Positions 1 through 64,000 of a stretch of DNA of 64,000 nucleotides are shown here, piece by piece. A program made the position numbers and the translations under genes. Position 1 is the first letter of the stretch; every line of letters starts with the position of its first letter. Under the pieces are notes generated by a model that saw only the letters and a program-made list of their open reading frames with translations, was not told the origin of the DNA and searched no databases. The stretch is from an uncultured delta proteobacterium (GTDB lineage Bacteria > Myxococcota_A > Polyangia > Polyangiales > Polyangiaceae). Where the stretch lies: NCBI GenBank assembly GCA_963782055.1, contig CAWAIF010000002.1, forward strand, positions 192,001 through 256,000, written 5' to 3'.

Positions 1-351
1 CCGCGCGAGCAGGAGGTCCGCCGCGTCGCGGAGCAGCATCGCGAGCGAGGTGTCCAGCACGTCGCTGGACGTCATGCCGCGGTGGAGCCATCGCGCCTCG
101 ATGCCCGCCTTCTCCTCCACGTGTGTGAGGAAGGCGATGACGTCGTGCTTCGTCGTCCGCTCGATGGTCTCGATGCGCTCGGGGTCGAGCGCGACGTTCT
201 GCGAGAGGATGCGCGCGGCCGTGCCGGCGGGCACGAGCCCTTCCTCCTCCATCGCCTCGCACGCGGCGAGCTCCACCTCCAGCCACGTGCGAAACCTCCG
301 CTCGGGAGACCAGAGGTCGGCAAACTCGCGAGGCGTGTAGCGTGGGATCAT
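1..351 (-). CDS. purB: adenylosuccinate lyase, N-terminal part (runs off window start)
   Basis: Minus strand from ATG at 351 reads [33 protein letters not shown]...HDVIAF...[12 protein letters not shown], the typical PurB N-terminus. Not in the ORF track because the stop lies outside the window. Confidence 0.92.
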
Positions 352-736
352 GCTCACGCGGTTACCACAGACGCAGGCCGCGGAGCCCGCCGAACGCGAG
401 GCGGAGCCCTCCCGCGTACAAATTAGGCATGGCTGCAACGCGCCTGCAAGATGCCGGAATTGTTGCGCAAATATCGCGCGGCCCCGACCGAGCTTCGCGC
501 ATGGCTATTGACGGTCCGCGCGCCGGATGGTCTACCCGCAATCCAGCGGGGCGGAGGCATCTCGACCCTCCTCGCGCGCAGCGCGGGCCGGAGCCCATCG
601 CCTTACCCTTTCTTTACCTAGGCTCTTGACTCTGAGGTGGGTAGCTCTGGCTCACAAAGCACGTATAGAGCGGCGCGCTGGCCTTCGTCTGCGGGACCCA
701 CGCGCCTTTCTCACATCCACGAGGAGACATCGACAA

Positions 737-946
737 ATGAAAAGAGTTCTTGGTTTGGCACTCGCGCTCGCCACGGCGGCTCCCGCCCTGGGCTGCGCTT
801 ACGGCGACATCGCCACCACCCAGGACGGCACCAAGGTCGTCATTACGCGTCAGGACAGCTTCCTCTTCGGAGCTCTGCGCAAGGTGTTCGTGTGCAAGGT
901 GACCGATGCGGGCGTTGCGGCCTGCAACGAGTCCGAGAGCCCGTGA
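737..946 (+). CDS. small 69-aa lipoprotein (paralogue 1)
   Basis: GAGGAG upstream; MKRVLGLALALATAAPALG-C lipobox; mature part nearly identical to the next ORF. Confidence 0.85.
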   Translation: MKRVLGLALALATAAPALGCAYGDIATTQDGTKVVITRQDSFLFGALRKVFVCKVTDAGVAACNESESP

Positions 947-990
947 CGCGGGTCTGACTTCCAAAGTTTGCTTTCCAAGGAGATTTTTCG

Positions 991-1200
991 ATGAAGAAGA
1001 TGACTGCTCTTGTGCTCGCCATCGCGACGCTGGCCCCGCTTGCGGGCGGCTGCGCGTACGGCGCCATTGCCACCGCGGGTAACGACAAGGTCGTGATCAC
1101 CCGCCAGGACAGCTTCCTGTTCGGCGCCCTCCGCAAGGTGTTCGTGTGCAAGGTGACGGACGCGGGCGCTGCCGCCTGCCAGTCGTCCGAGAGTCCCTGA
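991..1200 (+). CDS. small 69-aa lipoprotein (paralogue 2)
   Basis: AAGGAG SD; MKKMTALVLAIATLAPLAGG-C lipobox; shares KVVITRQDSFLFGALRKVFVCKVTDAG with paralogue 1. Confidence 0.88.
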   Translation: MKKMTALVLAIATLAPLAGGCAYGAIATAGNDKVVITRQDSFLFGALRKVFVCKVTDAGAAACQSSESP

Positions 1201-1222
1201 GATTCGTCTCGGAGGAAACCCC

Positions 1223-1268
1223 ATCGCTTCGCGGATGCCGCAACCCGGCTCCGCGAGGCGATTTTTTT
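1223..1268 (+). terminator. probable intrinsic terminator
   Basis: ATCGCTTCGCGGA...TCCGCGAGGCGAT stem followed by a T-run, just after the lipoprotein pair. Confidence 0.75.
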
Positions 1269-1279
1269 AGGAGGCACGA

Positions 1280-1738
1280 GTGAAGGCAAAGGTGCTGGCC
1301 GCGCACGCCCTCCTGGCGGCGAGCGCGCTCGCAGGCTGCCACACGTCGTCGTCGTCGTCGGAGAAGAAGCCCCCCGCGGCCGTCGAGTACGGCGCGCCCG
1401 TCGGCATCCAGTTCGGCGGCTCCGGAGGCCTCCCTGTCTTGCTCGCGGCCGCGGCGGCTCCCAAGAGCGAGCCCGCGCTCGACGACGCCGTCGTCCCCGA
1501 TCTCGCCACGGCGCTCTACGCCGCCGCCACGCACTGCCCGGACCTCATGACCGTCGTCGGCAACGGTGACGCTGTCTCGGTGCGCTTCGGGGTGGCGGGC
1601 GAGGTGCTCAAGAGCGGCGCAGAGGGCGACGACCCCGTCGGCAAGTGCATGGCGCAGGCCATGGATGGCAAGCACGTGAAGGGCCTGCACGGCAGCAGCG
1701 TGCTCATCCAGGTGATGGCGCAGCAGAAGAAACCATGA
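1280..1738 (+). CDS. lipoprotein of unknown function
   Basis: AGGAGG SD, GTG start, LAG-C lipobox, GC3-rich codons. Confidence 0.8.
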   Translation: MKAKVLAAHALLAASALAGCHTSSSSSEKKPPAAVEYGAPVGIQFGGSGGLPVLLAAAAAPKSEPALDDAVVPDLATALYAAATHCPDLMTVVGNGDAVSVRFGVAGEVLKSGAEGDDPVGKCMAQAMDGKHVKGLHGSSVLIQVMAQQKKP

Positions 1739-2484
1739 GCGTTCGCGCCGCCGGCGTCGTCCTCGCCTTCGTCCTCTTGCCCGCGGTCGCCCTGGCAGCC
1801 GACCCGGTCGCGCTGGACGCCGGCGTGGCCGCGGCGAACCCGCCGGCGCTCGACGCCGGCGCCGCCCCCGATCTCGACGCGGCTCCCGCGAGCGACGCGG
1901 CCCCGACCGACAGCGACGCGGGGGCTCCCACCGCCGCGACGGCAGCGCCGGCGGCGACGGCCGTGATGGCCGCGGATGCCGGCGTCGCCGCCCCCGCCGC
2001 GGACGCCGGCGCGCCCGCCGCCCCGCCGCCACCCATCGTCAAGGCGCCCCCGCCGCAGGGGCAGAGCGTCAACGCCTTCTACAAGGCCAACACCTGGGAC
2101 CTGAACGTGGAGGGCGCGTTCGGCTACTCCGCCGCAGGTCCGGGCCACATCATGGGCATGGGACGCGTGCGCGCAGGCGTGATGCTGGCGCGCTGGCCGA
2201 CCTTCCTGATGTTCGGCGCGACGTACGAGATCAGCAACCTCTCGCTGGCGACCTTCGGCCTGCAGGCGGAGCTGATGAGCCTCGCCGTCGGCTTCTGGGG
2301 ACAGGTGGGCGCGATGATCGACACCAGCGCGCACGTGGGCGGCATGGTCTCGGTGGGCTGGAGCATCCTCGGCGTGGAGGGCCAGTACCGGGGCTTCGAC
2401 GACGACGGCTACGGCTTCGTCGTCCTCGGCAAGATCCGCATCCCGATCGGCTTCATCGCCTACGCCTTCTCCAAGTCGAAGTGA
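1735..2484 (+). CDS. secreted protein: Ala/Pro-rich N-terminal linker plus putative small outer-membrane beta-barrel
   Basis: ATGA overlap with the upstream stop; signal peptide (VALA/ADP); C-terminal half shows alternating hydrophobic beta-strand patterns with aromatic residues. Confidence 0.65.
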   Translation: MSVRAAGVVLAFVLLPAVALAADPVALDAGVAAANPPALDAGAAPDLDAAPASDAAPTDSDAGAPTAATAAPAATAVMAADAGVAAPAADAGAPAAPPPPIVKAPPPQGQSVNAFYKANTWDLNVEGAFGYSAAGPGHIMGMGRVRAGVMLARWPTFLMFGATYEISNLSLATFGLQAELMSLAVGFWGQVGAMIDTSAHVGGMVSVGWSILGVEGQYRGFDDDGYGFVVLGKIRIPIGFIAYAFSKSK

Positions 2485-2500
2485 CGGCGGGGCCGAGCGC

Positions 2501-2540
2501 CGCCCGCCCGATCGTCCGCGTGCTCGCGATCGGACGGGCG
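2501..2540 (-). terminator. GC-rich hairpin between convergent genes
   Basis: CGCCCGCCCGATCG (2501-2514) pairs with CGATCGGACGGGCG (2527-2540); the single mismatch becomes a U-G wobble on the minus-strand RNA. No T-run. Confidence 0.5.
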
Positions 2541-2563
2541 CTCCTGCGGCGGCGGGCGCCGGC

Positions 2564-2641
2564 TCAGGCGGACGTGCGGTGGGCGATGAACGCCATCACG
2601 TAGATGGCGAAGACGATGGCCAGGGTCTCGGTGGGGCTCAT
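2564..2641 (-). CDS. 25-aa hydrophobic small protein MSPTETLAIVFAIYVMAFIAHRTSA
   Basis: AGGAGGT SD 5 nt before ATG; every sense codon ends in G/C; one TM-like stretch. Below the ORF-track size cutoff. Confidence 0.7.
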   Translation of the reverse strand: MSPTETLAIVFAIYVMAFIAHRTSA

Positions 2642-2735
2642 GGGCCACCTCCTGTGTCTGCGGTTCGTGTGCAGACTGCACGTATCGCGTGGCGAACAAG
2701 GAGGCGCCGCGTGAACTCGACGTGACGAACCGCCG

Positions 2736-3656
2736 TCAGGCCCCGCGGAGCACCCGGTCGTGCCAGAGCAGCATCTCGTACGCCCCCGGCCCGCGGTTGA
2801 AGGGGTAGTCGTGGGGGCCAGGCAGCTCGGCGAAGTCGTGCGCGATGCCCGCCTCGGTCCACGCGTGATCCAGCTTGTTCACCACGCGCCGGTAGTAGTC
2901 CTCGTGGCTGGTGGTCAGGCGCAGGGCGAGATCTTTGCGACGTGCGCGCGCCGCGCGGCAGAGATCGGTCAGCTCGCGCACCCGCTCGTCGCCGATGGCC
3001 GGCTGCAGCGCGCCGACGGCGCCGAAGGTCTCCGGCATGGCCAGGCCGGCGCGCAGGGCGATCGCCCCACCGAGAGAGACGCCGTCGATGCCCGTCGACT
3101 CGGGGGCGGCGAGCGCGGGCGTCTCCTTGCGCACCCGCGGCAGGAGCACCTCGGCGAGGAAGCGGCCGTAGCCGAGCACATCCTCGTCCTTCTCGAGATC
3201 GAGGTCCGGCACGTACGGGCACGCGACGATGAGCCCGCGCAGCGGCCGGGAGGCGAGGGAGCGGTTCACCTCGGCGAGGTGGTCAGGCTCGACGAAGCCC
3301 TCGAAATCGTCCGCCGTGAGCGGGGGCGCACATGCGCGGGAGATGGCGCGGCGCAGCGCGTAGTCGCGCGGCCAGCCGAGGGCGCCCTCCTCCGGGTCCT
3401 TGAGCGCCTCGCCGCGGCCGTGCAGCGCGACGAGCACCGGGAAGCGCGCCGACGGGCTCCACGCGGGGACGATGACCGCGGCGCGCGTGGAGACGCCCTG
3501 CAGCGACCACTCCAGCAGCTGCGTCGTGCCGCGCTCCGGGACCGGGAAGGGGGCGGGCTCCGGCGGCGGGGCGGAGGCCGCGGCGGCGTGCGTCTCGCGG
3601 CGCGAGCACGCGAGCAGCGACGCGAGCCCGGCGAGCAAGCCTCGCCGGGAGAGCAT
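2736..3656 (-). CDS. alpha/beta-hydrolase esterase, probable Tat lipoprotein
   Basis: SRRGLL Tat motif plus LLA-C; LHGRG oxyanion motif, GVSLGG nucleophile elbow, PGPHD catalytic His. Confidence 0.85.
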   Translation of the reverse strand: MLSRRGLLAGLASLLACSRRETHAAAASAPPPEPAPFPVPERGTTQLLEWSLQGVSTRAAVIVPAWSPSARFPVLVALHGRGEALKDPEEGALGWPRDYALRRAISRACAPPLTADDFEGFVEPDHLAEVNRSLASRPLRGLIVACPYVPDLDLEKDEDVLGYGRFLAEVLLPRVRKETPALAAPESTGIDGVSLGGAIALRAGLAMPETFGAVGALQPAIGDERVRELTDLCRAARARRKDLALRLTTSHEDYYRRVVNKLDHAWTEAGIAHDFAELPGPHDYPFNRGPGAYEMLLWHDRVLRGA

Positions 3657-4051
3657 CAGCCGTCGTCGTCCGGGATGCGAGGCGCCTCCCCGGTGGCCTG
3701 CTTCACCAGATCGGCGAGCGTCGGGTCCGTCGCCATGCGATCGCGCAGCAGCGTGCGGATGTCGTCGAGCTGCGCGGGTGTGACGCCGCGCAGGTGGACG
3801 GTGGCCTCCTGCACCTTCTGGTCGAGGTAGCCGTCCATGTCGATCTTCCCCGCCTTGAGCTGCTCGAGCGGGGAGGCGCCGGCGGCGTGCACCTGACCGG
3901 CCTGCGCGGCGGACGAGGCGTGCTCGGCCGCGGGCTTGGCGCCGGGCTTCTCCGCCTCGAAGGGGCGGCCCGTCTTCTGCGCGCCGGAGGCGCCGGGGGT
4001 CGCCCCCGGAGGGGGCGCCGAGCCACCTTTGCCGATGCGATCGATGCCCAT
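3656..4051 (-). CDS. hypothetical protein (disordered N-terminus, helical C-terminus)
   Basis: Codon bias supports coding; stop overlaps the esterase start. Start at MGIDRIGKGG (4051) or 4069. Confidence 0.7.
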   Translation of the reverse strand: MGIDRIGKGGSAPPPGATPGASGAQKTGRPFEAEKPGAKPAAEHASSAAQAGQVHAAGASPLEQLKAGKIDMDGYLDQKVQEATVHLRGVTPAQLDDIRTLLRDRMATDPTLADLVKQATGEAPRIPDDDG

Positions 4052-4117
4052 GCGAAACCTTTCTACCACAGCGGCCGCGGGCGCGCCGCGGCTGTCGAAG
4101 GCGCGGCGCGCCGGCCC

Positions 4118-4621
4118 TCAGCGGATGTTGCCGATCGCGTTCTTCACGGTGTCGTGCTCGGCCTTCATCACGTTGGAGAGCGTCGTGAAGGTGCGGTTCT
4201 GGGCGTCCACCTGCTGCTGGATCTGCAGGTAGTAGAGGTTCATCTCCTGCGCCTGCTGGAGCGAGCCCTGGATGCCGCCATCAGCGCCGGTGCCGGTCGC
4301 GCCGCCCGCGGCCGACCCGCCGCCGTCGAGGCCGGAGGCCATCGGGCCCTCGGGCGCCGATGCGCCGGCCCCCATGTTGCCTGCGCCGCTCATCGTCTGC
4401 GTCGGCCCGCCGATGAACCCGCTGGCGCCGCCGCGCAGGGCGGTCGCCACGAGCGGGCCGCCCGGCAGGACGTTCATCGCCGCCTCGGCCCCGGCGACGA
4501 GGGTCTGCGCGCCACGGGCGAGCACCTCGCCGAAGTTGACGCGGATGGGCTTGGGTGTGGGCCGCGGCGCGCTCTGCACGCCGACGACGTCCGGCCGAAA
4601 GGGGGGAATGCGGTTGTCCAT
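4118..4621 (-). CDS. 167-aa Gly-rich protein with T3SS needle (SctF)-like C-terminal helix
   Basis: GAGGA SD before ATG 4621; ends ...LQIQQQVDAQNRTFTTLSNVMKAEHDTVKNAIGNIR, in register with the PrgI C-terminal pattern SNxxKxxxDxxxxxIxNxR. Confidence 0.6.
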   Translation of the reverse strand: MDNRIPPFRPDVVGVQSAPRPTPKPIRVNFGEVLARGAQTLVAGAEAAMNVLPGGPLVATALRGGASGFIGGPTQTMSGAGNMGAGASAPEGPMASGLDGGGSAAGGATGTGADGGIQGSLQQAQEMNLYYLQIQQQVDAQNRTFTTLSNVMKAEHDTVKNAIGNIR

Positions 4622-4720
4622 GGGTTCCTCGCTTGGGCCCGACGGGTGACGGGCCGTTCGTGGTCCCTTCGGCCCCGTGTTTGGGGAGGTTTCGCGAAAA
4701 AGCGGTATTGTGGAGGCCTC

Positions 4721-6577
4721 ATGGCGGAGCGCACACCCGACTACCAGCCCGGGCAGATGATCCCCGGCACGGTCTACCGGGTGCACCGCGTGCTCGGCGC
4801 GGGGGGCATGGGGACCGTCTACGACGTCGAGGACACGACCATCGGCAAGCGCTACGTCCTCAAGACCCTGCACGGCGACCTCGCCGACCGGGCCGACCTC
4901 GCCGCGCGCCTGGCGCGGGAGGCGCGGGCGCTGGCCAAGCTGCAGCACCCCAACATCGTGGAGGTGTACACCTCCGGCACGACGCAGGACACGCTGCGCC
5001 TGCCCTATTACGTGATGGAGCGGCTGCAGGGGCAGAGCCTGCGCGTCGCGCTGGAGCGCAAGGGGCGGCTGACGCTGGAGCAGTCGTACGACATCGCCAT
5101 CGACCTGCTCGACGCGCTGGACCACGCGCACGAGTTCGGCATCGTGCACCGCGACGTGAAGCCGGACAACCTCTTCATCACCCGCGGGCGGGACGGGCGC
5201 GCGCTCGCGAAGCTGCTGGACTTCGGCATCATCAAGCTGGCCACGGGCAGCACGCAGCACACCGGCGGGCGGTTCATCGGGACCTTCCGCTACGCGCCGC
5301 CGGAGCAGATCCTCGGCCGGGACGTGACCGCGCAGAGCGACCTCTACGCCGCCGGCCTGGTGCTCTACGAGATGCTCGCCGGACGCGGGCCGTTCGACGA
5401 CTTCGCCGGGGAGGTGGAGATCGGCAAGGCGCACATCGACGTGCAGCCGCCGCCGCTATCGCGCTTCGTGCAGGTGCCGCCGGAGGTGGAGCGCCTCGTC
5501 GCGTCGTCGCTCGACAAGAAGCCGGAGAACCGGCCGAAGGACGCGTTCTCCTTCGCGTCCGCCCTGCGCGAGCTGAAGAAGCAGCTCGCGTCGCGGGTGA
5601 AGGACGTGGGCGCCCAGGCGACGGTGGAGCAGGTCGTCACGCAGACGCCCGCGTCGTCCGCGCAGCCGCCGCGGCCGATGGTCACGTCGGGGACGCTCGG
5701 GCGCACCGGGACGATGCGCATGGACGTCGTCCCGCTCTCCGGTCCGGACACCCGGCTGGAGTCGCCCGCGGCGATCCACGCGGCCACCTCGCCCGGGCCG
5801 CCGGTGAGCGGGCCGGCGTCGCCTCGCCTGGCGCACACCGCGGACTACGGCACGCCGCTCCCTCCCGGCGCCACCGTGGCGGAGGCGCCGCAGACGATGA
5901 CCCACGCGCCCGCCTCGGCGCAGCCCTTCGTGCTGGGCCACGGGCCCGGCGTCGACCGCAACGCCGAGACGCGCGCGTCGGCGCCGCTGCCGGCATCGAT
6001 GCAGCGGCCCAGCAGCGACACCGCGGCGATCCCGCTGGTCTCGGCGCGCTCGCCGTCGCCGTCGTCGCCGCCGGAGTATCAGGCGCCGGTGCAGCAGGCG
6101 GAGACCTTCGGCGCACAGACGACCGACGCCCCCGCCCGGCGTCGCGGCGCGAGCGGCGGTCTCGTCGCCGCGCTGATCGGGGTGCTGGTGCTCGTCGGGG
6201 CGGGGATCACCGGGCTGGTCGTGTGGAAGCACTCGCGGACGGAGGAGACCTCGCCGGGCGACACGGCGAGCGTGACCAGCGTGGAGACGCCCCCCGCATC
6301 CAGCGCGTCGGCCGCACCCGTGGAGGCGACGGCGTCGGCCGCATCCGTGGAGGCGACGGCATCGGCGGCGGAGAGCGCCACGCCCGCGTTGCTCCCGGCG
6401 GCGCACGGCGCGTCACCCGCCTCCGCGGCGCCGCACGCCACGGCCGCGCCGGCCGTCAAGCATCCCGTCACGCCGCCGCCGGTGGCGACGTCGCACGCGC
6501 ACCCGCACGCCACCGCCACGTCAACGGGAGGCGGTGCGCCGACGGCGACCGTCCACCGGCCCGGGTCGGGCCTGTGA
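4721..6577 (+). CDS. Hanks-type Ser/Thr protein kinase with one TM and Pro/Ala/Ser-rich tail
   Basis: GAGGMG, VLK, HRDVKPDN, DFG, PPE, DLY motifs; GGAGG SD. Confidence 0.93.
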   Translation: MAERTPDYQPGQMIPGTVYRVHRVLGAGGMGTVYDVEDTTIGKRYVLKTLHGDLADRADLAARLAREARALAKLQHPNIVEVYTSGTTQDTLRLPYYVMERLQGQSLRVALERKGRLTLEQSYDIAIDLLDALDHAHEFGIVHRDVKPDNLFITRGRDGRALAKLLDFGIIKLATGSTQHTGGRFIGTFRYAPPEQILGRDVTAQSDLYAAGLVLYEMLAGRGPFDDFAGEVEIGKAHIDVQPPPLSRFVQVPPEVERLVASSLDKKPENRPKDAFSFASALRELKKQLASRVKDVGAQATVEQVVTQTPASSAQPPRPMVTSGTLGRTGTMRMDVVPLSGPDTRLESPAAIHAATSPGPPVSGPASPRLAHTADYGTPLPPGATVAEAPQTMTHAPASAQPFVLGHGPGVDRNAETRASAPLPASMQRPSSDTAAIPLVSARSPSPSSPPEYQAPVQQAETFGAQTTDAPARRRGASGGLVAALIGVLVLVGAGITGLVVWKHSRTEETSPGDTASVTSVETPPASSASAAPVEATASAASVEATASAAESATPALLPAAHGASPASAAPHATAAPAVKHPVTPPPVATSHAHPHATATSTGGGAPTATVHRPGSGL

Positions 6578-7408
6578 GGGGCGCATCTCCTTGAGGTAGG
6601 CGTCGACCTTCTCGCGCCGGCGCCACGTCACGGCGGCCACCGCGCGGGCCCTGAGGTCCGGCCCCAGGCTGCGCGCGCGCGCGAGGGTGGCGCGCGCCAC
6701 GTCCATGTCGTGGATCTCGCCGAGGCGCTTCTGGAAGCGTGCGGCAGGCGCCGCCATCGCCGCGACGTCGGAGGGGAGGGCGTCGCCCAGCAGCTCGGTC
6801 GTGTAGCGCAGGCCCTTGTAGGCGATGCGCAGCTGATGGAGGCCGGCGACATCGTCGGTCTCCACGTCGCGCCGCTTCTCCACCTCCCGGCGGGCGCGCT
6901 CGGCGGCGCGGCGGGCGAAATCGGCGAGGGGCACGCGGCGCCTGGGCGGCACCGGCAGGGCGATCATCGCGCGGAGCAGGCGCAGGGCGCGGCGCAGGAT
7001 GCCCGTGCGCAGGCGCTGGAGCATCGCCCGGCGCAGCACCTCCTCCCGGGCGGCGCGGCGCCGCACCCACTCGCCGAAGGCGGGGTCGGCGATGTGCAGG
7101 GTGCCGAAGGTCTCGCGCAGCACCTCCTCGTCCCGCAGCGCGCCGCTGGCGCGGTGCACGTGCGTGAGCAGGGCGCGCACGGCATCGGCGTGGAAGCGGC
7201 CGTAGACGGGGCGCGCGAGCTTGAGCAGGACGCGCATGCGGCGGATGACGACGCGCATGTCGTGGATGGCCTCGTCGTCGTCGCTCGTCATCACGCGGGG
7301 GAGCGTCGCCTCCAGCTCGAGGGCGAGACGGCGGAAGCGCGCGGCGAGGAAGGGGCCCGTCGCCGCGGCCCGGACCGGACGCGGGCGAGGTGCCACGCGG
7401 GGGCTCAC
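6521..7408 (-). CDS. CHAD domain protein
   Basis: EAIHDMRVVIRRMR, ALRDEEV, LHQLRIAYKGLRY, LGEIHDMDV; GTG start overlaps the rnj stop (GTGA). Confidence 0.85.
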   Translation of the reverse strand: MSPRVAPRPRPVRAAATGPFLAARFRRLALELEATLPRVMTSDDDEAIHDMRVVIRRMRVLLKLARPVYGRFHADAVRALLTHVHRASGALRDEEVLRETFGTLHIADPAFGEWVRRRAAREEVLRRAMLQRLRTGILRRALRLLRAMIALPVPPRRRVPLADFARRAAERARREVEKRRDVETDDVAGLHQLRIAYKGLRYTTELLGDALPSDVAAMAAPAARFQKRLGEIHDMDVARATLARARSLGPDLRARAVAAVTWRRREKVDAYLKEMRPSQARPGPVDGRRRRTASR

Positions 7409-9051
7409 GAGCCCTCTGCCTCGACGACCGTGACCACGGTCATCGGCTTGATGCGGAGGGCCTTGCCGAGGACGCGGCGCACGGCGAGGCGGGCGGCGTC
7501 GGCGCCGTCGTCGTCGCGGCGACCGCGCGCGTCGCCGGAGGCGGCGTCGGTGAAGGCCTCGCGCGCCTGCCGTGCGGCGTCGGCGAGGAGGGCGGCGTTC
7601 TCCGTCTCGTCGAGCACGCCGCGGGTGACGATGCGCGCCTCCACCCCGGCCTTGCGGACGACGATCGTCACGGCCACGACGCCCTCCGCCGCGAGGGCGG
7701 CGCGCTCCTTGAGCTGCGCGGCGCGGATGGGCCGGCCGGCGTAGACGTGGACGCGGCCCACCGGGACCGACCCGCGCTTGCCCAGGCCCGACTCGTCGAG
7801 CACGCCGACGTCGCCGTTCTCCAGGACGCAGACGCTGGGGACGCCCGACTCGCGGCCGAGCTCGGCGTGGCGCGTGAGGTGGTGGAGCGTGCCGTGCACG
7901 GGCACGAAGCAGCGTGGGCGCGCCAGCTCCAGCATGCGCTTCTGCTCCACGCGGTGGGCGTGGCCGCTCACGTGGATGGGGCGGTCGGTGATCCAGGTGC
8001 GCAGGTGCACGCCGCGGCGCAAGAGGTCGCCGATCATGGAGAAGACCTGGGGGGCGTTGCCGGGGATGGTGCGCGCGGACAGCAGCACCGTGTCCCCCGG
8101 CTCCAGCTTGAGGGACGGGTGCTCGCCGCGGGCGAGACGGGAGAGGGCGCCGCGCGCCTCCGCCTGGGTGCCGCTGGCGACGGCGAGGATGCTGGAGCGC
8201 GGCAGCTCCCCCACGCGCTCGGAGGGGAAGACGAGGTCGCTCGGCCAGTCCAGGTAGCCGACGCGGCGCGCGACGCGCGCGTGGGTCTCCACGCTGCGGC
8301 CGAGCAGCACCAGGCGGCGGCGGGCGTGGCGGGCGATCTCGCCGAGCATGCGCAGGCGGTGGACGTTGGAGGCGAAGGTGCCGACGACGACCGCGCCCTC
8401 GGCGTGGGCGATGGCCTGGTGCATGGCGTCGCCCACACCACGCTCGCTGCCGGTCTCGCCGGCGGCGTCGATGTTGGTGGAGTCGGAGAAGAGCAGGGCG
8501 ATGCCCTTCTCCCCGAGCTCGTCGACGCGGTCCACGTCGAAGGCCTCGCCGTCGGGTGGGGTGGCGTCGAACTTGAAGTCGCCGGTGTGGAGCACCGTCC
8601 CCGCGTCGGTGGTGATGGCGAGCGCGGTGGCGTCGGCGATGGAGTGGGTCACGCGGATGGGCTCGACCAGGAAGGAGCCCACCTTGTAGAGGCCGCGAGG
8701 CGTGGTCTCCACGATGCGCGCGTGCTCCAGGACCTCGTGCTCGCCCAGCCGCTCCTCGATGAGGCCCTTGGCGTAGCCCGGCGCCCAGACGGGCACGTCG
8801 AAGCGGGAGAGGAGGTACGGCAGGGCGCCGATGTGGTCCTCGTGGCCGTGGGTGATGAAGACGCCGGCGATGCGGTCGCGGTAGGCCTCCAGCGCGGAGA
8901 AATCCGGGTGGACGACGTCCACTCCCAGGCCGCGGTTGTCGAAGGTGACGCCGCAGTCGACCAGCATGACCTCCCCCCTTTGCTCCAGGGCGAGGCAGTT
9001 CATGCCCACCTCCCCCAGACCCCCCAGCGCGAAGAAGCGTAGCCGTGCCAT
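7405..9051 (-). CDS. rnj: ribonuclease J (beta-CASP metallo-beta-lactamase)
   Basis: LGGLGEVGMN, THGHEDHIGALPY, HTGDFK, DSTN, FASNVHR, HVSGHA, PVHG motifs. Confidence 0.95.
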   Translation of the reverse strand: MARLRFFALGGLGEVGMNCLALEQRGEVMLVDCGVTFDNRGLGVDVVHPDFSALEAYRDRIAGVFITHGHEDHIGALPYLLSRFDVPVWAPGYAKGLIEERLGEHEVLEHARIVETTPRGLYKVGSFLVEPIRVTHSIADATALAITTDAGTVLHTGDFKFDATPPDGEAFDVDRVDELGEKGIALLFSDSTNIDAAGETGSERGVGDAMHQAIAHAEGAVVVGTFASNVHRLRMLGEIARHARRRLVLLGRSVETHARVARRVGYLDWPSDLVFPSERVGELPRSSILAVASGTQAEARGALSRLARGEHPSLKLEPGDTVLLSARTIPGNAPQVFSMIGDLLRRGVHLRTWITDRPIHVSGHAHRVEQKRMLELARPRCFVPVHGTLHHLTRHAELGRESGVPSVCVLENGDVGVLDESGLGKRGSVPVGRVHVYAGRPIRAAQLKERAALAAEGVVAVTIVVRKAGVEARIVTRGVLDETENAALLADAARQAREAFTDAASGDARGRRDDDGADAARLAVRRVLGKALRIKPMTVVTVVEAEGS

Positions 9052-9147
9052 TCGGAGCCATCGGTACTAGCACGGGCGGGCGCGCTAGAAGAGGGTCGCC
9101 GGTCGCGTCGCGCGCCGGCCGCGCGCCGTGCTAAAAGGCGCGGGAGG

Positions 9148-10065
9148 ATGGCGGCCGAGGCGCACAAGCGATTCCTCATCGTCACGGGCAAGGGCGGCGT
9201 CGGCAAGACGACTGTGTGCGCGGCGCACGCGCTCGCCCTCGCGCAGCAGGGCAAGCGCGTGCTCATCGCCATGTGCAACGCCAAGGAGCGCCTCTCCGCC
9301 ATGCTGGGGAGCGACCTCATCGGGACCGAGGTGATCCAGGCGGCGCCCAACGTGTGGGCGGTGAACATGACGCCGGACGTCGCGCTCGAGGAGTACGGGA
9401 TGCTCGCCCTCAAGTCGAAGACGGTCTACTCCCTGCTCTTCGACAACCGGTACGTGCGGGTCTTCTTCCGGGCGGTGCCCGGCATCCACGAGTGGTCGAT
9501 GCTCGGCAAGGCGTGGTGGCACGCCACCGAGAAGCTGCCCGACGGCCGCGACCGCTTCGACGTGGTGATCCTGGACGCGCCGGCGACGGGCCACGGGCTG
9601 GACATGCTCCGCGTGCCGAAGGTGATCGTGGAGGTGGTGCCGCCGGGGCTTTTGCGCCGCGACGCCGACGCCGCGTGGGCGATGTTCCGCGATCCGGAGC
9701 AGACCGGGGTGGTCCTGGTCACCCTCCCGGAGGAGATGCCGACCACCGAGACGGTGGAGCTCGCGGCGGCGCTCACCGGCGAGCTGGGGATGACGATCGA
9801 CAAGGTGGTGGTCAACTGCGTGCTGCCGCCGCTCTTCTCGCGGGAGGAGCGCGCGACGCTCGAGGGGCTGGCGGAGGTGGAGCCGGTGGACGCCGGGGCC
9901 TCGGCGCTCGTCGCGGCCAGGCTCCGGGCGGTGCGGGAGCACGTGCAGGCGGCCTCGCTCGCCCGGCTGGCGCTGCAGTTGCCGGTGCGCACGGCGTTCC
10001 TGCCGCTCCTCTTCCAGGACGCGGCCACCCCGCAGGCCATCCGGGAGCTCGCGAAGCGGCTCTAG
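9148..10065 (+). CDS. ArsA/GET3-like ATPase (single domain)
   Basis: GKGGVGKTT deviant Walker A, PGIHE, DAPATGH switch II, PEEMP. Confidence 0.88.
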   Translation: MAAEAHKRFLIVTGKGGVGKTTVCAAHALALAQQGKRVLIAMCNAKERLSAMLGSDLIGTEVIQAAPNVWAVNMTPDVALEEYGMLALKSKTVYSLLFDNRYVRVFFRAVPGIHEWSMLGKAWWHATEKLPDGRDRFDVVILDAPATGHGLDMLRVPKVIVEVVPPGLLRRDADAAWAMFRDPEQTGVVLVTLPEEMPTTETVELAAALTGELGMTIDKVVVNCVLPPLFSREERATLEGLAEVEPVDAGASALVAARLRAVREHVQAASLARLALQLPVRTAFLPLLFQDAATPQAIRELAKRL

Positions 10066-10127
10066 GCAGGATTTTCGTCGATTCGGGCCCAAGTGCACCG
10101 GGGGGCCATCGCGTCTACACTCATGCC

Positions 10128-13100
10128 GTGCGCTTCTCTCGCTCCGTCACCGCGCTGGCGCTCCTCTGCGCGATCTGTGCGTCCTCGCAGGCGTTCGGGC
10201 AGGATTTCGACCCCAACGGCCGCCATCACCACCCGCCGCCGAGAGGGCATCACCCGCCGACCGGCCACCACCCCCCCGTTCACGCCGTCGTCGGGCCCCA
10301 GGTCCTCATCGACCGCTACACCAAGATCGTGCTGGCGCAGCCGGGCTCGCCGTTCCCGCTGCAGCGCCTCGCCCAGCTCTACCGGGAGAAGGACGGCAAC
10401 CTGAAGAACCTGGTGGCGGACTTCGAGAAGCGCGCCGCCGCCTCCGGCGCCCAGCAGTACGCCGCCACCGTCACCCTCGCGGGCATCTACAAGGTGGAGG
10501 GTCGGGTGGAGGACGCCATCTCCACCTTCGAGAAGGCCATCCCGCTCAAGCCCGCCGACCCCGCGGCCGTCCTGGCGCTCGCCCACGCCTACCAGGACCG
10601 GGGCGACGTGAAGGCGGCGCGCGCGCGCTTCGAGCAGGCGCTGCCGCTGCAGAAGGCCAAGACGGACAAGGAGCAGACGCTCCGCACCCTGATGACCATC
10701 GCCCTGGACGCCAAGGACTGGCCGGGCGCGAGCGGCTATCACCAGCAGCTCGTCAAGCTGGAGCCCACCAGCCTCTACGTGAAGGGGGAGCTCGGCCGCG
10801 AGCTCTACTCGCGCGGGGAGTACGAGAAGGCGGAGGCGGAGCTGGAGACGGTGGTGAAGGCCGCCACGGGCGACAACCGCGCCCTCGCCCCAGCGCTCAA
10901 GGACCTCGGCCGCGCGCAGGCGAAGGCGCACGAGAACCAGAAGGCGCTCGCCACGCTCAAGCGCGCGCTGCAGGTCGCCGGGCAGGCGGCCTCGGTGCGG
11001 ACCGAGATCTTCCAGACCATCGCCGAGATCTACCGCGCCGACCAGCAGCTCCCGGTGCTCATCAAGCAGCTGGAGGACGAGCACGCCAGCGACTTCGGAC
11101 GGCTGCGACTGCTCGGCTCGCTCTACGAGGAGACGGGCGACGCGGTGAACGCCATCGCCACCTACAAGCGCGCGCTCGCGCGCAACCCGCGCGACATCGA
11201 CATGCGCCTGAAGATGGTGCGCCTGCTGCAGTCGCAGGGGGAGCTCGACAAGGCCATCACCGAGTACGAGGGCCTCATCCGCGCGGCGCCGAACAACCCG
11301 CAGTTCGTCTTCGAGGAGTGTGACGCCCTCTTGCAGCGCGGGGACCGCGCCCGCGCGCTGAAGCTCTTGGGCGAGCTGGAGGCGCGCGCGCAGCGCGACG
11401 AGGACGCGCTCAGCCGGCTCGCCGACTTCTACGGCCGCATCGGCGAGGCCGGGAAGTCCATGAAGGTGCTGCAGCGCCTGGCGACGGTGGCCGGCTCCGA
11501 CCCGACGCACCTGGTGGACCTGGGCGACCGCTACTACCAGGACGGCAACACCGCGATGGCGATGCAGACGTGGAAGCGCATCCTCACCACGGTGACGCCG
11601 CGGGCGCGGGCGCTCGCCGCGCTGGGGGAGGTGTACCTCGAGCACGACATGACCGACGACGCGCTGACGTCGCTCCGCGAGGCCACGAAGCTCGACCCGT
11701 CCAGCCTCATCTACAAGAAGCAGCTCGCCAGCGCGCTGGAGCGCAAGCAGGACCGCGAGGGCGCGCGCGTCATCTGGGAACAGCTCGCGCAGAAGGCGAA
11801 GAAGAAGGGCGACAAGATCCTGATGCGCGAGGCGCGCAGGCACATCGTGACGCTCTGGGGGCTGGAGCGCGTGCTGGAGCAGCAGCTGCCCTTGCTGGCG
11901 CAGCAGTTCAACGGCAAGCCGCCCGACGTGGAGGCGGGGCGGACGCTGGCGGAGGCGCAGATCCACCTGCGCAAGCTGGGCGACGCCGAGAAGACGCTGC
12001 GCAAGGTGATCGAGCTCGCGCCGGGCGACGAGGAGAGCTACCTCGCGCTGGAGCGTGTGCTGGTGCAGGGCAGCAAGCTGCAGGAGGCCATCGCGGTGCT
12101 GCAGAAGCTCGTCACGGTGCAGCCGAAGCGCGCGCGCGAGCTGTACTCGCGCATGGCGCAGTACGCGATGCAGCTCCACAAGGACGACGACGCGGTGAAG
12201 TACGCGGCGCGCGCGGTCGAGCTCAACCCGGACGACGCGATCGGCCACCAGAAGCTCGGCAAGATGTACCAGGACAGGCAGGACATCGCGCACGCCATCG
12301 TGGAGTACCGCGCGGCGATCGCGAAGAACGACCGCCTCTTTCCCGTGTACTTCGACCTCGCGAAGCTGCTGCTCTCCAAGGGGCAGTCGGAGGAGGCGGA
12401 CCGGCTCTACCGGCGCATCGTCCGCGGGGCCCCCGACGACGAGCTGGTGGGGCAGGCGGTGCACCAGTCGATGAGCATCGAGCAGGGCAAGGGCTCGACG
12501 GAGCCGCTGGAGCAGGACCTCTTGCCGCTCGCCATCGGCAACCCGCAGCGCACCATCTACCGGCGCTCGCTCGTGACGATCTACGGCAACCTCACCTTCC
12601 CGCTGGTGCAGCGCGTGCGGCGCGGCGAGGGCGGGAAGGAGGCGGCGGCGGCGCGCGCGGAGCTGGCGCGCATCGGCGCGCGGGCGGTGAAGCCGCTGCT
12701 CGACACCCTCGCCGACGGCGACGAGACGCAGCAGAAGACCGCCATCGACATGCTCGCCTACGTGCAGAACAAGAACGCGGGGCCCGCGCTCTTCTCCTTC
12801 GCCACCGGGACGGCGGACCAGTCGCTGCGCATCCGCGCGATGGTGGCGTGCGGCGCGCTCGGAGACCCGGGCCTGATCGGGCGCTACCGGGAGCTGCTCT
12901 TCCCCAAGGCGCAGCCCGGCGAGGACGCGATGCCCTCCGACCCGGTGGCCGTCGCGGCGGTGTGGGGGCTCGCCCGGATGAACGACAAGCGCACCCTGGG
13001 CCTTCTGCGCGACCTCGCGCAGAAGGGGACCCCGGAGATGCGCGCGCTCGCCGTCCTGGGCCTGGGGCAGCTCCACGACAAGGCCTCGGTGGCGCGCATC

Positions 13101-14201
13101 GCCGACATCGCCCGGAGCCCCGACGCCGGCAACGTGGCGCGGGCTGGGGCGGCGTACGCGCTGGGCGACCTGGGCGCGGAGGCGGAGGCGCCCACCCTCC
13201 TCGCGCTCGCGCAGGGGACCGACCCTCTCCCGCGGGAGCTGGCGCTCGTCGCCCTGGCCCGCATGGGCGCGCGCAAGAGCGCGGACCCGCCGGGCGGCAA
13301 GGCGGCGATCGCGGCGATGGCCGACGCGGTCTTCGCGGGTGGAGACGTGGAGAGCTCTCGCGCCCGGCAGACCGCCGAGGCGCTGCAGCACGCTGGCGCG
13401 GCGTCGCTGGTGCTGCTGGCCAACCCCGCGCTCGTCCGGACGGCCCCGGAGGAGCTCCCGGTGCCGGACGATCTGCTCGACGTCGAGGCGTCCCTCGCCG
13501 AGCTCGTGCCGAAGGAGGCGGGCGAGAAGCAGCGGGCGGCGGCGCTCGTGCGGTTCGCCGAGCCGCTCCAGCACGCCGCGCTCTCGGCGCTGGAGACGTC
13601 GGGGGACCGCGCGCGCTCGGTGCTGGACGCGCTGGGCACCGGGGAGGGGACCTTCCAGCCCTTCGTGCAGCCGGACGCGGGGTCCGCGGCGGCGGCGGCG
13701 ACGAAGAAGGCGAAGGACATCGCGCAGGCGCTGGAGCCGGCGGTCGTGCCGCTCGCGCGGCACCCCAGCGCGGCGATGCGCACCAAGGCGATCGTGCTGC
13801 TCGCGCACGGGAACACCCCGGCGGCGCTGGCGGCGGTGGTGCGCGCGGTCGACGACCAGGACGAGAGCGTGCAGCGCGTGGCGCTCTCGGCGATGGGCGC
13901 GCGGCCGGACCCGGCGGCGGTGACGGTCGTGGCGCGGCTGGTGAAGACGCACCCCAACTGGGCGATGCGCGTGCTGGGCGCGCAGGCGCTGGGTCGCCTC
14001 GGCGCCGCGGGCTCGGGGGCCGAGGCGGCGCGCGCGCTGCGCGAGCTGGCCACGAAGGACTCGTACGCGCTGGTGCGGGAGGCGGCGCTGGTCGCGCTGG
14101 CGAGCTACGACAAGGCGGATGGCGCGGCGCTGGCGCGGCAGATGAGCAAGGGGGATCCGGAGCCCCGGGTCCGGGAGACGGCGCTCCGGATACTGAGGTA
14201 G
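10128..14201 (+). CDS. large secreted TPR + HEAT-repeat protein
   Basis: GTG start and signal peptide (…SSQAFG/Q); His/Pro-rich leader; many TPR-like units (AIxxYKRALARNP); C-terminal HEAT-like repeats (VRETALRIL). Start inferred. Confidence 0.85.
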   Translation: MRFSRSVTALALLCAICASSQAFGQDFDPNGRHHHPPPRGHHPPTGHHPPVHAVVGPQVLIDRYTKIVLAQPGSPFPLQRLAQLYREKDGNLKNLVADFEKRAAASGAQQYAATVTLAGIYKVEGRVEDAISTFEKAIPLKPADPAAVLALAHAYQDRGDVKAARARFEQALPLQKAKTDKEQTLRTLMTIALDAKDWPGASGYHQQLVKLEPTSLYVKGELGRELYSRGEYEKAEAELETVVKAATGDNRALAPALKDLGRAQAKAHENQKALATLKRALQVAGQAASVRTEIFQTIAEIYRADQQLPVLIKQLEDEHASDFGRLRLLGSLYEETGDAVNAIATYKRALARNPRDIDMRLKMVRLLQSQGELDKAITEYEGLIRAAPNNPQFVFEECDALLQRGDRARALKLLGELEARAQRDEDALSRLADFYGRIGEAGKSMKVLQRLATVAGSDPTHLVDLGDRYYQDGNTAMAMQTWKRILTTVTPRARALAALGEVYLEHDMTDDALTSLREATKLDPSSLIYKKQLASALERKQDREGARVIWEQLAQKAKKKGDKILMREARRHIVTLWGLERVLEQQLPLLAQQFNGKPPDVEAGRTLAEAQIHLRKLGDAEKTLRKVIELAPGDEESYLALERVLVQGSKLQEAIAVLQKLVTVQPKRARELYSRMAQYAMQLHKDDDAVKYAARAVELNPDDAIGHQKLGKMYQDRQDIAHAIVEYRAAIAKNDRLFPVYFDLAKLLLSKGQSEEADRLYRRIVRGAPDDELVGQAVHQSMSIEQGKGSTEPLEQDLLPLAIGNPQRTIYRRSLVTIYGNLTFPLVQRVRRGEGGKEAAAARAELARIGARAVKPLLDTLADGDETQQKTAIDMLAYVQNKNAGPALFSFATGTADQSLRIRAMVACGALGDPGLIGRYRELLFPKAQPGEDAMPSDPVAVAAVWGLARMNDKRTLGLLRDLAQKGTPEMRALAVLGLGQLHDKASVARIADIARSPDAGNVARAGAAYALGDLGAEAEAPTLLALAQGTDPLPRELALVALARMGARKSADPPGGKAAIAAMADAVFAGGDVESSRARQTAEALQHAGAASLVLLANPALVRTAPEELPVPDDLLDVEASLAELVPKEAGEKQRAAALVRFAEPLQHAALSALETSGDRARSVLDALGTGEGTFQPFVQPDAGSAAAAATKKAKDIAQALEPAVVPLARHPSAAMRTKAIVLLAHGNTPAALAAVVRAVDDQDESVQRVALSAMGARPDPAAVTVVARLVKTHPNWAMRVLGAQALGRLGAAGSGAEAARALRELATKDSYALVREAALVALASYDKADGAALARQMSKGDPEPRVRETALRILR

Positions 14202-14218
14202 GGGTATGCTGGTCCCAC

Positions 14219-14722
14219 ATGGGGACACTGCGCGCTCCGGGGGTGATGATGGTGACGCTGGCGCTCGCCGCGTGTCAAGACGCGTCGCGCTTCTCCACCG
14301 GGACCGACCACTACGAGGGCGTCGTCGTCGCCGGCAGCTTCGTGCGCGCGGGCATCGACGAGGGCACCCGCATGTGCATGACCTTCGACGCCAACCACAT
14401 CCAGGACGCACCGGGGACGCTCACCACGTCCGACGGCCGCTTCAAGAACTCGCCGCTCCGGCCGATGCCGCAGATCTGGCACGACCCGCTCTCCACGCTG
14501 TCGTTCGGCGAGGGGCGCTCGCAGAACATGATGTACGTCGCGGCGCCGGACTCCGCGGTGGATCCGCAGGGGGACGTGACGGTCGTCGTGTCGCTCATGG
14601 AGTCGGGGAGCGTGGAGGTCCGCCTGATGCGCGGCGCGCCCGCGCCGCCGGGCGGGACGTCACCGCCGCCGCTCTTCGCGGTGTTTCCGCTGGACATGAC
14701 GCCCGGCGAGTGTCCGTTCTAG
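14219..14722 (+). CDS. lipoprotein of unknown function
   Basis: LALAA-C lipobox; follows the TPR/HEAT gene after 17 bp. Confidence 0.75.
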   Translation: MGTLRAPGVMMVTLALAACQDASRFSTGTDHYEGVVVAGSFVRAGIDEGTRMCMTFDANHIQDAPGTLTTSDGRFKNSPLRPMPQIWHDPLSTLSFGEGRSQNMMYVAAPDSAVDPQGDVTVVVSLMESGSVEVRLMRGAPAPPGGTSPPPLFAVFPLDMTPGECPF

Positions 14723-14808
14723 CCGAGGGTGGACGCACCCCGCGACCTCCGCCGGCCACGTGGTCGTCGACGTCCACGCAGGCGAGCACGAAGGAGAAGA
14801 CGCGCGCG

Positions 14809-15252
14809 CTACCCCGTCCCGCCACCAGCCCGCGCCACGGAGGCGTTGAGGATGGCGGTGCGCAAGTCGTCCAGATCGAAGGGCTTCCAGAACACCGCCG
14901 CCGCGCCGAGCCGCGCCGCGAGCGTGCGCACCGAGCTGTCACGCTGCGCGGTGATCAGCACGACCGGCACGTTCCACCTGGAGCGACGCAGCGTGCTCAG
15001 CACGCCCAGCCCGGAGAAGCCGGGCATCAGCACGTCGGTGACGACCACGTCCGGCCGCCTCAGCGGATGATCGAAGGCGTCGCTCAGCAGCTCCAGCAGC
15101 TCCGCGCCGTCCTTCGCCTCGACGACCTCGTAGCCGTCCGATCGCAGGCCCTCGCCGATGAGGTTGCGCATGTCCTCGTCGTCCTCGGCGAGGAAGATGG
15201 TGGTCGGCCGGCGCGGCGCCGGATCGCGGCCGCGGGTTAGCGGGTACTTCAT
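14809..15252 (-). CDS. single-domain response regulator
   Basis: IFLAEDD, VVVTDVLMPGFSG, ITA, KPF receiver motifs. Confidence 0.9.
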   Translation of the reverse strand: MKYPLTRGRDPAPRRPTTIFLAEDDEDMRNLIGEGLRSDGYEVVEAKDGAELLELLSDAFDHPLRRPDVVVTDVLMPGFSGLGVLSTLRRSRWNVPVVLITAQRDSSVRTLAARLGAAAVFWKPFDLDDLRTAILNASVARAGGGTG

Positions 15253-15264
15253 GCTCGACGTTCA

Positions 15265-15280
15265 TGCAGGGGGCGTGCCG
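15265..15280 (-). promoter_or_regulatory. putative sigma54 promoter of the divergent receiver gene
   Basis: Minus strand CGGCACG-CCCC-CTGCA with GG and GC at canonical -24/-12 spacing. Confidence 0.65.
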
Positions 15281-15321
15281 CGCGGCGTCCGCGCGTGGGC
15301 TCAACACGAGCATTCGAGCGA

Positions 15322-15336
15322 GTGACTTTTTGCTAC
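15322..15336 (-). promoter_or_regulatory. putative enhancer (activator-binding) box 1
   Basis: Minus strand GTAGC-AAAAA-GTCAC, 41 bp upstream of the sigma54 motif; related boxes at 16765 and 25279. Confidence 0.55.
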
Positions 15337-15365
15337 ACGTATCGAGATAGCGTGCTACCCCAGAA

Positions 15366-16754
15366 GTGATGATGCGCAGGGTCCTCATCATCGATGACGA
15401 CGAGAGTCTGTGCGAGCTGCTCGCCAGCGGCCTGGCCTCGCGCGGGTTCGACGCGTCCTTCCGGACCGCGCCGTCGGCGGCTCTCGATGCGCTCGCCGCC
15501 GACCACTACGACGCCGTCGTCACCGACCTGCGGATGCGCGAGATGAGCGGCATCGAGCTCTGCGATCGCGTCCTGCTCACCCACCCAGACGTGCCGGTGG
15601 TCCTCATCACGGCCCACGGGGACGTCGACGCCGCGGTGGCCGCGCTCCGCGTCCGCGCCTTCGACTTCCTCTCCAAACCCGTGGACGTGGAGCTGCTCGC
15701 CTCCGTGCTCGCGCGCGCCACCAGCCGCCCCCCGGCGCACCAGGCGCGGCGGCGCTCCCGCCGCAACAAGGGGGCTGACCCGGCCGACGGGCTCATCGGC
15801 GAGAGTGCGCCGATGCAGGCGCTCCGCGCCCTGATGGATCGCGTGGCTCGGGTGGACACCTCGGTGCTCATCGGCGGCGAGACGGGCACGGGCAAGGAGC
15901 TGGTCGCCCGGGGCCTCCACGCGCTGAGCGCGCGCAGCGACGGTCCCTTCGTCGCCATCAACTGCGCGGCCCTGCCGGAGAGCCTGCTCGAGGCGGAGCT
16001 GTTCGGCTACGCCAAGGGCGCCTTCACCGACGCGCGGACGGACCGCTCCGGCCTGTTCGAGCGGGCGCGAGGCGGCACCTTGCTGCTGGACGAGATCGGC
16101 GAGATGCAGCTCGGCCTGCAGCCCAAGCTCCTGCGCGTGCTGCAGGAGCGGGTCGTTCGCCCCGTGGGCAGCGACCGCGAGATCCCCACCGACGTGCGCG
16201 TCATCGCGTCCACCAACCGGGATCTGCAGACCGCCGTCGCGGCGAAGCAGTTCCGCGAGGACCTGTTCTACCGCATCGACGTCATCGAGATCCGCGTCCC
16301 GCCGCTGCGCGAGCGCGGATGCGACGCACTGCTGCTCGCCGCGCACTTCGTCCGGGAGTTCTCCCGCGGGACCGGCAAGTCCATCGAAGGCCTCACGCCC
16401 GGCGCGAGCGAGAAGATCGCCTCGTACACGTGGCCCGGGAACGTCCGGGAGCTGCGCAACTGCATCGAGCGGGCCGTCGCCCTCACCACGGCCGACCGCA
16501 TCGGCCTGGACGACTTCCCCGATCGGGTGCGGCGCGTGCCCTCGCTCCCCGAGACCTCCGAGCTCAGCGAGCTCCTCCCGCTGGTAGAGGTGGAGCACCG
16601 GTACATCCAGCGTGTGCTCGACGCGGCGCACGGCAACAAGAGCCTCGCCGCGCGGATCCTCGGGGTGGACCGCCGCACGCTCTATCGCAGGGAGGAGCAC
16701 CGGCACCTCACCAAGGCGGACGAGCCGGTGGACCTGACGCGCCCCCGGAAATGA
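15366..16754 (+). CDS. NtrC-family sigma54-dependent response regulator (REC-AAA+-Fis HTH)
   Basis: REC (IIDDD, TDLRM, SKP); [47 protein letters not shown]; Fis-type HTH ([18 protein letters not shown]). Confidence 0.95.
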
Positions 16755-16764
16755 TTTCGGACGT

Positions 16765-16779
16765 GTGGCGCTTTTGCAC
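16765..16779 (+). promoter_or_regulatory. putative enhancer box 2
   Basis: GTGGC-GCTTT-TGCAC, 45 bp upstream of the sigma54 motif at 16825; the weakest match of the three. Confidence 0.45.
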
Positions 16780-16824
16780 GCAGGTCTCGCCATCCGCGGG
16801 CCGCAAGCTGGCGGAAAGGTGAGA

Positions 16825-16840
16825 GGGCATGAGGGTTGCA
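16825..16840 (+). promoter_or_regulatory. putative sigma54 promoter of the kinase-gvp operon
   Basis: GGGCATG-AGGG-TTGCA with exact -24/-12 spacing, 13 bp before ATG 16854. Confidence 0.72.
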
Positions 16841-16853
16841 GCCCCGTGGCCGA

Positions 16854-18851
16854 ATGCCCATCCTCGCGCAGCGGTCCGGCACGCGCGTTCTCGTCGTGGC
16901 AAGCGATCCCGCCAAGGCCGACCTCCTTCGCCGCTGCGTGAGAGACGGCAGCGGGGGAACGTTCGAGGCCTGGCAGGTCGACACGACCGCGGGAACCGCC
17001 GAGGCGGCCCAGCAGGCGCGCGCCCACGTGCTGCTGCTGGACCCGGCGAGTGACCGGACCGCCCTCGCGACTGTCCGCGCGAGCGTTCCGGAGCTGCCCA
17101 TCGTGGTGCTCGTCGCGCCCCGCGACTTCGCCTCCAGCGTGCGGTCGCTGCGGACCGACGCCGACGACGTGCTCTTCGAGTGGGAGCTGGAGCCGCACCT
17201 CTTGGTGTGGCGCCTCCGCCTGGCTATCGAGCGTCACGAATCGGAGCGCAAGCTGACCCAGGCTCGCGACCTCGCGGAGAACGCCAACCGTCACAAGTCG
17301 GAGTTCGTCTCGCAGGTGAGCCACGACATCCGCACGCCGATGAACACGGTGCTGGGGATGGCAGAGCTCCTCGGCGAGACCCACCTGACCAAGAAGCAGC
17401 AGCAGTACGTCCAGACGCTGCGGCGCGCCGGCGATCACCTCCTCGCCCTCCTGGACGACGTGCTCGACCTCGCCCGGATCGAGGCGGGACAGATGGAGAT
17501 CGAGGCGACGAGCTTCCGGCTGGGCGAGGTGCTGGAGACGGCGCTCGACCTCGTCCGGGTGCAGGCGACGCGCAAGGGGCTGGCGCTGGAGGTCGACGTC
17601 TCGCCCGACATCCCCGACGCCTTCCGCGGCGATCCGCGCCGGCTGCGGCAGATCCTGGTAAACCTCCTCGCGAACGCGGTGAAGTTCACCGAGCGCGGGT
17701 ATGTGCGCCTCGCGGTGACCGCCGACGGCGGGACGCCCGGCGCCACGGCCCTCCACTTCAGCGTGCAGGACACCGGCATCGGCATCCCCGCCGAGAAGGC
17801 GGACGACATCTTCACGAGCTTCGTGCAGGGAGGAAGGAGCTTCGAGAAGCGCTACGGCGGCGTCGGGCTGGGCCTCGACATCGCGCGTCGCCTCGCGGAG
17901 CTGATGGGAGGCCGCATCTGGGTCGAGAGCACCGGCGGGGGCTCGACGTTCCACGTCAGCCTCGCGCTGCCCACCGAGAGGGGGAGGCCGCGACCCTCAT
18001 TCCCGGACGCCGCCGAGCAGGAGACGGCCCTCTCCGGGCCGGGCGGTCGCCGCCTGAAGGTGCTCCTGGTGGACGACTCGGAGGACAACCGGATGCTGAT
18101 CGCAGCGTACCTGGCCCCCGCCAACGTGGCGCTGGACTACGTGAGCGACGGACCGGAGGCGGTGCGGCGCGTGGAGACCACCGCCTACGACATCGTCCTG
18201 ATGGACCTGCAGCTGCCCACGATGAACGGCTTCGCCGCGACACGTGAGCTCCACGCCGCGGAGCGAGCGCTCGGCCGGCCGCGCACGCCCGTGATCGCGC
18301 TGAGCGCGCACGCGCTTGCCGACACCGTCCTGCGCGCGCAAGAGGCGGGCTGCGCGATGCACCTGGCGAAGCCGATCCGCAAGCGAACGCTGATCGCAGC
18401 GCTCGCTCGGGTCGCCCACGCCATCACCGCCGACCCGGCCGAGGACGTGCCAGTACGCCGCGTGCCCGACGACGCCCTGCGCCTCTTCGGCCGGTTCCTG
18501 CAGAACCGGAGGCGCGATCTCACCGACATCGAGAAGGCGCTCACGAGCGGCGACTTCGACGCGGTGCGGACCCTGGGGCACAACATGCAAGGCACCTGCG
18601 CGGCCTACGGCGTCCCGGAGCTGGGTGAGCTCGGCACGCGGCTGGAGGCGGCGGCCGACCGGCACGACACGCGAGACCTGCGGCGCATGACGGGCGAGCT
18701 CGCCGCGTGCATCGAGCGCGTGACCGCCCAGCACGAGGCCGGGCGCATCGAGGCGTCTCCGCGTCGGACGCGGTCCGGGCTTCGACCGTCCCACCCCGGC
18801 ACGAAGGACGCGGCGCCACCGCACGGCCGCAGAAGGAACGGCGCATCATGA
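16854..18851 (+). CDS. hybrid histidine kinase (degenerate REC - HisKA - HATPase - REC - Hpt)
   Basis: SHDIRTPMN H-box, NLLANAVKFT, DTGIGI, GVGLGL; REC LLVDD…LMDLQLP…KP; Hpt LGHNMQG. ATG 16854 preferred because TTG 16836 lies inside the promoter motif. Confidence 0.92.
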   Translation: MPILAQRSGTRVLVVASDPAKADLLRRCVRDGSGGTFEAWQVDTTAGTAEAAQQARAHVLLLDPASDRTALATVRASVPELPIVVLVAPRDFASSVRSLRTDADDVLFEWELEPHLLVWRLRLAIERHESERKLTQARDLAENANRHKSEFVSQVSHDIRTPMNTVLGMAELLGETHLTKKQQQYVQTLRRAGDHLLALLDDVLDLARIEAGQMEIEATSFRLGEVLETALDLVRVQATRKGLALEVDVSPDIPDAFRGDPRRLRQILVNLLANAVKFTERGYVRLAVTADGGTPGATALHFSVQDTGIGIPAEKADDIFTSFVQGGRSFEKRYGGVGLGLDIARRLAELMGGRIWVESTGGGSTFHVSLALPTERGRPRPSFPDAAEQETALSGPGGRRLKVLLVDDSEDNRMLIAAYLAPANVALDYVSDGPEAVRRVETTAYDIVLMDLQLPTMNGFAATRELHAAERALGRPRTPVIALSAHALADTVLRAQEAGCAMHLAKPIRKRTLIAALARVAHAITADPAEDVPVRRVPDDALRLFGRFLQNRRRDLTDIEKALTSGDFDAVRTLGHNMQGTCAAYGVPELGELGTRLEAAADRHDTRDLRRMTGELAACIERVTAQHEAGRIEASPRRTRSGLRPSHPGTKDAAPPHGRRRNGAS

Positions 18852-19231
18852 GCATGACGGTGCGCTCCTCCGATCGCAACGGCGGCGCCAGCCTGGTCGA
18901 TGTCCTCGACCGTGTCCTCGACAAGGGCCTCGTCGTCGCCGGCGACATTCGCGTCGCCCTGGCGGACGTGGAGCTGTTGACCATCCGCATCCGGCTGATG
19001 ATCTGCTCCATCGACAAGGCGCAGCAGGTGGGCCTGGACTGGTGGCGCCACGATCCGCACTTCGCGCCCGCTGGCAACAAGCTGCTCGGCGGCGACGCCG
19101 CGCTCCGGAAGCAGGTCGCCGCCCTCCAGCGACAGATCGCCAAGCTGGAGAAGGCCGCGACGTCCACCCGCCGCACCCGCTCATCGTCACCGAAGACATC
19201 GAAGAGAAAGAAGACGCGCCATGCCGATTGA
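18848..19231 (+). CDS. gvpJ: gas vesicle protein GvpJ
   Basis: [35 protein letters not shown]…[13 protein letters not shown]…DP plus coiled-coil tail, as in Bacillus-type GvpJ; ATGA overlap with the kinase. Confidence 0.85.
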
Positions 19232-19538
19232 ACGCAGCTCCGGCGGAACCAACCTGATCGACGTGCTGGACCGCGTCCTCGACAAGGGCATCGTGATCGA
19301 TGCCTGGCTGCGCGTACAGCTCGTGGGCATCGATCTGCTGACCGTGGAGGCCCGCGTCGTGGTCGCTTCGATCGACACGTACCTGAAGTACTCCGAGGCC
19401 GTCGGCGGGGCGGGCGCCGCCGCGCGGCCCACGCTTCCCGCCGCCCAGGTGCCGGAGTCCCTGCCGGCGCCGAAGCCGAAGCCGCGGACGCGTGCTCGGG
19501 CGAAGACCACCACGAAGACGAGGGCGCGCAGGACGTGA
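19221..19538 (+). CDS. gvpA: gas vesicle shell protein GvpA with basic C-terminal extension
   Basis: [52 protein letters not shown], the canonical GvpA core. Confidence 0.95.
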
Positions 19539-21682
19539 GCAGCCCCGCGGTCGTCGCCTCCGCCACCAGGAACGGCGCGCCCCCCACGACTCATCGGGGC
19601 GAGGCCAGCGGCCGCATGCTGCTCTTGCAGTCGCTGCTCGCGGCGGAGACGGTGACCGAGGCGGCGCGTCGCGTCGTCGAGTACCTCCACACACACGTCG
19701 GCGCGAGGCGGGTGGTCTACCTCGGGACCCACGACGCCGATGCCCGCCTGCAGGGGCTCGCCTCACGCGGCGTGGACGAAGCGCACGCGCTGGCGCTGGA
19801 GGTCGACCTGGACGTCGGCACTCACCCGCTGCTGCGCACGCTCTCGCCGCGGAGTCCCACTCCGGTCGAGATCCCCGACCTCGCGCGGCTCTTTCCGGGT
19901 GGTCGGCTGATGGTGACGCCGGTGCCGCTTCCCCTGACGCGGGTGGGGGAGCCCCTCGCGCTCCTGCTCACCGAGCCGCGCGCCGCGCTGGAGGAGGAGC
20001 TCGGCTGGGTGGCCTGCGTGCTGGGGCCGGAGCTGGCGCGCGCTCGCCGGCACGAGGATCTGAGCCGCGCCTACGCCGGAGCCCAGCGCGACGTGGCCCT
20101 GATGCGGGGGGTCCTCGATGCGGTGCCCGAGCCGGTGCTGCTTGCCGACGGCGACAGCAACGTGCTGCTCGCCAACTCTGACGCCGCGCTCTACTTCGCC
20201 TCGCCGGAGGAGGGGAGCAGCGAGGGGAGGCGGCGCGCGCTCGCGCTCAACCGGATGCTCCTCTCCGCCGTGCTCGCCAGCACCCGCAGCGCGGGGACGC
20301 AGATCCGGGAGGTGGCCGTCGTCGACCCGAGCGACGGGTCCGACCGCCTCTTCGAGCTGATCGCCGCGCACACCTCCACCGTGGCCGGCGAGGGCACCGT
20401 CGCGGTGCTCCGTAACGTGTCCGATCTCCACTCCGCGATGCGCGAGATCACCGAGAACTACCGTCGCCTGCGCGTGGCCGAGGCCGACGTCCGCGCCGAG
20501 CGCGACAGGCTGGACCTGATCATCGACTCGGTGGCCGACCCGATCATCGTCACCGGCATGCGGGGTGTGCCGCTGCGGATGAACCGCCCGGCGGAGGGGC
20601 TCCTCACGGCGGACCCCGACGCCTCCCCCGCGCGCGCGCAGCGCGTGCGCACCAACGACGCGCGCCTCTCCTCGCACGTGTCCAACGTCTTCTTCACGCC
20701 GGAGCCGCGCGTGCGCGGCGACCTCGACCTGCTCGACCCCGCCGGCATGCGCGACCTGCCGATGGAGGCGGTGAGCCGCAAGCTGATGTCGGCGCACGGG
20801 GAGGTGGCGGCGGTGGTCACCATCCTGCACGACCGCACCGAGGCGGAGGAGAAGCAGCGGCTCAACGAGCAGCTCGAGCAGGCGACGGCGCAGCTGGAGA
20901 AGAAGGTGCAGGAGGCGACGATCGAGCTCGTGAAGCAGAACGAGCTCCTGCGCCGCCAGCACATCCAGCTCGAGCAGGCCTCGAGCCTGAAGAGCCAGTT
21001 CCTCGCGACGATGTCGCACGAGTTCCGCACGCCGCTGAACGCCATCCTCGGCTACACGAGCATGCTGCTCGACAACATTTACGGGGCCCCGCCGCCGCGG
21101 CAGATCCGCTGCCTCGAGCGCGTGGACTCCAACGCCCGGCACCTGCTGGCGATCATCAACGACATCCTGGACATCTCCCGCATCGAGGCGGGCAGCATGC
21201 CGATCCACAGGTCCACGTTCGATGTCGGGAAGCTCTTGACGGAGGTCCTCTCCGAGGTGCGCCCGCTCGTGGCGCGCGACCGCGTCAAGGTGGAGCTCGC
21301 CGTCTCGTCGCGCCTGCCACGCCTGCGGACCGACCGCGCCAAGGTGAAGCAGATCCTGGTCAACCTGCTCTCCAACGCCTTCAAGTTCACCGCGGCCGGG
21401 ACCGTCGCCATCTCCGCGCGCCTCTCACCGCGAGGTCGGTGGTTGCACGTCGCCGTCGCCGACACCGGCGTGGGCGTCGCGCCGGAGGACGCCGAGGTGA
21501 TCTTCCAGGACTTCCGGCAAGCGGACAACTCCACCACCCGGCGCTTCGGCGGCACCGGGCTCGGCCTCGCCATCTCCCGGCGCCTGGCGGAGGTCCTCGG
21601 CGGCCGCATCAAGCTGGTCAGCGAGCTCGGGCAGGGCTCCACCTTCACCCTGATCCTCCCCCGGCGGCGGAGGTCGTCGTGA
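19535..21682 (+). CDS. cytoplasmic PAS-domain sensor histidine kinase
   Basis: Two PAS-like starts ([23 protein letters not shown]); [31 protein letters not shown]; no TM segment seen; GTGA overlap with gvpA. Confidence 0.92.
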
Positions 21683-22116
21683 AACGAGCGGCAGCGAGCG
21701 GCACCTCCCGGCGGCGTCGGGGTCGGTGCGTGCTGGTGGTCGACGACTTCGACGACAACCGCGAGATGTACGCCGAGTACCTCCAGCAGGCGGGGTACCA
21801 CGTGATCCAGGCCGCCGACGGGAAGTCCGCCGTTCAGCTCGCCACCGAGGCGCGCCCGGACCTCGTCGTCATGGACCTCTCCCTCCCGGTGATGGACGGC
21901 TGGGAGGCGACGCGCCTGTTGAAGGCCGACCCACGCACTCGCCGCATTCCGGTCATCGCCCTGACGGGGCACGCGCTCGCGGGGCACTCGCAGGGGGCGC
22001 GGGACGCGGGGTGCGACGAGTTTCTCACCAAACCATGCCTGCCGCGCGCCCTGGTCGACGCGGTGGAGCGGATGCTCGCGCCTCGCGGACGTGGGCGGAA
22101 AGGAGCGTCAGCATGA
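21679..22116 (+). CDS. single-domain response regulator (DivK/CheY-like)
   Basis: VLVVDD, MDLSLPVMDG, ALT, TKP; overlaps both neighbours by 4 nt. Confidence 0.9.
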   Translation: MKRAAASGTSRRRRGRCVLVVDDFDDNREMYAEYLQQAGYHVIQAADGKSAVQLATEARPDLVVMDLSLPVMDGWEATRLLKADPRTRRIPVIALTGHALAGHSQGARDAGCDEFLTKPCLPRALVDAVERMLAPRGRGRKGASA

Positions 22117-22985
22117 GCAGGAGAACGGCGCGCACCCCGGAGAAGGCCAAGGCGGTGCTGCCCGTCCGTCCCAGGGCGGAGTCGTGGCCCGAGGAAGCGA
22201 CGACGGCGAAGCACCGCGTGCTAAAAGAGCGCGGCGAAGCGCGCGGGCGCTACGTGTACTGCGTCATCGGCTCGACCGGCCACAAGACCTTCGGTCCCAT
22301 CGGCGTCGGCGTGGAGCCGGCGGAGGTCCACACCGTGCGCTTCAAGGACATCGCCGCCGTCACGTCGGACACGCCCATCGAGGTCCACGAGCCGACACGC
22401 CACAACATCCTGGCCCACGAGCGCGTGAACGAGGCGGTCATGCGGGAGCACACCGTCATCCCCATGTCCTTCGGCACCGTCTTCAAGACCGACGACGATA
22501 TCCTGGAGCTGCTCCGCTCCGCGTACGACGCGTTCAAGGACGTGCTCGTCAAGATGGAGGACAAGCTGGAGTACGGCCTCAAGGTGCTCTGGGACCGCGA
22601 CCAGATCGTCCACGCGCTGGAGCTGGAGGACGAGGACATCCGGCGCCTGCGCGCCGAGATCCTCTCCCAGAACGGGTCGACGTACTTCGCGCGCATGCAG
22701 TACGGGCGGCTCGTCGAGGCGGCCCTCGAGACGCGGTGCGAGCGCTACGTCCGCGAGATCTTCGACGAGCTCCGGCCGGTCTCCATCGCCTCGCGCGTGA
22801 ACAAGCCCATCGGTGACAGGATGATCATGAACGCCGCGTTCCTGGTGAGCCGCGAGCGGGAGGCGAAGTTCGACGCCCGCGTCAAGGCGCTCGGCGCCGC
22901 CTACGACAAGCTGACCTTCCGCTACACGGGACCCTGGCCGCCCTACAACTTCGTCAACATCCGGCTGAAGCTGGAGAAGGCGTGA
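22113..22985 (+). CDS. gvpF: gas vesicle protein GvpF (GvpL/F family)
   Basis: YVYCVI, AHERVNE, VIPMSFGTVF, NAAFLV, TGPWPPYNF; located just before gvpG. Confidence 0.88.
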   Translation: MSRRTARTPEKAKAVLPVRPRAESWPEEATTAKHRVLKERGEARGRYVYCVIGSTGHKTFGPIGVGVEPAEVHTVRFKDIAAVTSDTPIEVHEPTRHNILAHERVNEAVMREHTVIPMSFGTVFKTDDDILELLRSAYDAFKDVLVKMEDKLEYGLKVLWDRDQIVHALELEDEDIRRLRAEILSQNGSTYFARMQYGRLVEAALETRCERYVREIFDELRPVSIASRVNKPIGDRMIMNAAFLVSREREAKFDARVKALGAAYDKLTFRYTGPWPPYNFVNIRLKLEKA

Positions 22986-23320
22986 GCATGCTCGTCATCG
23001 ACAGGATGCTGGCCTCCGGTCTGGGGTTCGTGATGCGCCGCATCGCCGAGGCCGCCGACGCTGCGTCCGACCCGACCACCGCCTTGCACGCGGGGTTGCT
23101 GGACGCGCAGGCGAGCCTGGAGCGCAACGAGATCACCGAGGCGGAGTACGAAGCCATCGAGGCGGATCTGCTGGCCGAGCTGCACGAGCGACGGCGAAGC
23201 GAGCGGCCGGCCGTGCTCTCCCACGTGACCGTGGACGTGATCGAGACCCCGCCGGAAGTCGGCGAGAAAGGAGCGCACCATGCCCCGCCGAAGCGCAAGG
23301 CCCGCAAGCGCCGCGTCTGA
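22982..23320 (+). CDS. gvpG: gas vesicle protein GvpG
   Basis: GLGFVMRRIAEAAD…LERNEITEAEYEAIEADLLAEL pattern; position after gvpF. Confidence 0.8.
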   Translation: MSMLVIDRMLASGLGFVMRRIAEAADAASDPTTALHAGLLDAQASLERNEITEAEYEAIEADLLAELHERRRSERPAVLSHVTVDVIETPPEVGEKGAHHAPPKRKARKRRV

Positions 23321-24065
23321 CGCGGACGTCGCGACCTACCTCTACTGCGTGGTGGAGGCCCCGCGCATCGACCTCGCGGGCGTCCCGCGCGGCCTGCCCG
23401 GCGCAGGAAAGCCCCGCGCGGAGCCGCTGAAGCCCGGACGGTGGATGATCGTGTGCGACGCGCCGCTCGCCCGCTACGGGCCGGAGGCCATCGAGCGCGC
23501 CACGAGCGAGCTCCGGTGGGTGGCGACCGCGGCGGTCAAGCACTCCGAGGTGGTCTCCTTCTTCGCGCGCGATCTCCCCGTCGTGCCGATGAAGATGTTC
23601 ACACTCTTCTCCGACGACCGGCGCGCCACGCGGGCGCTGCTACGCAAGGGACAATCCATCGACCGTACCTTGAAGCACATTCGCGGCTGCGCCGAATGGG
23701 GCGTCCACATCCTCCCGGCGCCGCGTCGTGCTGCCGCGCGTCGCGCCCCGGCGCCGCGCAGCGGCCGCGCCTTCCTCGTTGCGAAGCGGGAGAAGCTCGC
23801 CGGGGCGCGTGACGATCGCGCTCACCAGCGCGCCGAGGCCCTGCGCGCGCTGGGGGATCTGGAGTCGCTGTCGCGCGCCGCGCAGATGCGCGAGGCGCAG
23901 GCCGCGACGGGACCGGTGGTGGACGGCGTCCTGCTGGTGCCGAACGCGGCGAAGGCGCGGCTCGCCGCGCGCTGCGACCGATGGCGCGAGCAGCTCCAGA
24001 AGCGGGGCCTGTCCCTCCGCGTGACCGGTCCCTGGCCCTGCTACCACTTCGTGGGGGCACGATGA
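23280..24065 (+). CDS. gvpL: gas vesicle protein GvpL (GvpL/F family)
   Basis: YLYCVV, HSEVV, VVPMKMFTLF, EWGV, SGRAFL, TGPWPCYHF. Confidence 0.85.
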   Translation: MPRRSARPASAASDADVATYLYCVVEAPRIDLAGVPRGLPGAGKPRAEPLKPGRWMIVCDAPLARYGPEAIERATSELRWVATAAVKHSEVVSFFARDLPVVPMKMFTLFSDDRRATRALLRKGQSIDRTLKHIRGCAEWGVHILPAPRRAAARRAPAPRSGRAFLVAKREKLAGARDDRAHQRAEALRALGDLESLSRAAQMREAQAATGPVVDGVLLVPNAAKARLAARCDRWREQLQKRGLSLRVTGPWPCYHFVGAR

Positions 24066-24274
24066 GCCCGGCGCGTGCCGCGCCACGCCGGCGGAGCGCC
24101 GCGGACCTCTCGCTCGCCCGCCAGGGGACCCTCCTCGACCTGCTGGATCACGTCCTCGACAAGGGCGTCGTGCTGCAGGGCGATCTGGTGATCTCCGTCG
24201 CCGACGTCGAGCTGGTCTACGTTCGCCTCTCGGCGCTGCTGTGCGGGATGTCATCGCTGGCGAGGAGGCGCTGA
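24062..24274 (+). CDS. gvpS: gas vesicle protein GvpS (GvpA-like family)
   Basis: LLDLLDHVLDKGVVLQGDLVISVADVELVYVRL; ATGA overlap. Confidence 0.8.
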   Translation: MSPARAAPRRRSAADLSLARQGTLLDLLDHVLDKGVVLQGDLVISVADVELVYVRLSALLCGMSSLARRR

Positions 24275-24897
24275 TGCTGGCCCTGGTCGCGCTCCTCCGC
24301 GCCGACGACGCCGAGCTCGCGCGCGCCCTCGGGTTCGGCGCGACGGTCGTGCGCGCGGCGTGCGTGGTGCACCGCACGGTTCGCCGCCCCGACGGGCCGA
24401 CGGCCGCGGCGGCGATCCGTCACGACCGTGCCGTGCGGCGGCTCATGTCGCGGGCCACCGCGGTGCTGCCGATGCGCCTCGGCGTCACCGTGAAGGACGC
24501 CGGCGCTCTCCCGGCGCTCCTCGGCTCCCATGACGGCGCCGTCGCCGCGCGCCTGGCGGCGGTGGAGGGCCGCGTGCAGATGACCCTCCGCGTCTACCGG
24601 GGCCCCGGCGCCGCGAGGCGCGTCACCGGAGGTCGGGGGACCCGGTACCTGGCGCGTCGCGGCGCGGAGACCGCCTTCGTCGCGCGCGCGCGCCAGGAGC
24701 TCGGAGCTGCGGTCGCCGACGAGGTGATCGAGCACCACTCCATCGAGCCGCTGCTGGCGAGCGTGTATCACCTGGTGGACAGGGGGCGCGCCGCGGCGTA
24801 CCGCGCCGGTGTCCGCCGGGTCGCGCGCGCGCACCCGGAGGTGCGCGTGGCGGCCAGCGGTCCGTGGGCCCCGTACGCCTTCTGCGCCCTGGAGTGA
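24274..24897 (+). CDS. third GvpL/GvpF-family protein
   Basis: HDRAVRRL, VLPMRLG, GTRYL, YHLV, SGPWAPYAF; TGATG coupling with GAGGAGG SD. Confidence 0.82.
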   Translation: MLALVALLRADDAELARALGFGATVVRAACVVHRTVRRPDGPTAAAAIRHDRAVRRLMSRATAVLPMRLGVTVKDAGALPALLGSHDGAVAARLAAVEGRVQMTLRVYRGPGAARRVTGGRGTRYLARRGAETAFVARARQELGAAVADEVIEHHSIEPLLASVYHLVDRGRAAAYRAGVRRVARAHPEVRVAASGPWAPYAFCALE

Positions 24898-24900
24898 CCG

Positions 24901-25254
24901 ATGGCGGCCCGGCAATCCACCCTCGTTCGCAAGGCCCGCAGGCGCGAGATCGACGCGCTGCGACACGAGGTCACGCGCAAGAAACGCGGCCGGCTGCGCA
25001 TCGACGCCGACCCCGGCGACGTGGAGCGCTCGCTGGCGCGCCTGGTGCTCTCGCTGGTAGAGCTGCTCCGCGAGCTGATGGAGCGCGAGGCCATCCGCCG
25101 GCTGGACGGCGGCGATCTCACGCCCGACGAGATCGAGGCGGTGGGGACGGCGCTGATGCGTCTGGAGAAGGCCGTGCGCACCCTCGCCCGGCGGTTCGGC
25201 CTCAAGCCGGGCGATCTCAACCTGGACCTCGGGCCGCTCGGCCGCCTGCGCTGA
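24901..25254 (+). CDS. gvpK: gas vesicle protein GvpK
   Basis: LARLVLSLVELLRELMEREAIRR…LNLDLGPLGRL signature. Confidence 0.92.
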   Translation: MAARQSTLVRKARRREIDALRHEVTRKKRGRLRIDADPGDVERSLARLVLSLVELLRELMEREAIRRLDGGDLTPDEIEAVGTALMRLEKAVRTLARRFGLKPGDLNLDLGPLGRLR

Positions 25255-25278
25255 CCGTCGTGGCGTGCGCGCACCCGC

Positions 25279-25293
25279 GTAGCGGAATGTCAC
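25279..25293 (+). promoter_or_regulatory. putative enhancer box 3
   Basis: GTAGC-GGAAT-GTCAC, with half-sites identical to box 1, 40 bp upstream of the sigma54 motif. Confidence 0.55.
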
Positions 25294-25333
25294 GATCCCC
25301 GCCCGTCGTCGGACTATCCCGGTCCGTGTAGCG

Positions 25334-25349
25334 AGGCACATGCATTGCA
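25334..25349 (+). promoter_or_regulatory. putative sigma54 promoter of the globin-kinase gene
   Basis: AGGCACA-TGCA-TTGCA with exact -24/-12 spacing, 15 bp before ATG 25365. Confidence 0.72.
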
Positions 25350-25364
25350 GCGGTCTCTCCGTCC

Positions 25365-27665
25365 ATGGTCCCTGCCGAAGCGGGTGAAGGTGCCGCGTGG
25401 ACGCCGCCGTCGAGGATGGACGGCTTCGAGCTCGTCGAGCTGCTGGGCGAAGGCGGCATGGGCCGCGTCTACCTCGCGCGGGAGCGCTCGCTCGACAGGC
25501 TGGTGGCGATCAAGTTCATGACGGTCGCCCCGACCATGCCCGGCGCCCGCGCCCGCTTCCGGGCCGAGGCGCGCGCGCTCGCACGGCTGAATCACCCCAA
25601 CGTGGTCGGGGTCTATCGCTTCAACGAGGTGGAGGGCAGGCCGTACATCGCCTACGAGTACGTGCGCGGCAAGAGCCTGGACCGAATCGCCAAGCCGATC
25701 CGGTGGACGGCGAGCCTGGTCATCGCGGCGTCGGTCGCGCGGGGCCTCGCTGCCGTGCATCGCGCCGGCCTGCTGCACAGAGACATCAAGCCGGCCAACG
25801 TGATGGTGGCCGCGACGGGCGCGGTGAAGCTGGTCGACTTCGGCCTGGCGCGTCTCGCCGATGCGGAGGGGCGCTGGAGTCCCGACAGCGAGGAGTCTCC
25901 GGAGGCCGCGCTGGCGCTGTCCTTCGACGATCTGGTCGAGGCCGGGGCCCACGCCTCCGCCGTGGCCCGCGGGTCGGCCGTGTCGCGTGGCATGCGAACG
26001 GCCTCCAACCTCGCCGTCGGGACCCCGCGCTACTGGGCCCCGGAGCAGTGGCTGGGCGGGGAGGCCGACGCGAAGAGCGACGTCTACGCGCTGGGTCTGG
26101 TGATCTACGAGATGGTCACCGGGACGGCGCCGTTCGCCGATGTGGCCGGGGACGATCTGATGCACGCCGTGCTGGAGGTGGGTGTGCCTCGCGTCCAGCA
26201 CGACTCCGTCCCGGAGGCCTTCGGCGCGATCATCGACCGCTGCCTCCGGCGTGACCCGCGCGAGCGGTGGGACACCGCCACCGATCTCGCCCGCGCGCTC
26301 CTCCAGCTCCAGCGCGTCTTCGTGGCCGCGACGCCGGAGGCGCTCACCCGACCGTTGAACGACGAGGCCGCAATCGTCGCGGCGTCGTGGTCGCGCCTCC
26401 TGCCGTGGCGCGCGGCGCTGATCGCGCGCGTCTACCGCGAACTCTTCGCGGCGCACCCGGAAGTCCGCGCGCTCTTCCCCCTGGATCTCGCCGCGCAGCA
26501 GGCGAAGCTCACCCACGCCCTCGATCTCACGTTGCAGGGACTCCACGAGCCCGACGCCGTGGCGCCGATGCTCCGGGAGCTGGGCAGCCGTCACGTCGAC
26601 TACCACGTCGAGCCGCGCCACCTGGAGATGCTGGGCAAGGCATTGCTGGACGCCCTGCCCGTCTTCGACCGCAAGTGGGACGAGGCGACACGCCAGGCGT
26701 GGAAGCACGGCTACACCTTCATCGCCGCCACGATGTGCGCCGGGATGGCGAGTCACACCGAGCCAGTCGCCATTCCCCGCACGCCACCGCCCGCCGGCTC
26801 CCCGCATCCGGCGCCCCTCGCGGTGATGCCACCCGCGCAGTACGCCTCCGACGGCAACGTGGTCTATGCGGAGCTGGGAAAGGGACCGCCGGCGCTGGTC
26901 TTGTTGCCCGGTCGTGTCACGCACCTGGAGATGACCTGGTCGCACCCCGCGCCCGTCTGGCTCCTCGCCCAGCTCGCCGCGTTCTCCCGCGTCGTGCTCC
27001 TCGACCTGCGCGGCACCGGCATGGCCGATCGCATCCCGGACCCGACGGTGGAGGACGGCGTGCAGGACATTCTCTCCGTCATGGACGCCGCGCACATCGA
27101 CCGCGCGGTGCTCGTCGGCGCGGGCGACGCCGGGCCGATCGCCGTGTCGGCCGCCGCCGCGCACCCCGATCGAACCGCCGCGCTGGTGCTGGTCGGGTCG
27201 ACGCCGCGGCCCGCCTGGGCAGAAGACTTCCCCTTCGGGCGCACGAGGGCGGCGTTCGACGAGGCGTACAAGGAAGCCGCGGAGCACTGGGGGACGGCCT
27301 CCCACGTCGCGCGGGAGAACCCGGCGGCGGCGCGTGACAGGACCTTCTGCGAGTGGCTCGCCTCCTACCAGCGCATCGCCGCGGGCCGGCGCCGGGCGCT
27401 CGCGCTGCTGCGCGTCGCCGAGGAGCCCGACGTGCGCGCGCTGCTCCCGGCGGTGCAGGCGCCCACGCTGGTGCTTCACCGGGTCGGCGATCCGGTCTTC
27501 CCCGGGGCCGTCGGTCGCTTCATCGCCGAGCGCGTGCCGCACGGGCGGTACCTGGAGCTGCCCGGCAGCGACCACTGCATCTTCGCCGGTGACAGCGCCG
27601 AGCTCGCCCGCGCCATCGAGCGCTTCGTGGCCGGCCTCTCGGCCACGGCCCCCGCCGGATGCTGA
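25365..27665 (+). CDS. Ser/Thr kinase - globin - alpha/beta-hydrolase-fold fusion protein
   Basis: Kinase motifs GEGGMG, AIK, HRDIKPAN, DFG, APE; globin VAASW…VYRELFAAHPEVRALF…QQAKL…LGSRH…AW; hydrolase fold DLRGTGMAD, GAGDAG, PTLVLH, GSDH. Confidence 0.88.
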   Translation: MVPAEAGEGAAWTPPSRMDGFELVELLGEGGMGRVYLARERSLDRLVAIKFMTVAPTMPGARARFRAEARALARLNHPNVVGVYRFNEVEGRPYIAYEYVRGKSLDRIAKPIRWTASLVIAASVARGLAAVHRAGLLHRDIKPANVMVAATGAVKLVDFGLARLADAEGRWSPDSEESPEAALALSFDDLVEAGAHASAVARGSAVSRGMRTASNLAVGTPRYWAPEQWLGGEADAKSDVYALGLVIYEMVTGTAPFADVAGDDLMHAVLEVGVPRVQHDSVPEAFGAIIDRCLRRDPRERWDTATDLARALLQLQRVFVAATPEALTRPLNDEAAIVAASWSRLLPWRAALIARVYRELFAAHPEVRALFPLDLAAQQAKLTHALDLTLQGLHEPDAVAPMLRELGSRHVDYHVEPRHLEMLGKALLDALPVFDRKWDEATRQAWKHGYTFIAATMCAGMASHTEPVAIPRTPPPAGSPHPAPLAVMPPAQYASDGNVVYAELGKGPPALVLLPGRVTHLEMTWSHPAPVWLLAQLAAFSRVVLLDLRGTGMADRIPDPTVEDGVQDILSVMDAAHIDRAVLVGAGDAGPIAVSAAAAHPDRTAALVLVGSTPRPAWAEDFPFGRTRAAFDEAYKEAAEHWGTASHVARENPAAARDRTFCEWLASYQRIAAGRRRALALLRVAEEPDVRALLPAVQAPTLVLHRVGDPVFPGAVGRFIAERVPHGRYLELPGSDHCIFAGDSAELARAIERFVAGLSATAPAGC

Positions 27666-27714
27666 GGCCGAGCTGGCGTCCCCTCGCCCCGGCCGATACT
27701 ATCCCTGAAGGGAT

Positions 27715-28122
27715 ATGTCTCGCCTCCGCTCGCCGCTCGCCGTCGTGCTCGTCGCATCGCTGCTTCTTCCCGTCGCCGCGCGCGCCGCGCCCCGCGTCCC
27801 GTACGTGGAGGGTACGCGAGTGCCGCCCGGCTACCACGTCACCTCACGCCCGCGCGTCGGGCTGGTGATCGTGGGGGGCATCCTGTGCCTCCTCTCTGCG
27901 CTGGGGGTAGGCGTCGGGGTGGACGGCGTCTCGCGCCGCGACGACACCGCCGAGGTAGCCGGGTTCGCCTTCGCCGGTCTCACCGCGGCGCCGGGGATTC
28001 CCCTGCTGATGGTGGGCCTGCTGAAGCCGAAGCACTACCTGGTCGCCGACCACGCGTGGCGCCTGCGCCTCGCCCCGGCGACCGCGGGTGTGCGGGGTGT
28101 GTCACTGACCTTGGAGTTCTAG
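27715..28122 (+). CDS. exported/membrane hypothetical protein
   Basis: Signal peptide (VAARA), two hydrophobic segments, C-terminal GVSLTLEF beta-strand-like end. Confidence 0.7.
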   Translation: MSRLRSPLAVVLVASLLLPVAARAAPRVPYVEGTRVPPGYHVTSRPRVGLVIVGGILCLLSALGVGVGVDGVSRRDDTAEVAGFAFAGLTAAPGIPLLMVGLLKPKHYLVADHAWRLRLAPATAGVRGVSLTLEF

Positions 28123-28124
28123 CG

Positions 28125-28164
28125 CCTCACCCCCCCCGCCCCCTCTCCCTGCGGGGGAGAGGGA
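28125..28164 (+). repeat. REP-like palindromic element, copy 1
   Basis: CCTCACCCCCCCCGCC followed by hairpin CCCTCTCCC-tgcgg-GGGAGAGGG. Confidence 0.7.
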
Positions 28165-28180
28165 GACGGGAGCGCGATGG

Positions 28181-28543
28181 TCACCGGCGCGTGGTGTGGA
28201 GGCCGACGTGGTTTCCCTCCGTGTCGGCGACGATGGCGTACAGGCCCATCTCCCCGATGTCGGTCTTGGGAACGACGACCGAGCCGCCCGCGGTGGTCAC
28301 GCGGCCGAGGGCGGCGTCCAGCTCCGGCGCGTCGAGGTACACCACGCTCCCGGGCCCGGGAGCGCGACGCGGGTCGGCGACGAGCGCGCCGCTCACGTCG
28401 GCGTTGAGGCGCCGGGCGAAGATGGCGTGCGGGACGCCGGCGAAGTCCTCCCGCTTGAGGGACACGCCGAGGACCTTCTCGTAGAAGCGGGCGGCGCGGT
28501 CGATGTCGGCGACGGGGATCTCGAACCAGTTGATGACGCTCAT
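28181..28543 (-). CDS. VOC/glyoxalase-family protein
   Basis: MSVINWFEIPVADIDRAARFY…DTEGNHVGL; AGAAGGAG SD. Confidence 0.92.
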   Translation of the reverse strand: MSVINWFEIPVADIDRAARFYEKVLGVSLKREDFAGVPHAIFARRLNADVSGALVADPRRAPGPGSVVYLDAPELDAALGRVTTAGGSVVVPKTDIGEMGLYAIVADTEGNHVGLHTTRR

Positions 28544-28619
28544 GGTGGCTCCTTCTCCTGCGGACCGCGACGGCGGCCCGACGAGAGGCACCCTAGCCCC
28601 GGGCGTTGACAGCCTTCTG

Positions 28620-29261
28620 TCAGGTTTGTTTGGTCTCCACCACCGCGTGCTCGATGCGGTCGAAGCGCAGCGGCAGGGGCTCCCCGCTCTCGGCCTCGTG
28701 TCCGAGCAGCACGATCATCGTGCGCTCCATGGTGGCGCCGGCGAGGCGCACGCGCCGCCGCTCCAGCTCGCCGTGCGAGTTGCGGTAGCGCACGGCGAGG
28801 ACGCTGCCCTCGAACCACGCCGACTCCACCGCGCGACGCACCGCAGGAGGCGGCGCCAGCACCGGCACCCCCACGAACCGGAGCCTGTCCATGTGGCCGA
28901 GCAGCTCGCGCTGCGCGGACGTGCCGAGCGCCGCGCGCACCTTGTCGAGCGCGCGCTGCAGCGCCTCCGGGAACGGGAGCGATCGCATCTCCACCGCGTG
29001 CCGGACGAGGCTCGCCAGCACCGCCGCCTCGCGCGCGGTGAAGTTGACGGGCGGGAGCGCGTAGCTCTTGTCGAGCGCGTAGCCCCCGCCGCGTCCACGG
29101 TCCGCCTGCACGGGGAGCGCCGCGTCGCGCAGCGTGTCCAGGTCGCGGTAGATGGTGCGCACCGTGACCCCGAACCGCTCCGCGAGCATCTCGGCCGTGA
29201 CGCCGGTGCGCCGCCCGCGCAGGTACTCGGCGATGGCAAAGAGGCGCGCCTGTCGTCGCAC
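28620..29261 (-). CDS. YafY-like HTH + WYL transcriptional regulator
   Basis: LAERFGVTVRTIYRDLDTL, GRGGGY, LPPVNFT, Y…RRV…RFDRI. Confidence 0.88.
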   Translation of the reverse strand: MRRQARLFAIAEYLRGRRTGVTAEMLAERFGVTVRTIYRDLDTLRDAALPVQADRGRGGGYALDKSYALPPVNFTAREAAVLASLVRHAVEMRSLPFPEALQRALDKVRAALGTSAQRELLGHMDRLRFVGVPVLAPPPAVRRAVESAWFEGSVLAVRYRNSHGELERRRVRLAGATMERTMIVLLGHEAESGEPLPLRFDRIEHAVVETKQT

Positions 29262-29423
29262 CCCGCCATCCTACCGCGCCCTTCGCTCGCGTGATGCTAC
29301 GCGCGCCTGAAACGCCGGAGCGCCGCGAGATCGAGGGCACGCCTGGCCGAGCATCCGCTTCGGCGCCGGGACCGAGGCGGCGATGTGACGCCTGTCGAGC
29401 GGGCGGCGCGTTGCCGGCCCCTG

Positions 29424-31052
29424 TCAGTAAACGGGCGGCTGCACCTTCAGCGAGAGCGGCGTGTTCGCCTGCGAGAAGACGTTGTCCAGCTCGCCGTCGA
29501 CGACGCGCATCGGGTCGTAGGCGTTCTCCCCCCAGGGCAGGTCGATGCGCATGTCGCCCAGCGCGGTCCTGTACGAGGGCTGCTTGCCGGACAGGAGCGC
29601 GAGCAGGAAGTCCGCCGTCGCCTCGCCGCCGCCCCACACGTACGAGGGCGATCCGTTGACCACGATCTCCAGGTTCCGGGAGCCGCCCGGCTTCATGCGC
29701 AGAAAGTCCTCGTGGTAGTAGTTGTACGAGAGGCAGCTGTTCACGAGCATGATCTGGTAGCGGTCGTTGAAGTTCTGCGGCCCGTACAGCGTCGGCTCCA
29801 GCGGCCCGTGGCCGAAGTGCGAGTGGCCGTTGTAGAGGAAGACGTCGCCGTACCAGAAGGCCTCCAGGTAGCGCCACTGGGCGTGCTGGCGCGCCTCGGG
29901 GGAGCCATCCTCGTAGCCGTAGAAGCTCCGCACCTCCACGGTGAGGTTCTTCGTCGTGCCGCCGTCGCTCACCACCACGGGCAGGTCCCAGTCGATCCAC
30001 CGCTCGGCGAGCTTGCTCATCACCTGCCGGCGCAGGTCGGCGATCTTCGCCTTGTCGTTGCCCACCTCCGGCGGGTAGCCCTTCTTGTCCAGCACCCAGC
30101 GGAACATGTCGTCGTAGGTGACGTTCTGCAGCTTCTGCCCGTCCACCCAGAAGTCGAGCAGCATGGTGAAGGGGTCCGTCTTCACCGGCCGGAAGTTGGG
30201 CTGGCCGTCCAGCATCCTGCGCAGGAAGCGCACCGCCTCCTGGCCGAGGATGTCGTCCGGGTCGTTCTCGTCGGTGTCGACGCCGGAGAAGGCGTACACG
30301 ACGAGGGTGGACCGGGAGTCGTCGTGCAGGGCGAAGAGGCGGTCGTACTCCGGCGAGAAGTCGTGGTTGGGGGTGTTCGCCGCGCCCAGCTTGGCGGTCA
30401 CCGGGGCGAACCAGCGGCCGGCCTCGCTCGGGCCGACGGCGCCGGGGTGCTTCGCAAGCTTCGCCTGCTCCGACTGCACGCGCGCCGCCTCGTCCTGCAC
30501 CAGCGTCTCGCAGGACGGGAGCGATGGCTGGAAGTGGTACCAGAGGGAGTCCACGTCGGTGGTGGTGTCGTCGGAGCAGTCCTGGATCAGCTCGCCCGGG
30601 TGGGCCGCGTAGTCATCCGCCAGCATCACGAAGTCGATCGCGCTGCGGTTGGCGAGCGTCCTGGTGACCACGGCCTTGTCGACGTAGTCGAAGGAGACCT
30701 TGAGCACCTGCCGCGTGACGGCCTGGGTGTCGGGGTCGAGGACGTCCACCAGGGCGCGCGTCCACTTGGAGGGGTCCAGGTTGGACTGCGCGCCGCGGTC
30801 GTCGAAGGCGACCTTGGTGTCGCGCAGCGCTCCGAGCGCCGACTTGATCTGCCGCGCGATGGCGAGCTGGATGTCGGAGTCGGAGGTGCCCGGGTCGACG
30901 TAGACGTACGAGGAGAAGGAAACCGGGCGCTCCACCGAGGTGGTGCCGGTGAGGTCCGACGACCCGGACGCGCCGTCGGACGGCGGGGCAGAGCAGGCGG
31001 CGGCGCCCGCGGCGAGGACAAGCACCCAGACCCAGCGTGACAGCGGCGACAT
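29424..31052 (-). CDS. lipoprotein with putative His/Cys (clan CD-like) peptidase domain
   Basis: AAA-C lipobox; C-terminal VFLYNGHS and IMLVNSC motifs 28 aa apart. Function inferred. Confidence 0.6.
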   Translation of the reverse strand: MSPLSRWVWVLVLAAGAAACSAPPSDGASGSSDLTGTTSVERPVSFSSYVYVDPGTSDSDIQLAIARQIKSALGALRDTKVAFDDRGAQSNLDPSKWTRALVDVLDPDTQAVTRQVLKVSFDYVDKAVVTRTLANRSAIDFVMLADDYAAHPGELIQDCSDDTTTDVDSLWYHFQPSLPSCETLVQDEAARVQSEQAKLAKHPGAVGPSEAGRWFAPVTAKLGAANTPNHDFSPEYDRLFALHDDSRSTLVVYAFSGVDTDENDPDDILGQEAVRFLRRMLDGQPNFRPVKTDPFTMLLDFWVDGQKLQNVTYDDMFRWVLDKKGYPPEVGNDKAKIADLRRQVMSKLAERWIDWDLPVVVSDGGTTKNLTVEVRSFYGYEDGSPEARQHAQWRYLEAFWYGDVFLYNGHSHFGHGPLEPTLYGPQNFNDRYQIMLVNSCLSYNYYHEDFLRMKPGGSRNLEIVVNGSPSYVWGGGEATADFLLALLSGKQPSYRTALGDMRIDLPWGENAYDPMRVVDGELDNVFSQANTPLSLKVQPPVY

Positions 31053-31185
31053 CGAAACGACCTCCCGAACGGCCCCGGGCGGACCGGGGGAGCCGCGTAG
31101 TAACTCAGATGTGAGTGACGCGCAAGAAGCCCGAAATCAGCGGGTTTCCTCGTCGCGGTCGCGCCCGGGGCGGTAGCATCGACGC

Positions 31186-32451
31186 GTGGCCGACACACGC
31201 CGTCTCGGGGGTATCCCGAGCACCATCCTCCGGATCGCGGCCGCCGACACGGCGGTCGCGCCCGCGTCCGGCGGCCACGCCGACACGGCGGTCGCGGTCG
31301 CCCCCCGCGTCTCGGAGGCCGAGCCCCCGCCCGCGGTGGGGGGCCCGCGGTACGAGTCGGTAGGCAGGCTGGGCGAGGGCGGAATGGGGCAGGTGGAGCA
31401 CGCCCGCGACCGCGACCTGCTGCGCGACGTGGCGGTGAAGCTCCTGCGTCCCGAGCTGCGCGGCGACGCGCGCATGCTGGAGCAGTTCCTCTGGGAGGCG
31501 CGGGTCACCGCGTACCTCGACCACCCCAACATCGTCCCGGTGCACGATCTCGGCACGACGCCCGAAGGGGACCTCTTTTTCACCATGAAGCTGGTGCGGG
31601 GCAAGACCCTGGAGGGCGCGCTGGAGGGCGTCCGCGGCGCCGGCGAGAAGGCGGAGGGCGGGCTGACGCTCCCGCGCCGGCTGCGCCTCTTTCTGCAGCT
31701 CTGTCACGCCATCTCCTTCGCCCACGCCCGCGGCGTGCTCCACCGCGATCTGAAGCCGGCCAACATCATGCTCGGCGAGTACGGCGAGCTGATCGTCACC
31801 GACTGGGGCCTCGCGCTGCCGCTGCCCGGGCCGGCCGGAGAGGCGCTCACCGACCTGGCGCCGTCCTGGCTCCTCGCCGAGAGCGCCGGGACCCCCGCGT
31901 ACATGTCGCCGGAGCAGGTGCGAGGCGAGCACCTGGACGCGCGCTCCGACGTGTACACGCTGGGCGTCATCCTCCACGACCTCGTGGCGCTGCGACCTGC
32001 CTTCGATGCCCCCACCGCGCCGGCGCTCTTCGCCAAGATCCTCCAGGGCGAGACGGCGAAGGCGGAGGGGGTGCCTGCGCCGCTCGCCGCGGTGATCCAC
32101 AAGGCGATGGCGCTCGAGCCGGCGGACCGCTACGCCGACGTGGAGGCGCTCGCGGCGGAGGTGGAGACGGTGCTCGACGGGCGCACGCCGGAGGCGGAGC
32201 ACGCACCGCTGGTGGTGCAGGCGGCGCGCTTCTACGTCGCGCGGGATCCGGCGATGGCGAAGCTGCGCGTCATCGACCTGGACTTCTGGGTGGGCGGCGC
32301 CTTCGTCCTCGGCCTGGGCGTGGCGTCCTTCCTCGGCGGGTGGCTGCGCCACATGCGGTGGTTCGCCATCCTCCTGGGCCTGGCGATGGCCATCCCGACC
32401 ACGGTGCGCTGGCTCCGCGTACGCAGGGAGTCGCGGCGCAAGAAGCGCTGA
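31186..32451 (+). CDS. Ser/Thr kinase with two C-terminal TM helices
   Basis: GEGGMG, AVK, HRDLKPAN, DWG, SPE, DVY. Confidence 0.92.
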   Translation: MADTRRLGGIPSTILRIAAADTAVAPASGGHADTAVAVAPRVSEAEPPPAVGGPRYESVGRLGEGGMGQVEHARDRDLLRDVAVKLLRPELRGDARMLEQFLWEARVTAYLDHPNIVPVHDLGTTPEGDLFFTMKLVRGKTLEGALEGVRGAGEKAEGGLTLPRRLRLFLQLCHAISFAHARGVLHRDLKPANIMLGEYGELIVTDWGLALPLPGPAGEALTDLAPSWLLAESAGTPAYMSPEQVRGEHLDARSDVYTLGVILHDLVALRPAFDAPTAPALFAKILQGETAKAEGVPAPLAAVIHKAMALEPADRYADVEALAAEVETVLDGRTPEAEHAPLVVQAARFYVARDPAMAKLRVIDLDFWVGGAFVLGLGVASFLGGWLRHMRWFAILLGLAMAIPTTVRWLRVRRESRRKKR

Positions 32452-32469
32452 GCCCGCGGGCTCGGCGGG

Positions 32470-34779
32470 TCAGCGCGTCCGCAGGAAGCGGACGAGCACC
32501 TTCTTCTCGCCCCACCCGGGGAAGAAGGCGACCACCGCCGGGTCCGCGGAGGGGATGAGCTTCTCCACGCGACCCTCGCCGAAGCGCTCGTGGAAGACGC
32601 GGCTGCCGCGGTGCAGCTCCTGCGCGCTCGCCCCGGACGGCGGGACGTCGTCGAAGAAGTCGCGGTCGACGTAGCGGCCGGGGCCGGCGCTGGGCGGCGG
32701 TTGCCCGAAGAGGTGCGGCGCGCGCGACGGAGGCGACTCGAACGCCGCCCCCTCCTCCTGCGGGTGGTGGAAGGCTCCGCCGCCGGAGTAGCGCGGCTCG
32801 CGGTCGACGTAGCGCTCGCGCTCGGCGCGCGCCCCCGCTGTGGGGCGCTCCTCCATCAGGTCGGGCGGGATGTCGCCCAGGAAGCGGCTGGGCGTACCCC
32901 ACTGCGTCCGCCCGAAGATCTGCCGGGTGCGCGCGGTGGTGAGCACCAGGCGGTCGCGCGCGCGGGTGACGGCGACGTAGGCGAGGCGCCGCTCCTCCTC
33001 CACCTCCTCGCGGGTGCTGGAGTCGTTCATGCTCCGGTAGGGGAACATGTCCTCCTCCATGCCGGTGAGGAAGACGGTGGAGAACTCCAGGCCCTTGGCG
33101 GCGTGCACGGTCATCAGGGTGACGGCGCCGTGGTCCTTCATCTCGTCGGTGTCGGCGCGGAGGGTGACCCGCTCGAGGAAGCCGGCGACGGTGGCCTCCT
33201 CGCCGGCGGCGGCCGCCTCCGTCTCGTAGTCGCGCAGCGAGCCGACGAGCTCCTGCAGGTTCTCCAGGCGCGACTCCGCCTCCACGCTGCCCTCGTCGCG
33301 GAGCATGGTGAGGTAGCCGGTGGCCTCCAGCACGTAGACGAGCGTCTCGCTGGGGGAGTGCTCACGCGACTCGCGCTCGACGCGGGCCAGAAGCTGGCGC
33401 ACGGCGCCGAGCTTCTTCTTCGCCGCGGCGGGGAGGACCGACGCCTCGTTCACGTGCTCCAGCGACTCGAAGAGGGAGAGGCGCCGCTCGGTGGCGAAGG
33501 ACTGCAGGCGCTCCAGCGTGGTGTGGCCGATGCCGCGCGAGGGGGTGTTGATGACGCGCAAAAGGTCGACGTCGCTCTTGGGGTTCACCACGACGCGCAG
33601 GTAGGAGAGGGCGTCCTTGACCTCGGCGCGCTCGAAGAACTTGGTGCCGCCGACGATCTGGTACGGCACGCGCCCGGCGCGCAGCGCCTCCTCCAGCACG
33701 CGCGACTGGGCGTGCACGCGGTAGAAGACGGCGGCGTCGCGCAGGTCGCCGCCCTCGGCCACGAGCGTCTGCAGGGCGCGCACCACGAAGGCGGCCTCGT
33801 CGTGCTCGTCGCGCGCGGTCACCAGGACGATGGGGTCGCCGGCGTCGTTCGCCGTCCACAGCTCCTTCGGCTCGCGGGAGAGGGCGGGCTCGATGACGGC
33901 GAGCGCCGCGCGCACGATCCGCCCGGTGGAGCGGTAGTTCTGCTCCAGCTTGACGACGGTGGCGTCGGGGTAGTCCCGGCGGAAGCCCAGGATGTTGCGG
34001 CGGTCGGCCCCGCGCCACCGGTAGATGGACTGATCGTCGTCGCCGACGACGCACAGGTTCCGCGAGCCGCTCGCCAGCAGGCGGACGAGCTCGTACTGCA
34101 TCATGCTGGTGTCCTGGAACTCGTCGACGAGCACGTGCTCGAAGCGGCGGCGCAGGCGCTCCGACTCCGGTGTCTGCAGGGCGAGGAGCTTGCGCGTCTT
34201 CAGGATGAGGTCCTCGAAGTCCACCGCGCCAGCCGCCTCCAGCGCCTCCTGGTAGCGACGGTAGACCTTCTGCGCGATCTCCTCCTCGAAGCGCGCGACG
34301 TCCATGTCCTCCGGACCGTGGCCCTCCTGCTTCTCCTTCTGGATGCGGTGCAGCACGGCGCGGGCGGGGTTTCGCTTCTCGTCCAGGTCGAGGGCGCGGA
34401 TGGCGCGGGAGACGAGGGTCTTCTGGTCGGTGGTGTCGTAGATGACGAAGTTGGACGGCACGCCCACCGCGGTGCCGTGGCGGCGTAGCAGTCGGGCGCA
34501 GGTGGCGTGGAAGGTGCCGACCCAGAGCTCCTTCGCCAGGTTCTCGCCCACCAGGTGCTGGAGGCGCGCGCGCATCTCCCCGGCGGCCTTGTTGGTGAAG
34601 GTGACCGCCAGGATGCGGTACGGCGCCACGTGCTCGCACGCGATGAGGTTGGCGATGCGGTAGGTGATGACGCGCGTCTTGCCGCTGCCCGCGCCGGCGA
34701 ACACCAGCAGCGGACCGGACACGTGGGCGACCGCCTCTGCCTGAGGTCCGTTCAGCCCTTCGGTCGCCACCGCGCTCAC
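32470..34779 (-). CDS. pcrA: PcrA/UvrD ATP-dependent DNA helicase
   Basis: AGAGSGKT, TFTNKAA, VDEFQD, GDDDQSIY, LEQNYRS, TVHAAKGLEF, EERRLAYVAVTRA; C-terminal Tudor-like end (HERFGEG). GTG start inferred. Confidence 0.93.
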   Translation of the reverse strand: MSAVATEGLNGPQAEAVAHVSGPLLVFAGAGSGKTRVITYRIANLIACEHVAPYRILAVTFTNKAAGEMRARLQHLVGENLAKELWVGTFHATCARLLRRHGTAVGVPSNFVIYDTTDQKTLVSRAIRALDLDEKRNPARAVLHRIQKEKQEGHGPEDMDVARFEEEIAQKVYRRYQEALEAAGAVDFEDLILKTRKLLALQTPESERLRRRFEHVLVDEFQDTSMMQYELVRLLASGSRNLCVVGDDDQSIYRWRGADRRNILGFRRDYPDATVVKLEQNYRSTGRIVRAALAVIEPALSREPKELWTANDAGDPIVLVTARDEHDEAAFVVRALQTLVAEGGDLRDAAVFYRVHAQSRVLEEALRAGRVPYQIVGGTKFFERAEVKDALSYLRVVVNPKSDVDLLRVINTPSRGIGHTTLERLQSFATERRLSLFESLEHVNEASVLPAAAKKKLGAVRQLLARVERESREHSPSETLVYVLEATGYLTMLRDEGSVEAESRLENLQELVGSLRDYETEAAAAGEEATVAGFLERVTLRADTDEMKDHGAVTLMTVHAAKGLEFSTVFLTGMEEDMFPYRSMNDSSTREEVEEERRLAYVAVTRARDRLVLTTARTRQIFGRTQWGTPSRFLGDIPPDLMEERPTAGARAERERYVDREPRYSGGGAFHHPQEEGAAFESPPSRAPHLFGQPPPSAGPGRYVDRDFFDDVPPSGASAQELHRGSRVFHERFGEGRVEKLIPSADPAVVAFFPGWGEKKVLVRFLRTR

Positions 34780-34807
34780 CCGTCTCCCATAGCGCCCCGC
34801 GCCCATC

Positions 34808-34867
34808 ACCTCAACACACCCCCCCGCGTGTCCTCTCTCTCTCTTCCCCGGGGCCGGGGGGGTGAGG
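34808..34867 (-). repeat. REP-like element, degenerate copy 2
   Basis: Minus strand (TGA)CCTCACCCCCCCGGCCCC-GGGGAAGAGAGAG…GGGGGGTGTGTTGAGG, directly after the kinase stop. Confidence 0.5.
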
Positions 34868-36958
<2,091 letters not shown>

Positions 36959-37083
36959 GGTGGCGAGCGCCCGGCGAGGGCCGAGCCGAACGAGGATACT
37001 CCCCGCCGCGCGCCGCGCGTAGCCCTAAGCCGGTGGGAAAAATCCGCGCGGCACCCCGAAGCCGCCGTGGCCGCCGCCCTCAA

Positions 37084-38913
37084 TCAGCGCTTGTAGACGG
37101 TGATGATGGGGACGCCGTCGTGCGTCAGCACGTAGTCCGGCTTGTCGGTCCCGAAGACCACCCAGATCTGGTAGGCGACGCCGCGCATGTGCTTCTCCAG
37201 GTGGACGATGGCGATCTGCGCCTCGCTGGGGCTGCCGACGGCCTGCAGGTCCGGGCGCACCCGGTCCTCCTGGATCAGGCGGTTCCACGAATCCCACGCG
37301 GTGTCGTGGATGAAGACGCGCGCGTGCGGCGGGGCGGAGCGCGCGAAGTACGGCTCCAGGCTCTGGGTCGTGAAGCCCCAGAACTGCCGGTTGAGCCCCA
37401 GGTCTGCGCCGCCGGCGGTGCCCCCGACGAAGGGCACGTAGGAGGAGAGGCCGAAGGGGTGGGAGTGGATGGTGATGGCGAGCGGCGGCGTGATGATCAG
37501 CGCGGCGAGGGCGATCTGGGCGGCGACGCGCTGCTGCGCGGTCTTCAGCCACACCACGGCGTCCTTCATCTTGTCGGCGCACAGCTCGAAGCCGCGGCCG
37601 GCGAAGAGGGCGAGGAAGGGGTACGCCGGCATCCAGTGCTTCGTCCCGCCGAAGATGGGGGTCTTGGGCAGGAAGAAGACGGCGATGGCCGAGCTCATGG
37701 CGAGGAAGAAGAGCAGATCGCTCTCGGCGCGGTCGCGCGGGGGGCGGGGGGCGTCGCCGCGCTTGCCGCGGACGAAGTCGAAGAAGCGCAGTGTCAGGGC
37801 GCGCAGGCGGTCGAAGGCTCCCACGGCGAAGAGCACCAGCGTCACGGTGGGCACCGTCGCGGCGATCATCACCGGCGCGTACGAGGTGGGCGAGGGCGCG
37901 CTGAAGTAGTTTTTGTGCAGGTACTCGATGTTGTAATAGACATGGTTCATGTGGAAGCTCACGTACGCGTCGAGACGCGCGAACGTGTCGTTCCACAGCC
38001 AGGGCCAGAACGCGTAGAAGACGAGCGGGCCGATGGTGGCCATCGCGATGAGGCTGGTGGGCAGGGGCAGCCGCCCCACCTTCACCTCGCGGGAGATGGG
38101 CTTCCACATCGCCACGATCGCGTGGGGGACGAAGACGGCGGGGAGGATCCACGCGTTGTGCTTCGTCTCCAGCGTGAGGCCGTACATGACGCCGCTGGCG
38201 ATCGCCCAGCCCAGGCCGCCCTCCTGCAGGGAGCGCCAGTAGACGTAGATGCAGGCCGTCCACATCGCCATGATGGGGACGTCGAAGCAGGCGAGGTGGG
38301 AGTGGTAGAAGACGCGCGGCATGAGCGCGAGGAGCGACGCCGCCATGAAGCCCGAGCGGCGTGACCAGGTGCGCGCGCCGAAGAGGTAGGTGATCCAGAG
38401 GGTCATGCCGGCGGTGCACATCGCCGGGAAGCGGAAGGAGGTGCTGGCGTCGTGGAAGAGGTGCCAGCGCTGGTAGAGGTACGTCCAGGAGAACCCGAAG
38501 AGCGTCTTCATGAGCGCCGGGTGCTCGTGGTTGTTGCTCCACGGACCGTCGATGGCGGCGCGCTGCACCGCCTGCGCGGGGTGCGTGAAGAGGAGCTGGT
38601 ACCAGTGCGCGTAGTCCTGCGCGGCGCGGAAGTAGAAGCCCTCGTCGCGCGCGAACCCCAGGTTGCGCGCGGTGGCGAGCAGCCAGATCACGTAGGTGGC
38701 CGCCAGCCCGAAGCCGATCACCTGATCCCGCCACCCGATCTTCTGCGGCAGCGTGATCAGCCCCCGCCAGTCGAACCCCGAGCTCGCCGACTTCCCGTCA
38801 CCCTTCCCCTCACTCCCGCGCTCGCCCTCGCGCTCGCGCTCGCTCCCGCGCTCCGCGGACGTCTCCTCCTCTGCGTCCACCCCCTCGCCCGGCTTCTTCT
38901 CCTGGGTGCTCAT
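37084..38913 (-). CDS. GT-C fold polytopic glycosyltransferase (ArnT/PMT-like)
   Basis: TM1 followed by RDEGFY acidic loop, EHPALMK, FDVP, many TM segments. Confidence 0.85.
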   Translation of the reverse strand: MSTQEKKPGEGVDAEEETSAERGSEREREGERGSEGKGDGKSASSGFDWRGLITLPQKIGWRDQVIGFGLAATYVIWLLATARNLGFARDEGFYFRAAQDYAHWYQLLFTHPAQAVQRAAIDGPWSNNHEHPALMKTLFGFSWTYLYQRWHLFHDASTSFRFPAMCTAGMTLWITYLFGARTWSRRSGFMAASLLALMPRVFYHSHLACFDVPIMAMWTACIYVYWRSLQEGGLGWAIASGVMYGLTLETKHNAWILPAVFVPHAIVAMWKPISREVKVGRLPLPTSLIAMATIGPLVFYAFWPWLWNDTFARLDAYVSFHMNHVYYNIEYLHKNYFSAPSPTSYAPVMIAATVPTVTLVLFAVGAFDRLRALTLRFFDFVRGKRGDAPRPPRDRAESDLLFFLAMSSAIAVFFLPKTPIFGGTKHWMPAYPFLALFAGRGFELCADKMKDAVVWLKTAQQRVAAQIALAALIITPPLAITIHSHPFGLSSYVPFVGGTAGGADLGLNRQFWGFTTQSLEPYFARSAPPHARVFIHDTAWDSWNRLIQEDRVRPDLQAVGSPSEAQIAIVHLEKHMRGVAYQIWVVFGTDKPDYVLTHDGVPIITVYKR

Positions 38914-39857
38914 CGCGTGTCCGCCTCGAAGCAGTACATGCGCCGGTCACCGCTTGGCGAGCTGATCTCCGCCTCCAGCTCGGCGGTCTGGCCGTCCAGA
39001 TCGCTCGTGTCCAGCTCGAAGCCCTTCCAGCCGTCGCCGTCGCGGTGCACCACGCTGCCGATGGGGCGCTGCCCCGAGCGGAAGAGCAGGGTCACCGGCG
39101 CGCCCTTCTTGTCGCGCTCCGCCTCCACGTACAGGCCGTGATGGCCGTGCAGCCCGCGACCGAAGTGGATGGCGTCGAACTTCACCAGCAGCACGCTGCC
39201 CGCGCCCTGCGGCGGCGCGTAGAAGCACCGGCGTGGCAGGTAGTTCAGATCCGGCAGGACCGTCAGGCCCACGAGCGCGTTGCCCTGACACTGGTAGCGA
39301 TCGCCCGGGATGGCGGGGCCGAAACCCAGGCCGCCGCTGCGCGGGCTGCTGTGAATGAAGGGGCAATCGCGCGCGCCGCTGGTCTCCGCCAGGTAGACGT
39401 GCATGTCCGGCTTGCCGGCGTGGCGGAGCAGGTCGTCCTTCAGCACGACGGGCGAGGGGTTCTGCAGGGTGGTGATGGTGATGGCGCCGGCGCGCGTCGT
39501 CTCCACCGTCTTCCAGCCGGCGAGGTCGGGCACGTGCTCGCCGCGGATGGAGACCTCCAGCGCGCGGGGGAAGCGGGTGACGTCGGGGTACGCCTCCCGC
39601 TCCAGGGTGGCGATCTGCGGGCCGAACTTCTCGCGGCCGATGGGATCCACCCAGCGTGGCGCGAAGGCGACCAGGTCGTCCGGCTTGACGCGCTTCTGCA
39701 CCTCTTGCTTCGCCTGCGCCCAGTCGGCGTCGGAGGTGACGCCGTTGACCTGGGAGACGTGCAGGCCGAGCTCGACGACGGCGACGAGCGGCACCGCGGC
39801 GAACGCCCATCGGCGCGCGAGCGTCCACACCGAAGGGCCGGCTTTGTCTTTCTCCAA
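38910..39857 (-). CDS. membrane-anchored periplasmic hypothetical protein
   Basis: N-terminal TM, four Cys in the soluble part, stop overlaps the next gene's start. Confidence 0.7.
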   Translation of the reverse strand: MEKDKAGPSVWTLARRWAFAAVPLVAVVELGLHVSQVNGVTSDADWAQAKQEVQKRVKPDDLVAFAPRWVDPIGREKFGPQIATLEREAYPDVTRFPRALEVSIRGEHVPDLAGWKTVETTRAGAITITTLQNPSPVVLKDDLLRHAGKPDMHVYLAETSGARDCPFIHSSPRSGGLGFGPAIPGDRYQCQGNALVGLTVLPDLNYLPRRCFYAPPQGAGSVLLVKFDAIHFGRGLHGHHGLYVEAERDKKGAPVTLLFRSGQRPIGSVVHRDGDGWKGFELDTSDLDGQTAELEAEISSPSGDRRMYCFEADTR

Positions 39858-39971
39858 AGCGCGGCGAGCTTACCTGAAGTCGGTGCAAAGTCACCGCGCT
39901 TGCACCCGGTGGCGGGTCTGGGCGGGACGGCTCGCCGCGCGGACCCGCCGCCACCGCGACTCCGGGGCGGC

Positions 39972-40925
39972 TCAGTCGTCGTCCTTGTCGGGCTCGAGGT
40001 TGACGCGGTCGCGTATCACGTAGAGCGGCCGGCGCTTCACCTCCTCGTAGATGCGCCCGACGTACTCGCCCAGGATGCCAATCATCAGGAGCTGCACCGA
40101 GGCCAGCAGCGAGATGAGCACCACCGTGGCTGTCCAGCCGGGCACCGTCCGCTTCAGGAAGAAGTGCACGATCACCGCCCAGATGGCGTAGAGCACGCTG
40201 AGCGCGCTCATCGTGACCCCGAGGTAGGTCGAGAAGCGCAGCGGGAGCACGCTGAAGGACGTGATGCCGTCCACCGCGAAGCGGACCATCTTGCGGAGCG
40301 GGTATTTCGTCGTGCCGGCGAAGCGCGCGGGCCGGTCGTAGAGCACGGCGGTCTGGCGGAAGCCGACCCACGACACCATCCCCCGGACGAAGCGGTGCGT
40401 CTCGCGGAGCGCGCGGAGGGTGAGCACGACGCGCCGGCTCATCAGGCGGAAGTCGCCGGTGTCCAGCGGCACCTGGATCGGGATCATCGCGGCGAAGAGG
40501 CGATAGAAGGCCTTCGCGGTGATCTTCTTGAAGAAGGTCTCCCCCGCGCGCGACTGCCGCTTGCCGTAGACGACGTCGTAGCCCTCGCGCCACTTCAGCA
40601 TCATCTCCAGCACGACCGACGGCGGGTCCTGCAGATCGGCGTCCATCACCACCACAGCCTCGCCCCGGGCGTGATCCACGCCCGCGGTGATCGCCGTCTG
40701 GTGGCCGAAGTTGCGCGAGAAGGACAGGATGCGGTAGCGCGCGTCTTGCTCGACGAGCTTCTGCAAGAGCTCGAAGGTCGCGTCGCGCGAGCCGTCGTCC
40801 ACGAAGACGACCTCGGCGTCGGTGGCCAGCGCCTTCAAGAACTCCTGGAGCTGCTGGTGCAGCTCCGGGATGACCTGCTCCTCGTCGTAGACGGGCAGGA
40901 CGAGACTGAGCGTGGGCCGGGCCAT
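39972..40925 (-). CDS. GT2 undecaprenyl-phosphate glycosyltransferase (GtrB/ArnC-like)
   Basis: PVYDEE, VDDGSRD, SRNFGHQ, MDADLQDPP, GDFRLM, two C-terminal TMs, GEYVGRIY. Confidence 0.93.
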   Translation of the reverse strand: MARPTLSLVLPVYDEEQVIPELHQQLQEFLKALATDAEVVFVDDGSRDATFELLQKLVEQDARYRILSFSRNFGHQTAITAGVDHARGEAVVVMDADLQDPPSVVLEMMLKWREGYDVVYGKRQSRAGETFFKKITAKAFYRLFAAMIPIQVPLDTGDFRLMSRRVVLTLRALRETHRFVRGMVSWVGFRQTAVLYDRPARFAGTTKYPLRKMVRFAVDGITSFSVLPLRFSTYLGVTMSALSVLYAIWAVIVHFFLKRTVPGWTATVVLISLLASVQLLMIGILGEYVGRIYEEVKRRPLYVIRDRVNLEPDKDDD

Positions 40926-40945
40926 GCCGCGCGGATGGTATCAGA

Positions 40946-41908
40946 TCACGCCTGGGGCGCGGCCCCGGCGGCCGCCGCCGCGGACGCCACGATCTCGCGC
41001 AGGCCGATCGTCGGTGTCCACCCGAGCACGCGTCGCGCCTTCTCCACCGAGGCGACGAGCACGGCTGGGTCGCCTGCCCGACGCGGCGACTCGATCACCG
41101 GAACGCGCGCTCCGGTCACGTCCTGGACCGCGGCGATGACCTCGCGCACCGAGGCGCCCTTGCCCGAGCCCACGTTGAACGCGCCGCCCGGGCCGCCCGC
41201 GCGCAGGTGCTCGAGCACTGCGAGGTGCGCGAGCGCCAGATCACGCACGTGGACGTAGTCGCGGATGCAGGTGCCGTCGGGCGTGGGCCAGTCGGTGCCG
41301 AAGAGGCGTAGCGGAGGGCCGGACCCCGCGGCCGCGGCCAGGGTGAGCGGGATGAGGTGCGTCTCCGGGTCGTGGCGCTCGCGCAGGCCGCCGAACGCCC
41401 CCGCCGCGTTGAAGTACCGGAGCGCCGACCAGGCGATCCCGTACGCGCGCGCGTAGCCGGCGAGGGCGTGCTCGAAGGCGAGCTTCGTCTCCCCGTAAGG
41501 GTTGATCGGCCGCGTCGGATGCTCCTCCACGATGGGGGTCGCGTCGGGCGTTCCGTAGACGGCGGCGGTGGACGAGAAGACGAACGCCGGGGTGCGCGCC
41601 TCGAGCGCGGCGTCCAGCGCCGCGAGGCTCTCGACGAGGTTGTCCTGCCAGTACCTGCGCGGGTTGGTGACCGACTCCCCGACCTGGATGCGTCCGGCGA
41701 AGTGGATCACCGCGTCGGCGCCGCGGCACGCGTCGAGCATCGCCGGGTCGCTCGTCTTCGCGACCACGAGCGTCGCGCTCGCCGGGACGGCGTCGCGGTG
41801 GCCGCCGGAGAGATCGTCGACGACGCACGCCTCATGGCCGCGCTCGAGGAGGAGCGCCGTCATGTGCGAGCCGATGTAGCCCGCGCCGCCCGTGACGACG
41901 ACCTTCAC
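40946..41908 (-). CDS. galE: UDP-glucose 4-epimerase
   Basis: TGGAGYIGSH, HFA, FSSTAAVYG, YGETK, LRYFN, DGTCIRDYVHV, RRAGD. Confidence 0.93.
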   Translation of the reverse strand: MKVVVTGGAGYIGSHMTALLLERGHEACVVDDLSGGHRDAVPASATLVVAKTSDPAMLDACRGADAVIHFAGRIQVGESVTNPRRYWQDNLVESLAALDAALEARTPAFVFSSTAAVYGTPDATPIVEEHPTRPINPYGETKLAFEHALAGYARAYGIAWSALRYFNAAGAFGGLRERHDPETHLIPLTLAAAAGSGPPLRLFGTDWPTPDGTCIRDYVHVRDLALAHLAVLEHLRAGGPGGAFNVGSGKGASVREVIAAVQDVTGARVPVIESPRRAGDPAVLVASVEKARRVLGWTPTIGLREIVASAAAAAGAAPQA

Positions 41909-41909
41909 G

Positions 41910-43433
41910 TCAGTCCCTCTGCCAGACCTGCCAGCGGTCCTCGCTGAAGATCCGGTGGTAGGTCCCCGGGGGCGGGTGGAAGCCATTGCCGCGCTCGAGG
42001 ACGTAGTCGTAGTACGGGTAGATCTCGCGGAAGGGGGTCTGCGAGGGCGTCCACTCCCAGCGAAGCCGCGCGGGGCGCCCGGGCGGTGGCAGCTTGCCCG
42101 GCCTGTACTGGAACGGCCAGTGAGGGAAGCCGGCGTAGGAGAACATCACCAGGCCGCCCTTCTCCGCCTGGTAGTACGAGACGAAGTGGAGGAACGGCGC
42201 GTTCGGCACGACGGAGGAGCCGCGGTCGTAGATGAGCCCGCACACCTTCTTGCCGGGCTCCATCGCGTCGATGGCGCCGTCGAAGTCGCCGACCTCGTCC
42301 ACCTCGAACTTGATGAAGTGCTTGCACGTGTTGACGATGCTGCCGAAGCAGACGAACAGCACGGCCGCGACGGCGACGAGCCCGCGGGTGGGGTTGCGCG
42401 GCATCCGCAGCAGGGGGATGGCGCAGAGCAGTCCGGGCACCGGGAAGCGCTGCGCGAGGAGCCACACGTCGCCAAGGTGATCCGCCAGCGTGACGAAGCC
42501 GACGATGCAGAGGAGCACCACCGGGAAGAAGCGGCGTGAGAGGGGGCTGGAGCGGTCCGACTCGCCCTGCGAGAGACCCATGGCGAGGATCGCCGTCATC
42601 ACCAGCAGGAGGAGCCACTTCTCGTCGGACTGATCCTTGAAGACGTTGGTCGACCACTGCAAGATCTGGGAGAAGGACGTCTCGAGCGGCGGGGCCGCGA
42701 AGATCCCTCCGCTGCGGTGGCCGTGCTCCGCAGCCTTGCCCGCATCCGATCCCAGGAACCACCAGAGCGCGCACAGCGCCGAGGGGACCCCGGGGAGCGC
42801 CGCGCGGACCCAGCGCGACGGGCGCGTCCACGGGAAGAAGAGGATGTAGACGACGCCGAAGAGGAAGAACGGCAGGACGTGTGTGAAGAAGAGCGCCACG
42901 CCCACGATCGCCAGGATCACCCCGGTCCTGCGCGTCGGGCGCTCGATGTCGCGCGCGGTGTACGCCATCCCCAGGAACATGACCGGGAAGCCGAGGACGA
43001 ACGGCAAGAGCCCGTAGAGGAACATCACGTTCACGACGAGCGGCACGGCGAAGAGGCACAGGCGCTCGTCCTTCTTCAGCGCCTTGAGGAGCTCGCGCAG
43101 CGCCAGCGGCGTGCCCCCGAGGTACAGGCACATCAGCAGGATGTTGGCCTTGTAGGCGCCGAGCACGTACGCGAACAGCGACCCCACCAGATAGTACCCG
43201 AGGTACGACGTGTGGAGCAGGTTCAGGGTGTAGTAGTCCTGAAAGTGCAGGGCCGGGTCGCCGAAGTCGTGAATCACCCGGATCGTCGCGATGTGGAACG
43301 GCAGGTCCTCGAGCGGCGGGTGACGCACAATCCAGGCGGGCGCCGTCGCGAAGAGCGCGACCACCCAGTAGAAGACCGTGGAGGCGCGCGGCGCCTTCAG
43401 CCTCGCGATGACGTTCATGGGGCGACGCGACAC
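41910..43433 (-). CDS. polytopic membrane protein, probable GT-C
   Basis: TM1 then PLEDLPFH loop, about 10 TM segments, soluble C-terminal domain. Start at 43433 or 43418. Confidence 0.65.
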   Translation of the reverse strand: MSRRPMNVIARLKAPRASTVFYWVVALFATAPAWIVRHPPLEDLPFHIATIRVIHDFGDPALHFQDYYTLNLLHTSYLGYYLVGSLFAYVLGAYKANILLMCLYLGGTPLALRELLKALKKDERLCLFAVPLVVNVMFLYGLLPFVLGFPVMFLGMAYTARDIERPTRRTGVILAIVGVALFFTHVLPFFLFGVVYILFFPWTRPSRWVRAALPGVPSALCALWWFLGSDAGKAAEHGHRSGGIFAAPPLETSFSQILQWSTNVFKDQSDEKWLLLLVMTAILAMGLSQGESDRSSPLSRRFFPVVLLCIVGFVTLADHLGDVWLLAQRFPVPGLLCAIPLLRMPRNPTRGLVAVAAVLFVCFGSIVNTCKHFIKFEVDEVGDFDGAIDAMEPGKKVCGLIYDRGSSVVPNAPFLHFVSYYQAEKGGLVMFSYAGFPHWPFQYRPGKLPPPGRPARLRWEWTPSQTPFREIYPYYDYVLERGNGFHPPPGTYHRIFSEDRWQVWQRD

Positions 43434-43512
43434 GGCCGGGGACCGGTGGGTCCTTCCGCATGAACGGTGAGCGTCGGCATGGCGAGGGCTGGCGATTCAA
43501 GCGCACTTTTCG

Positions 43513-45504
43513 GTGTGCGGCAACGGGGCCGCAGCGCGATACTCGCGCCGCTTGCACACCCCCTACACCTCGAACTTCGTCGAAGCGTACGAGGCGGCAA
43601 ACTCGTGCATCGGCATCGTCGTCTCGGCGGTGCTCTGGCATCAGTCGGGCCGGTCCGTGGCGTCGAAGGCAGCCATGCAGGCGGCGGTCGTGCTCGCGGC
43701 CGTCGCGCCGGAGCTCGGCGCCTTCGAGGCGGGCGTCGGGCTCCACCCCGGGCCCCATTCCTTCGAGCACACGCTCTACGCGATCGCGGCGCTCGCCACC
43801 GTCGCGACGATCCTCGCCGGTCGCTGGAGCGCGGTCCTCTGGGCGTTCGCCGGCGAGGGGGCGCTCTACTGGCTCACCGGCTACATCCAGTCCTCCAACT
43901 TCGAGATGCTCTCGCTCCACCTCGCGTGGTGCGGTCTGCTCGCCGGCCTGTACCGCGCGCACGTCACCGCGGCGCCGGGCGCATCGCGCGCGACGGAGGA
44001 GCGCCACCCCGGCGACCTGCTGCTCTTCGGCCTGGCCACGACGCTCGCCGCGCTCGTCGGCTTGGTGGTGCTGGAGCGCATGATCGGCAGCTCCGACGAG
44101 TGGGCCTACACCTTCCAGGCGGCCATCTTCGCGAAGCTGCACGCATACGCGACGCCGCCGCCCTGTACGCCCGCCTTCCAGAACTTCTGGGTCTTCACCT
44201 ACGTGGGCAAGCAGTTCTCCCAGTACACGCCGGGCTGGTCGTACTTCATGGTGCCCTTCGTGTGGCTGCGCGTGCCGTGGCTCTCCGGCGCCTTCTGCTT
44301 CGGGTGGGTGGTCGTCGGGCTCGCCCGCCTGTCGCGCCGGGCCATGGCGCTCGCCGACGACGGCACGGCGTCGCCGCGGGCGGTGCGCGCGGCGGGCGTC
44401 TGCGCGGCCCTCGCCACGAGCGCCGGCGCCACCTTCCTCATCAACGGCGGCTCGCGCTTCTCGCACCTCTTCGAGATCGGTGCGTTCGTCTGGGCGCTGG
44501 AGGCGCTGCTCCTCCTGGCGAGCCCCTCCTCGCGCCCGGGTCACCCGCTGCGCTGGGGCGCGGTGCTCGGTGGCTGCGCCGCGCTCATGCTCGCCACGCG
44601 ACCGGTGGACGGCGGGGGGCTGGGTATCGGGCTCTTCCTGTACTTCCTCTACGCGCTGGCGCGGCAACGCTTCGCCCCGAAGACGGTGCTCGCCATCGCC
44701 GGTCCCTTCGTGCTGATCGGGGGTCTCACGCTCCTCATCCTGCGGGTGCAGCTCGGCAAGTGGTTCACCACCGGCTACTCGCTCACCGCGATGATCCACC
44801 CGTGGAACAAGTTCGAGATCCTCGCGCCCAAGCCGGACGAGTGGCGCTGGGGCTTCCCGCTGGCGACGGGCTCCTACGGCTGGTGGCCGGTGTCGCTCGC
44901 CGTCGGGTTCGCGGGCCTGGCGTCCCTCGGCCGGCGCGGACGTGCGCTCAACACCATCCTCTTCTTCAGCCTGGCGCCCGTCCTTGGCTTCTACGCGTAC
45001 CTGAACCTGGGGCGCGGCTTCGACTGGGGCTACGGCCCCCGCTACCAGATGATCCTGATGGTGCCGATGGCCGTCGGCACCGGCGTCGCGCTCGCCCGCA
45101 TGTGGCGCAGCGCCGCCACCCGGCACGGGTGGGGCCGCCCCGCCTTGACGGCCGGTGGCCCCTTCGCGGTGGCCGTGGCCGCGATGATCCTCGGCGTCGT
45201 GCGCATCGCGCCGCTCGTATATCCCTACGAGCGCACCGCCGTCGCCGACGAGAACCGCCTGGAGCGCGCCATCCGCGGCGGCGACGTGCATCACGCGCTG
45301 GTGCTCGCCGCCCCCGGGACGGGCGGCGTCGACCCGCTCGACCTGACGCAGAACCTCCCCCTCTCGCTCTACCCCCACCAGGACGTCATCGTGGCCATCC
45401 CTCGCACGCCCGAGCTGGAGCGCTGCGTGCGCGCCGCCTACCCGGACCGCGCCGTCTACCGCGCGAGCGGGTCGCTGAAGGTGTCCCTCCGCCGCGAGAA
45501 GTAG
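43513..45504 (+). CDS. polytopic membrane protein, probable GT-C
   Basis: SSDEWAYTFQA loop, SQYTPGW, SH, TRP, YGPRY motifs; many TMs. True start uncertain. Confidence 0.7.
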   Translation: MCGNGAAARYSRRLHTPYTSNFVEAYEAANSCIGIVVSAVLWHQSGRSVASKAAMQAAVVLAAVAPELGAFEAGVGLHPGPHSFEHTLYAIAALATVATILAGRWSAVLWAFAGEGALYWLTGYIQSSNFEMLSLHLAWCGLLAGLYRAHVTAAPGASRATEERHPGDLLLFGLATTLAALVGLVVLERMIGSSDEWAYTFQAAIFAKLHAYATPPPCTPAFQNFWVFTYVGKQFSQYTPGWSYFMVPFVWLRVPWLSGAFCFGWVVVGLARLSRRAMALADDGTASPRAVRAAGVCAALATSAGATFLINGGSRFSHLFEIGAFVWALEALLLLASPSSRPGHPLRWGAVLGGCAALMLATRPVDGGGLGIGLFLYFLYALARQRFAPKTVLAIAGPFVLIGGLTLLILRVQLGKWFTTGYSLTAMIHPWNKFEILAPKPDEWRWGFPLATGSYGWWPVSLAVGFAGLASLGRRGRALNTILFFSLAPVLGFYAYLNLGRGFDWGYGPRYQMILMVPMAVGTGVALARMWRSAATRHGWGRPALTAGGPFAVAVAAMILGVVRIAPLVYPYERTAVADENRLERAIRGGDVHHALVLAAPGTGGVDPLDLTQNLPLSLYPHQDVIVAIPRTPELERCVRAAYPDRAVYRASGSLKVSLRREK

Positions 45505-45560
45505 GCCCCGAAGGCCCTGGATGACACCGCCGCGGGCTTGTACTAGGGTGCGCCCGGCTC

Positions 45561-45953
45561 ATGGCTCAGGCGCGAACCACCAGCAGCCGCAGCGCGCGGG
45601 GAGACGTCGCCGTCCTCGGGGCGGGCGTGCGCGTGCGCGGGCGCATCAGCGGCGAGGGCGACCTCACCATCGAGGGCACCGTGGAGGGCGACATCCTCGT
45701 CCGCGGGGAGCTGACGGTCGCCGACGGCGCGTCCGTCACCAGCGAGCAGCTCGAGGCCTCGTCGGTCACCCTGGGCGGGCAGGTGCAGTCGCACGTCAAC
45801 GCCACCGGCCCGGTGCGCGTCCTCGCCACCGCGCGCGTCCGCGGGGACCTGCGCGGCTCGGAGATCAGCATCGAGGAGGGGGCGCAGGTGTCGGGCCGCA
45901 TCGACGCCGAGTTCGAGCTTCCGCCGGAGCTCGGCGGCGGCAGGTCGCGGTAG
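45561..45953 (+). CDS. bactofilin (polymer-forming cytoskeletal protein)
   Basis: VRGRISGEGDLTIEGTVEG…VRGDL…IEEGAQVSGRI beta-helix repeats. Confidence 0.9.
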   Translation: MAQARTTSSRSARGDVAVLGAGVRVRGRISGEGDLTIEGTVEGDILVRGELTVADGASVTSEQLEASSVTLGGQVQSHVNATGPVRVLATARVRGDLRGSEISIEEGAQVSGRIDAEFELPPELGGGRSR

Positions 45954-45979
45954 ACATCCACCACCGGAGAGGGAAACAG

Positions 45980-46294
45980 ATGGCGAGCACGGTCATCGGC
46001 GCAGGGATCACCATCGAGGGCGAGGTCATCGCCGACGAGGACGTGGTGGTGCAGGGCACCATCCGCGGCAAGCTGAACGCCAAGGAGGGCGTCACCGTCG
46101 ACGCCGGCGCGGTCGTCGAGGCGGACATCCAGGGCGGGCCGATGACGGTCGCCGGGCAGGTCACCGGCAACATCCTCTCCACCGATCGCGTGGACTTGCA
46201 GTCGGGCGCGCGCGTCGTCGGCAACGTCAAGGCCTCGCGCATCACCATCGCCGACGGCGCCCAGTTCAAGGGCAACGTCGACATGGACGTGTGA
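45980..46294 (+). CDS. bactofilin
   Basis: MASTVIGAGITIEGE…IADGAQFKGNVDM; GGAGAGGG SD. Confidence 0.92.
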   Translation: MASTVIGAGITIEGEVIADEDVVVQGTIRGKLNAKEGVTVDAGAVVEADIQGGPMTVAGQVTGNILSTDRVDLQSGARVVGNVKASRITIADGAQFKGNVDMDV

Positions 46295-46306
46295 CGGAGA
46301 GGACGC

Positions 46307-46909
46307 ATGGCGAGCGCGGACAGCACGATCATCGGCCGTGGCACGCGCGTGCGCGGTCGCGTCACCGGTGGCCACGACGTGCGCATCGAGGGCCACCTGG
46401 AGGGTGAGCTGGAGGCCACCGGCGAGGTGGTCGTCGAGCAGGGCGGCACCGTGGGCGCCACCATCCACGCGCGCCGCGTCGTCGTGCGCGGCGCGGTGAA
46501 GGGCGATCTGAACGGCGCGGAGGCCGTGCTCCTGGAAGAGGGCGCGCGCGTCGTCGGCGACGTGCACGCTCCGCGCATCGCGATCGCCCCAGGCGCGCTG
46601 CTGCGCGGTTACGTGCAGACCGGCGAGGGCGGCGCCCCGCTCCCCGGCGCACGCCGCCCGGCGCAGGCAGCGCGCCCCGCGCCCGCGGCGCAGGCCGCCC
46701 CCGCGAAGGTGGCGGTGAAGGCTCCGGCGAAGCCCGCTCCCAAGGCCGCGCCCGCGCGCCGCCCGCCGCCGCCCGCTCGCGCCTCGGCGCCGAAGGTCAC
46801 CGGCAAGAAGGCCTCCGCCGTCGCCATCTCCGGCGCCAAGTCGCCGCCGCGTCCGGTGGTGCCCGCCCTCAAGAAGGGCGCCCGGGGTGCGCTGACCAAG
46901 AAGAAGTGA
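46307..46909 (+). CDS. bacP: bactofilin with Pro/Ala/Lys-rich tail (BacP-like)
   Basis: Bactofilin domain plus long disordered basic tail ending KKK; third gene of a bactofilin trio. Confidence 0.75.
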   Translation: MASADSTIIGRGTRVRGRVTGGHDVRIEGHLEGELEATGEVVVEQGGTVGATIHARRVVVRGAVKGDLNGAEAVLLEEGARVVGDVHAPRIAIAPGALLRGYVQTGEGGAPLPGARRPAQAARPAPAAQAAPAKVAVKAPAKPAPKAAPARRPPPPARASAPKVTGKKASAVAISGAKSPPRPVVPALKKGARGALTKKK

Positions 46910-47460
46910 TGGCCTCGCGCGAGCGCTTGCTCGAGCTGCTCCGCGAGCGCTCCTATGCGCGCAAGCGCGTCGTGCTCGCCTCCGGCAAGGAGAGCGACTT
47001 CTTCATCGACTGCAAGCAGACGGTGCTCCTGGCGGAGGGCCACGCCCTCGCCGGCGAGGTGATGCTCAACGCGCTCGGGACCTTCCCGCGGGTGGGCGCC
47101 GTGGCGGGGGTGGAGCTGGGTGGCTGCCCGCTCGCCAGCGCGGTCGCGCTCCTGAGCTTCCAGCGCGGCGCGCCGCTCGACGCCGTCTACGTGCGCAAGG
47201 ACGCCAAGGACCACGGCTCACGCCGCGAGCTGGAGGGCAACACGCACCTGCCGGCGGGCACGCGCGTGGCGCTGCTGGAGGACGTGGTGACGACGGGCGG
47301 GTCCACCCTGAAGGCGGTGGCGAAGCTGCGCGCCGCCGGCTACGAGGTGGCGGGCGTGGTGGCGCTGGTGGACCGCAAGGAGGGCGGCGGCGAGGCTATC
47401 GCCGCGGAGGTGCCCTTCGTGGCGCTCTACGGGCGTGAGGACTTCGTCGGTCCGGCTTGA
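46909..47460 (+). CDS. pyrE: orotate phosphoribosyltransferase
   Basis: LASGKES, VRKDAKDHG, LLEDVVTTGGS PRPP-binding motif. Confidence 0.95.
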   Translation: MASRERLLELLRERSYARKRVVLASGKESDFFIDCKQTVLLAEGHALAGEVMLNALGTFPRVGAVAGVELGGCPLASAVALLSFQRGAPLDAVYVRKDAKDHGSRRELEGNTHLPAGTRVALLEDVVTTGGSTLKAVAKLRAAGYEVAGVVALVDRKEGGGEAIAAEVPFVALYGREDFVGPA

Positions 47461-47501
47461 GGCCGCGCGGCAACGTGCCGGTGCGAGGCCGGCACGACGG
47501 C

Positions 47502-48299
47502 TCAGTGGATGAGCTTCGGGTTGCCCGGCGGCGGCGGGCGGGTCGAAGGGCTGGGTCCGGCGGGAGCCTGCCCCGCGAGGTACGGGCGGCGCGCGTAGAA
47601 GTAGCCGGCCTCGAGCGTGAAGACGGTCTTGCCATCGTTCGAGATGAGCTTGCCGGAGATCTTGCCCTGGTAGTCGCCGGGGTTGTCGCCGGCGTAGATG
47701 TCAATCTCGCAGTCGCCGTTGGGGTTGTCGGACCAGCTCGCCTGGGGGTCGTTGCCGCGGACGCCCGCGGTCGCGAACTCGAGGGCGAAGTCGGGCTGCG
47801 TGCCGCACTCGAAGTGGCCGGGGCGCATCGTCGACATGACAATCGTGAACGTCTCGCCCGCGTCGCTCGTCGCGATGGCGATCGACTTGCCCGGGAAGCC
47901 CTGGAACGGGACGAAGCCTTTCTCCGAGACGAACCCGGAGCTGTAGCGGTAGCCCGTCTGTGTGTTCACGAAGCGCACGGCGACCGCGGCGCCCTGGTCA
48001 CCGGTCGGCACCGTCCGCTTGATGATGTCGACGAAGCTCGAGAAGAGCTTCGGGTCCTCGACCGGAGGCGACCGGTGGGCCGGCGCGGGGGGCGGTTGCG
48101 ACTCGTGGACCGCGGTGTCTCGGGGCTTCGTCTCGCTTGCCACGGGCGCGTCGGAGAGCGGGTGATGGGTGGTCGCGGTCGAGTGGGGTCGGGGGGTCGG
48201 GTGGTAGGGATAGGCCGGCGCGGGCGTGGATGTTCCGCAAGCGACGAGGACTGCGCTGGCACCCACGAGCACGATGAATTGCTGCTTCACGAATGGCAC
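47502..48299 (-). CDS. lipoprotein with Pro/His-rich linker
   Basis: AAGGAGG SD, LVA-C lipobox. Confidence 0.78.
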   Translation of the reverse strand: MPFVKQQFIVLVGASAVLVACGTSTPAPAYPYHPTPRPHSTATTHHPLSDAPVASETKPRDTAVHESQPPPAPAHRSPPVEDPKLFSSFVDIIKRTVPTGDQGAAVAVRFVNTQTGYRYSSGFVSEKGFVPFQGFPGKSIAIATSDAGETFTIVMSTMRPGHFECGTQPDFALEFATAGVRGNDPQASWSDNPNGDCEIDIYAGDNPGDYQGKISGKLISNDGKTVFTLEAGYFYARRPYLAGQAPAGPSPSTRPPPPGNPKLIH

Positions 48300-48672
48300 C
48301 TCCTTGCGGCCGCGCGCCCCGCGCCGATGGCCGATGGGCGCGCGTGCGTCACGACCTTCTTCCCCTGCGCCGGCTCGTGAGCGAGCAACGCGCAGAGACG
48401 CTCAATGTATCGTGCGTCGGCGAATCGCGACAAGGCTCCGTGTTCGCGCGTCACGCTCGCCGTGGACGGCCGCCGCCAGACCAGAACGCGCACGTACACG
48501 CCGGTGACGAAAGGGGGCGCGGCTCGCCGACTGCGGTGCGCGGACCGGCGAGAGCTCCGTGGCAGAGACAGACCCCTGCCACGCATGGCAGAACGCCGCA
48601 CCGCGCCACGCGCAGGTCTCCCGCGCGATCCGCGGCGGCTTGGGCTACACTCCCTCCCCGGTGACTGGAGGC

Positions 48673-49515
48673 ATGGTGGAAGGCAAGCGGATCGAAATCC
48701 TGAGCGACTCGACCGGGGAGACCGCCGAGAAGGTGGTCCGCGCGGCGATGCTGCAATTTCCCCACTCGGGGGCGCAGATCAAGCTCCACACACGCATCCG
48801 CACCAAGGAGGCTGCCCGCCCCGTGCTCGAGCAGGCCGCCCGCGACGGCGCGCTGGTCGTCTTCACCGTGGTCAGCCCGGAGCTGCGCGAGTTCATCCAC
48901 TCGCAGAGCTACGAGCTGAAGATCGAGGCGCTGGACCTCATCGGCTCGCTCATCGGGCGGCTGGGCACCTTCCTCGACAGGCAGCCCATCAACATGCCGA
49001 GCGCGATGCTCCCGCTCTCCGACGAGTACTTCCGCCGCATCGAGGCGGTGGAGTTCACCGTCAAGAGCGACGACGGCAAGGAGCCGCGCAACTTCCGCAA
49101 GGCGGATCTGGTGCTGGTGGGCGTGAGCCGCACCTCCAAGACGCCGCTCTCCACGCTGCTGGCGCAGCGCGGGCTGAAGGTCGCCAACCTGCCCATCGTC
49201 CTCGGCATCGAGCCCCCGCCGGAGCTGGAGGAGGCGCCGCACGATCGCGTCGTCGGGCTGACGATCGAGATCAACCAGCTCGTGGAGATCCGCAAGGCGC
49301 GGCTGAAGCAGCTCGGCATGCCCACCGACGCGAGCTACGGCCTCGCGGAGCAGGTGAAGGAGGAGCTCGCCTACGCGCAGCGCATCTTCGGCAAGCACCC
49401 GCACTGGCCGGTCATCGACGTGACCGGCCGCGCCATCGAGGAGACCGCCGTCATCATCCTGGAGGCGCTGAAGGAGCGCGACGAGACGCAATCCATCAAG
49501 GCGCAGCTCCTGTAG
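48673..49515 (+). CDS. PEP synthase / pyruvate,phosphate dikinase regulatory protein (DUF299)
   Basis: SDSTGETA, YFRRIEAVEF…DDG, GVSRTSKTP, IEETA; GGAGG SD. Confidence 0.95.
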   Translation: MVEGKRIEILSDSTGETAEKVVRAAMLQFPHSGAQIKLHTRIRTKEAARPVLEQAARDGALVVFTVVSPELREFIHSQSYELKIEALDLIGSLIGRLGTFLDRQPINMPSAMLPLSDEYFRRIEAVEFTVKSDDGKEPRNFRKADLVLVGVSRTSKTPLSTLLAQRGLKVANLPIVLGIEPPPELEEAPHDRVVGLTIEINQLVEIRKARLKQLGMPTDASYGLAEQVKEELAYAQRIFGKHPHWPVIDVTGRAIEETAVIILEALKERDETQSIKAQLL

Positions 49516-51069
49516 CTAGCGGCCCCCTCTGCGCTTCGCGCGCTCCTTCTCGCGGGCCTCACGGAGCGCCGCGGCGATCTGCTCGACCTCGTGCGTCTCC
49601 ATGCGCGCGGTGTCCTCGGCGTCGAAGCCGGGGTCGGAGGGCTTGCGGCGGATGGGCGGCTTGGCGGCGAGCTTCGCCGGGTCGATGCGCACCGTCTCGT
49701 TGGCGCCCTCCTCGTCGTCGTACGGCGACGACGGCAGGTCGTCGGGCGCGACGTCCGGCGCGGGCATCCGCGGCGTGGTGGGGTGGTCCCAGTCGTCTCC
49801 CTTCGCCGCGGGGGCCTCCACAGGCGTCGCGCCCGCCTCCACGAAGGTGATGGGGATCTCCACGCTGGCGCTGCTCACGCTCGCCGGCCCGGGTGTGGGC
49901 GCGGCGACACGCGCGACCGGCGTGCGCGTCCCGCTCGCGCGGATGAGCTCGGAGCGCGCCCGGACGAGCGCCTGCTGCAGCTCCAGCGCCGAGCCGAAGC
50001 GCTCGTCCCGGTTCTTGGCCATCGCCTTCGCGATGACGGCCTCCAGCGACGCGGGGATCGTCGGGCGCAGCGAGGAGGGGAGCGGGGGCTCCTGCGTGAG
50101 GATCTGAAGCAGCAGCGCGTTGTAGTTGGAGGCGGTGAAGGGGCGCCTGCCGGTGAGCAGCTCGTAGAGGAGGACGCCGCACGCATAGAGGTCCACGCGC
50201 GCATCCAGGTTGCGATCCCCGCGCGCCTGCTCCGGCGACATGTAGTAGGGCGTGCCCATCACCATGCCCGTCTTGGTGAGGTCGGTCTCCTCCTCCCACT
50301 CGCCGGTGCTCATCGGCGCGAGCACCTTGGAGACGCCGAAGTCCAGCAGCTTCACGGTGGTGGTGCGGTCCGCCTCCTCCGGCGAGCGGCCGGCGGGGAA
50401 GAAGCCGGGCCGCTCGGCGAGGAAGACGTTCTCCGGCTTGATGTCGCGGTGCAGGATCCCGAGGCCGTGCGCCGCGCCCAGCGCGGAGAGCACCGGGATG
50501 AGGATGTCGATCGCCTCGGCGAAGGGCAGGCCGCCCTCCGCGGCCAGGCGCGCGGAGAGGGTCTCGCCGCGCAGGCGCTCCATCACCAGGTAGGGGCTGC
50601 CGTCCGGCAGCGTGCCGATGTCGTAGACCTCGCAGATGTTGGGGTGGCCGATGGCGCCCGCCGCGCGCGCCTCCTGGTGGAAGCGCTTCACCGCCACCTT
50701 CTTCCGCGCCTGCGCGGGGTGCAGCACCTTCACGGCCACCGCGCGGCCGATGGCCACGTGCTCCGCCTCGAAGACGCTGCCCATGCCGCCCTCGCCGAGC
50801 ACGGCCGTGATGCGGTACTTGCCGTCGATCGTCTGACCGACGAGCGACCGGCGCGCGGGGAGCGGGGCGGGCCCGCGCGGGGGCGCCGCCGCCGAGCGCG
50901 CGCTCATCGGCCGCGGGACCACCAGCCCGGGTCGCTCGGCGCCTGCTCCCGTCGGGCCGGGGTAGGAGCGCGTGGGACGCCGCCCGATCGGCTGCCTTGT
51001 CGTCGGGCAGACGGTCACGCCAGCCTGGTGGGTGTGGCCGCAGTGCGGGCAGCGGAAAGTCCGGGTCAT
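49516..51069 (-). CDS. Ser/Thr kinase with N-terminal zinc-ribbon-like motif
   Basis: CPHC-x3-H-x6-CP at the N-terminus; GEGGMG, AVK, HRDIKPEN, DFG, SPE. Confidence 0.9.
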   Translation of the reverse strand: MTRTFRCPHCGHTHQAGVTVCPTTRQPIGRRPTRSYPGPTGAGAERPGLVVPRPMSARSAAAPPRGPAPLPARRSLVGQTIDGKYRITAVLGEGGMGSVFEAEHVAIGRAVAVKVLHPAQARKKVAVKRFHQEARAAGAIGHPNICEVYDIGTLPDGSPYLVMERLRGETLSARLAAEGGLPFAEAIDILIPVLSALGAAHGLGILHRDIKPENVFLAERPGFFPAGRSPEEADRTTTVKLLDFGVSKVLAPMSTGEWEEETDLTKTGMVMGTPYYMSPEQARGDRNLDARVDLYACGVLLYELLTGRRPFTASNYNALLLQILTQEPPLPSSLRPTIPASLEAVIAKAMAKNRDERFGSALELQQALVRARSELIRASGTRTPVARVAAPTPGPASVSSASVEIPITFVEAGATPVEAPAAKGDDWDHPTTPRMPAPDVAPDDLPSSPYDDEEGANETVRIDPAKLAAKPPIRRKPSDPGFDAEDTARMETHEVEQIAAALREAREKERAKRRGGR

Positions 51070-51171
51070 TCCGAGGGCCAGCATCCAGCGTAACTCAAAC
51101 GCCAAGGTGCTGCGAACCGTTCGGCCCGGTGCTATGGAAAGGCCCGCCAACCTCAGCCCCGGGAGCTCACC

Positions 51172-52353
51172 ATGGCCTTCGCACCCGTCTACATCGTCTC
51201 CGCCGCGCGCACCCCCATCGGCGCCTTCCTCGGCTCGCTCGCCAACGTCCCCGCGCCTCGCCTCGGCGCCGCCGCGATCCAGGGGGCGCTCACCCGCGCC
51301 AAGCTCGCGCCGGAGACGATCCAGGAAGTCTTCATGGGCAACGTGCTCTGCGGCGGGGTCGGCCAGGCGCCCGCGCGGCAGGCGGCCATCTACGGCGGCA
51401 TCCCCAACACCACCCCCGCCACCACCGTGGGCAAGGTGTGCGGCTCCGGCCTGCAGGCCGTCATCTTCGGGGCGAAGACCATCGCGCTGGGCGACGCCGA
51501 CCTCGTCGTCTCCGGCGGCATGGAGTCCATGTCGTCGGCGCCGTACTACGTCTTCGGCGCCCGCAGCGGGCTGCGCATGGGGAACACCACGATGGTCGAC
51601 GGGATGATCCACGACGGCCTGTGGGACCCGTACAACAACGTCCACATGGGCACCTGCGGCGACAAGTGCGCCGCGGAGTACAAGTTCTCGCGCGAGGCGC
51701 AGGACGACTTCTCCAAGGAGAGCTTCCGCCGGGCGCTCGCCGCGCAGAAGGAGGGCCTCTTCGACGCGGAGATCGAGCCGGTGAAGGTGCCGCAGCGCAA
51801 GGGCGACCCGGTGCTGGTCAAGCTGGACGAGGGCCCCGGCAAGGGCGACCCGAACAAGTTCTCCTCGCTGCGGCCCGCGTTCGGCAAGGACGGCACCATC
51901 ACCGCGGCCAACGCCTCCTCCATCAACGACGGCGCGAGCGCGCTGGTGCTGGCGAGCGAGAAGGCGGTCAAGGAGCACAAGCTGGAGCCGCTCGGGCGCA
52001 TCGTGGCGTACGACGGCGTGGCGCAGGACCCGGTGTGGTTCACCACCGCCCCGGCGAAGGCGATCGAGAAGGTCACCGCCAAGATGGGCATCAAGCCGAA
52101 CGACATCGACCTGTACGAGATCAACGAGGCCTTCGCGGTGGTCGCCATGGCGTGCGCGAAGCTGGTGGGCATCGACACCCAGCGCGTCAACGTGCGCGGC
52201 GGCGCCGTGGCCCTCGGCCACCCCATCGGGGCGAGCGGCGCGCGCATCCTCACGACGCTGCTGTACGCGATGAAGGACCAGAACAAGAAGCGCGGCCTGG
52301 CGACGCTGTGCATCGGCGGCGGCGAAGCGCTGGCCCTGGTCGTCGAACGCTGA
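51172..52353 (+). CDS. atoB: acetyl-CoA C-acetyltransferase (thiolase)
   Basis: KVCGSG, NEAF, GHPIGASG, CIGGG. Confidence 0.93.
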   Translation: MAFAPVYIVSAARTPIGAFLGSLANVPAPRLGAAAIQGALTRAKLAPETIQEVFMGNVLCGGVGQAPARQAAIYGGIPNTTPATTVGKVCGSGLQAVIFGAKTIALGDADLVVSGGMESMSSAPYYVFGARSGLRMGNTTMVDGMIHDGLWDPYNNVHMGTCGDKCAAEYKFSREAQDDFSKESFRRALAAQKEGLFDAEIEPVKVPQRKGDPVLVKLDEGPGKGDPNKFSSLRPAFGKDGTITAANASSINDGASALVLASEKAVKEHKLEPLGRIVAYDGVAQDPVWFTTAPAKAIEKVTAKMGIKPNDIDLYEINEAFAVVAMACAKLVGIDTQRVNVRGGAVALGHPIGASGARILTTLLYAMKDQNKKRGLATLCIGGGEALALVVER

Positions 52354-52394
52354 CCTCACCCCCGCCCTCCTCTCCACTTCGTGGAGAGGGGGAG
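52354..52394 (+). repeat. REP-like palindromic element, copy 3
   Basis: (TGA)CCTCACCCCCGCCCT followed by CCTCTCCAC-ttc-GTGGAGAGG. Confidence 0.75.
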
Positions 52395-52409
52395 AGGAGA
52401 CTGCGTGCG

Positions 52410-53255
52410 ATGCGCCCTCGCGATGTGCTCACCGGCATCCAGTCGTTCGCCGCGCGGACGCCCACGCTGCCGCCGGCGACGCACACCAACAGCTACGCGC
52501 TCGGCGCCCGGGACGTGCTGCTCGTCGAGCCGGCCACCCCGTACGCCGACGAGCAGCGGGCGTGGATCGAGTGGGCGCGGGCCCTGCCCTCGAGCGGCCG
52601 GCGGCCGGTGGCCATCGTGCTCACGCACCACCACGTGGACCACGTGGGCGGCGCGGAGAAGCTCGCGGTGGAGCTGGGCCTGCCGGTGTGGGCCCACGCG
52701 GAGACGCACACGCGGTTGCCGGAGGAGGTGCGCGTGGCGAGGGAGCTCCACGAGGGCGAGGCGCTGGTGCTGGAGGGGCCGGAGCCAGAGCGCTGGGAGG
52801 TGCTGCACACGCCGGGGCACGCCCCCGGGCACATTTGCTTGTACAATGCACAGGATCGCGCGCTCGTGGTGGGGGACATGGTCGCCAGCGTGGGGACGAT
52901 CCTGATCGCCCCGGGCGACGGTGACATGGCGGTGTACCTGGCGCAGCTGGAGCGGCTGGAGGCGCTCGGCGCGCGGGTGGCGCTGCCCGCGCACGGCGAC
53001 CCGATCGACGAGCCGTCGGGCGTGTTCCGCAAGTACGTGGCGCACCGGCTGATGCGGGAGGACAAGGTGCTCGCGGCGGTGAAGAAGGCCGGGGAGGCGA
53101 CGCTGGACGCGCTGGTGCCGGAGGCCTACGACGACACGCCCCCGCACGTGTGGCCCATCGCGATGCTGAGCCTTCAGGCGCACCTGCACAAGCTGGTGGC
53201 GGAGGGGCGCGTCAGCGAGCGGGAGGGGCGGTTCAGGGCAGCCGGCCCGGGGTGA
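52410..53255 (+). CDS. metallo-beta-lactamase-fold hydrolase (LACTB2-like, C-terminal wHTH)
   Basis: THHHVDH, TPGHAPGH, GD, PAHG, HRLMRE. Confidence 0.88.
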   Translation: MRPRDVLTGIQSFAARTPTLPPATHTNSYALGARDVLLVEPATPYADEQRAWIEWARALPSSGRRPVAIVLTHHHVDHVGGAEKLAVELGLPVWAHAETHTRLPEEVRVARELHEGEALVLEGPEPERWEVLHTPGHAPGHICLYNAQDRALVVGDMVASVGTILIAPGDGDMAVYLAQLERLEALGARVALPAHGDPIDEPSGVFRKYVAHRLMREDKVLAAVKKAGEATLDALVPEAYDDTPPHVWPIAMLSLQAHLHKLVAEGRVSEREGRFRAAGPG

Positions 53256-53256
53256 T

Positions 53257-53484
53257 ATGCTCGCGAGGATGTGGGAGCGGGCGTTCCTTGCGACGAGCGT
53301 GGCGGTGGGGGAGCCGCTGGAGGCTGCGCTCGCCGCGCTGGGCGAGGGCGGGGTGAAGCAGGCGGCGGCGCTGGCGGCGGCGCTGGGCAATCCGAGCCGC
53401 GAGGTGCGGGCGAGGGGCATGGCGAAGGAGCTGGCGGTGGTCGTGGCGGAGCTGGAGCGCGCGGAGCTGACGTGGCGCGCGTGA
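53257..53484 (+). CDS. small Ala-rich helical protein upstream of the SctL/FliH-like gene
   Basis: Tight coupling on both sides and plausible codon use. Confidence 0.55.
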   Translation: MLARMWERAFLATSVAVGEPLEAALAALGEGGVKQAAALAAALGNPSREVRARGMAKELAVVVAELERAELTWRA

Positions 53485-54116
53485 CGCGCGGGCGGGTGAT
53501 CCGCGGCGAGGCGCCCCTGCCGCGGCCGCAGCCATCGGTCGCGCCCGCCACGCGGCAGCGCATCGCGCGGGAGGAGATGGAGGCGCGCGAGGCGGCCTCG
53601 CGCATCCTGGCGGAGGCGAGCGCGGAGGCGGAGCGCATCGTGGCGGAGGCGAAGGGCAAGGCGGAGGGCGCGGTGGCCGCGGCGGTCGCCGAGGCAGAGG
53701 CGCGCGAGCAGGCGAAGCTCGCGGCGACGTACCTCGCCCTGCGCGGGCGGGAGGAGCAGCAGGCGGAGGCGGACCTCGCGCGCGCGGTGGAGCTGGCGAG
53801 GGTGCTGGCCGAGCGCATGATCGGCGAGGCGATCCAGCTCGACGGCGCGGTGGTGACCCGGCTGGCGCGGCAGGCGCTGGGGGAGGCGCGGGGCGCGCGC
53901 ACGGTGCGCATCGAGGCGCACCCCCAGGACGCGGCGGCGCTCCAGGCCACGACGAGCTTGCTCCCGGCCGAGCTGGGCGTCACCATCGTCCACTCGACTT
54001 CGCTTGCGCGCGGCTCCCTCAGGCTGCACACCGATCTCGGAACCCTCGATGCCCAGCTCCGACCCCAGCTCGAGCGCCTCGCAAGAGCCCTACAGGACGT
54101 CCTCCGAAGCGCCTGA
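53481..54116 (+). CDS. FliH/SctL (YscL/HrpE)-like ATPase stator protein
   Basis: AxxILAEAxAEAExIVAEA coiled coil, LAERMIG, IEAHPQD, LARGSLRLHTDLGTLDA…QLERL; GTGA overlap. Confidence 0.8.
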   Translation: MTRGRVIRGEAPLPRPQPSVAPATRQRIAREEMEAREAASRILAEASAEAERIVAEAKGKAEGAVAAAVAEAEAREQAKLAATYLALRGREEQQAEADLARAVELARVLAERMIGEAIQLDGAVVTRLARQALGEARGARTVRIEAHPQDAAALQATTSLLPAELGVTIVHSTSLARGSLRLHTDLGTLDAQLRPQLERLARALQDVLRSA

Positions 54117-55245
54117 CGAGGCGGCGCTTCCGCCGGTGCGCTGGCGGCTCAACGCGCTGCTCTTCCTGCTGACGGTGCTCAGCGTCTTCGGCACCGGCCT
54201 CCTGCTGGAGGACGGCTCGCTCAAGACCCGGGCCCCGTGGATCCACTCCGCGCAGTTCACCGGGGCGCTGCTCGGCATCCTCGTGGTCCACGAGTTCGGG
54301 CACTACGTGGCCACGCGCATCCACAAGGTGGAGGCGTCGCTGCCCTACTTCATCCCGCTGCCCGGCCTGGGCTTCGGCACGATGGGCGCGGTGATCCGGA
54401 TGCGCGGCCGCATCCCGACACGCAAGGCGTTGCTGGACATCGGGGCGTCCGGGCCGCTCGCCGGGCTGGCGGTGGCGATCCCGCTGTACGCCTGGGGCGT
54501 CGCGCACTCGCACCTCGTCGCGTCGAGCGGGGTCACCAGCGGGGAGCTGGGCGAGTCCCTCCTGATGCGCCTGCTCGACCACCTCTTCGCCGGCCCGCAG
54601 CCGGCGGGGCAGGAGCTGCTCCTTCACCCGGTCGCCTTCGGCGCGTGGGCGGGGATGCTCGTCACCATGCTCAACCTCCTGCCGGTGAGCCAGCTGGACG
54701 GCGGGCACGTCGCCTACGCCCTCTTCGGCCCGCGGCAGGATCGCTTCGCCGTCACCATCCACCGGGCGGTGCTCGCCTTCTTCTTCGTCAGCTTCGCCGG
54801 CTACACCATGCGCGATCTGCGCGCCGGACTGGGTTTTGTGCACCTCGGGCACAACGTCGGCAACTCCCTCTTCTGGCTGGCGTGGTTCGAGATCCTGGCG
54901 GTGCTCGGCACGCTGTCGACGCGCGCGCAGCTCCCGCCGGGGGAGCGGGACGAGCCGGAGCCGGGCACGCTCACCATCCGCACCCGCGCCATCGCCCTCG
55001 TCCTGCTCATCGGCTTCGCCGCGTTCATGGAGGACTCCCCGCGCGTCCTGCCGTGGGTCGCGTGGTTCGTGGGGCTGGGGCTGCTGATCGCGATGGAGGT
55101 GCGCGGCGGCGTGCTCCGCCGCCACTCCCTGCTGGATCACCCGCCGACGGGCAGCGCCAAGCTGGACCCGGTCCGCGCCGGCGTGGCCATCTTCAGCCTG
55201 GTGATGTTCGTGCTGCTCTTCATGCCCACGCCCATCCAGATGTGA
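54049..55245 (+). CDS. site-2 (M50) intramembrane metalloprotease
   Basis: HEFGH, IGASGP, NLLPVSQLDGGH, multiple TMs. Start uncertain. Confidence 0.92.
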   Translation: MPSSDPSSSASQEPYRTSSEAPDEAALPPVRWRLNALLFLLTVLSVFGTGLLLEDGSLKTRAPWIHSAQFTGALLGILVVHEFGHYVATRIHKVEASLPYFIPLPGLGFGTMGAVIRMRGRIPTRKALLDIGASGPLAGLAVAIPLYAWGVAHSHLVASSGVTSGELGESLLMRLLDHLFAGPQPAGQELLLHPVAFGAWAGMLVTMLNLLPVSQLDGGHVAYALFGPRQDRFAVTIHRAVLAFFFVSFAGYTMRDLRAGLGFVHLGHNVGNSLFWLAWFEILAVLGTLSTRAQLPPGERDEPEPGTLTIRTRAIALVLLIGFAAFMEDSPRVLPWVAWFVGLGLLIAMEVRGGVLRRHSLLDHPPTGSAKLDPVRAGVAIFSLVMFVLLFMPTPIQM

Positions 55246-55259
55246 CCCCTCGTCTCGCT

Positions 55260-55299
55260 CCCCCTCTCCACTTCGTGGAGAGGGGGCTGGGGGGTGAGG
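55260..55299 (-). repeat. REP-like palindromic element, copy 4
   Basis: Minus strand (TGA)CCTCACCCCCCAGC followed by CCCCTCTCCAC-gaa-GTGGAGAGGGG; same stem as copy 3. Confidence 0.75.
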
Positions 55300-55542
55300 T
55301 CAGACCTGGACCTCGTAGTCCTCGATCACCGGGTTCGCGAGCATCTCGTCCGCCATCTTCGCCAGGCGGGCCTCGAGGTCGCCCTTCGCGTGGGCCTCGT
55401 CGATCTCGATCTCGATGATCTTGCCGACGCGCACGCCCTTCAGGCCCTCGAAGCCGAGCTTCTCCAGCGCCTTGCGCACGGCGTCGCCCTGCGGGTCGAG
55501 CACCTCCGGCTTGAGCCGGACCACCACGGTCGCCTTGGCCAT
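55300..55542 (-). CDS. purS: phosphoribosylformylglycinamidine synthase subunit PurS
   Basis: VRLKPEVLDPQG…VRVGK…LANPVIEDY. Confidence 0.95.
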   Translation of the reverse strand: MAKATVVVRLKPEVLDPQGDAVRKALEKLGFEGLKGVRVGKIIEIEIDEAHAKGDLEARLAKMADEMLANPVIEDYEVQV

Positions 55543-55547
55543 GTCCC

Positions 55548-56513
55548 TCACTCCTCGATGTGCAGGTTCTTCTCGATGCGCGCGATGGGCGGCTGGATGT
55601 CGGGCACGAAGGTGGTGCCGGTGATGCGCTCGTAGGCCTCCATGTAGCGGAGGGCCGCGCCCACGCGCACCTCGTCGGGCAGGGGCGGCGGCGGGCCGTC
55701 GCCCCGGTAGCCGATGCCGACGTAGTGCCGCCGCACGAAGTCCTTGTCCAGCGGCTCGGGGTCCTTGCCCGCGGCGAAGCGCGCCTCGTAGGTGTCGGCC
55801 ATCCAGTAGCGCGAGGAGTCCGGCGTGTGGATCTCGTCGATGACGAGCATCCGGCCGTCGGCGGTCTTGCCGAACTCGTACTTGGTGTCGACAAGGATGA
55901 GGCCGCGCTCCGCGCACGCGGCCTGGCCGGCGGCGAAGAGCTTCTTCGCCAGCGCCGCCGCGGCGTCGAAGTCCTCGCTGGTCACGTTGCCGGTGGCGAT
56001 CATGTCCTCGCGCGAGCCGCTGATGTCGTGCTGCCCCTTCGGCGCCTTGGTGGCGGGGGTGAGGATGGGCGCGGGGAGGCGCTGGTTCTTCTTCATCCCC
56101 TCCGGCAGGGGGTGGCCGCAGAAGAGGCGGGAGCCCTTCTCGTAGTGCGTCCAGATGCTGGTGGAGGTGGTGCCCGTCAGGTACGAGCGCATCACCATCT
56201 CCACCAGGAGCGGCGTGCACTCCACGCACTCGAGCACGTTGGGGTCCGGCTTGGAGAGCATGTGGTTGGGGACGACGTCGCGCGTCTTCTCGAACCAGTG
56301 GGCCGCCAGGCCGTTGAGCACCTGACCCTTGAAGGGGATGGTGCCCAGCACGTGGTCGAAGGCGCTGATGCGATCGGTCACCACGATGAGGCGCTTGCCG
56401 CCGCGGGAGTAGTTGTCGCGGACCTTGCCCTCGTAGCGCGCGCCCAGGGTGCGGAAGTCGGTGCCGTCCAGCGTGTTCGAGAGGTTCTCGCGGATGAGGG
56501 ACTCTTGCACCAT
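55548..56513 (-). CDS. purC: SAICAR synthetase
   Basis: [40 protein letters not shown]. Confidence 0.95.
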
Positions 56514-56545
56514 GGCGCCGGCAATGTAGCACGCACCGGCGCGGC

Positions 56546-57493
56546 TCAGGCCACGGCGAGGACGTGCATGGACACCTGGTGGCCGGGGTCGAAGAGCACC
56601 TGCTCCGAGCGCAGGCCCGCCCTGGTGGCCATGGCGACGAAGCGCTCCGGTGACCACTTGTAGCAGTGCTCGGTGACGATGGGCTCGCCCGGCGCGAAAG
56701 TGAAGGTGTGATCCGCCACCGTCACACGCTCCGGATGGCGGCTGACGAGCTGCATCTCGATGCGGCTGGGGTCCGGCTGCCACTCGGCGCGGTGGGCGAA
56801 GTGCGCCAGCTCGAAGTCGCCGCCCGCCTCGCGGTTGATGCGATCGAGCAGGTTGCGGTTGAAGCGCGCCGTCGCCCCGGCCGGGTCGTCGTAGGCGCGC
56901 TCCAGCGTCTCGCGGTCCTTCGGTACGTCCACGCCGACGATGACGTGGCCGCCGGCGCCGGCGACGCTCGCGGTGCGCCGGAGCAGGGCGACGGCCTCGC
57001 CCGGCTCGAAGTTGCCGATGCTCGACCCCGGGAAGAAGACGACCGTCCGCCCGCCCTCCGGCGCGACGTGGCCGAGGTCCGGCAGCGGCCGGGAGTAGTC
57101 CAGCACCAGCGGCGTCACCTCCAGCCGCGGGTAGCGGGCGCGGAGCTCCTGCGCGGTGTCCTCCAGGTGACGCGCGGAGATGTCCACCGGCACGTAGCGC
57201 GCGAGGGAGGTCGCCCGATCGAGCACCAGCCGCGTCTTGTGGCTGCTGCCGCTGCCCAGCTCGACGAGCGTCGCCCCGGGGCCGATGACGTCGACCAGGG
57301 CGCCGACGTGCTCCTCCAGCAGCGACGTCTCCGCGCCTGTCAGGTAGTACTCCGGCTGGCGGCAGATCTCGTCGAAGAGGAGCGAGCCCTTCTTGTCGTA
57401 GAAGTACTTGCAGGGCAGCGTCTTCGGGGAGGACGCGAGACCTGCGAGGACGTCGAGGGCGAGCTGGCGCGTGTGCGGCGCTTCGAGCGTCAC
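56546..57493 (-). CDS. egtD: L-histidine N-alpha-methyltransferase
   Basis: KYFYD…LFDEIC…[37 protein letters not shown] overlap with egtB. Confidence 0.93.
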
Positions 57494-58737
57494 GTCCACC
57501 TCGCGAGGCGCACTCCCGTCATCTGCCAGCGGGTGTCCGGGGGGAAGAAGTTGCGGTAGCTCGCGCGGAGGTGATCCCTCGGTGAGAAGCACGACCCACC
57601 GCGGAGGACGAGCTGGTTGCACATGAACTTCCCATTGTACTCACCGAGCGCGCCATCGAAAGGGCGGAAGCGCGGGTAGGGCACGTAGGGGCTGGCGGTC
57701 CACTGCCAGGCGTCGCCGAACATCTGCCCGAGGCCCGCGGCAGGCGTGGCGCGCGCGGGATGGAAGCGCTCGCTCTCGACGAAGGTCCCCTCGACCGGGA
57801 GCGACGACGCGGCGAGCTCCCACTCGGCCTCCGTGGGGAGGCGCGCGCCCGACCACCGCGCGAAGGCGTCGGCCTCGTAGTAGCTGACGTGACAGACGGG
57901 GAGGTCGGGGTCGAGCGGCTCGAGACCGCGCATGGTCCAGAGGGAGGCGGCGCCAGCATCCCAGTAGAGCGGCGCGCGCCAGCCGTGCCGCCTGCACGCG
58001 TCCCAGCCGTCGGAGAGCCAGTGCGCAGGCTCCTCGTAGCCGCCGGCCTTCATGAAGGCGAGCCACTCGCCCTGCGTGACGAGGCGCGCGCCGAGCTCGA
58101 AGGGCTCCAGCCAGACCTTGTGCCGCGGCGTCTCGTTGTCGAAGGCAAACCCATCGCCAGCATGCCCGATCTCCACCAGGCCCCCCTGCAGCTTCACCAT
58201 CTCTTCCCCGCCTCTCCACGCCGTGGTGAGGGGGTCGGGGGGCGAGGAGGCGGTGAGGTACGCCACCCTCTGCGGGGCGAGGACGAGCGCGACGTCGGTG
58301 AGGAGGAGCTCCTGGTGTTGCTGCTCGTGGTGCATGCCGAGTTGGAGGATGGATGCCGCGCGCGGCTGCGCCGTTGCGAGCGCGGGCAGGCGCTCGGTCA
58401 CCTCGGCGTCGATGGCGGCGCGGTAGCGATGCACCTCCTCCAAAGACGGGCGCGTCAGCAGGGAGCGATCCCCGCGGGCTTGCCGCTCGCCGACGGCCTC
58501 GTAGTACGAGTTGAACACCCAGTCGAAGTGCGCGTCGTACGCGCGGCGGCCGTCGACCAGCGCCTCCAGCAGCATCTTCTCGAAGAACCAGGTGGTGTGC
58601 CCGAGGTGCCACTTGGTGGGGCTCGCCTCCGGCATGGCCTGCGCGAACTGGTCGTCGCGGGTGAGCCGAGCGGCGAGCGCGACGGTGCGCGCGCGGACGT
58701 CTCGGAAGCCTCGAAGGAGCGCGCCGAGATCTGCCAT
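57490..58737 (-). CDS. egtB: ergothioneine sulfoxide synthase
   Basis: [28 protein letters not shown] iron ligands, FDNE, EYNGKFM, YRNFF. Confidence 0.95.
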
Positions 58738-58775
58738 CACCGCATCCGCACCATCCGTGGCACGATAAGCCGCGC

Positions 58776-60173
58776 ATGGCGCCGCCGCAACGACTCACGC
58801 TCGCCGACGTGCGCTGGCACGGCCCCCAGCTCACGATGCGCTTCGAGCTGGGGGCGCACCCCTTCGACACCACGGTCTGGTACGGCGACGTGGATCTGGA
58901 CGCGCTGGAGCGGCGCCTCGGGACCGAGGCGATGGAGTGCCTGGTCTTGCACCTGGCCGCCTTCGAGATCAACAAGCTGTGCAGCCTGCGGCCGGAGGAG
59001 ATCCACTTCGGGCGCTTCGGGCGGTTCGTGTCGCCGCGCTTCGTGGAGACGTGGACGCGGGTGCTGGTGAAGGTGTGGGCGCAGTGGCGCTACGAGCACG
59101 ATCTGCCGCACTGGAGGGGGCCGCGCGTCGTGCAGGAGGCGACGGGGAAGAGCGTCCCTGCGGCGCTCCCGGCGCAGCGGGAGGGGGAGTCGCTCCTCTT
59201 CTTCGGCGGGGGCAAGGACAGCCTGGTGGCCGCATCCCTCCTGGACGGGGCGGGCGTGCCGTGGGCGAGCCACTCCTATGCGCACTCGGCGTACGGGCCG
59301 CCGGAGCCGCAGCTCCGGTACGCCGGCGCGCTGCTCGACACGCTCGGCCCGAGGCGCCGGCACGCGCAGTGGATCGCCGACAGCGCCTTCGCCGCGCCGC
59401 TGACGCGCCTCTTGCCCGAGCGCGGGGCGAAGAGCTTCACCGCCGCCGAGACGCCCAGCTCGGTCTTCGAGGCGCTGCCCCTCGCCCTGACGCACGGCTA
59501 CGCGCGCGTGGTCCTGGCGCACGAGCACAGCGCCAACCGCGGCAACCTGATCTGGGAGGCGACGGGGGAGGACGTCAACCACCAGTGGGGCAAGTCGTGG
59601 GAGGCGGAGCGCCTGCTCGCCAGCTACATCGAGGAGGAGCTGGTGCCGGGCTTCCGGTGGTTCAGCGTGCTGCAGCCGCTCTCCGACGTGCTCATCTTCG
59701 AGCTGCTGCGCGACACCGGCGAGGCGGTGCTGGGCACGCACTCGTGCAACGTGCAAAAGCCGTGGTGCTACCGCTGCGCCAAGTGCGCGTACGTGGCGCT
59801 GGGGTACGCCGCGCACCTCCAGGACGGCATCTACGAGCGCGTCTTTCGCGAGGACGTGCTGGACCTGCCGGAGAACGAGGGCTGGTTCCGGGGGCTCATG
59901 GGCCTGGGGGAGCACACGCCCTTCGAGTGCGTGGGGGAGGTGGGCGAGACGCGGCTGGCGCTGGCGCTCTGCGCGGCGCGCGGGCGGCGATCGCGGGCGG
60001 TGCGGATCTTCCAGGAGGAGGTCGGCGCGGTGAACGTGGAGGAGGTGCTCGCCCGGTACGGTGTGGTGCACGAGCCGCACGGGATCCCGCCGGAGATGGC
60101 GGGGGCGATCTTGCCGCGGATGCGGGAGGCGGCGCGGACGGCGCGGGAGCGGATCGTCGGGTTGTTGGGGTAG
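58776..60173 (+). CDS. MurL-like PP-loop ATP-dependent enzyme (peptide epimerase family)
   Basis: GGGKDS, EHSAN, VNHQWGKSWEAE, SCN, WCYRCAKC, PFECVGE, matching my recollection of MurL motifs. Confidence 0.72.
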   Translation: MAPPQRLTLADVRWHGPQLTMRFELGAHPFDTTVWYGDVDLDALERRLGTEAMECLVLHLAAFEINKLCSLRPEEIHFGRFGRFVSPRFVETWTRVLVKVWAQWRYEHDLPHWRGPRVVQEATGKSVPAALPAQREGESLLFFGGGKDSLVAASLLDGAGVPWASHSYAHSAYGPPEPQLRYAGALLDTLGPRRRHAQWIADSAFAAPLTRLLPERGAKSFTAAETPSSVFEALPLALTHGYARVVLAHEHSANRGNLIWEATGEDVNHQWGKSWEAERLLASYIEEELVPGFRWFSVLQPLSDVLIFELLRDTGEAVLGTHSCNVQKPWCYRCAKCAYVALGYAAHLQDGIYERVFREDVLDLPENEGWFRGLMGLGEHTPFECVGEVGETRLALALCAARGRRSRAVRIFQEEVGAVNVEEVLARYGVVHEPHGIPPEMAGAILPRMREAARTARERIVGLLG

Positions 60174-60361
60174 AGGGGCCCCTCCTCGCGCCATGCTCGG
60201 GCTCGTGCTCGCCTTCGCGCGCGCCGTCGATGTGTGCATCACGCGACGCCCTGACCTCTGCGCCCCACGCGTCAGATCGGGGCGCGCCTCGCGTCGGTGC
60301 GCGCTTCCGAGCGACGTGCTCTTCGCGCGCGAGGCTCGGCTCGCGCGAGAGGGATCCTCCG

Positions 60362-61003
60362 ATGAAGAACCGCTGGCCGCGCCTGGCCGCCCTCTACGAC
60401 GCGATCTGTCGCGACGCGACGCGCCTGAAGGAGTGGGCGCTGCGCGGGCCGGACCCGCTGGCGGAGTGGCTCGAGAAGCCGCGGTTCTTGATCGTCGAGT
60501 CGCTCGACGGCGGGGGGTACGAGGCGCGCGTCCAGTTCGATCGCGTCGTGGCCGTCATCGCGTCCGTGGTCGGCGCCGTCTGGCTGGCCGCCACGGTCGG
60601 CGTGGTTGCGGCGGCGGTGCGGCGCGGCGAGTGGATGCTGCTGCTCCTCGCCGGGCCTCACGGGTTCACGGGCTCGCAGATCGCCCATCGGGCTGCCACC
60701 GGCCTCGTCAACCAGGTCCACGTTCGCATGGGCGCAGGCCGGCTCAGGCTGGAGAGCAAGCCGCTGCCGCACGGCAGGCACATCGACTGCGCCCTCCACG
60801 AGGTCTCCTGCTTCTTCGCTCGCGCGGAGCGGTCGGGGCGCACGTCGAGGTGGTGCCTCTTCGTCGAGCGGACGGACGGAACCTCGCGCAGGTTCGACGC
60901 CCCGGTGTACGACGACAGGTGGGTCGGCGCAGCGGTCGAGGCGTTCAACCAGGCGCTGGCGGCGGTCAGGATCGCGTCGCGGGCCACGCCGTACCGGGAG
61001 TGA
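60362..61003 (+). CDS. hypothetical membrane protein (two TMs plus C-terminal beta-rich domain)
   Basis: Two hydrophobic segments; ends in PYR motif. Confidence 0.6.
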   Translation: MKNRWPRLAALYDAICRDATRLKEWALRGPDPLAEWLEKPRFLIVESLDGGGYEARVQFDRVVAVIASVVGAVWLAATVGVVAAAVRRGEWMLLLLAGPHGFTGSQIAHRAATGLVNQVHVRMGAGRLRLESKPLPHGRHIDCALHEVSCFFARAERSGRTSRWCLFVERTDGTSRRFDAPVYDDRWVGAAVEAFNQALAAVRIASRATPYRE

Positions 61004-61034
61004 GGGCCACGGCAGGTGAGGCGCGCGGCGTCCG

Positions 61035-62216
61035 TCAGTCCGGGTACGCGGCGATCAGGGCGCCGAAGCTCTGGTCGAGCGTCGTCGTGGCCGCGGGCGT
61101 GGCGCAGTTGGTCGCGGTGACGTACGCCAGGTTCTTCGCCGGCGCGAGCCACGCGGTGGCGAGCCACATGGTGTTGCTCCCCGTGTGCGTGAGGGCGGTG
61201 CCGCCGGCCCACGGGCGCTGCACCACGATCCAGCCGTCGGCGTAGTCGCCGCCGCTCGGCGGGGTCTGCAGGTGCTGGATGGTCGCCGCCTTGACGATCG
61301 TGTCCTCGCCGCGCGCGCCGGCGAGCTGGATGGCGAGGAACTTCCCCCAGTCGGCCAGCGAGCAGTGCACCGTGCCCGCAGGCCCGAGCGACGGCGGGTT
61401 GTCGGCGCCCGTACCGGGCGAGACGGGCGTGAGCACGCCGGCGTCGTCGCCCCGGTGTCCCCACGGCTCGTCCACCTGCCCGGGCGTCCCCGGCGCGCCG
61501 AAGCCGCAGGAGTCCATGTGGAGCGGCGCGAACAGGGACGAGGTGATGATCTCCTCCCAGGTCTTCCCCGCGACGCGCTCCAGCGCGGCGCCGGCGATCA
61601 TGTACCCCGCGTTGGCGTAGACGTACGTGCCCGGCGGCTGCGCGGGCGGGCGGGAGAGCAGCGCGCGGACGGCCTTGATGCGCGCGTCGGGCGCGGCGCC
61701 GTCGGCCACCATCTGCGACCAGATGTCGGCGGGCATGGTGCCGGGCGCGCCGCCGCGGTGCTGCAGGAGCTGCTCCAGCGTCACGCCCTGGTAGCCCGGG
61801 TCGATGGTCTCGCCGGCGAAGAGCGCTCCGATGGTGTCGTCGAAGTGCAGCTTGCCCTGGTCGACGAACATGCCGACGAGCGTGGCCGTCATCGCCTTGG
61901 TGTCGGAGCCGAGGTGCCACTGGTCGGCCACGGTGGCGAGGTTCGGGTCGCCCACCTTGCGCACGCCGGTCACGCCGATGGCGACGAGCTGATCGCCGCG
62001 GAAGACGGCGCCGGCGAGGGCCGGCATGCCGGCGTCGGCGCGGTAAGGCTCCAGCGCGGGGCCCAGATCGTCCGGTGCGGGCGCGTCGGAGCCCGCGTCG
62101 CCGGGTGGCGCGTCGACCGAGGCGTCGGCGGGCGCCGCCGGGCTCGTCGTGGAGCACGCGGAGCAGCCTGCGCACAGGAGGGCGGTGGCGGCGAGCCCGT
62201 GCCGAGGCGCGTTCAT
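61035..62216 (-). CDS. serine hydrolase, beta-lactamase/AmpC-like family lipoprotein
   Basis: SDTK (SxxK), LLQHRGG, YAN (YxN), HTGS; lipobox-like Cys in the signal peptide. Confidence 0.9.
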   Translation of the reverse strand: MNAPRHGLAATALLCAGCSACSTTSPAAPADASVDAPPGDAGSDAPAPDDLGPALEPYRADAGMPALAGAVFRGDQLVAIGVTGVRKVGDPNLATVADQWHLGSDTKAMTATLVGMFVDQGKLHFDDTIGALFAGETIDPGYQGVTLEQLLQHRGGAPGTMPADIWSQMVADGAAPDARIKAVRALLSRPPAQPPGTYVYANAGYMIAGAALERVAGKTWEEIITSSLFAPLHMDSCGFGAPGTPGQVDEPWGHRGDDAGVLTPVSPGTGADNPPSLGPAGTVHCSLADWGKFLAIQLAGARGEDTIVKAATIQHLQTPPSGGDYADGWIVVQRPWAGGTALTHTGSNTMWLATAWLAPAKNLAYVTATNCATPAATTTLDQSFGALIAAYPD

Positions 62217-62254
62217 GGCGCCAGTCTACGCCAGGTTGCCGGTATGCTCGACGG

Positions 62255-63115
62255 GTGGCGACGCGCCTCTACGTCATCCTCGCCCGCACCAAGCGCACCG
62301 CCGTGGTGTTCCGTCGCGGGCCGTCGAAGCAGGTGCTCGTCCTGCGCTGGGACCTGGAGCGCGACCGGCTGGAGCCGGGCCAGTGGCTCAAGGCGCGCAT
62401 CTACGAGCGGCGGTGCGATCTCTCGCCCTCGGGCGACCTGCTGGTGGTCTTCGCGGCGAGCTGGAAGGGGCCCTACCAGAGCTGGACGGCGGTGAGCCGC
62501 GCGCCGTACCTCACCGCGCTCCTGCTGTGGGCGAAGGGGGACGCGTGGGGCGGGGGCGGCCTCTTCGAGGACGAGCGCACCATCCTGCTCAACCACGCTG
62601 CGTCGTCGTCGGTGCCGCCGCCGACGCTCGGCAACGTGCCCAGGGCCATGCGCGTGCGGCCGCTCCACGCCGGACGCGGGGAGGACCACCCGATCTGGCA
62701 CGTGAGGCTGGTGCGCGACGGCTGGACGCTGGTGAAGAGGGGGCGGGAGTCGGAGAACTCCTGGCGCGCGCCGGTGTGGATCACCTACGACCCGCCCTTC
62801 GTCTACCGCAAGCCGCAGCCGCACGGCGACGCGGCGCTGGAGATGCACCTGCTCGGCGTCCACGAGAAGGACGGCGACTGGCACGTGACCGCGCACGAGG
62901 TGACGCGCGGGGGCGAGGTGATCGCCGCCCTCGGCCGGAGCGATTGGGCGGACTGGGACGCGACCGGCGATCTGCTCTACGCGAAGGCGGGGCGGCTGTA
63001 CCGCCTGGCGCGCAAGGACCTCGCCGACCGCTCGCGTGCGCGGGAGGTCGCCGACCTCCGCGAGATGCGCTTCGAGGAGCGCAAGGCGCCGGCCTGGGCG
63101 ACGCGCTGGAAGTGA
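62255..63115 (+). CDS. Trp-rich hypothetical protein
   Basis: GTG start, strong codon bias, motifs RRGPS, CDLSPSG, WTAVS…PY, WGGGGLF, WADWD. Confidence 0.72.
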   Translation: MATRLYVILARTKRTAVVFRRGPSKQVLVLRWDLERDRLEPGQWLKARIYERRCDLSPSGDLLVVFAASWKGPYQSWTAVSRAPYLTALLLWAKGDAWGGGGLFEDERTILLNHAASSSVPPPTLGNVPRAMRVRPLHAGRGEDHPIWHVRLVRDGWTLVKRGRESENSWRAPVWITYDPPFVYRKPQPHGDAALEMHLLGVHEKDGDWHVTAHEVTRGGEVIAALGRSDWADWDATGDLLYAKAGRLYRLARKDLADRSRAREVADLREMRFEERKAPAWATRWK

Positions 63116-63125
63116 CGCCGCGGTG

Positions 63126-63851
63126 CTACCGCGTCTCGAGCGCCAGCAGATCCCTCACCAGGAGCGTTGCCCCGTCCTGCACGGGTACGGGTAGCCGGAC
63201 CCGCACGGGCGGATGCGAGAGCGCGACGAGCCACGGGTCGGTGACGCCGTGACGAACGAGGGCGGCACACGCATCCCGAACGCGCCTCTCGTCTGCCGAC
63301 GGAGCGGCGTCCAGGGCGGTGCGCGTGAGACGTAGCGACACATGCTCGCGCGCGCCGGCTTCTCCCGGCGCCACGACGTGCGCGCCAGCCACGGCCCAGG
63401 CGAGGAAGCGGGCACGCCGCCCGTCGGTCCCACCGTCCGTTCCGTGCAGCGTCACGCTCGGGTCGGCGCACGTCTCGGACACCGATGCGGTGAAGCCGTC
63501 CGGCGCTCTCCACTCCCTCATCGTGAAGTCCAGCGCGGCGCTCATGGCCACGGCGTGGCCCCGCATCCAGCCGTCCAGCCGCTCCGACGGGTCGTCGGTC
63601 TCCAGGTACAGGGGCATGGCCTCGGCCACCCGGTGTTCGACCATGGCCTCCAGATCATCGGCGAGCGCCTCGACGTCGCCGGCCGGCAACCCCCGAAGCA
63701 GCACCGTGGCCGCCTGGTCGTAGCGAGGCCGTGCCGGGTGCCCGGTAGAGTGACGCGTGACGCGCAGGCAGGGCTCGCCACCCGCCGTTCGCGTCGCGCC
63801 ACGGGGAGCGCTCACCAGCGCGAGCCCTACCAGCGCCACGAGCCACCGCAT
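63126..63851 (-). CDS. exported hypothetical protein
   Basis: Signal-peptide-like N-terminus; 2 bp downstream of another minus-strand gene. Confidence 0.55.
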   Translation of the reverse strand: MRWLVALVGLALVSAPRGATRTAGGEPCLRVTRHSTGHPARPRYDQAATVLLRGLPAGDVEALADDLEAMVEHRVAEAMPLYLETDDPSERLDGWMRGHAVAMSAALDFTMREWRAPDGFTASVSETCADPSVTLHGTDGGTDGRRARFLAWAVAGAHVVAPGEAGAREHVSLRLTRTALDAAPSADERRVRDACAALVRHGVTDPWLVALSHPPVRVRLPVPVQDGATLLVRDLLALETR

Positions 63852-63853
63852 GC

Positions 63854-64000
63854 TCAGTGCCGGGTCGCCGCGAACTCGAAGGTGCCGCTGCCGTCAGTAG
63901 GCACGCTTTGTCCCGTGATCGTGTTGCCGTCGGCCGACAGCGTACCGAGCACGGTGCCCAGCGTCTTGTAGTACGCGTTGGAGCTGGTCGGGCAGGCGCC
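63854..64000 (-). CDS. C-terminal end of a gene that starts beyond the window
   Basis: Open frame GACPTSSNAYYKTLGTVLGTLSADGNTITGQSVPTDGSGTFEFAATRH*. Confidence 0.55.
   Translation of the reverse strand, partial: GACPTSSNAYYKTLGTVLGTLSADGNTITGQSVPTDGSGTFEFAATRH

Follow-up and report, generated by a model that had tools for sequence, protein, structure and literature searches.

A gas-vesicle cassette, a sigma-54 module and a globin-coupled Ser/Thr kinase gene in one myxobacterial locus: a probable joining of three separable units

Closest described systems

In Serratia sp. ATCC 39006, the gas-vesicle (gvp) cluster is induced by low oxygen and contains a sigma-54 activator and two further regulators, an arrangement called general in Proteobacteria (PMC4982088, PMC6617781). 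Its genes lie in two operons, with gvpN, gvpV, gvpC and gvpH, and GvpN extends bicones into cylinders (PMC4982088). The locus analysed here resembles this cluster, with its GvrA, GvrB and GvrC, in that an NtrC-family activator and further regulators lie within the cluster, a sigma-54 site (predicted here, at 16826-16840) precedes the operon holding gvpA, and three GvpA-like genes, three GvpF/L-like genes, GvpG and GvpK are present. A sigma-54 activator with two further regulators in a low-oxygen-induced gvp cluster was thus published before the first-pass annotation proposed a candidate new system. Unlike the two-operon Serratia layout, the genes here form one overlapping chain, and the operon lacks gvpN, gvpC, gvpV, gvpH, gvpW, gvpY and gvpZ. 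The chain opens with an Hpt hybrid kinase, a GAF-PAS-PAS kinase and a receiver lie between gvpA and gvpF, and a globin kinase gene follows downstream.

The acidobacterial ArsA-type gvp clusters (cluster 6 of PMC2963123) belong to the same cassette family, with ArsA alongside L/F, J, K and M genes; unlike them, this copy has no two-domain ArsA. In the passages of that paper that were consulted, the kinase/receiver pair is not mentioned. The gvpOAFG-JLSK cluster of Streptomyces coelicolor (PMC9501494, PMC4982088) is also GvpN-less and belongs to a non-planktonic lineage, with vesicle formation unproven, as for the present locus. The present locus differs from it by a canonical short GvpA, by regulators inside the operon and by the lack of a GvpO match, although the GvpO controls were blank as well.

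For the globin, the best structural-database matches are F-family proteins (PDB 3wfw, a globin-Roadblock/LC7 protein, 3s1i and 3ubc), which, with flavohaemoglobin (NF009805), share the 3/3 globin, the proximal His and the Tyr/Gln distal pair; unlike these, the globin here stands behind a Hanks kinase and before a pseudohydrolase, and has no reductase domain. The globin-coupled sensors of the S family have MCP, diguanylate cyclase, histidine kinase or STAS outputs (PMC3287990). As in those sensors, the haem ligand state would likely control a fused signalling domain, but the globin family is different, the globin is mid-chain and the output is a Ser/Thr kinase. The C-terminal domain matches the hydrolase half of the LipJ lipase/adenylate cyclase (NF058673), without the cyclase half and without the nucleophile Ser; in a longer relative, P0048, the match extends to the cyclase half as well.

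Organisation of the locus

Profile searches of the window (the whole 64-kb stretch of DNA that was analysed) recovered all 14 genes named by the first-pass annotation with agreement in place, strand and domains, so that the gene content and the overlapping gene order were confirmed. The features, with the sites found by motif scan, are as follows.

14809-15252, minus strand: stand-alone receiver, Asp73 (PF00072)
15265-15279, minus strand: sigma-54 -24/-12 motif before the receiver gene (motif scan)
15322-15336, minus strand: upstream box 1, ending 42 bp before the -24 GG and also 33 bp before the activator gene
15369-16754, plus strand: NtrC-type sigma-54 activator (PF00072, PF00158, PF02954)
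16765-16779, plus strand: upstream box 2, ending 46 bp before the -24 GG
16826-16840, plus strand: sigma-54 motif, predicted promoter of the kinase-gvp operon (motif scan)
16854-18851, plus strand: HK1, cytoplasmic hybrid histidine kinase (domain search)
18848-19231, plus strand: gvpJ-type GvpA paralogue (PF00741), its start overlapping the HK1 stop (gap -4)
19221-19538, plus strand: gvpA, canonical shell protein (NF006874)
19535-21682, plus strand: HK2, cassette kinase (domain search)
21679-22116, plus strand: cassette single-domain receiver, Asp66 (PF00072)
22113-22985, plus strand: gvpF (PF06386)
22982-23320, plus strand: gvpG (PF05120)
23280-24065, plus strand: gvpL (PF06386)
24062-24274, plus strand: gvpS/M-type GvpA paralogue (PF00741; NF046091 below cut-off)
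24274-24897, plus strand: third GvpF/L-family gene (PF06386)
24901-25254, plus strand: gvpK (PF05121)
25260-25293, plus strand: tandem upstream boxes, 25260-25274 (one mismatch) and 25279-25293, ending 60 and 41 bp before the -24 GG
25335-25349, plus strand: sigma-54 motif before the globin kinase (motif scan), with no orthologous site for comparison
25365-27665, plus strand: Hanks-type Ser/Thr kinase, F-family globin and LipJ-like alpha/beta pseudohydrolase (domain search)

From HK1 through gvpK the successive gaps are -4, -11, -4, -4, -4, -4, -41, -4, -1 and +3, while 99 bp separate the activator gene from HK1 and 110 bp separate gvpK from the globin kinase gene. No terminator was found in the latter gap and no sigma-70 site in the locus region, and Rfam gave 0 matches. 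The gvp genes have a GC3 of 0.86-0.96, inside the genome range (median 0.96, 5th percentile 0.84).

Three separable units make up the locus. We consider it probable (about 0.6) that these were inherited separately and then joined: control of a widespread gvp cassette has likely passed to a resident sigma-54 module, from which the globin kinase is probably driven as well. Most comparisons below use 80 related loci, the best of 578 gvpF matches (gvpF 63-79% identical); as these are rich in related Acidobacteriota, their counts are not independent events.

The resident sigma-54 module

HK1 consists of a receiver-like N-terminus, a kinase with His157, a receiver with Asp451 and an Hpt domain with His576; no sensor domain was found by domain search. 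Orthologues of HK1 are present in 4/5 same-genus genomes, next to the divergent receiver and without a GvpK match. The divergent receiver orthologues, 62-72% identical and beside the Hpt kinase in four same-genus genomes lacking GvpK, mark this protein as genus-resident; it is likely a phosphate sink or relay. The Hpt and N-terminal parts of HK1 were found in none of the 80 related gvp loci. Co-conservation of HK1 with gvp was rejected on these counts and on its presence in gvp-less relatives.

The activator is intact, with the receiver Asp53, Walker A/B, GAFTDA and a Fis HTH. Its clade (SH-aLRT 99 in a quick tree) includes activators upstream of gvpJ in three Myxococcota loci, where 2-3 opposite-strand genes lie between. 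In the pathway that we propose, HK1 would autophosphorylate at His157 and the phosphate would pass to Asp451, to the Hpt His576 and to Asp53 of the activator, with the divergent receiver serving as a sink. Since the input of HK1 is a receiver-like domain, the primary signal would come from another kinase outside those named here. The phosphorylated activator would then bind the boxes and open three sigma-54 promoters, with positive feedback through HK1.

The pattern GGCAY-N6-TGCW has three occurrences in the window, each intergenic and facing a gene, and the three sigma-54 motifs of the first-pass annotation were thereby located at 15265-15279 (-), 16826-16840 (+) and 25335-25349 (+). The genome holds 251 such sites in total, with about 0.002 expected per gap and strand. 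Because this pattern was picked after the sequence had been inspected, the independent support is its conservation in relatives: the motif precedes the receiver orthologue in 3/4 and the HK1 orthologue in 3/4 same-genus genomes.

The related upstream boxes that had also been noted were recovered as 15-bp elements, separated by 42, 46 and 41 bp, respectively, from the GG of the three motifs. For this box pattern, defined on the same three local sites on which it was scored, a box of equal quality appeared in 12/400 random triples of sigma-54-like sites with repeats still included, and in 8/5000 null triples (54/248 sites with repeated upstream sequence removed). A box like box 2 precedes the orthologous kinase in one further genome (G006). 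The usual distance of an enhancer from the -24 element is larger than 41-46 bp, so the boxes may bind another factor. Local co-regulation of the three units through the common boxes is plausible. A genome-wide regulon from the box matrix was rejected; beyond the three local sites and one at a paralogous activator, matches were few and scattered and formed no recognisable hypoxia gene set (the downstream genes being unannotated).

Upstream of gvpJ in the relatives, a sigma-70-like motif is found in 24/64 loci (against none on the reverse strand and 0.6 expected from shuffled sequence), and a sigma-54 motif in only 2/64. The intergenic promoter of the cassette is missing in the present copy, where gvpJ overlaps the HK1 stop. 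The earlier description of a sigma-54-controlled gvp operon is thus a reasonable inference for this copy, as there is no intergenic room for an own promoter, the HK1 motif is genus-conserved, the activator is intact and rpoN is present in the genome; as a general property of the cassette, sigma-54 control was rejected (2/64). The HK1 promoter would read through the overlapping chain to gvpK, the cassette promoter having presumably been lost at the HK1/gvpJ junction.

The globin kinase and its link to the gvp genes

The kinase domain has the catalytic residues K50, D140 and D158, the HRD, DFG and APE motifs and a PknB-like fold. The internal globin (PF00042), modelled as helical, matches flavohaemoglobin-type globins and no protoglobin family; it is therefore of the F family and not of the sensor-globin type. 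Its pocket contains Y357, F371, Q378 and the proximal H410, conserved among the aligned relatives in 13/13 (H410, Y357) or 12/13 (F371, Q378); we take the distal pair and the proximal His to be positions B10, E7 and F8. The alpha/beta hydrolase has Gly in place of the nucleophile Ser, which is kept in only 2/13 aligned relatives, and it reaches 151 bits with the LipJ profile NF058673 (cut-off 800), over profile positions 8-288 of 449 only. The family was found by a full HMMER search and missed by a word-indexed protein search. Among the best 150 globin-matching clusters, 38 are kinase fusions, 20 of them also with the hydrolase; no publication on the globin kinase was found in a literature search. 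There is about an even chance that the proteins are a family of haem-gas-regulated Hanks kinases, switched by O2 or NO through a built-in flavohaemoglobin-type globin. If haem ligands control it, the kinase-globin-pseudohydrolase family would provide a direct O2/NO input into bacterial Ser/Thr signalling.

A globin beside gvp was found in 0/80 related loci, and in 0/50 when only loci extending 2.5 kb or more past gvpK are counted. In a set of 400 further genomes from the phylum, the 13 with GvpK and the 14 with a globin match do not overlap. The flanks of eight kinase-globin loci gave no gvp match, and the four globin loci of a metagenome scan are likewise without gvp. Co-conservation of the globin kinase with gvp was rejected on the locus and genome counts, and the conserved system of gvp, Hpt kinase and globin kinase that the first-pass annotation had envisaged did not survive the synteny check, with the globin kinase in 0/80 loci and the Hpt kinase without gvp in 4/5 genus genomes. 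As related genomes carry the three parts apart, a known kind of system has probably been rewired here in a single lineage.

A dedicated gas-sensing circuit would have the globin kinase sense O2 or NO and pass the signal on by phosphorylating the activator, a kinase or a Gvp protein, with vesicle formation switched by oxygen level through the whole 13-kb unit. Such a circuit would account for the same motif and box before all three units, the conserved haem-pocket and kinase residues and the lack of a detected terminator after gvpK; moreover, Serratia gvpA1 is induced by low oxygen (PMC6617781), and a sigma-54-family activator gene touches the kinase-globin gene in 2/8 other loci. Besides the missing co-occurrence, this circuit is made unlikely by the 10 cassette-bearing Myxococcota genomes (incomplete), of which seven have no match to the kinase-globin junction and three have globin-level matches of at most 33% identity that leave the kinase end uncovered. 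The activator, furthermore, bears a receiver domain and not an FHA domain, and the HK2 PAS domains showed no haem or flavin signature. It is equally doubtful that, in this myxobacterial lineage, an O2- or NO-switched globin kinase was brought into one sigma-54 regulon with a gvp operon that lacks GvpN and ArsA, and also controls that operon; if so, this would be a newly assembled gas-sensing loop acting on a gas-filled organelle.

Slightly less likely still, the globin kinase gene is a chance neighbour, with an own sigma-54 promoter read by another activator and boxes generic for the activator subfamily. The genome has 182 kinase matches and 47 activator-domain matches (tblastn), gene order around the locus is not conserved within the genus, and a palindromic version of the box stands next to the activator's closest paralogue, at another place in the genome. 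However, a perfect box is present at only 4/251 sigma-54-like sites, the three local ones and that of the paralogue, and the receiver-gene box has its nearest match in the globin-kinase box, at almost equal spacing (41 vs 42 bp). In the preferred reading, that of separately inherited units under one sigma-54 module, the globin is probably a haem protein through whose O2/NO state the fused kinase is probably tuned, and the globin kinase would be a co-induced member of the same regulon rather than a dedicated gas-vesicle controller. The combination is then a rewired regulon in a single genome, and carries modest general weight unless vesicle formation proves to be a target of the globin kinase.

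The gas-vesicle cassette

The cassette order is gvpJ-A-kinase-receiver-F-G-[ArsA]-L-S-L-K, and gvpA-kinase-gvpF is kept in 64/68 related loci. A canonical GvpA and the accessory GvpJ/M/S, F/L, G and K are all present in this copy. GvpA reaches 107 bits with NF006874 (cut-off 100) and matches solved shells (PDB 8gbs, E 6.5e-24; 7r1c, E 7.6e-21). A two-domain ArsA gene, usually after gvpG, is found in 47/58 related loci spanning gvpF-gvpK and is absent from this copy. An ArsA-like gene at 9148-10065 of the window was rejected as a replacement ATPase: it is single-domain, 28% identical and part of a genus-conserved block that is elsewhere in relatives. GvpN gave at best 45 bits in the genome (cut-off 266.8), and GvpO had no match in five genomes, with blank controls; for GvpC, the operon has no unassigned frame.

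The least likely alternative, a cryptic or decaying gvp copy that makes no gas-filled structure, as in the S. coelicolor cluster, which without gvpN is cryptic (PMC4982088), would fit the lack of GvpN in this genome and in four related cassette genomes, the low identity (28-34%, over partial matches) of the ArsA homologues elsewhere in the genome and the absence of GvpK from 6/6 same-genus genomes, but is opposed by eight gvp frames that are all intact and coupled, by a GvpA that passes its family cut-off and matches solved shells, and by the recurrence of ArsA-less cassettes in 11/58 loci. Under the joining of separate units, GvpA, J and S, the three F/L proteins, G and K would nucleate shells and, there being no GvpN or ArsA, the vesicles would probably stay small bicones. 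An empty insertion site was not found in the sister genomes, where the flanking synteny is broken, and the gvp genes may have been lost by the sister species rather than acquired here.

The first-pass annotation had described HK2 as a PAS kinase, which is correct for the PAS domains and incomplete in that a GAF-like domain was also found at the N-terminus; PAS, PAS, a coiled coil, HisKA (His495) and the ATPase follow, with no membrane segment. The cassette receiver lies between HK2 and gvpF in 63/64 ordered loci. HK2 would phosphorylate this receiver. Lacking a DNA-binding domain, the receiver most likely has proteins and not promoters as its targets. No publication on HK2 was found in a literature search. 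This GvpN-less cassette, with one dedicated GAF-PAS-PAS kinase and a receiver without DNA-binding domain, appears to be present in several hundred genomes of Acidobacteriota, Rokubacteria/Methylomirabilota, Planctomycetota and Myxococcota, which offers a handle on the old question of the role of gvp in non-planktonic bacteria and hints at protein-level control of assembly; the present copy, naturally ArsA-less and with another promoter type, is a ready-made comparison.

A fold search with HK2 returned generic multi-PAS kinases and phytochromes, which do not indicate a ligand, and among the plasmid matches listed there were only generic PAS kinases. HK2 is not strictly bound to gvp, since 3/5 tested HK2 genomes of the order have no GvpF/L match and, in two of these three, HK2 has non-gvp flanks on its contig. 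In an Acidobacteriota class, HK2 and GvpK were found in the same 9/151 genomes.

Gene content of the locus

The gene set and order proposed for this 13-kb module in the first-pass annotation were confirmed, all 14 genes being supported by Pfam and NCBIfam.

receiver (-)
NtrC-type activator
16854..18851 (+), HK1, hybrid kinase with Hpt
gvpJ
gvpA
19535..21682 (+), HK2, the cassette kinase
receiver
gvpF
gvpG
gvpL
gvpS
third F/L gene
gvpK
25365..27665 (+), globin kinase, a kinase-globin-hydrolase fusion (766 aa)

Phospho-acceptor and catalytic residues are intact in the locus proteins, successive frames overlap or abut from HK1 to gvpK, and GvpA matches the solved shell structures 8gbs and 7r1c. 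The genome (7.58 Mb, 72% GC, 97% complete) contains a single rpoN, no second GvpA-family gene elsewhere and no GvpN above the cut-off; the search for GvpO gave zero matches, with the positive control equally blank.

An ArsA-like single-domain ATPase (9148-10065, +; 28% to gvp-type ArsA) lies 5 kb upstream of the locus and is conserved in the genus, but at another place. Immediately beyond the locus are a WYL/HTH regulator and then a glyoxalase-family gene (28181-29261, -). No Pfam family matches the flanking frames at 14206-14722 (+), 27715-28122 (+) and 29424-31052 (-). Two same-genus genomes contain relatives of the third frame, at 73-74%.

Sigma-54 motifs and upstream boxes

The first-pass annotation also described three sigma-54 motifs with related upstream boxes, and these were recovered. 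GGCAY-N6-TGCW occurs three times in the 64-kb window, always within the locus, in an intergenic gap and pointing at a gene (expectation ~0.002 per gap), and boxes of the form GTRGC-N5-K[GTC]CAC end 42, 46 and 41 bp upstream. Across the 251 sigma-54-like sites of the genome, a perfect box lies no more than 150 bp away at only four, namely the three locus sites and one beside the closest paralogue of the activator, with the pattern having been derived from the same three sites that it was scored on. Under a fairer null, the best common 17-mer in random triples of sigma-54-like sites, 12/400 triples scored as high as the observed box, and 8/5000 did so once 54 of 248 sites had been removed as repeat-like. 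Motif conservation in relatives gives independent support. The sigma-54 motif is retained before the receiver orthologue in 3/4 same-genus genomes and before the HK1 orthologue in 3/4 (two judged by eye from sequence); in genome G006 a similar box also precedes the HK1 orthologue.

The closest paralogue of the activator lies in a kinase-activator-receiver-stress-protein unit (G000:C3:1232313-1236630, in the same genome), where the receiver and stress-protein labels were assigned by reading frames. This unit carries a palindromic box variant, with a sigma-54 motif 85 bp away.

The gas-vesicle cassette and its kinase

A species-genome scan with GvpF found at least 578 relatives, of which the best 80 were retained for locus analysis. 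These 80 are mostly from Acidobacteriota, Rokubacteria/Methylomirabilota and Myxococcota, with some from Planctomycetota and Gemmatimonadota; the closest named relatives among the matches listed were Myxococcales and Labilithrix bins (77-79%), which points to Myxococcota for the window's genome. The order gvpA-HK2-gvpF was found in 64 of the 68 loci from this set with enough upstream DNA, and 63 of these 64 include the receiver before gvpF; of the four exceptions, two have a fragmented HK2 and two are rearranged loci. In 47 of the 58 loci of the set spanning gvpF-gvpK, gvpG and gvpL are separated by a two-domain ArsA gene, which is absent from the window's copy. Close before the gvpJ start, 24/64 of these loci have a strict sigma-70-like motif, against 0 for the reverse strand and 0.6 expected from shuffled sequence; 2/64 have a sigma-54 motif upstream, five additional loci without a start or upstream DNA being excluded.

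In G617 (L135/L136), G663 (L137) and G838 (L139), a sigma-54 motif upstream of gvpJ faces a divergent gene, not the cassette. A tandem-CBS-domain gene (e.g., L016 5902-6345) is clustered in 15/80 loci, directly before gvpJ where inspected, and in G006 a CBS gene comes after the HK1 orthologue.

HK2 was modeled as GAF-like, PAS, PAS, coiled coil and kinase (mean pLDDT 83.5), with no membrane segment. Across 38 aligned sequences no haem or flavin signature was identified, the sole invariant His ahead of the kinase core closes the second PAS domain, and 19 sequences is the most in which any Cys is conserved. No description of this kinase was found in a literature search of listings and abstract starts.

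In 151 genomes from one Acidobacteriota class, the 9 that have GvpK are also the 9 that have the PAS region of HK2 (centre genome counted). The linkage is looser in the window's own order, where HK2 is present in 12/401 genomes (a tally that includes the unpublished G668, used in no other result) and 3/5 HK2-bearing genomes tested have no GvpF/L match. In two of these three, the kinase-receiver pair has non-gvp genes on either side. In L140 (G673; 5982-8542, reversed) and L141 (G048; 3439-5165, reversed) the pair occurs without any gvp gene, the G048 kinase having no GAF-like part; such a pair may be a relic of cassette loss or one of wider role.

The resident receiver/HK1 module

GvpK is found in 0/6 same-genus genomes, 2/61 relatives and 14/401 genomes of the phylum, the latter two tallies containing the window's genome. 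The receiver and HK1 are adjacent in 4/5 same-genus genomes, with identities of 62-72% (receiver) and 56-59% (HK1 kinase core); in those four a second receiver takes the position of the activator, and unrelated genes follow HK1. None of the best 80 (of at least 578) cassette loci contains the Hpt part or the N-terminal part of HK1. A quick tree places the activator in a clade (SH-aLRT 99) with a paralogue, a G006 protein encoded near HK1, a G347 protein, and three proteins of Myxococcota loci whose genes lie upstream of gvpJ, with opposite-strand genes between.

Because the first codon of gvpJ overlaps the stop codon of HK1, the simplest reading of the sequence is that the cassette has probably lost its own promoter and would be transcribed from that of HK1. 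The cassette may have been gained in the window's lineage or lost in sister genomes.

The globin kinase

Used as query in a full HMMER search, the globin region matched 4660 clusters; among the best 150, 38 have a kinase domain and 20 of them also a hydrolase (query counted). Pfam at E 1e-6 found both kinase and globin domains in most of 33 picked for checking. An alignment of 13 three-domain proteins shows complete conservation of the kinase residues, His410 and Tyr357, and retention of the hydrolase Ser in 2. The globin is of the flavohaemoglobin type (best PDB matches 3wfw, 3s1i and 3ubc), not a sensor globin. Longer family members continue into a LipJ-like cyclase. Among the matches of the globin search, P0004-P0008, proteins of 1000-2500 residues, have 7 to 14 globin-matching stretches. 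The sections covered of PMC3287990, PMC4081604 and PMC6194562, which define the globin families, make no mention of Ser/Thr kinase fusions, and no description of this family was found in the literature search; subscription globin reviews, outside that coverage, may list such chimeras.

Co-conservation with gvp genes, a test set by the first-pass reading itself, failed. The globin is absent from all of the best 80 (of at least 578) cassette loci, including the 50 whose sequence runs 2.5 kb or more past gvpK. Among the 400 other genomes of the phylum (7 candidates scored per genome in the globin scan), 13 have GvpK and 14 a globin match, with zero overlap, and conversely the surroundings of 8 kinase-globin loci contain no gvp match. 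Of 10 cassette-bearing Myxococcota genomes, 7 have no match and 3 gave sequence matches at globin level only.

Kinase-globin genes lie near sigma-54-type activators in L121 (7272-12481), L096 (6286-10011) and L120 (4452-11193), with gene overlap in two and an FHA-activator 4 kb away in the third; given how many such genes genomes hold, this adjacency may be chance. In L096 a stand-alone globin also adjoins the kinase-globin gene.

Proposed working of the locus

From the observed anatomy, residues, distributions and conserved motifs, we propose that a phosphorelay would run from HK1 to the activator, which is predicted to bind the boxes, and that read-through from the HK1 promoter would reach gvpK. 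As GvpN and ArsA are missing, the products would be small bicones. The HK2/receiver pair probably has its output at the protein level, and the Ser/Thr kinase may be controlled via haem. The globin kinase is probably an output of the regulon; it is possibly an input, a role without comparative support, and it is unlikely to control vesicle formation. The earlier interpretation stands in part. Sigma-54 control of this gvp operon is a reasonable reading, with the motif before HK1 conserved in the genus; a conserved O2- or gas-responsive circuit has the co-conservation result against it, and oxygen control of the locus is a hypothesis.

Comparison with known gas-vesicle clusters

In the parts covered of PMC4982088, gvpA1 of Serratia 39006 has a sigma-54 site and requires the in-cluster GvrA (NtrC family), GvrB and GvrC, a regulatory layout described as general in Proteobacteria; GvpN acts in bicone extension, and the S. 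coelicolor cluster, without gvpN, is cryptic. The covered text of three further papers states microaerophilic induction (PMC6617781), tabulates gvp cluster types (PMC9501494) and records gvp clusters that contain a two-domain ArsA, among them an acidobacterial cluster that also has J, K, M and two L/F genes (PMC2963123). The locus would work much as the GvrA-C system does, but its layout places it outside that system. Within the phylum, a sigma-54 motif immediately precedes gvpA in 6/11 other gvp loci, four with an activator directly upstream. These six, L106, L108, L109 and L111-L113, represent a second, Serratia-like gvp cluster type within the phylum.

Follow-up and report, generated by a model that had tools for sequence, protein, structure and literature searches.

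A single intact open reading frame in the window, the whole 64,000-nucleotide stretch of DNA analysed here, fuses a Hanks-type Ser/Thr kinase, a flavohaemoglobin-type globin and a serine-less alpha/beta-hydrolase (25365..27665, forward strand, 766 aa from the first ATG). Our preferred reading, to which we give a probability of roughly 0.55, is that of a soluble Hanks kinase under the control of a haem ligand, with FHA-type sigma54 activators as its targets and the hydrolase as a non-catalytic accessory. The order kinase, globin, pseudo-hydrolase was proposed in an initial annotation made from the DNA letters. It is confirmed by Pfam, alignments and a structural model, and all sequence claims of that annotation hold after residues and coordinates were read again. 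Pfam places Pkinase (E 1.7e-46), Globin at residues 355–457 (E 1e-11) and Abhydrolase_1 at 509–740 (E 2.7e-13) in this order. The public protein set starts the protein at Met18 (25416), which gives 749 aa. Third-position GC is equal across the three domains (0.92–0.93), and no clear transmembrane segment was found in the 766-aa protein (highest 19-residue hydropathy 1.52). The AlphaFold model has a mean pLDDT of 87.4, with low confidence at the kinase–globin junction (block mean pLDDT 61, and below 50 in a second model) and in the Pro-rich linker from globin to hydrolase (26760..26828, forward strand; pLDDT below 50 at residues 467–474). Residues 280–620 had no usable match in the protein atlas. 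A complex prediction of the kinase–globin part (18–466, with haem) against the hydrolase (487–761) returned no answer, with a score of 0.00, and counts neither way. The whole-chain pTM of 0.71 hints at domains that are packed together; it is left unused as evidence.

The kinase (residues 19–316, 25419..26312, forward strand) is a PknB-like RD kinase. Its motifs can be read directly: GEGGMG at 28–33, K50 (25512), E68, HRD at 138–140 (25776–25784), DFG at 158–160 (25836–25844) and APE at 225–227. PknB is the top Foldseek match of the model, and comparison with PknB 1mru gives Z 30.6 and an rmsd of 2.0 over 252 aligned residues. With its full set of catalytic motifs and a protein kinase fold, the kinase is indeed intact, as had been claimed. 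PASTA repeats were not found in the Pfam search of the protein and no membrane anchor was seen; the Stk1/PknB PASTA-kinase model NF033483 scores 226 bits against a cut-off of 450. The activation segment (residues 166–215, 25860..26009, forward strand) is long and predicted to be disordered (pLDDT below 50). Thr212 is a likely site of autophosphorylation and FHA docking; among 97 relatives, 79 carry Thr and 9 carry Ser in its alignment column. Across the kinase–globin family, the stretch between DFG and GTP measures 53 aa in the median, and 84 of 87 proteins have a Thr close to the end of the segment. The catalytic Lys is kept in 65 of 72 rows and the catalytic Asp in 65 of 75, where most of the missing residues are gaps from N-terminally cut fragments; otherwise the kinase motifs are family-wide.

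The middle domain (residues 333–461, 26361..26747, forward strand) is predicted as a globin both by Pfam and by the 3/3 globin fold of the model. Its best sequence matches are Hell's Gate globin I (HGbI, E 6e-14) and HGbRL (E 1e-14). Alignment to these two proteins assigns B10 Tyr357 (26433), CD1 Phe371 (26475), E7 Gln378 (26496), E10 Lys381, E11 Leu382 and the proximal F8 His410 (26592, in LGSRH), which bears out the earlier reading of the B10, CD1, E7 and F8 residues. Folded with the last kinase helix (model pLDDT 89.8), the globin reaches Z-scores of 17–18.5 to neuroglobin, flavohaemoglobin and thermoglobin; for E. coli flavohaemoglobin, Z is 18.0 with an rmsd of 2.0 over 132 aligned residues. 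The five classical globin-coupled sensor (GCS) domains listed score Z 12.8–13.5, which is 4–5 units below the top F-type globins. No GCS or protoglobin occurs among the 32 PDB sequence matches, and there is no protoglobin match in Pfam. The initial description as flavohaemoglobin-type thus stands; sequence matches and fold scores place the domain in the F-family and not in the S-family of classical globin-coupled sensors. A FAD/NAD reductase domain was not found in Pfam, and NF009805 covers only profile positions 20–133 of 399, with 41 bits against 432. In the EF loop, Pro401 aligns with the Pro of HGbI in a column kept in at least 90% of 22 rows, while the site-swapped HGbRL has Asp; the monomer model breaks between helices E and F. 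Because this Pro is kept, a normal globin fold is more likely than a site-swapped one. Residue E10 is Lys in 86 and Met in 15 of 105 family members, and since HGbI shares the Lys, it is not diagnostic of an HGbRL-type site swap.

We collected 105 distinct kinase–globin proteins after removal of duplicates, 67 of them with the hydrolase; many of the 38 without it are cut by contig ends. Of the 6 matches in the first protein search, two were further proteins that join all three domains. For 301 genomes of the order, 20 of the top-ranked matches were fetched; they comprised 19 kinase–globin genes from 17 genomes, one with a degraded kinase. Among the best 150 matches of a 1.84-billion protein library, 65 of 149 non-self matches are kinase–globin proteins, 38 of them with hydrolase. 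A GTDB genome pattern scan yielded 67 loci, 22 of them kinase–globin, and all 22 lie in Myxococcota (Polyangiaceae including Minicystis rosea, Kofleriaceae, Nannocystis and others). A phylum-wide search of 401 genomes, in which 8 candidates per genome were scored, gave at least 4 strong matches of kinase–globin length. One genome (G123) is counted in the 301-genome tallies and among the 7 gvpK genomes discussed below, and its locus was left out of the analysis. Cultured hosts are Sandaracinus amylolyticus (AKF03609.1) and Minicystis rosea DSM 24000. The S. amylolyticus member is annotated only as 'alpha/beta fold hydrolase' or 'Ser/Thr kinase'; JGI automatic names give all three domains for some other members. 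The family is patchy, and the fusion was not found in two genomes of the host's genus.

Despite an identity of only about 31–49% between the relatives and the window protein, the haem pocket is conserved across the 105 proteins: B10 Tyr in 102/105, CD1 Phe in 101/105, E7 Gln in 98/105 and F8 His in 102/102. From this family-wide conservation it follows that the globin very probably binds haem. A FastTree phylogeny of 165 kinase domains unites 85 of 87 globin kinases in one clade (support 0.92), which also holds 5 kinase-hydrolases and 0 of 69 plain kinases. The two globin kinases outside are a degraded copy and a separate fusion, P0140. In a tree of 273 globins, a 0.975 branch sets 98 of the 100 fused globins apart, in a group with 7 other rows that include some edge fragments and the host genome's second globin; not every one of these 7 was inspected. 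As deep nodes within both clades are weakly supported, no order of events is drawn from them. The kinase and the globin appear to have mostly travelled together, because each forms essentially one clade. Measured between kinase Arg301 and globin B10, the spacing is narrow, with a median of 56 residues (range 52–94) and values within 52–60 in 91 of 104 proteins. Other C-termini occur in place of the hydrolase, namely NB-ARC/TPR and cNMP/aminotransferase, and some members stop shortly after the globin. We regard the kinase–globin pair as the fixed core of the family, because it persists with differing C-termini. In some lineages the globin is dispensable: it is absent from 5 kinases of the clade and decayed in 1.

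The C-terminal domain is a LipJ-type alpha/beta-hydrolase (residues 489–757, 26829..27635, forward strand; NCBIfam LipJ NF058673.1, E 2.4e-43, profile 6–288 of 449). Alignment with KAI2/BpoC puts Gly587 (27123–27125) at the nucleophile position, where relatives have Ser, and shows that Asp709 (27489) and His737 (GSDH, 27573–27575) are kept. The GAGDAG elbow without a Ser (27117–27134) and the retained GSDH His are therefore as initially described. Asp588 was considered as an epoxide-hydrolase-type nucleophile and rejected; it aligns one residue past the elbow. Within the family the nucleophile is Ser in 10 of 66 and Gly in 48 of 66 proteins (12 and 47 of 67 with another alignment). Residues found at the position are G, S, Q, F, I and C. 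Asp is kept in 58/65 and His in 59/65; in some members one of these is exchanged as well. Two proteins, L044 and P0130, were omitted from the nucleophile counts: their match to the hydrolase profile is weak and doubtful, L044 was in the training set, and there is no Pfam match. Globin-free hydrolase relatives have the Ser in 47 of 71 cases and lack it in 24; their fusion partners are class III cyclases or DNA-binding domains of the SARP/OmpR and AraC types.

A tail of more than 90 residues follows the hydrolase in 29 of 48 family members. The window protein ends about 10 residues past the hydrolase and has no cyclase tail. P0014, the one longer member tested, closes with a decayed cyclase domain: it covers the LipJ hydrolase plus cyclase with a profile match up to position 439 of 449, and its tail resembles cyclases (28 of 30 atlas matches, 0.94). 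The metal-binding motifs of class III cyclases were not seen by eye in the family tails. The LipJ module thus seems to have largely lost both enzyme activities in the kinase–globin family, because the Ser is mostly gone and the cyclase is decayed or absent. LipJ itself is listed as an esterase (PMC10865251). Of the proposed catalytically dead ligand-binding domain, the first half is supported, as the domain is predicted to be dead as a serine esterase; its ligand-binding role we only infer, and the 24 globin-free relatives without Ser share the loss. A search of the literature on pseudo-hydrolases found nothing.

The retention of Asp and His in a module of lipase-like LipJ origin that has lost its Ser fits an alternative in which the cue for globin and hydrolase pocket is not a gas but a larger ligand (lipid, fatty acid, azole-sized), with the kinase integrating the signal. 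F-family globins do take ligands as big as econazole or phospholipid (PMC4476040). We nevertheless consider this alternative unlikely: B10 Tyr and E7 Gln, the polar pair to which O2 binds in HGbI, are retained in 102 and 98 of 105 members, and some proteins of the family stop soon after the globin or carry other C-termini.

Hints to the output come from the gene neighbourhood. Of 45 distinct loci, 19 have a sigma54-type AAA+ activator at a distance of up to 1.1 kb, and 23 have one at up to 5 kb; these loci are related and not independent. Among the 26 loci found after the pattern was noticed, 9 have an activator within 1.1 kb. For the 25 loci with both flanks longer than 2.5 kb, the counts are 9 within 1.1 kb and 13 within 5 kb. 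As a control from one genome, kinases of the host have an activator within 1.1 kb in 2 of 83 cases and within 5 kb in 3 of 83; a looser control method gives 8 of 140 kinases within 1.5 kb. A Pfam FHA domain is found in 12 of 27 partner activators. The other 15 lack GAFTGA and form one clade with an FHA-like start only, 14 of the 15 having no Pfam FHA match. This commoner partner type occurs in 49 of 301 genomes and was examined at 20 loci without a fused kinase. An ordinary kinase is near in 16 of these 20, and an activator link specific to the globin was rejected on this ground; the link likely points to the output of the kinase. Stand-alone globins are near in 6 of the 20, and 4 of these 6 have a separate kinase. 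Such split loci show the same three parts unfused.

At the level of the family, we take a sigma54-type activator as output to be about an even chance. For the window copy the odds are lower, because it has no such neighbour: neither an activator nor a stand-alone globin adjoins it, and the nearest activator, 8.7 kb away, is receiver-type. The best match to the GAFTGA-less clade in the host genome is a truncated fragment, far off on another contig. The nearest relative with DNA, L149, has no activator in 5.1 kb downstream.

A stand-alone globin lies beside 9 of the 45 family loci, and these globins form their own clade. This bears on the possibility that the fused globin is a tethered effector or protective domain, for NO scavenging or O2 buffering, and that the kinase is regulated otherwise, with no allosteric coupling. 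The flavohaemoglobin-type pocket, the poorly ordered kinase–globin junction in the models and the sheer number of myxobacterial kinases (184 kinase ORFs in the host genome) would be compatible with such a tether. Yet the protein has no reductase domain to recycle the haem, separate globins are already encoded at those 9 loci, and matching kinase and globin clades with constrained spacing argue for coupling; we find a mere tether quite unlikely. The heme-gas-regulated Hanks kinase of the initial annotation gains comparative support from the conserved haem pocket, the co-inherited kinase and globin and the near-constant spacing. Regulation of the kinase by the state of the haem is, in our estimate, rather probable.

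Upstream of the kinase gene in the window lie gvpA/J-type, F/L, G and K genes together with His kinases and receivers. The kinase gene starts 110 bp after gvpK on the same strand, and a promoter and terminator scan of 24800–28300 found nothing, including no terminator-like site after gvpK. A search of sequencing runs listed no RNA run and one DNA run, the latter with a small share. gvpK was not found in the two genomes of the same genus, and the same is true of the fusion; a joint arrival of the two is thus possible. This setting would suit a kinase that controls gas-vesicle assembly or the two-component relay of the gvp cluster and thereby links oxygen to buoyancy. The comparison with other genomes makes such a role very unlikely. 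The Gvp proteins of the window have no match in any of the 45 homologue loci. A search for gvpK itself in 301 genomes of the order found it in 7; five other gvpK loci have no kinase or globin within 1.5 kb, and in the two genomes with both elements these are 7.6 and 2.9 Mb apart. The suggestion that Gvp proteins or the relay are the substrates is not borne out; at the family loci it is sigma54-type activators and stand-alone globins that recur.

Cofactor-free dioxygenases of the alpha/beta-hydrolase fold work with a His-Asp dyad and no serine, and about 90% of the family retains His737 and Asp709, but that the hydrolase is still an enzyme of this kind, with the globin supplying O2 or reporting the product, is highly improbable given the variable nucleophile position, the replacement of Asp or His in some members and the lack of any such enzyme among the 60 sequence matches and 50 fold rows listed.

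For the haem-ligand-regulated kinase, we propose the following mechanism. His410 would bind the haem, and Tyr357 and Gln378 would stabilize a bound gas. A change of ligand (O2, NO, CO) or of the iron redox state in the globin would then switch the kinase; micro-oxic O2, NO and redox sensing are all compatible with this. Movement of the globin could be passed to the kinase C-lobe through the short junction and alter autophosphorylation of the long activation segment at Thr212. The phosphothreonine may recruit an FHA-type activator and change transcription, plausibly including that of the stand-alone globins. The hydrolase would be a left-over LipJ module, now a non-catalytic scaffold or a second small-molecule pocket. 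We infer the coupling, its direction, the ligand and the substrate. Several steps have precedents: in the F-type globin HGbRL, ligand drives a movement of loop CE and helix E, and HGbI, the closest single-domain relative, holds O2 very tightly (both PMC4476040). Activation-loop phosphorylation with FHA recognition is described in PMC6213207. In M. xanthus the globin His kinase NmpU is proposed to control the sigma54 activator NmpR (PMC6211767), and by this analogy the logic of a globin kinase acting on a sigma54 activator would have local precedent with other chemistry. A wider proposal is possible rather than probable: a dedicated myxobacterial haem-gas pathway by Ser/Thr phosphorylation, in which the F-family globin gates the Hanks kinase, the phosphorylated activation loop switches FHA-type AAA+ activators including the GAFTGA-less clade, these act on the stand-alone globin genes, and the dead LipJ hydrolase serves as second ligand input. 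If true, globin sensors would gain a new class of output, and the NmpU–NmpR oxygen pathway would have a counterpart based on Ser/Thr phosphorylation.

Like the globin-coupled sensors (the His kinases AfGcHK and NmpU, HemAT, DosC and BpeGReg), the protein fuses a globin to a signalling output. It differs from them in that the output is a Hanks Ser/Thr kinase, the globin belongs to the F-family, and the order is kinase, globin, hydrolase, with the globin C-terminal to the output, whereas the S-family globin of classical sensors is N-terminal to it. To our knowledge, characterised globin sensors have chemoreceptor, cyclase, phosphodiesterase or His kinase outputs, all through S-family globins. 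A full-text literature search found no description of a globin–Ser/Thr kinase fusion; the architecture may be listed in subscription reviews on bacterial globins or on the kinome of myxobacteria, which lay outside its scope. With PknB-type Hanks kinases the protein shares the RD fold and motifs, while the window kinase is predicted to be soluble, without PASTA repeats or membrane anchor; its activation segment is about 50 residues long, and a putative haem domain is built in. Pairs of kinases and FHA-sigma54 activators are known from myxobacteria, and the kinase–globin family has the same gene neighbourhood with FHA activators.

Closest to the globin are HGbI and HGbRL (PDB 3s1i/3ubc and 3wfw), which share the B10 Tyr, E7 Gln, E10 Lys, E11 Leu and F8 His; HGbRL is described as a putative F-type sensor fusion whose partner is Roadblock/LC7, where the window protein has a kinase (PMC4476040). 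Flavohaemoglobin (Hmp) has the same globin type and distal pocket, and its FAD/NAD(P)H reductase is absent here. The hydrolase is of the same subtype as mycobacterial LipJ (Rv1900c, NF058673.1) and the hydrolase-cyclase and hydrolase-regulator fusions. In contrast to LipJ, the family has mostly lost the Ser, its cyclase is decayed or absent (absent in the window copy), and the module is appended to a kinase–globin protein. Taken together, the protein is predicted to work like a globin-coupled sensor and yet falls outside the S-family sensors by globin type and position, outside the flavohaemoglobins by lack of a reductase, and outside LipJ by lack of cyclase and Ser. If true, the combination of a flavohaemoglobin-type globin with a Hanks kinase would be a new way for O2, NO or the redox state to act on Ser/Thr phosphorylation and would name an input for some of the many orphan kinases of myxobacteria. 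S. amylolyticus and M. rosea DSM 24000 encode a candidate substrate and a candidate globin target beside the fusion, and there the idea is directly testable.

The kinase-globin core is joined to an NB-ARC and TPR C-terminus in the homologue P0092, and to a cNMP-binding and class V aminotransferase C-terminus elsewhere (P0130, L044:3957-8225; Polyangium sp. 15x6). The locus L074:6570-10478 encodes the sister of P0092 in the kinase tree and probably shares this C-terminus. P0140 apparently represents a second kinase-globin fusion of independent origin: neither of the two domains groups with its myxobacterial clade. The globin-kinase clade also contains kinase-hydrolases that lack the globin (L043:2154-7862, P0112, P0116, P0128 and L232:3273-5435). 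At L043, paralogues with and without globin stand in tandem, and the globin-free P0112 and P0116 retain the hydrolase Ser.

Single-domain globins adjoin globin kinases at L027:7977-8543, L035:6738-7241, L036:8334-9053, L093:8059-8532 and five more loci. They form a distinct clade with B10 Tyr, E7 Gln and Met at E10. The only other globin-domain gene in the genome of the fusion lies on contig C3 (C3:4383116-4383640, equivalent to L047:5114-5623); the proximal His appears to be missing, so the product may not bind haem. The long proteins P0008, P0010, P0013 and P0024 consist of many globin domains in tandem, with as many as 14 in a chain of 2461 aa.

A further clade consists of AAA+ activators in which the GAFTGA loop is replaced and the start is FHA-like but divergent. 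Their usual neighbours are Ser/Thr kinases, and at 6 of 20 loci one or two stand-alone globins lie next to them. This clade (L026:2717-4201, L030:8226-9722, L279-L298) is present in 49 of the 301 genomes sampled from the order, and its best match in the genome of the fusion is a truncated copy (C3:6952182-6953117).

Besides the fusion gene, the window encodes four further Ser/Thr kinases, a glyoxalase-fold gene with an HTH-WYL regulator (28181-29261), a secreted-looking 542-aa protein with zero Pfam matches (29424-31052) and an EgtD/EgtB-like pair, presumably for ergothioneine synthesis (56549-58740). The gas-vesicle cluster upstream of the fusion (18872-25254) comprises three GvpA-family genes, three GvpL/F genes, GvpG and GvpK; genes for a hybrid His kinase and an NtrC-type activator lie ahead of it, and a PAS His kinase gene and a receiver gene break it up. 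Within the order gvpK is rare, having been detected in 7 of 301 genomes.
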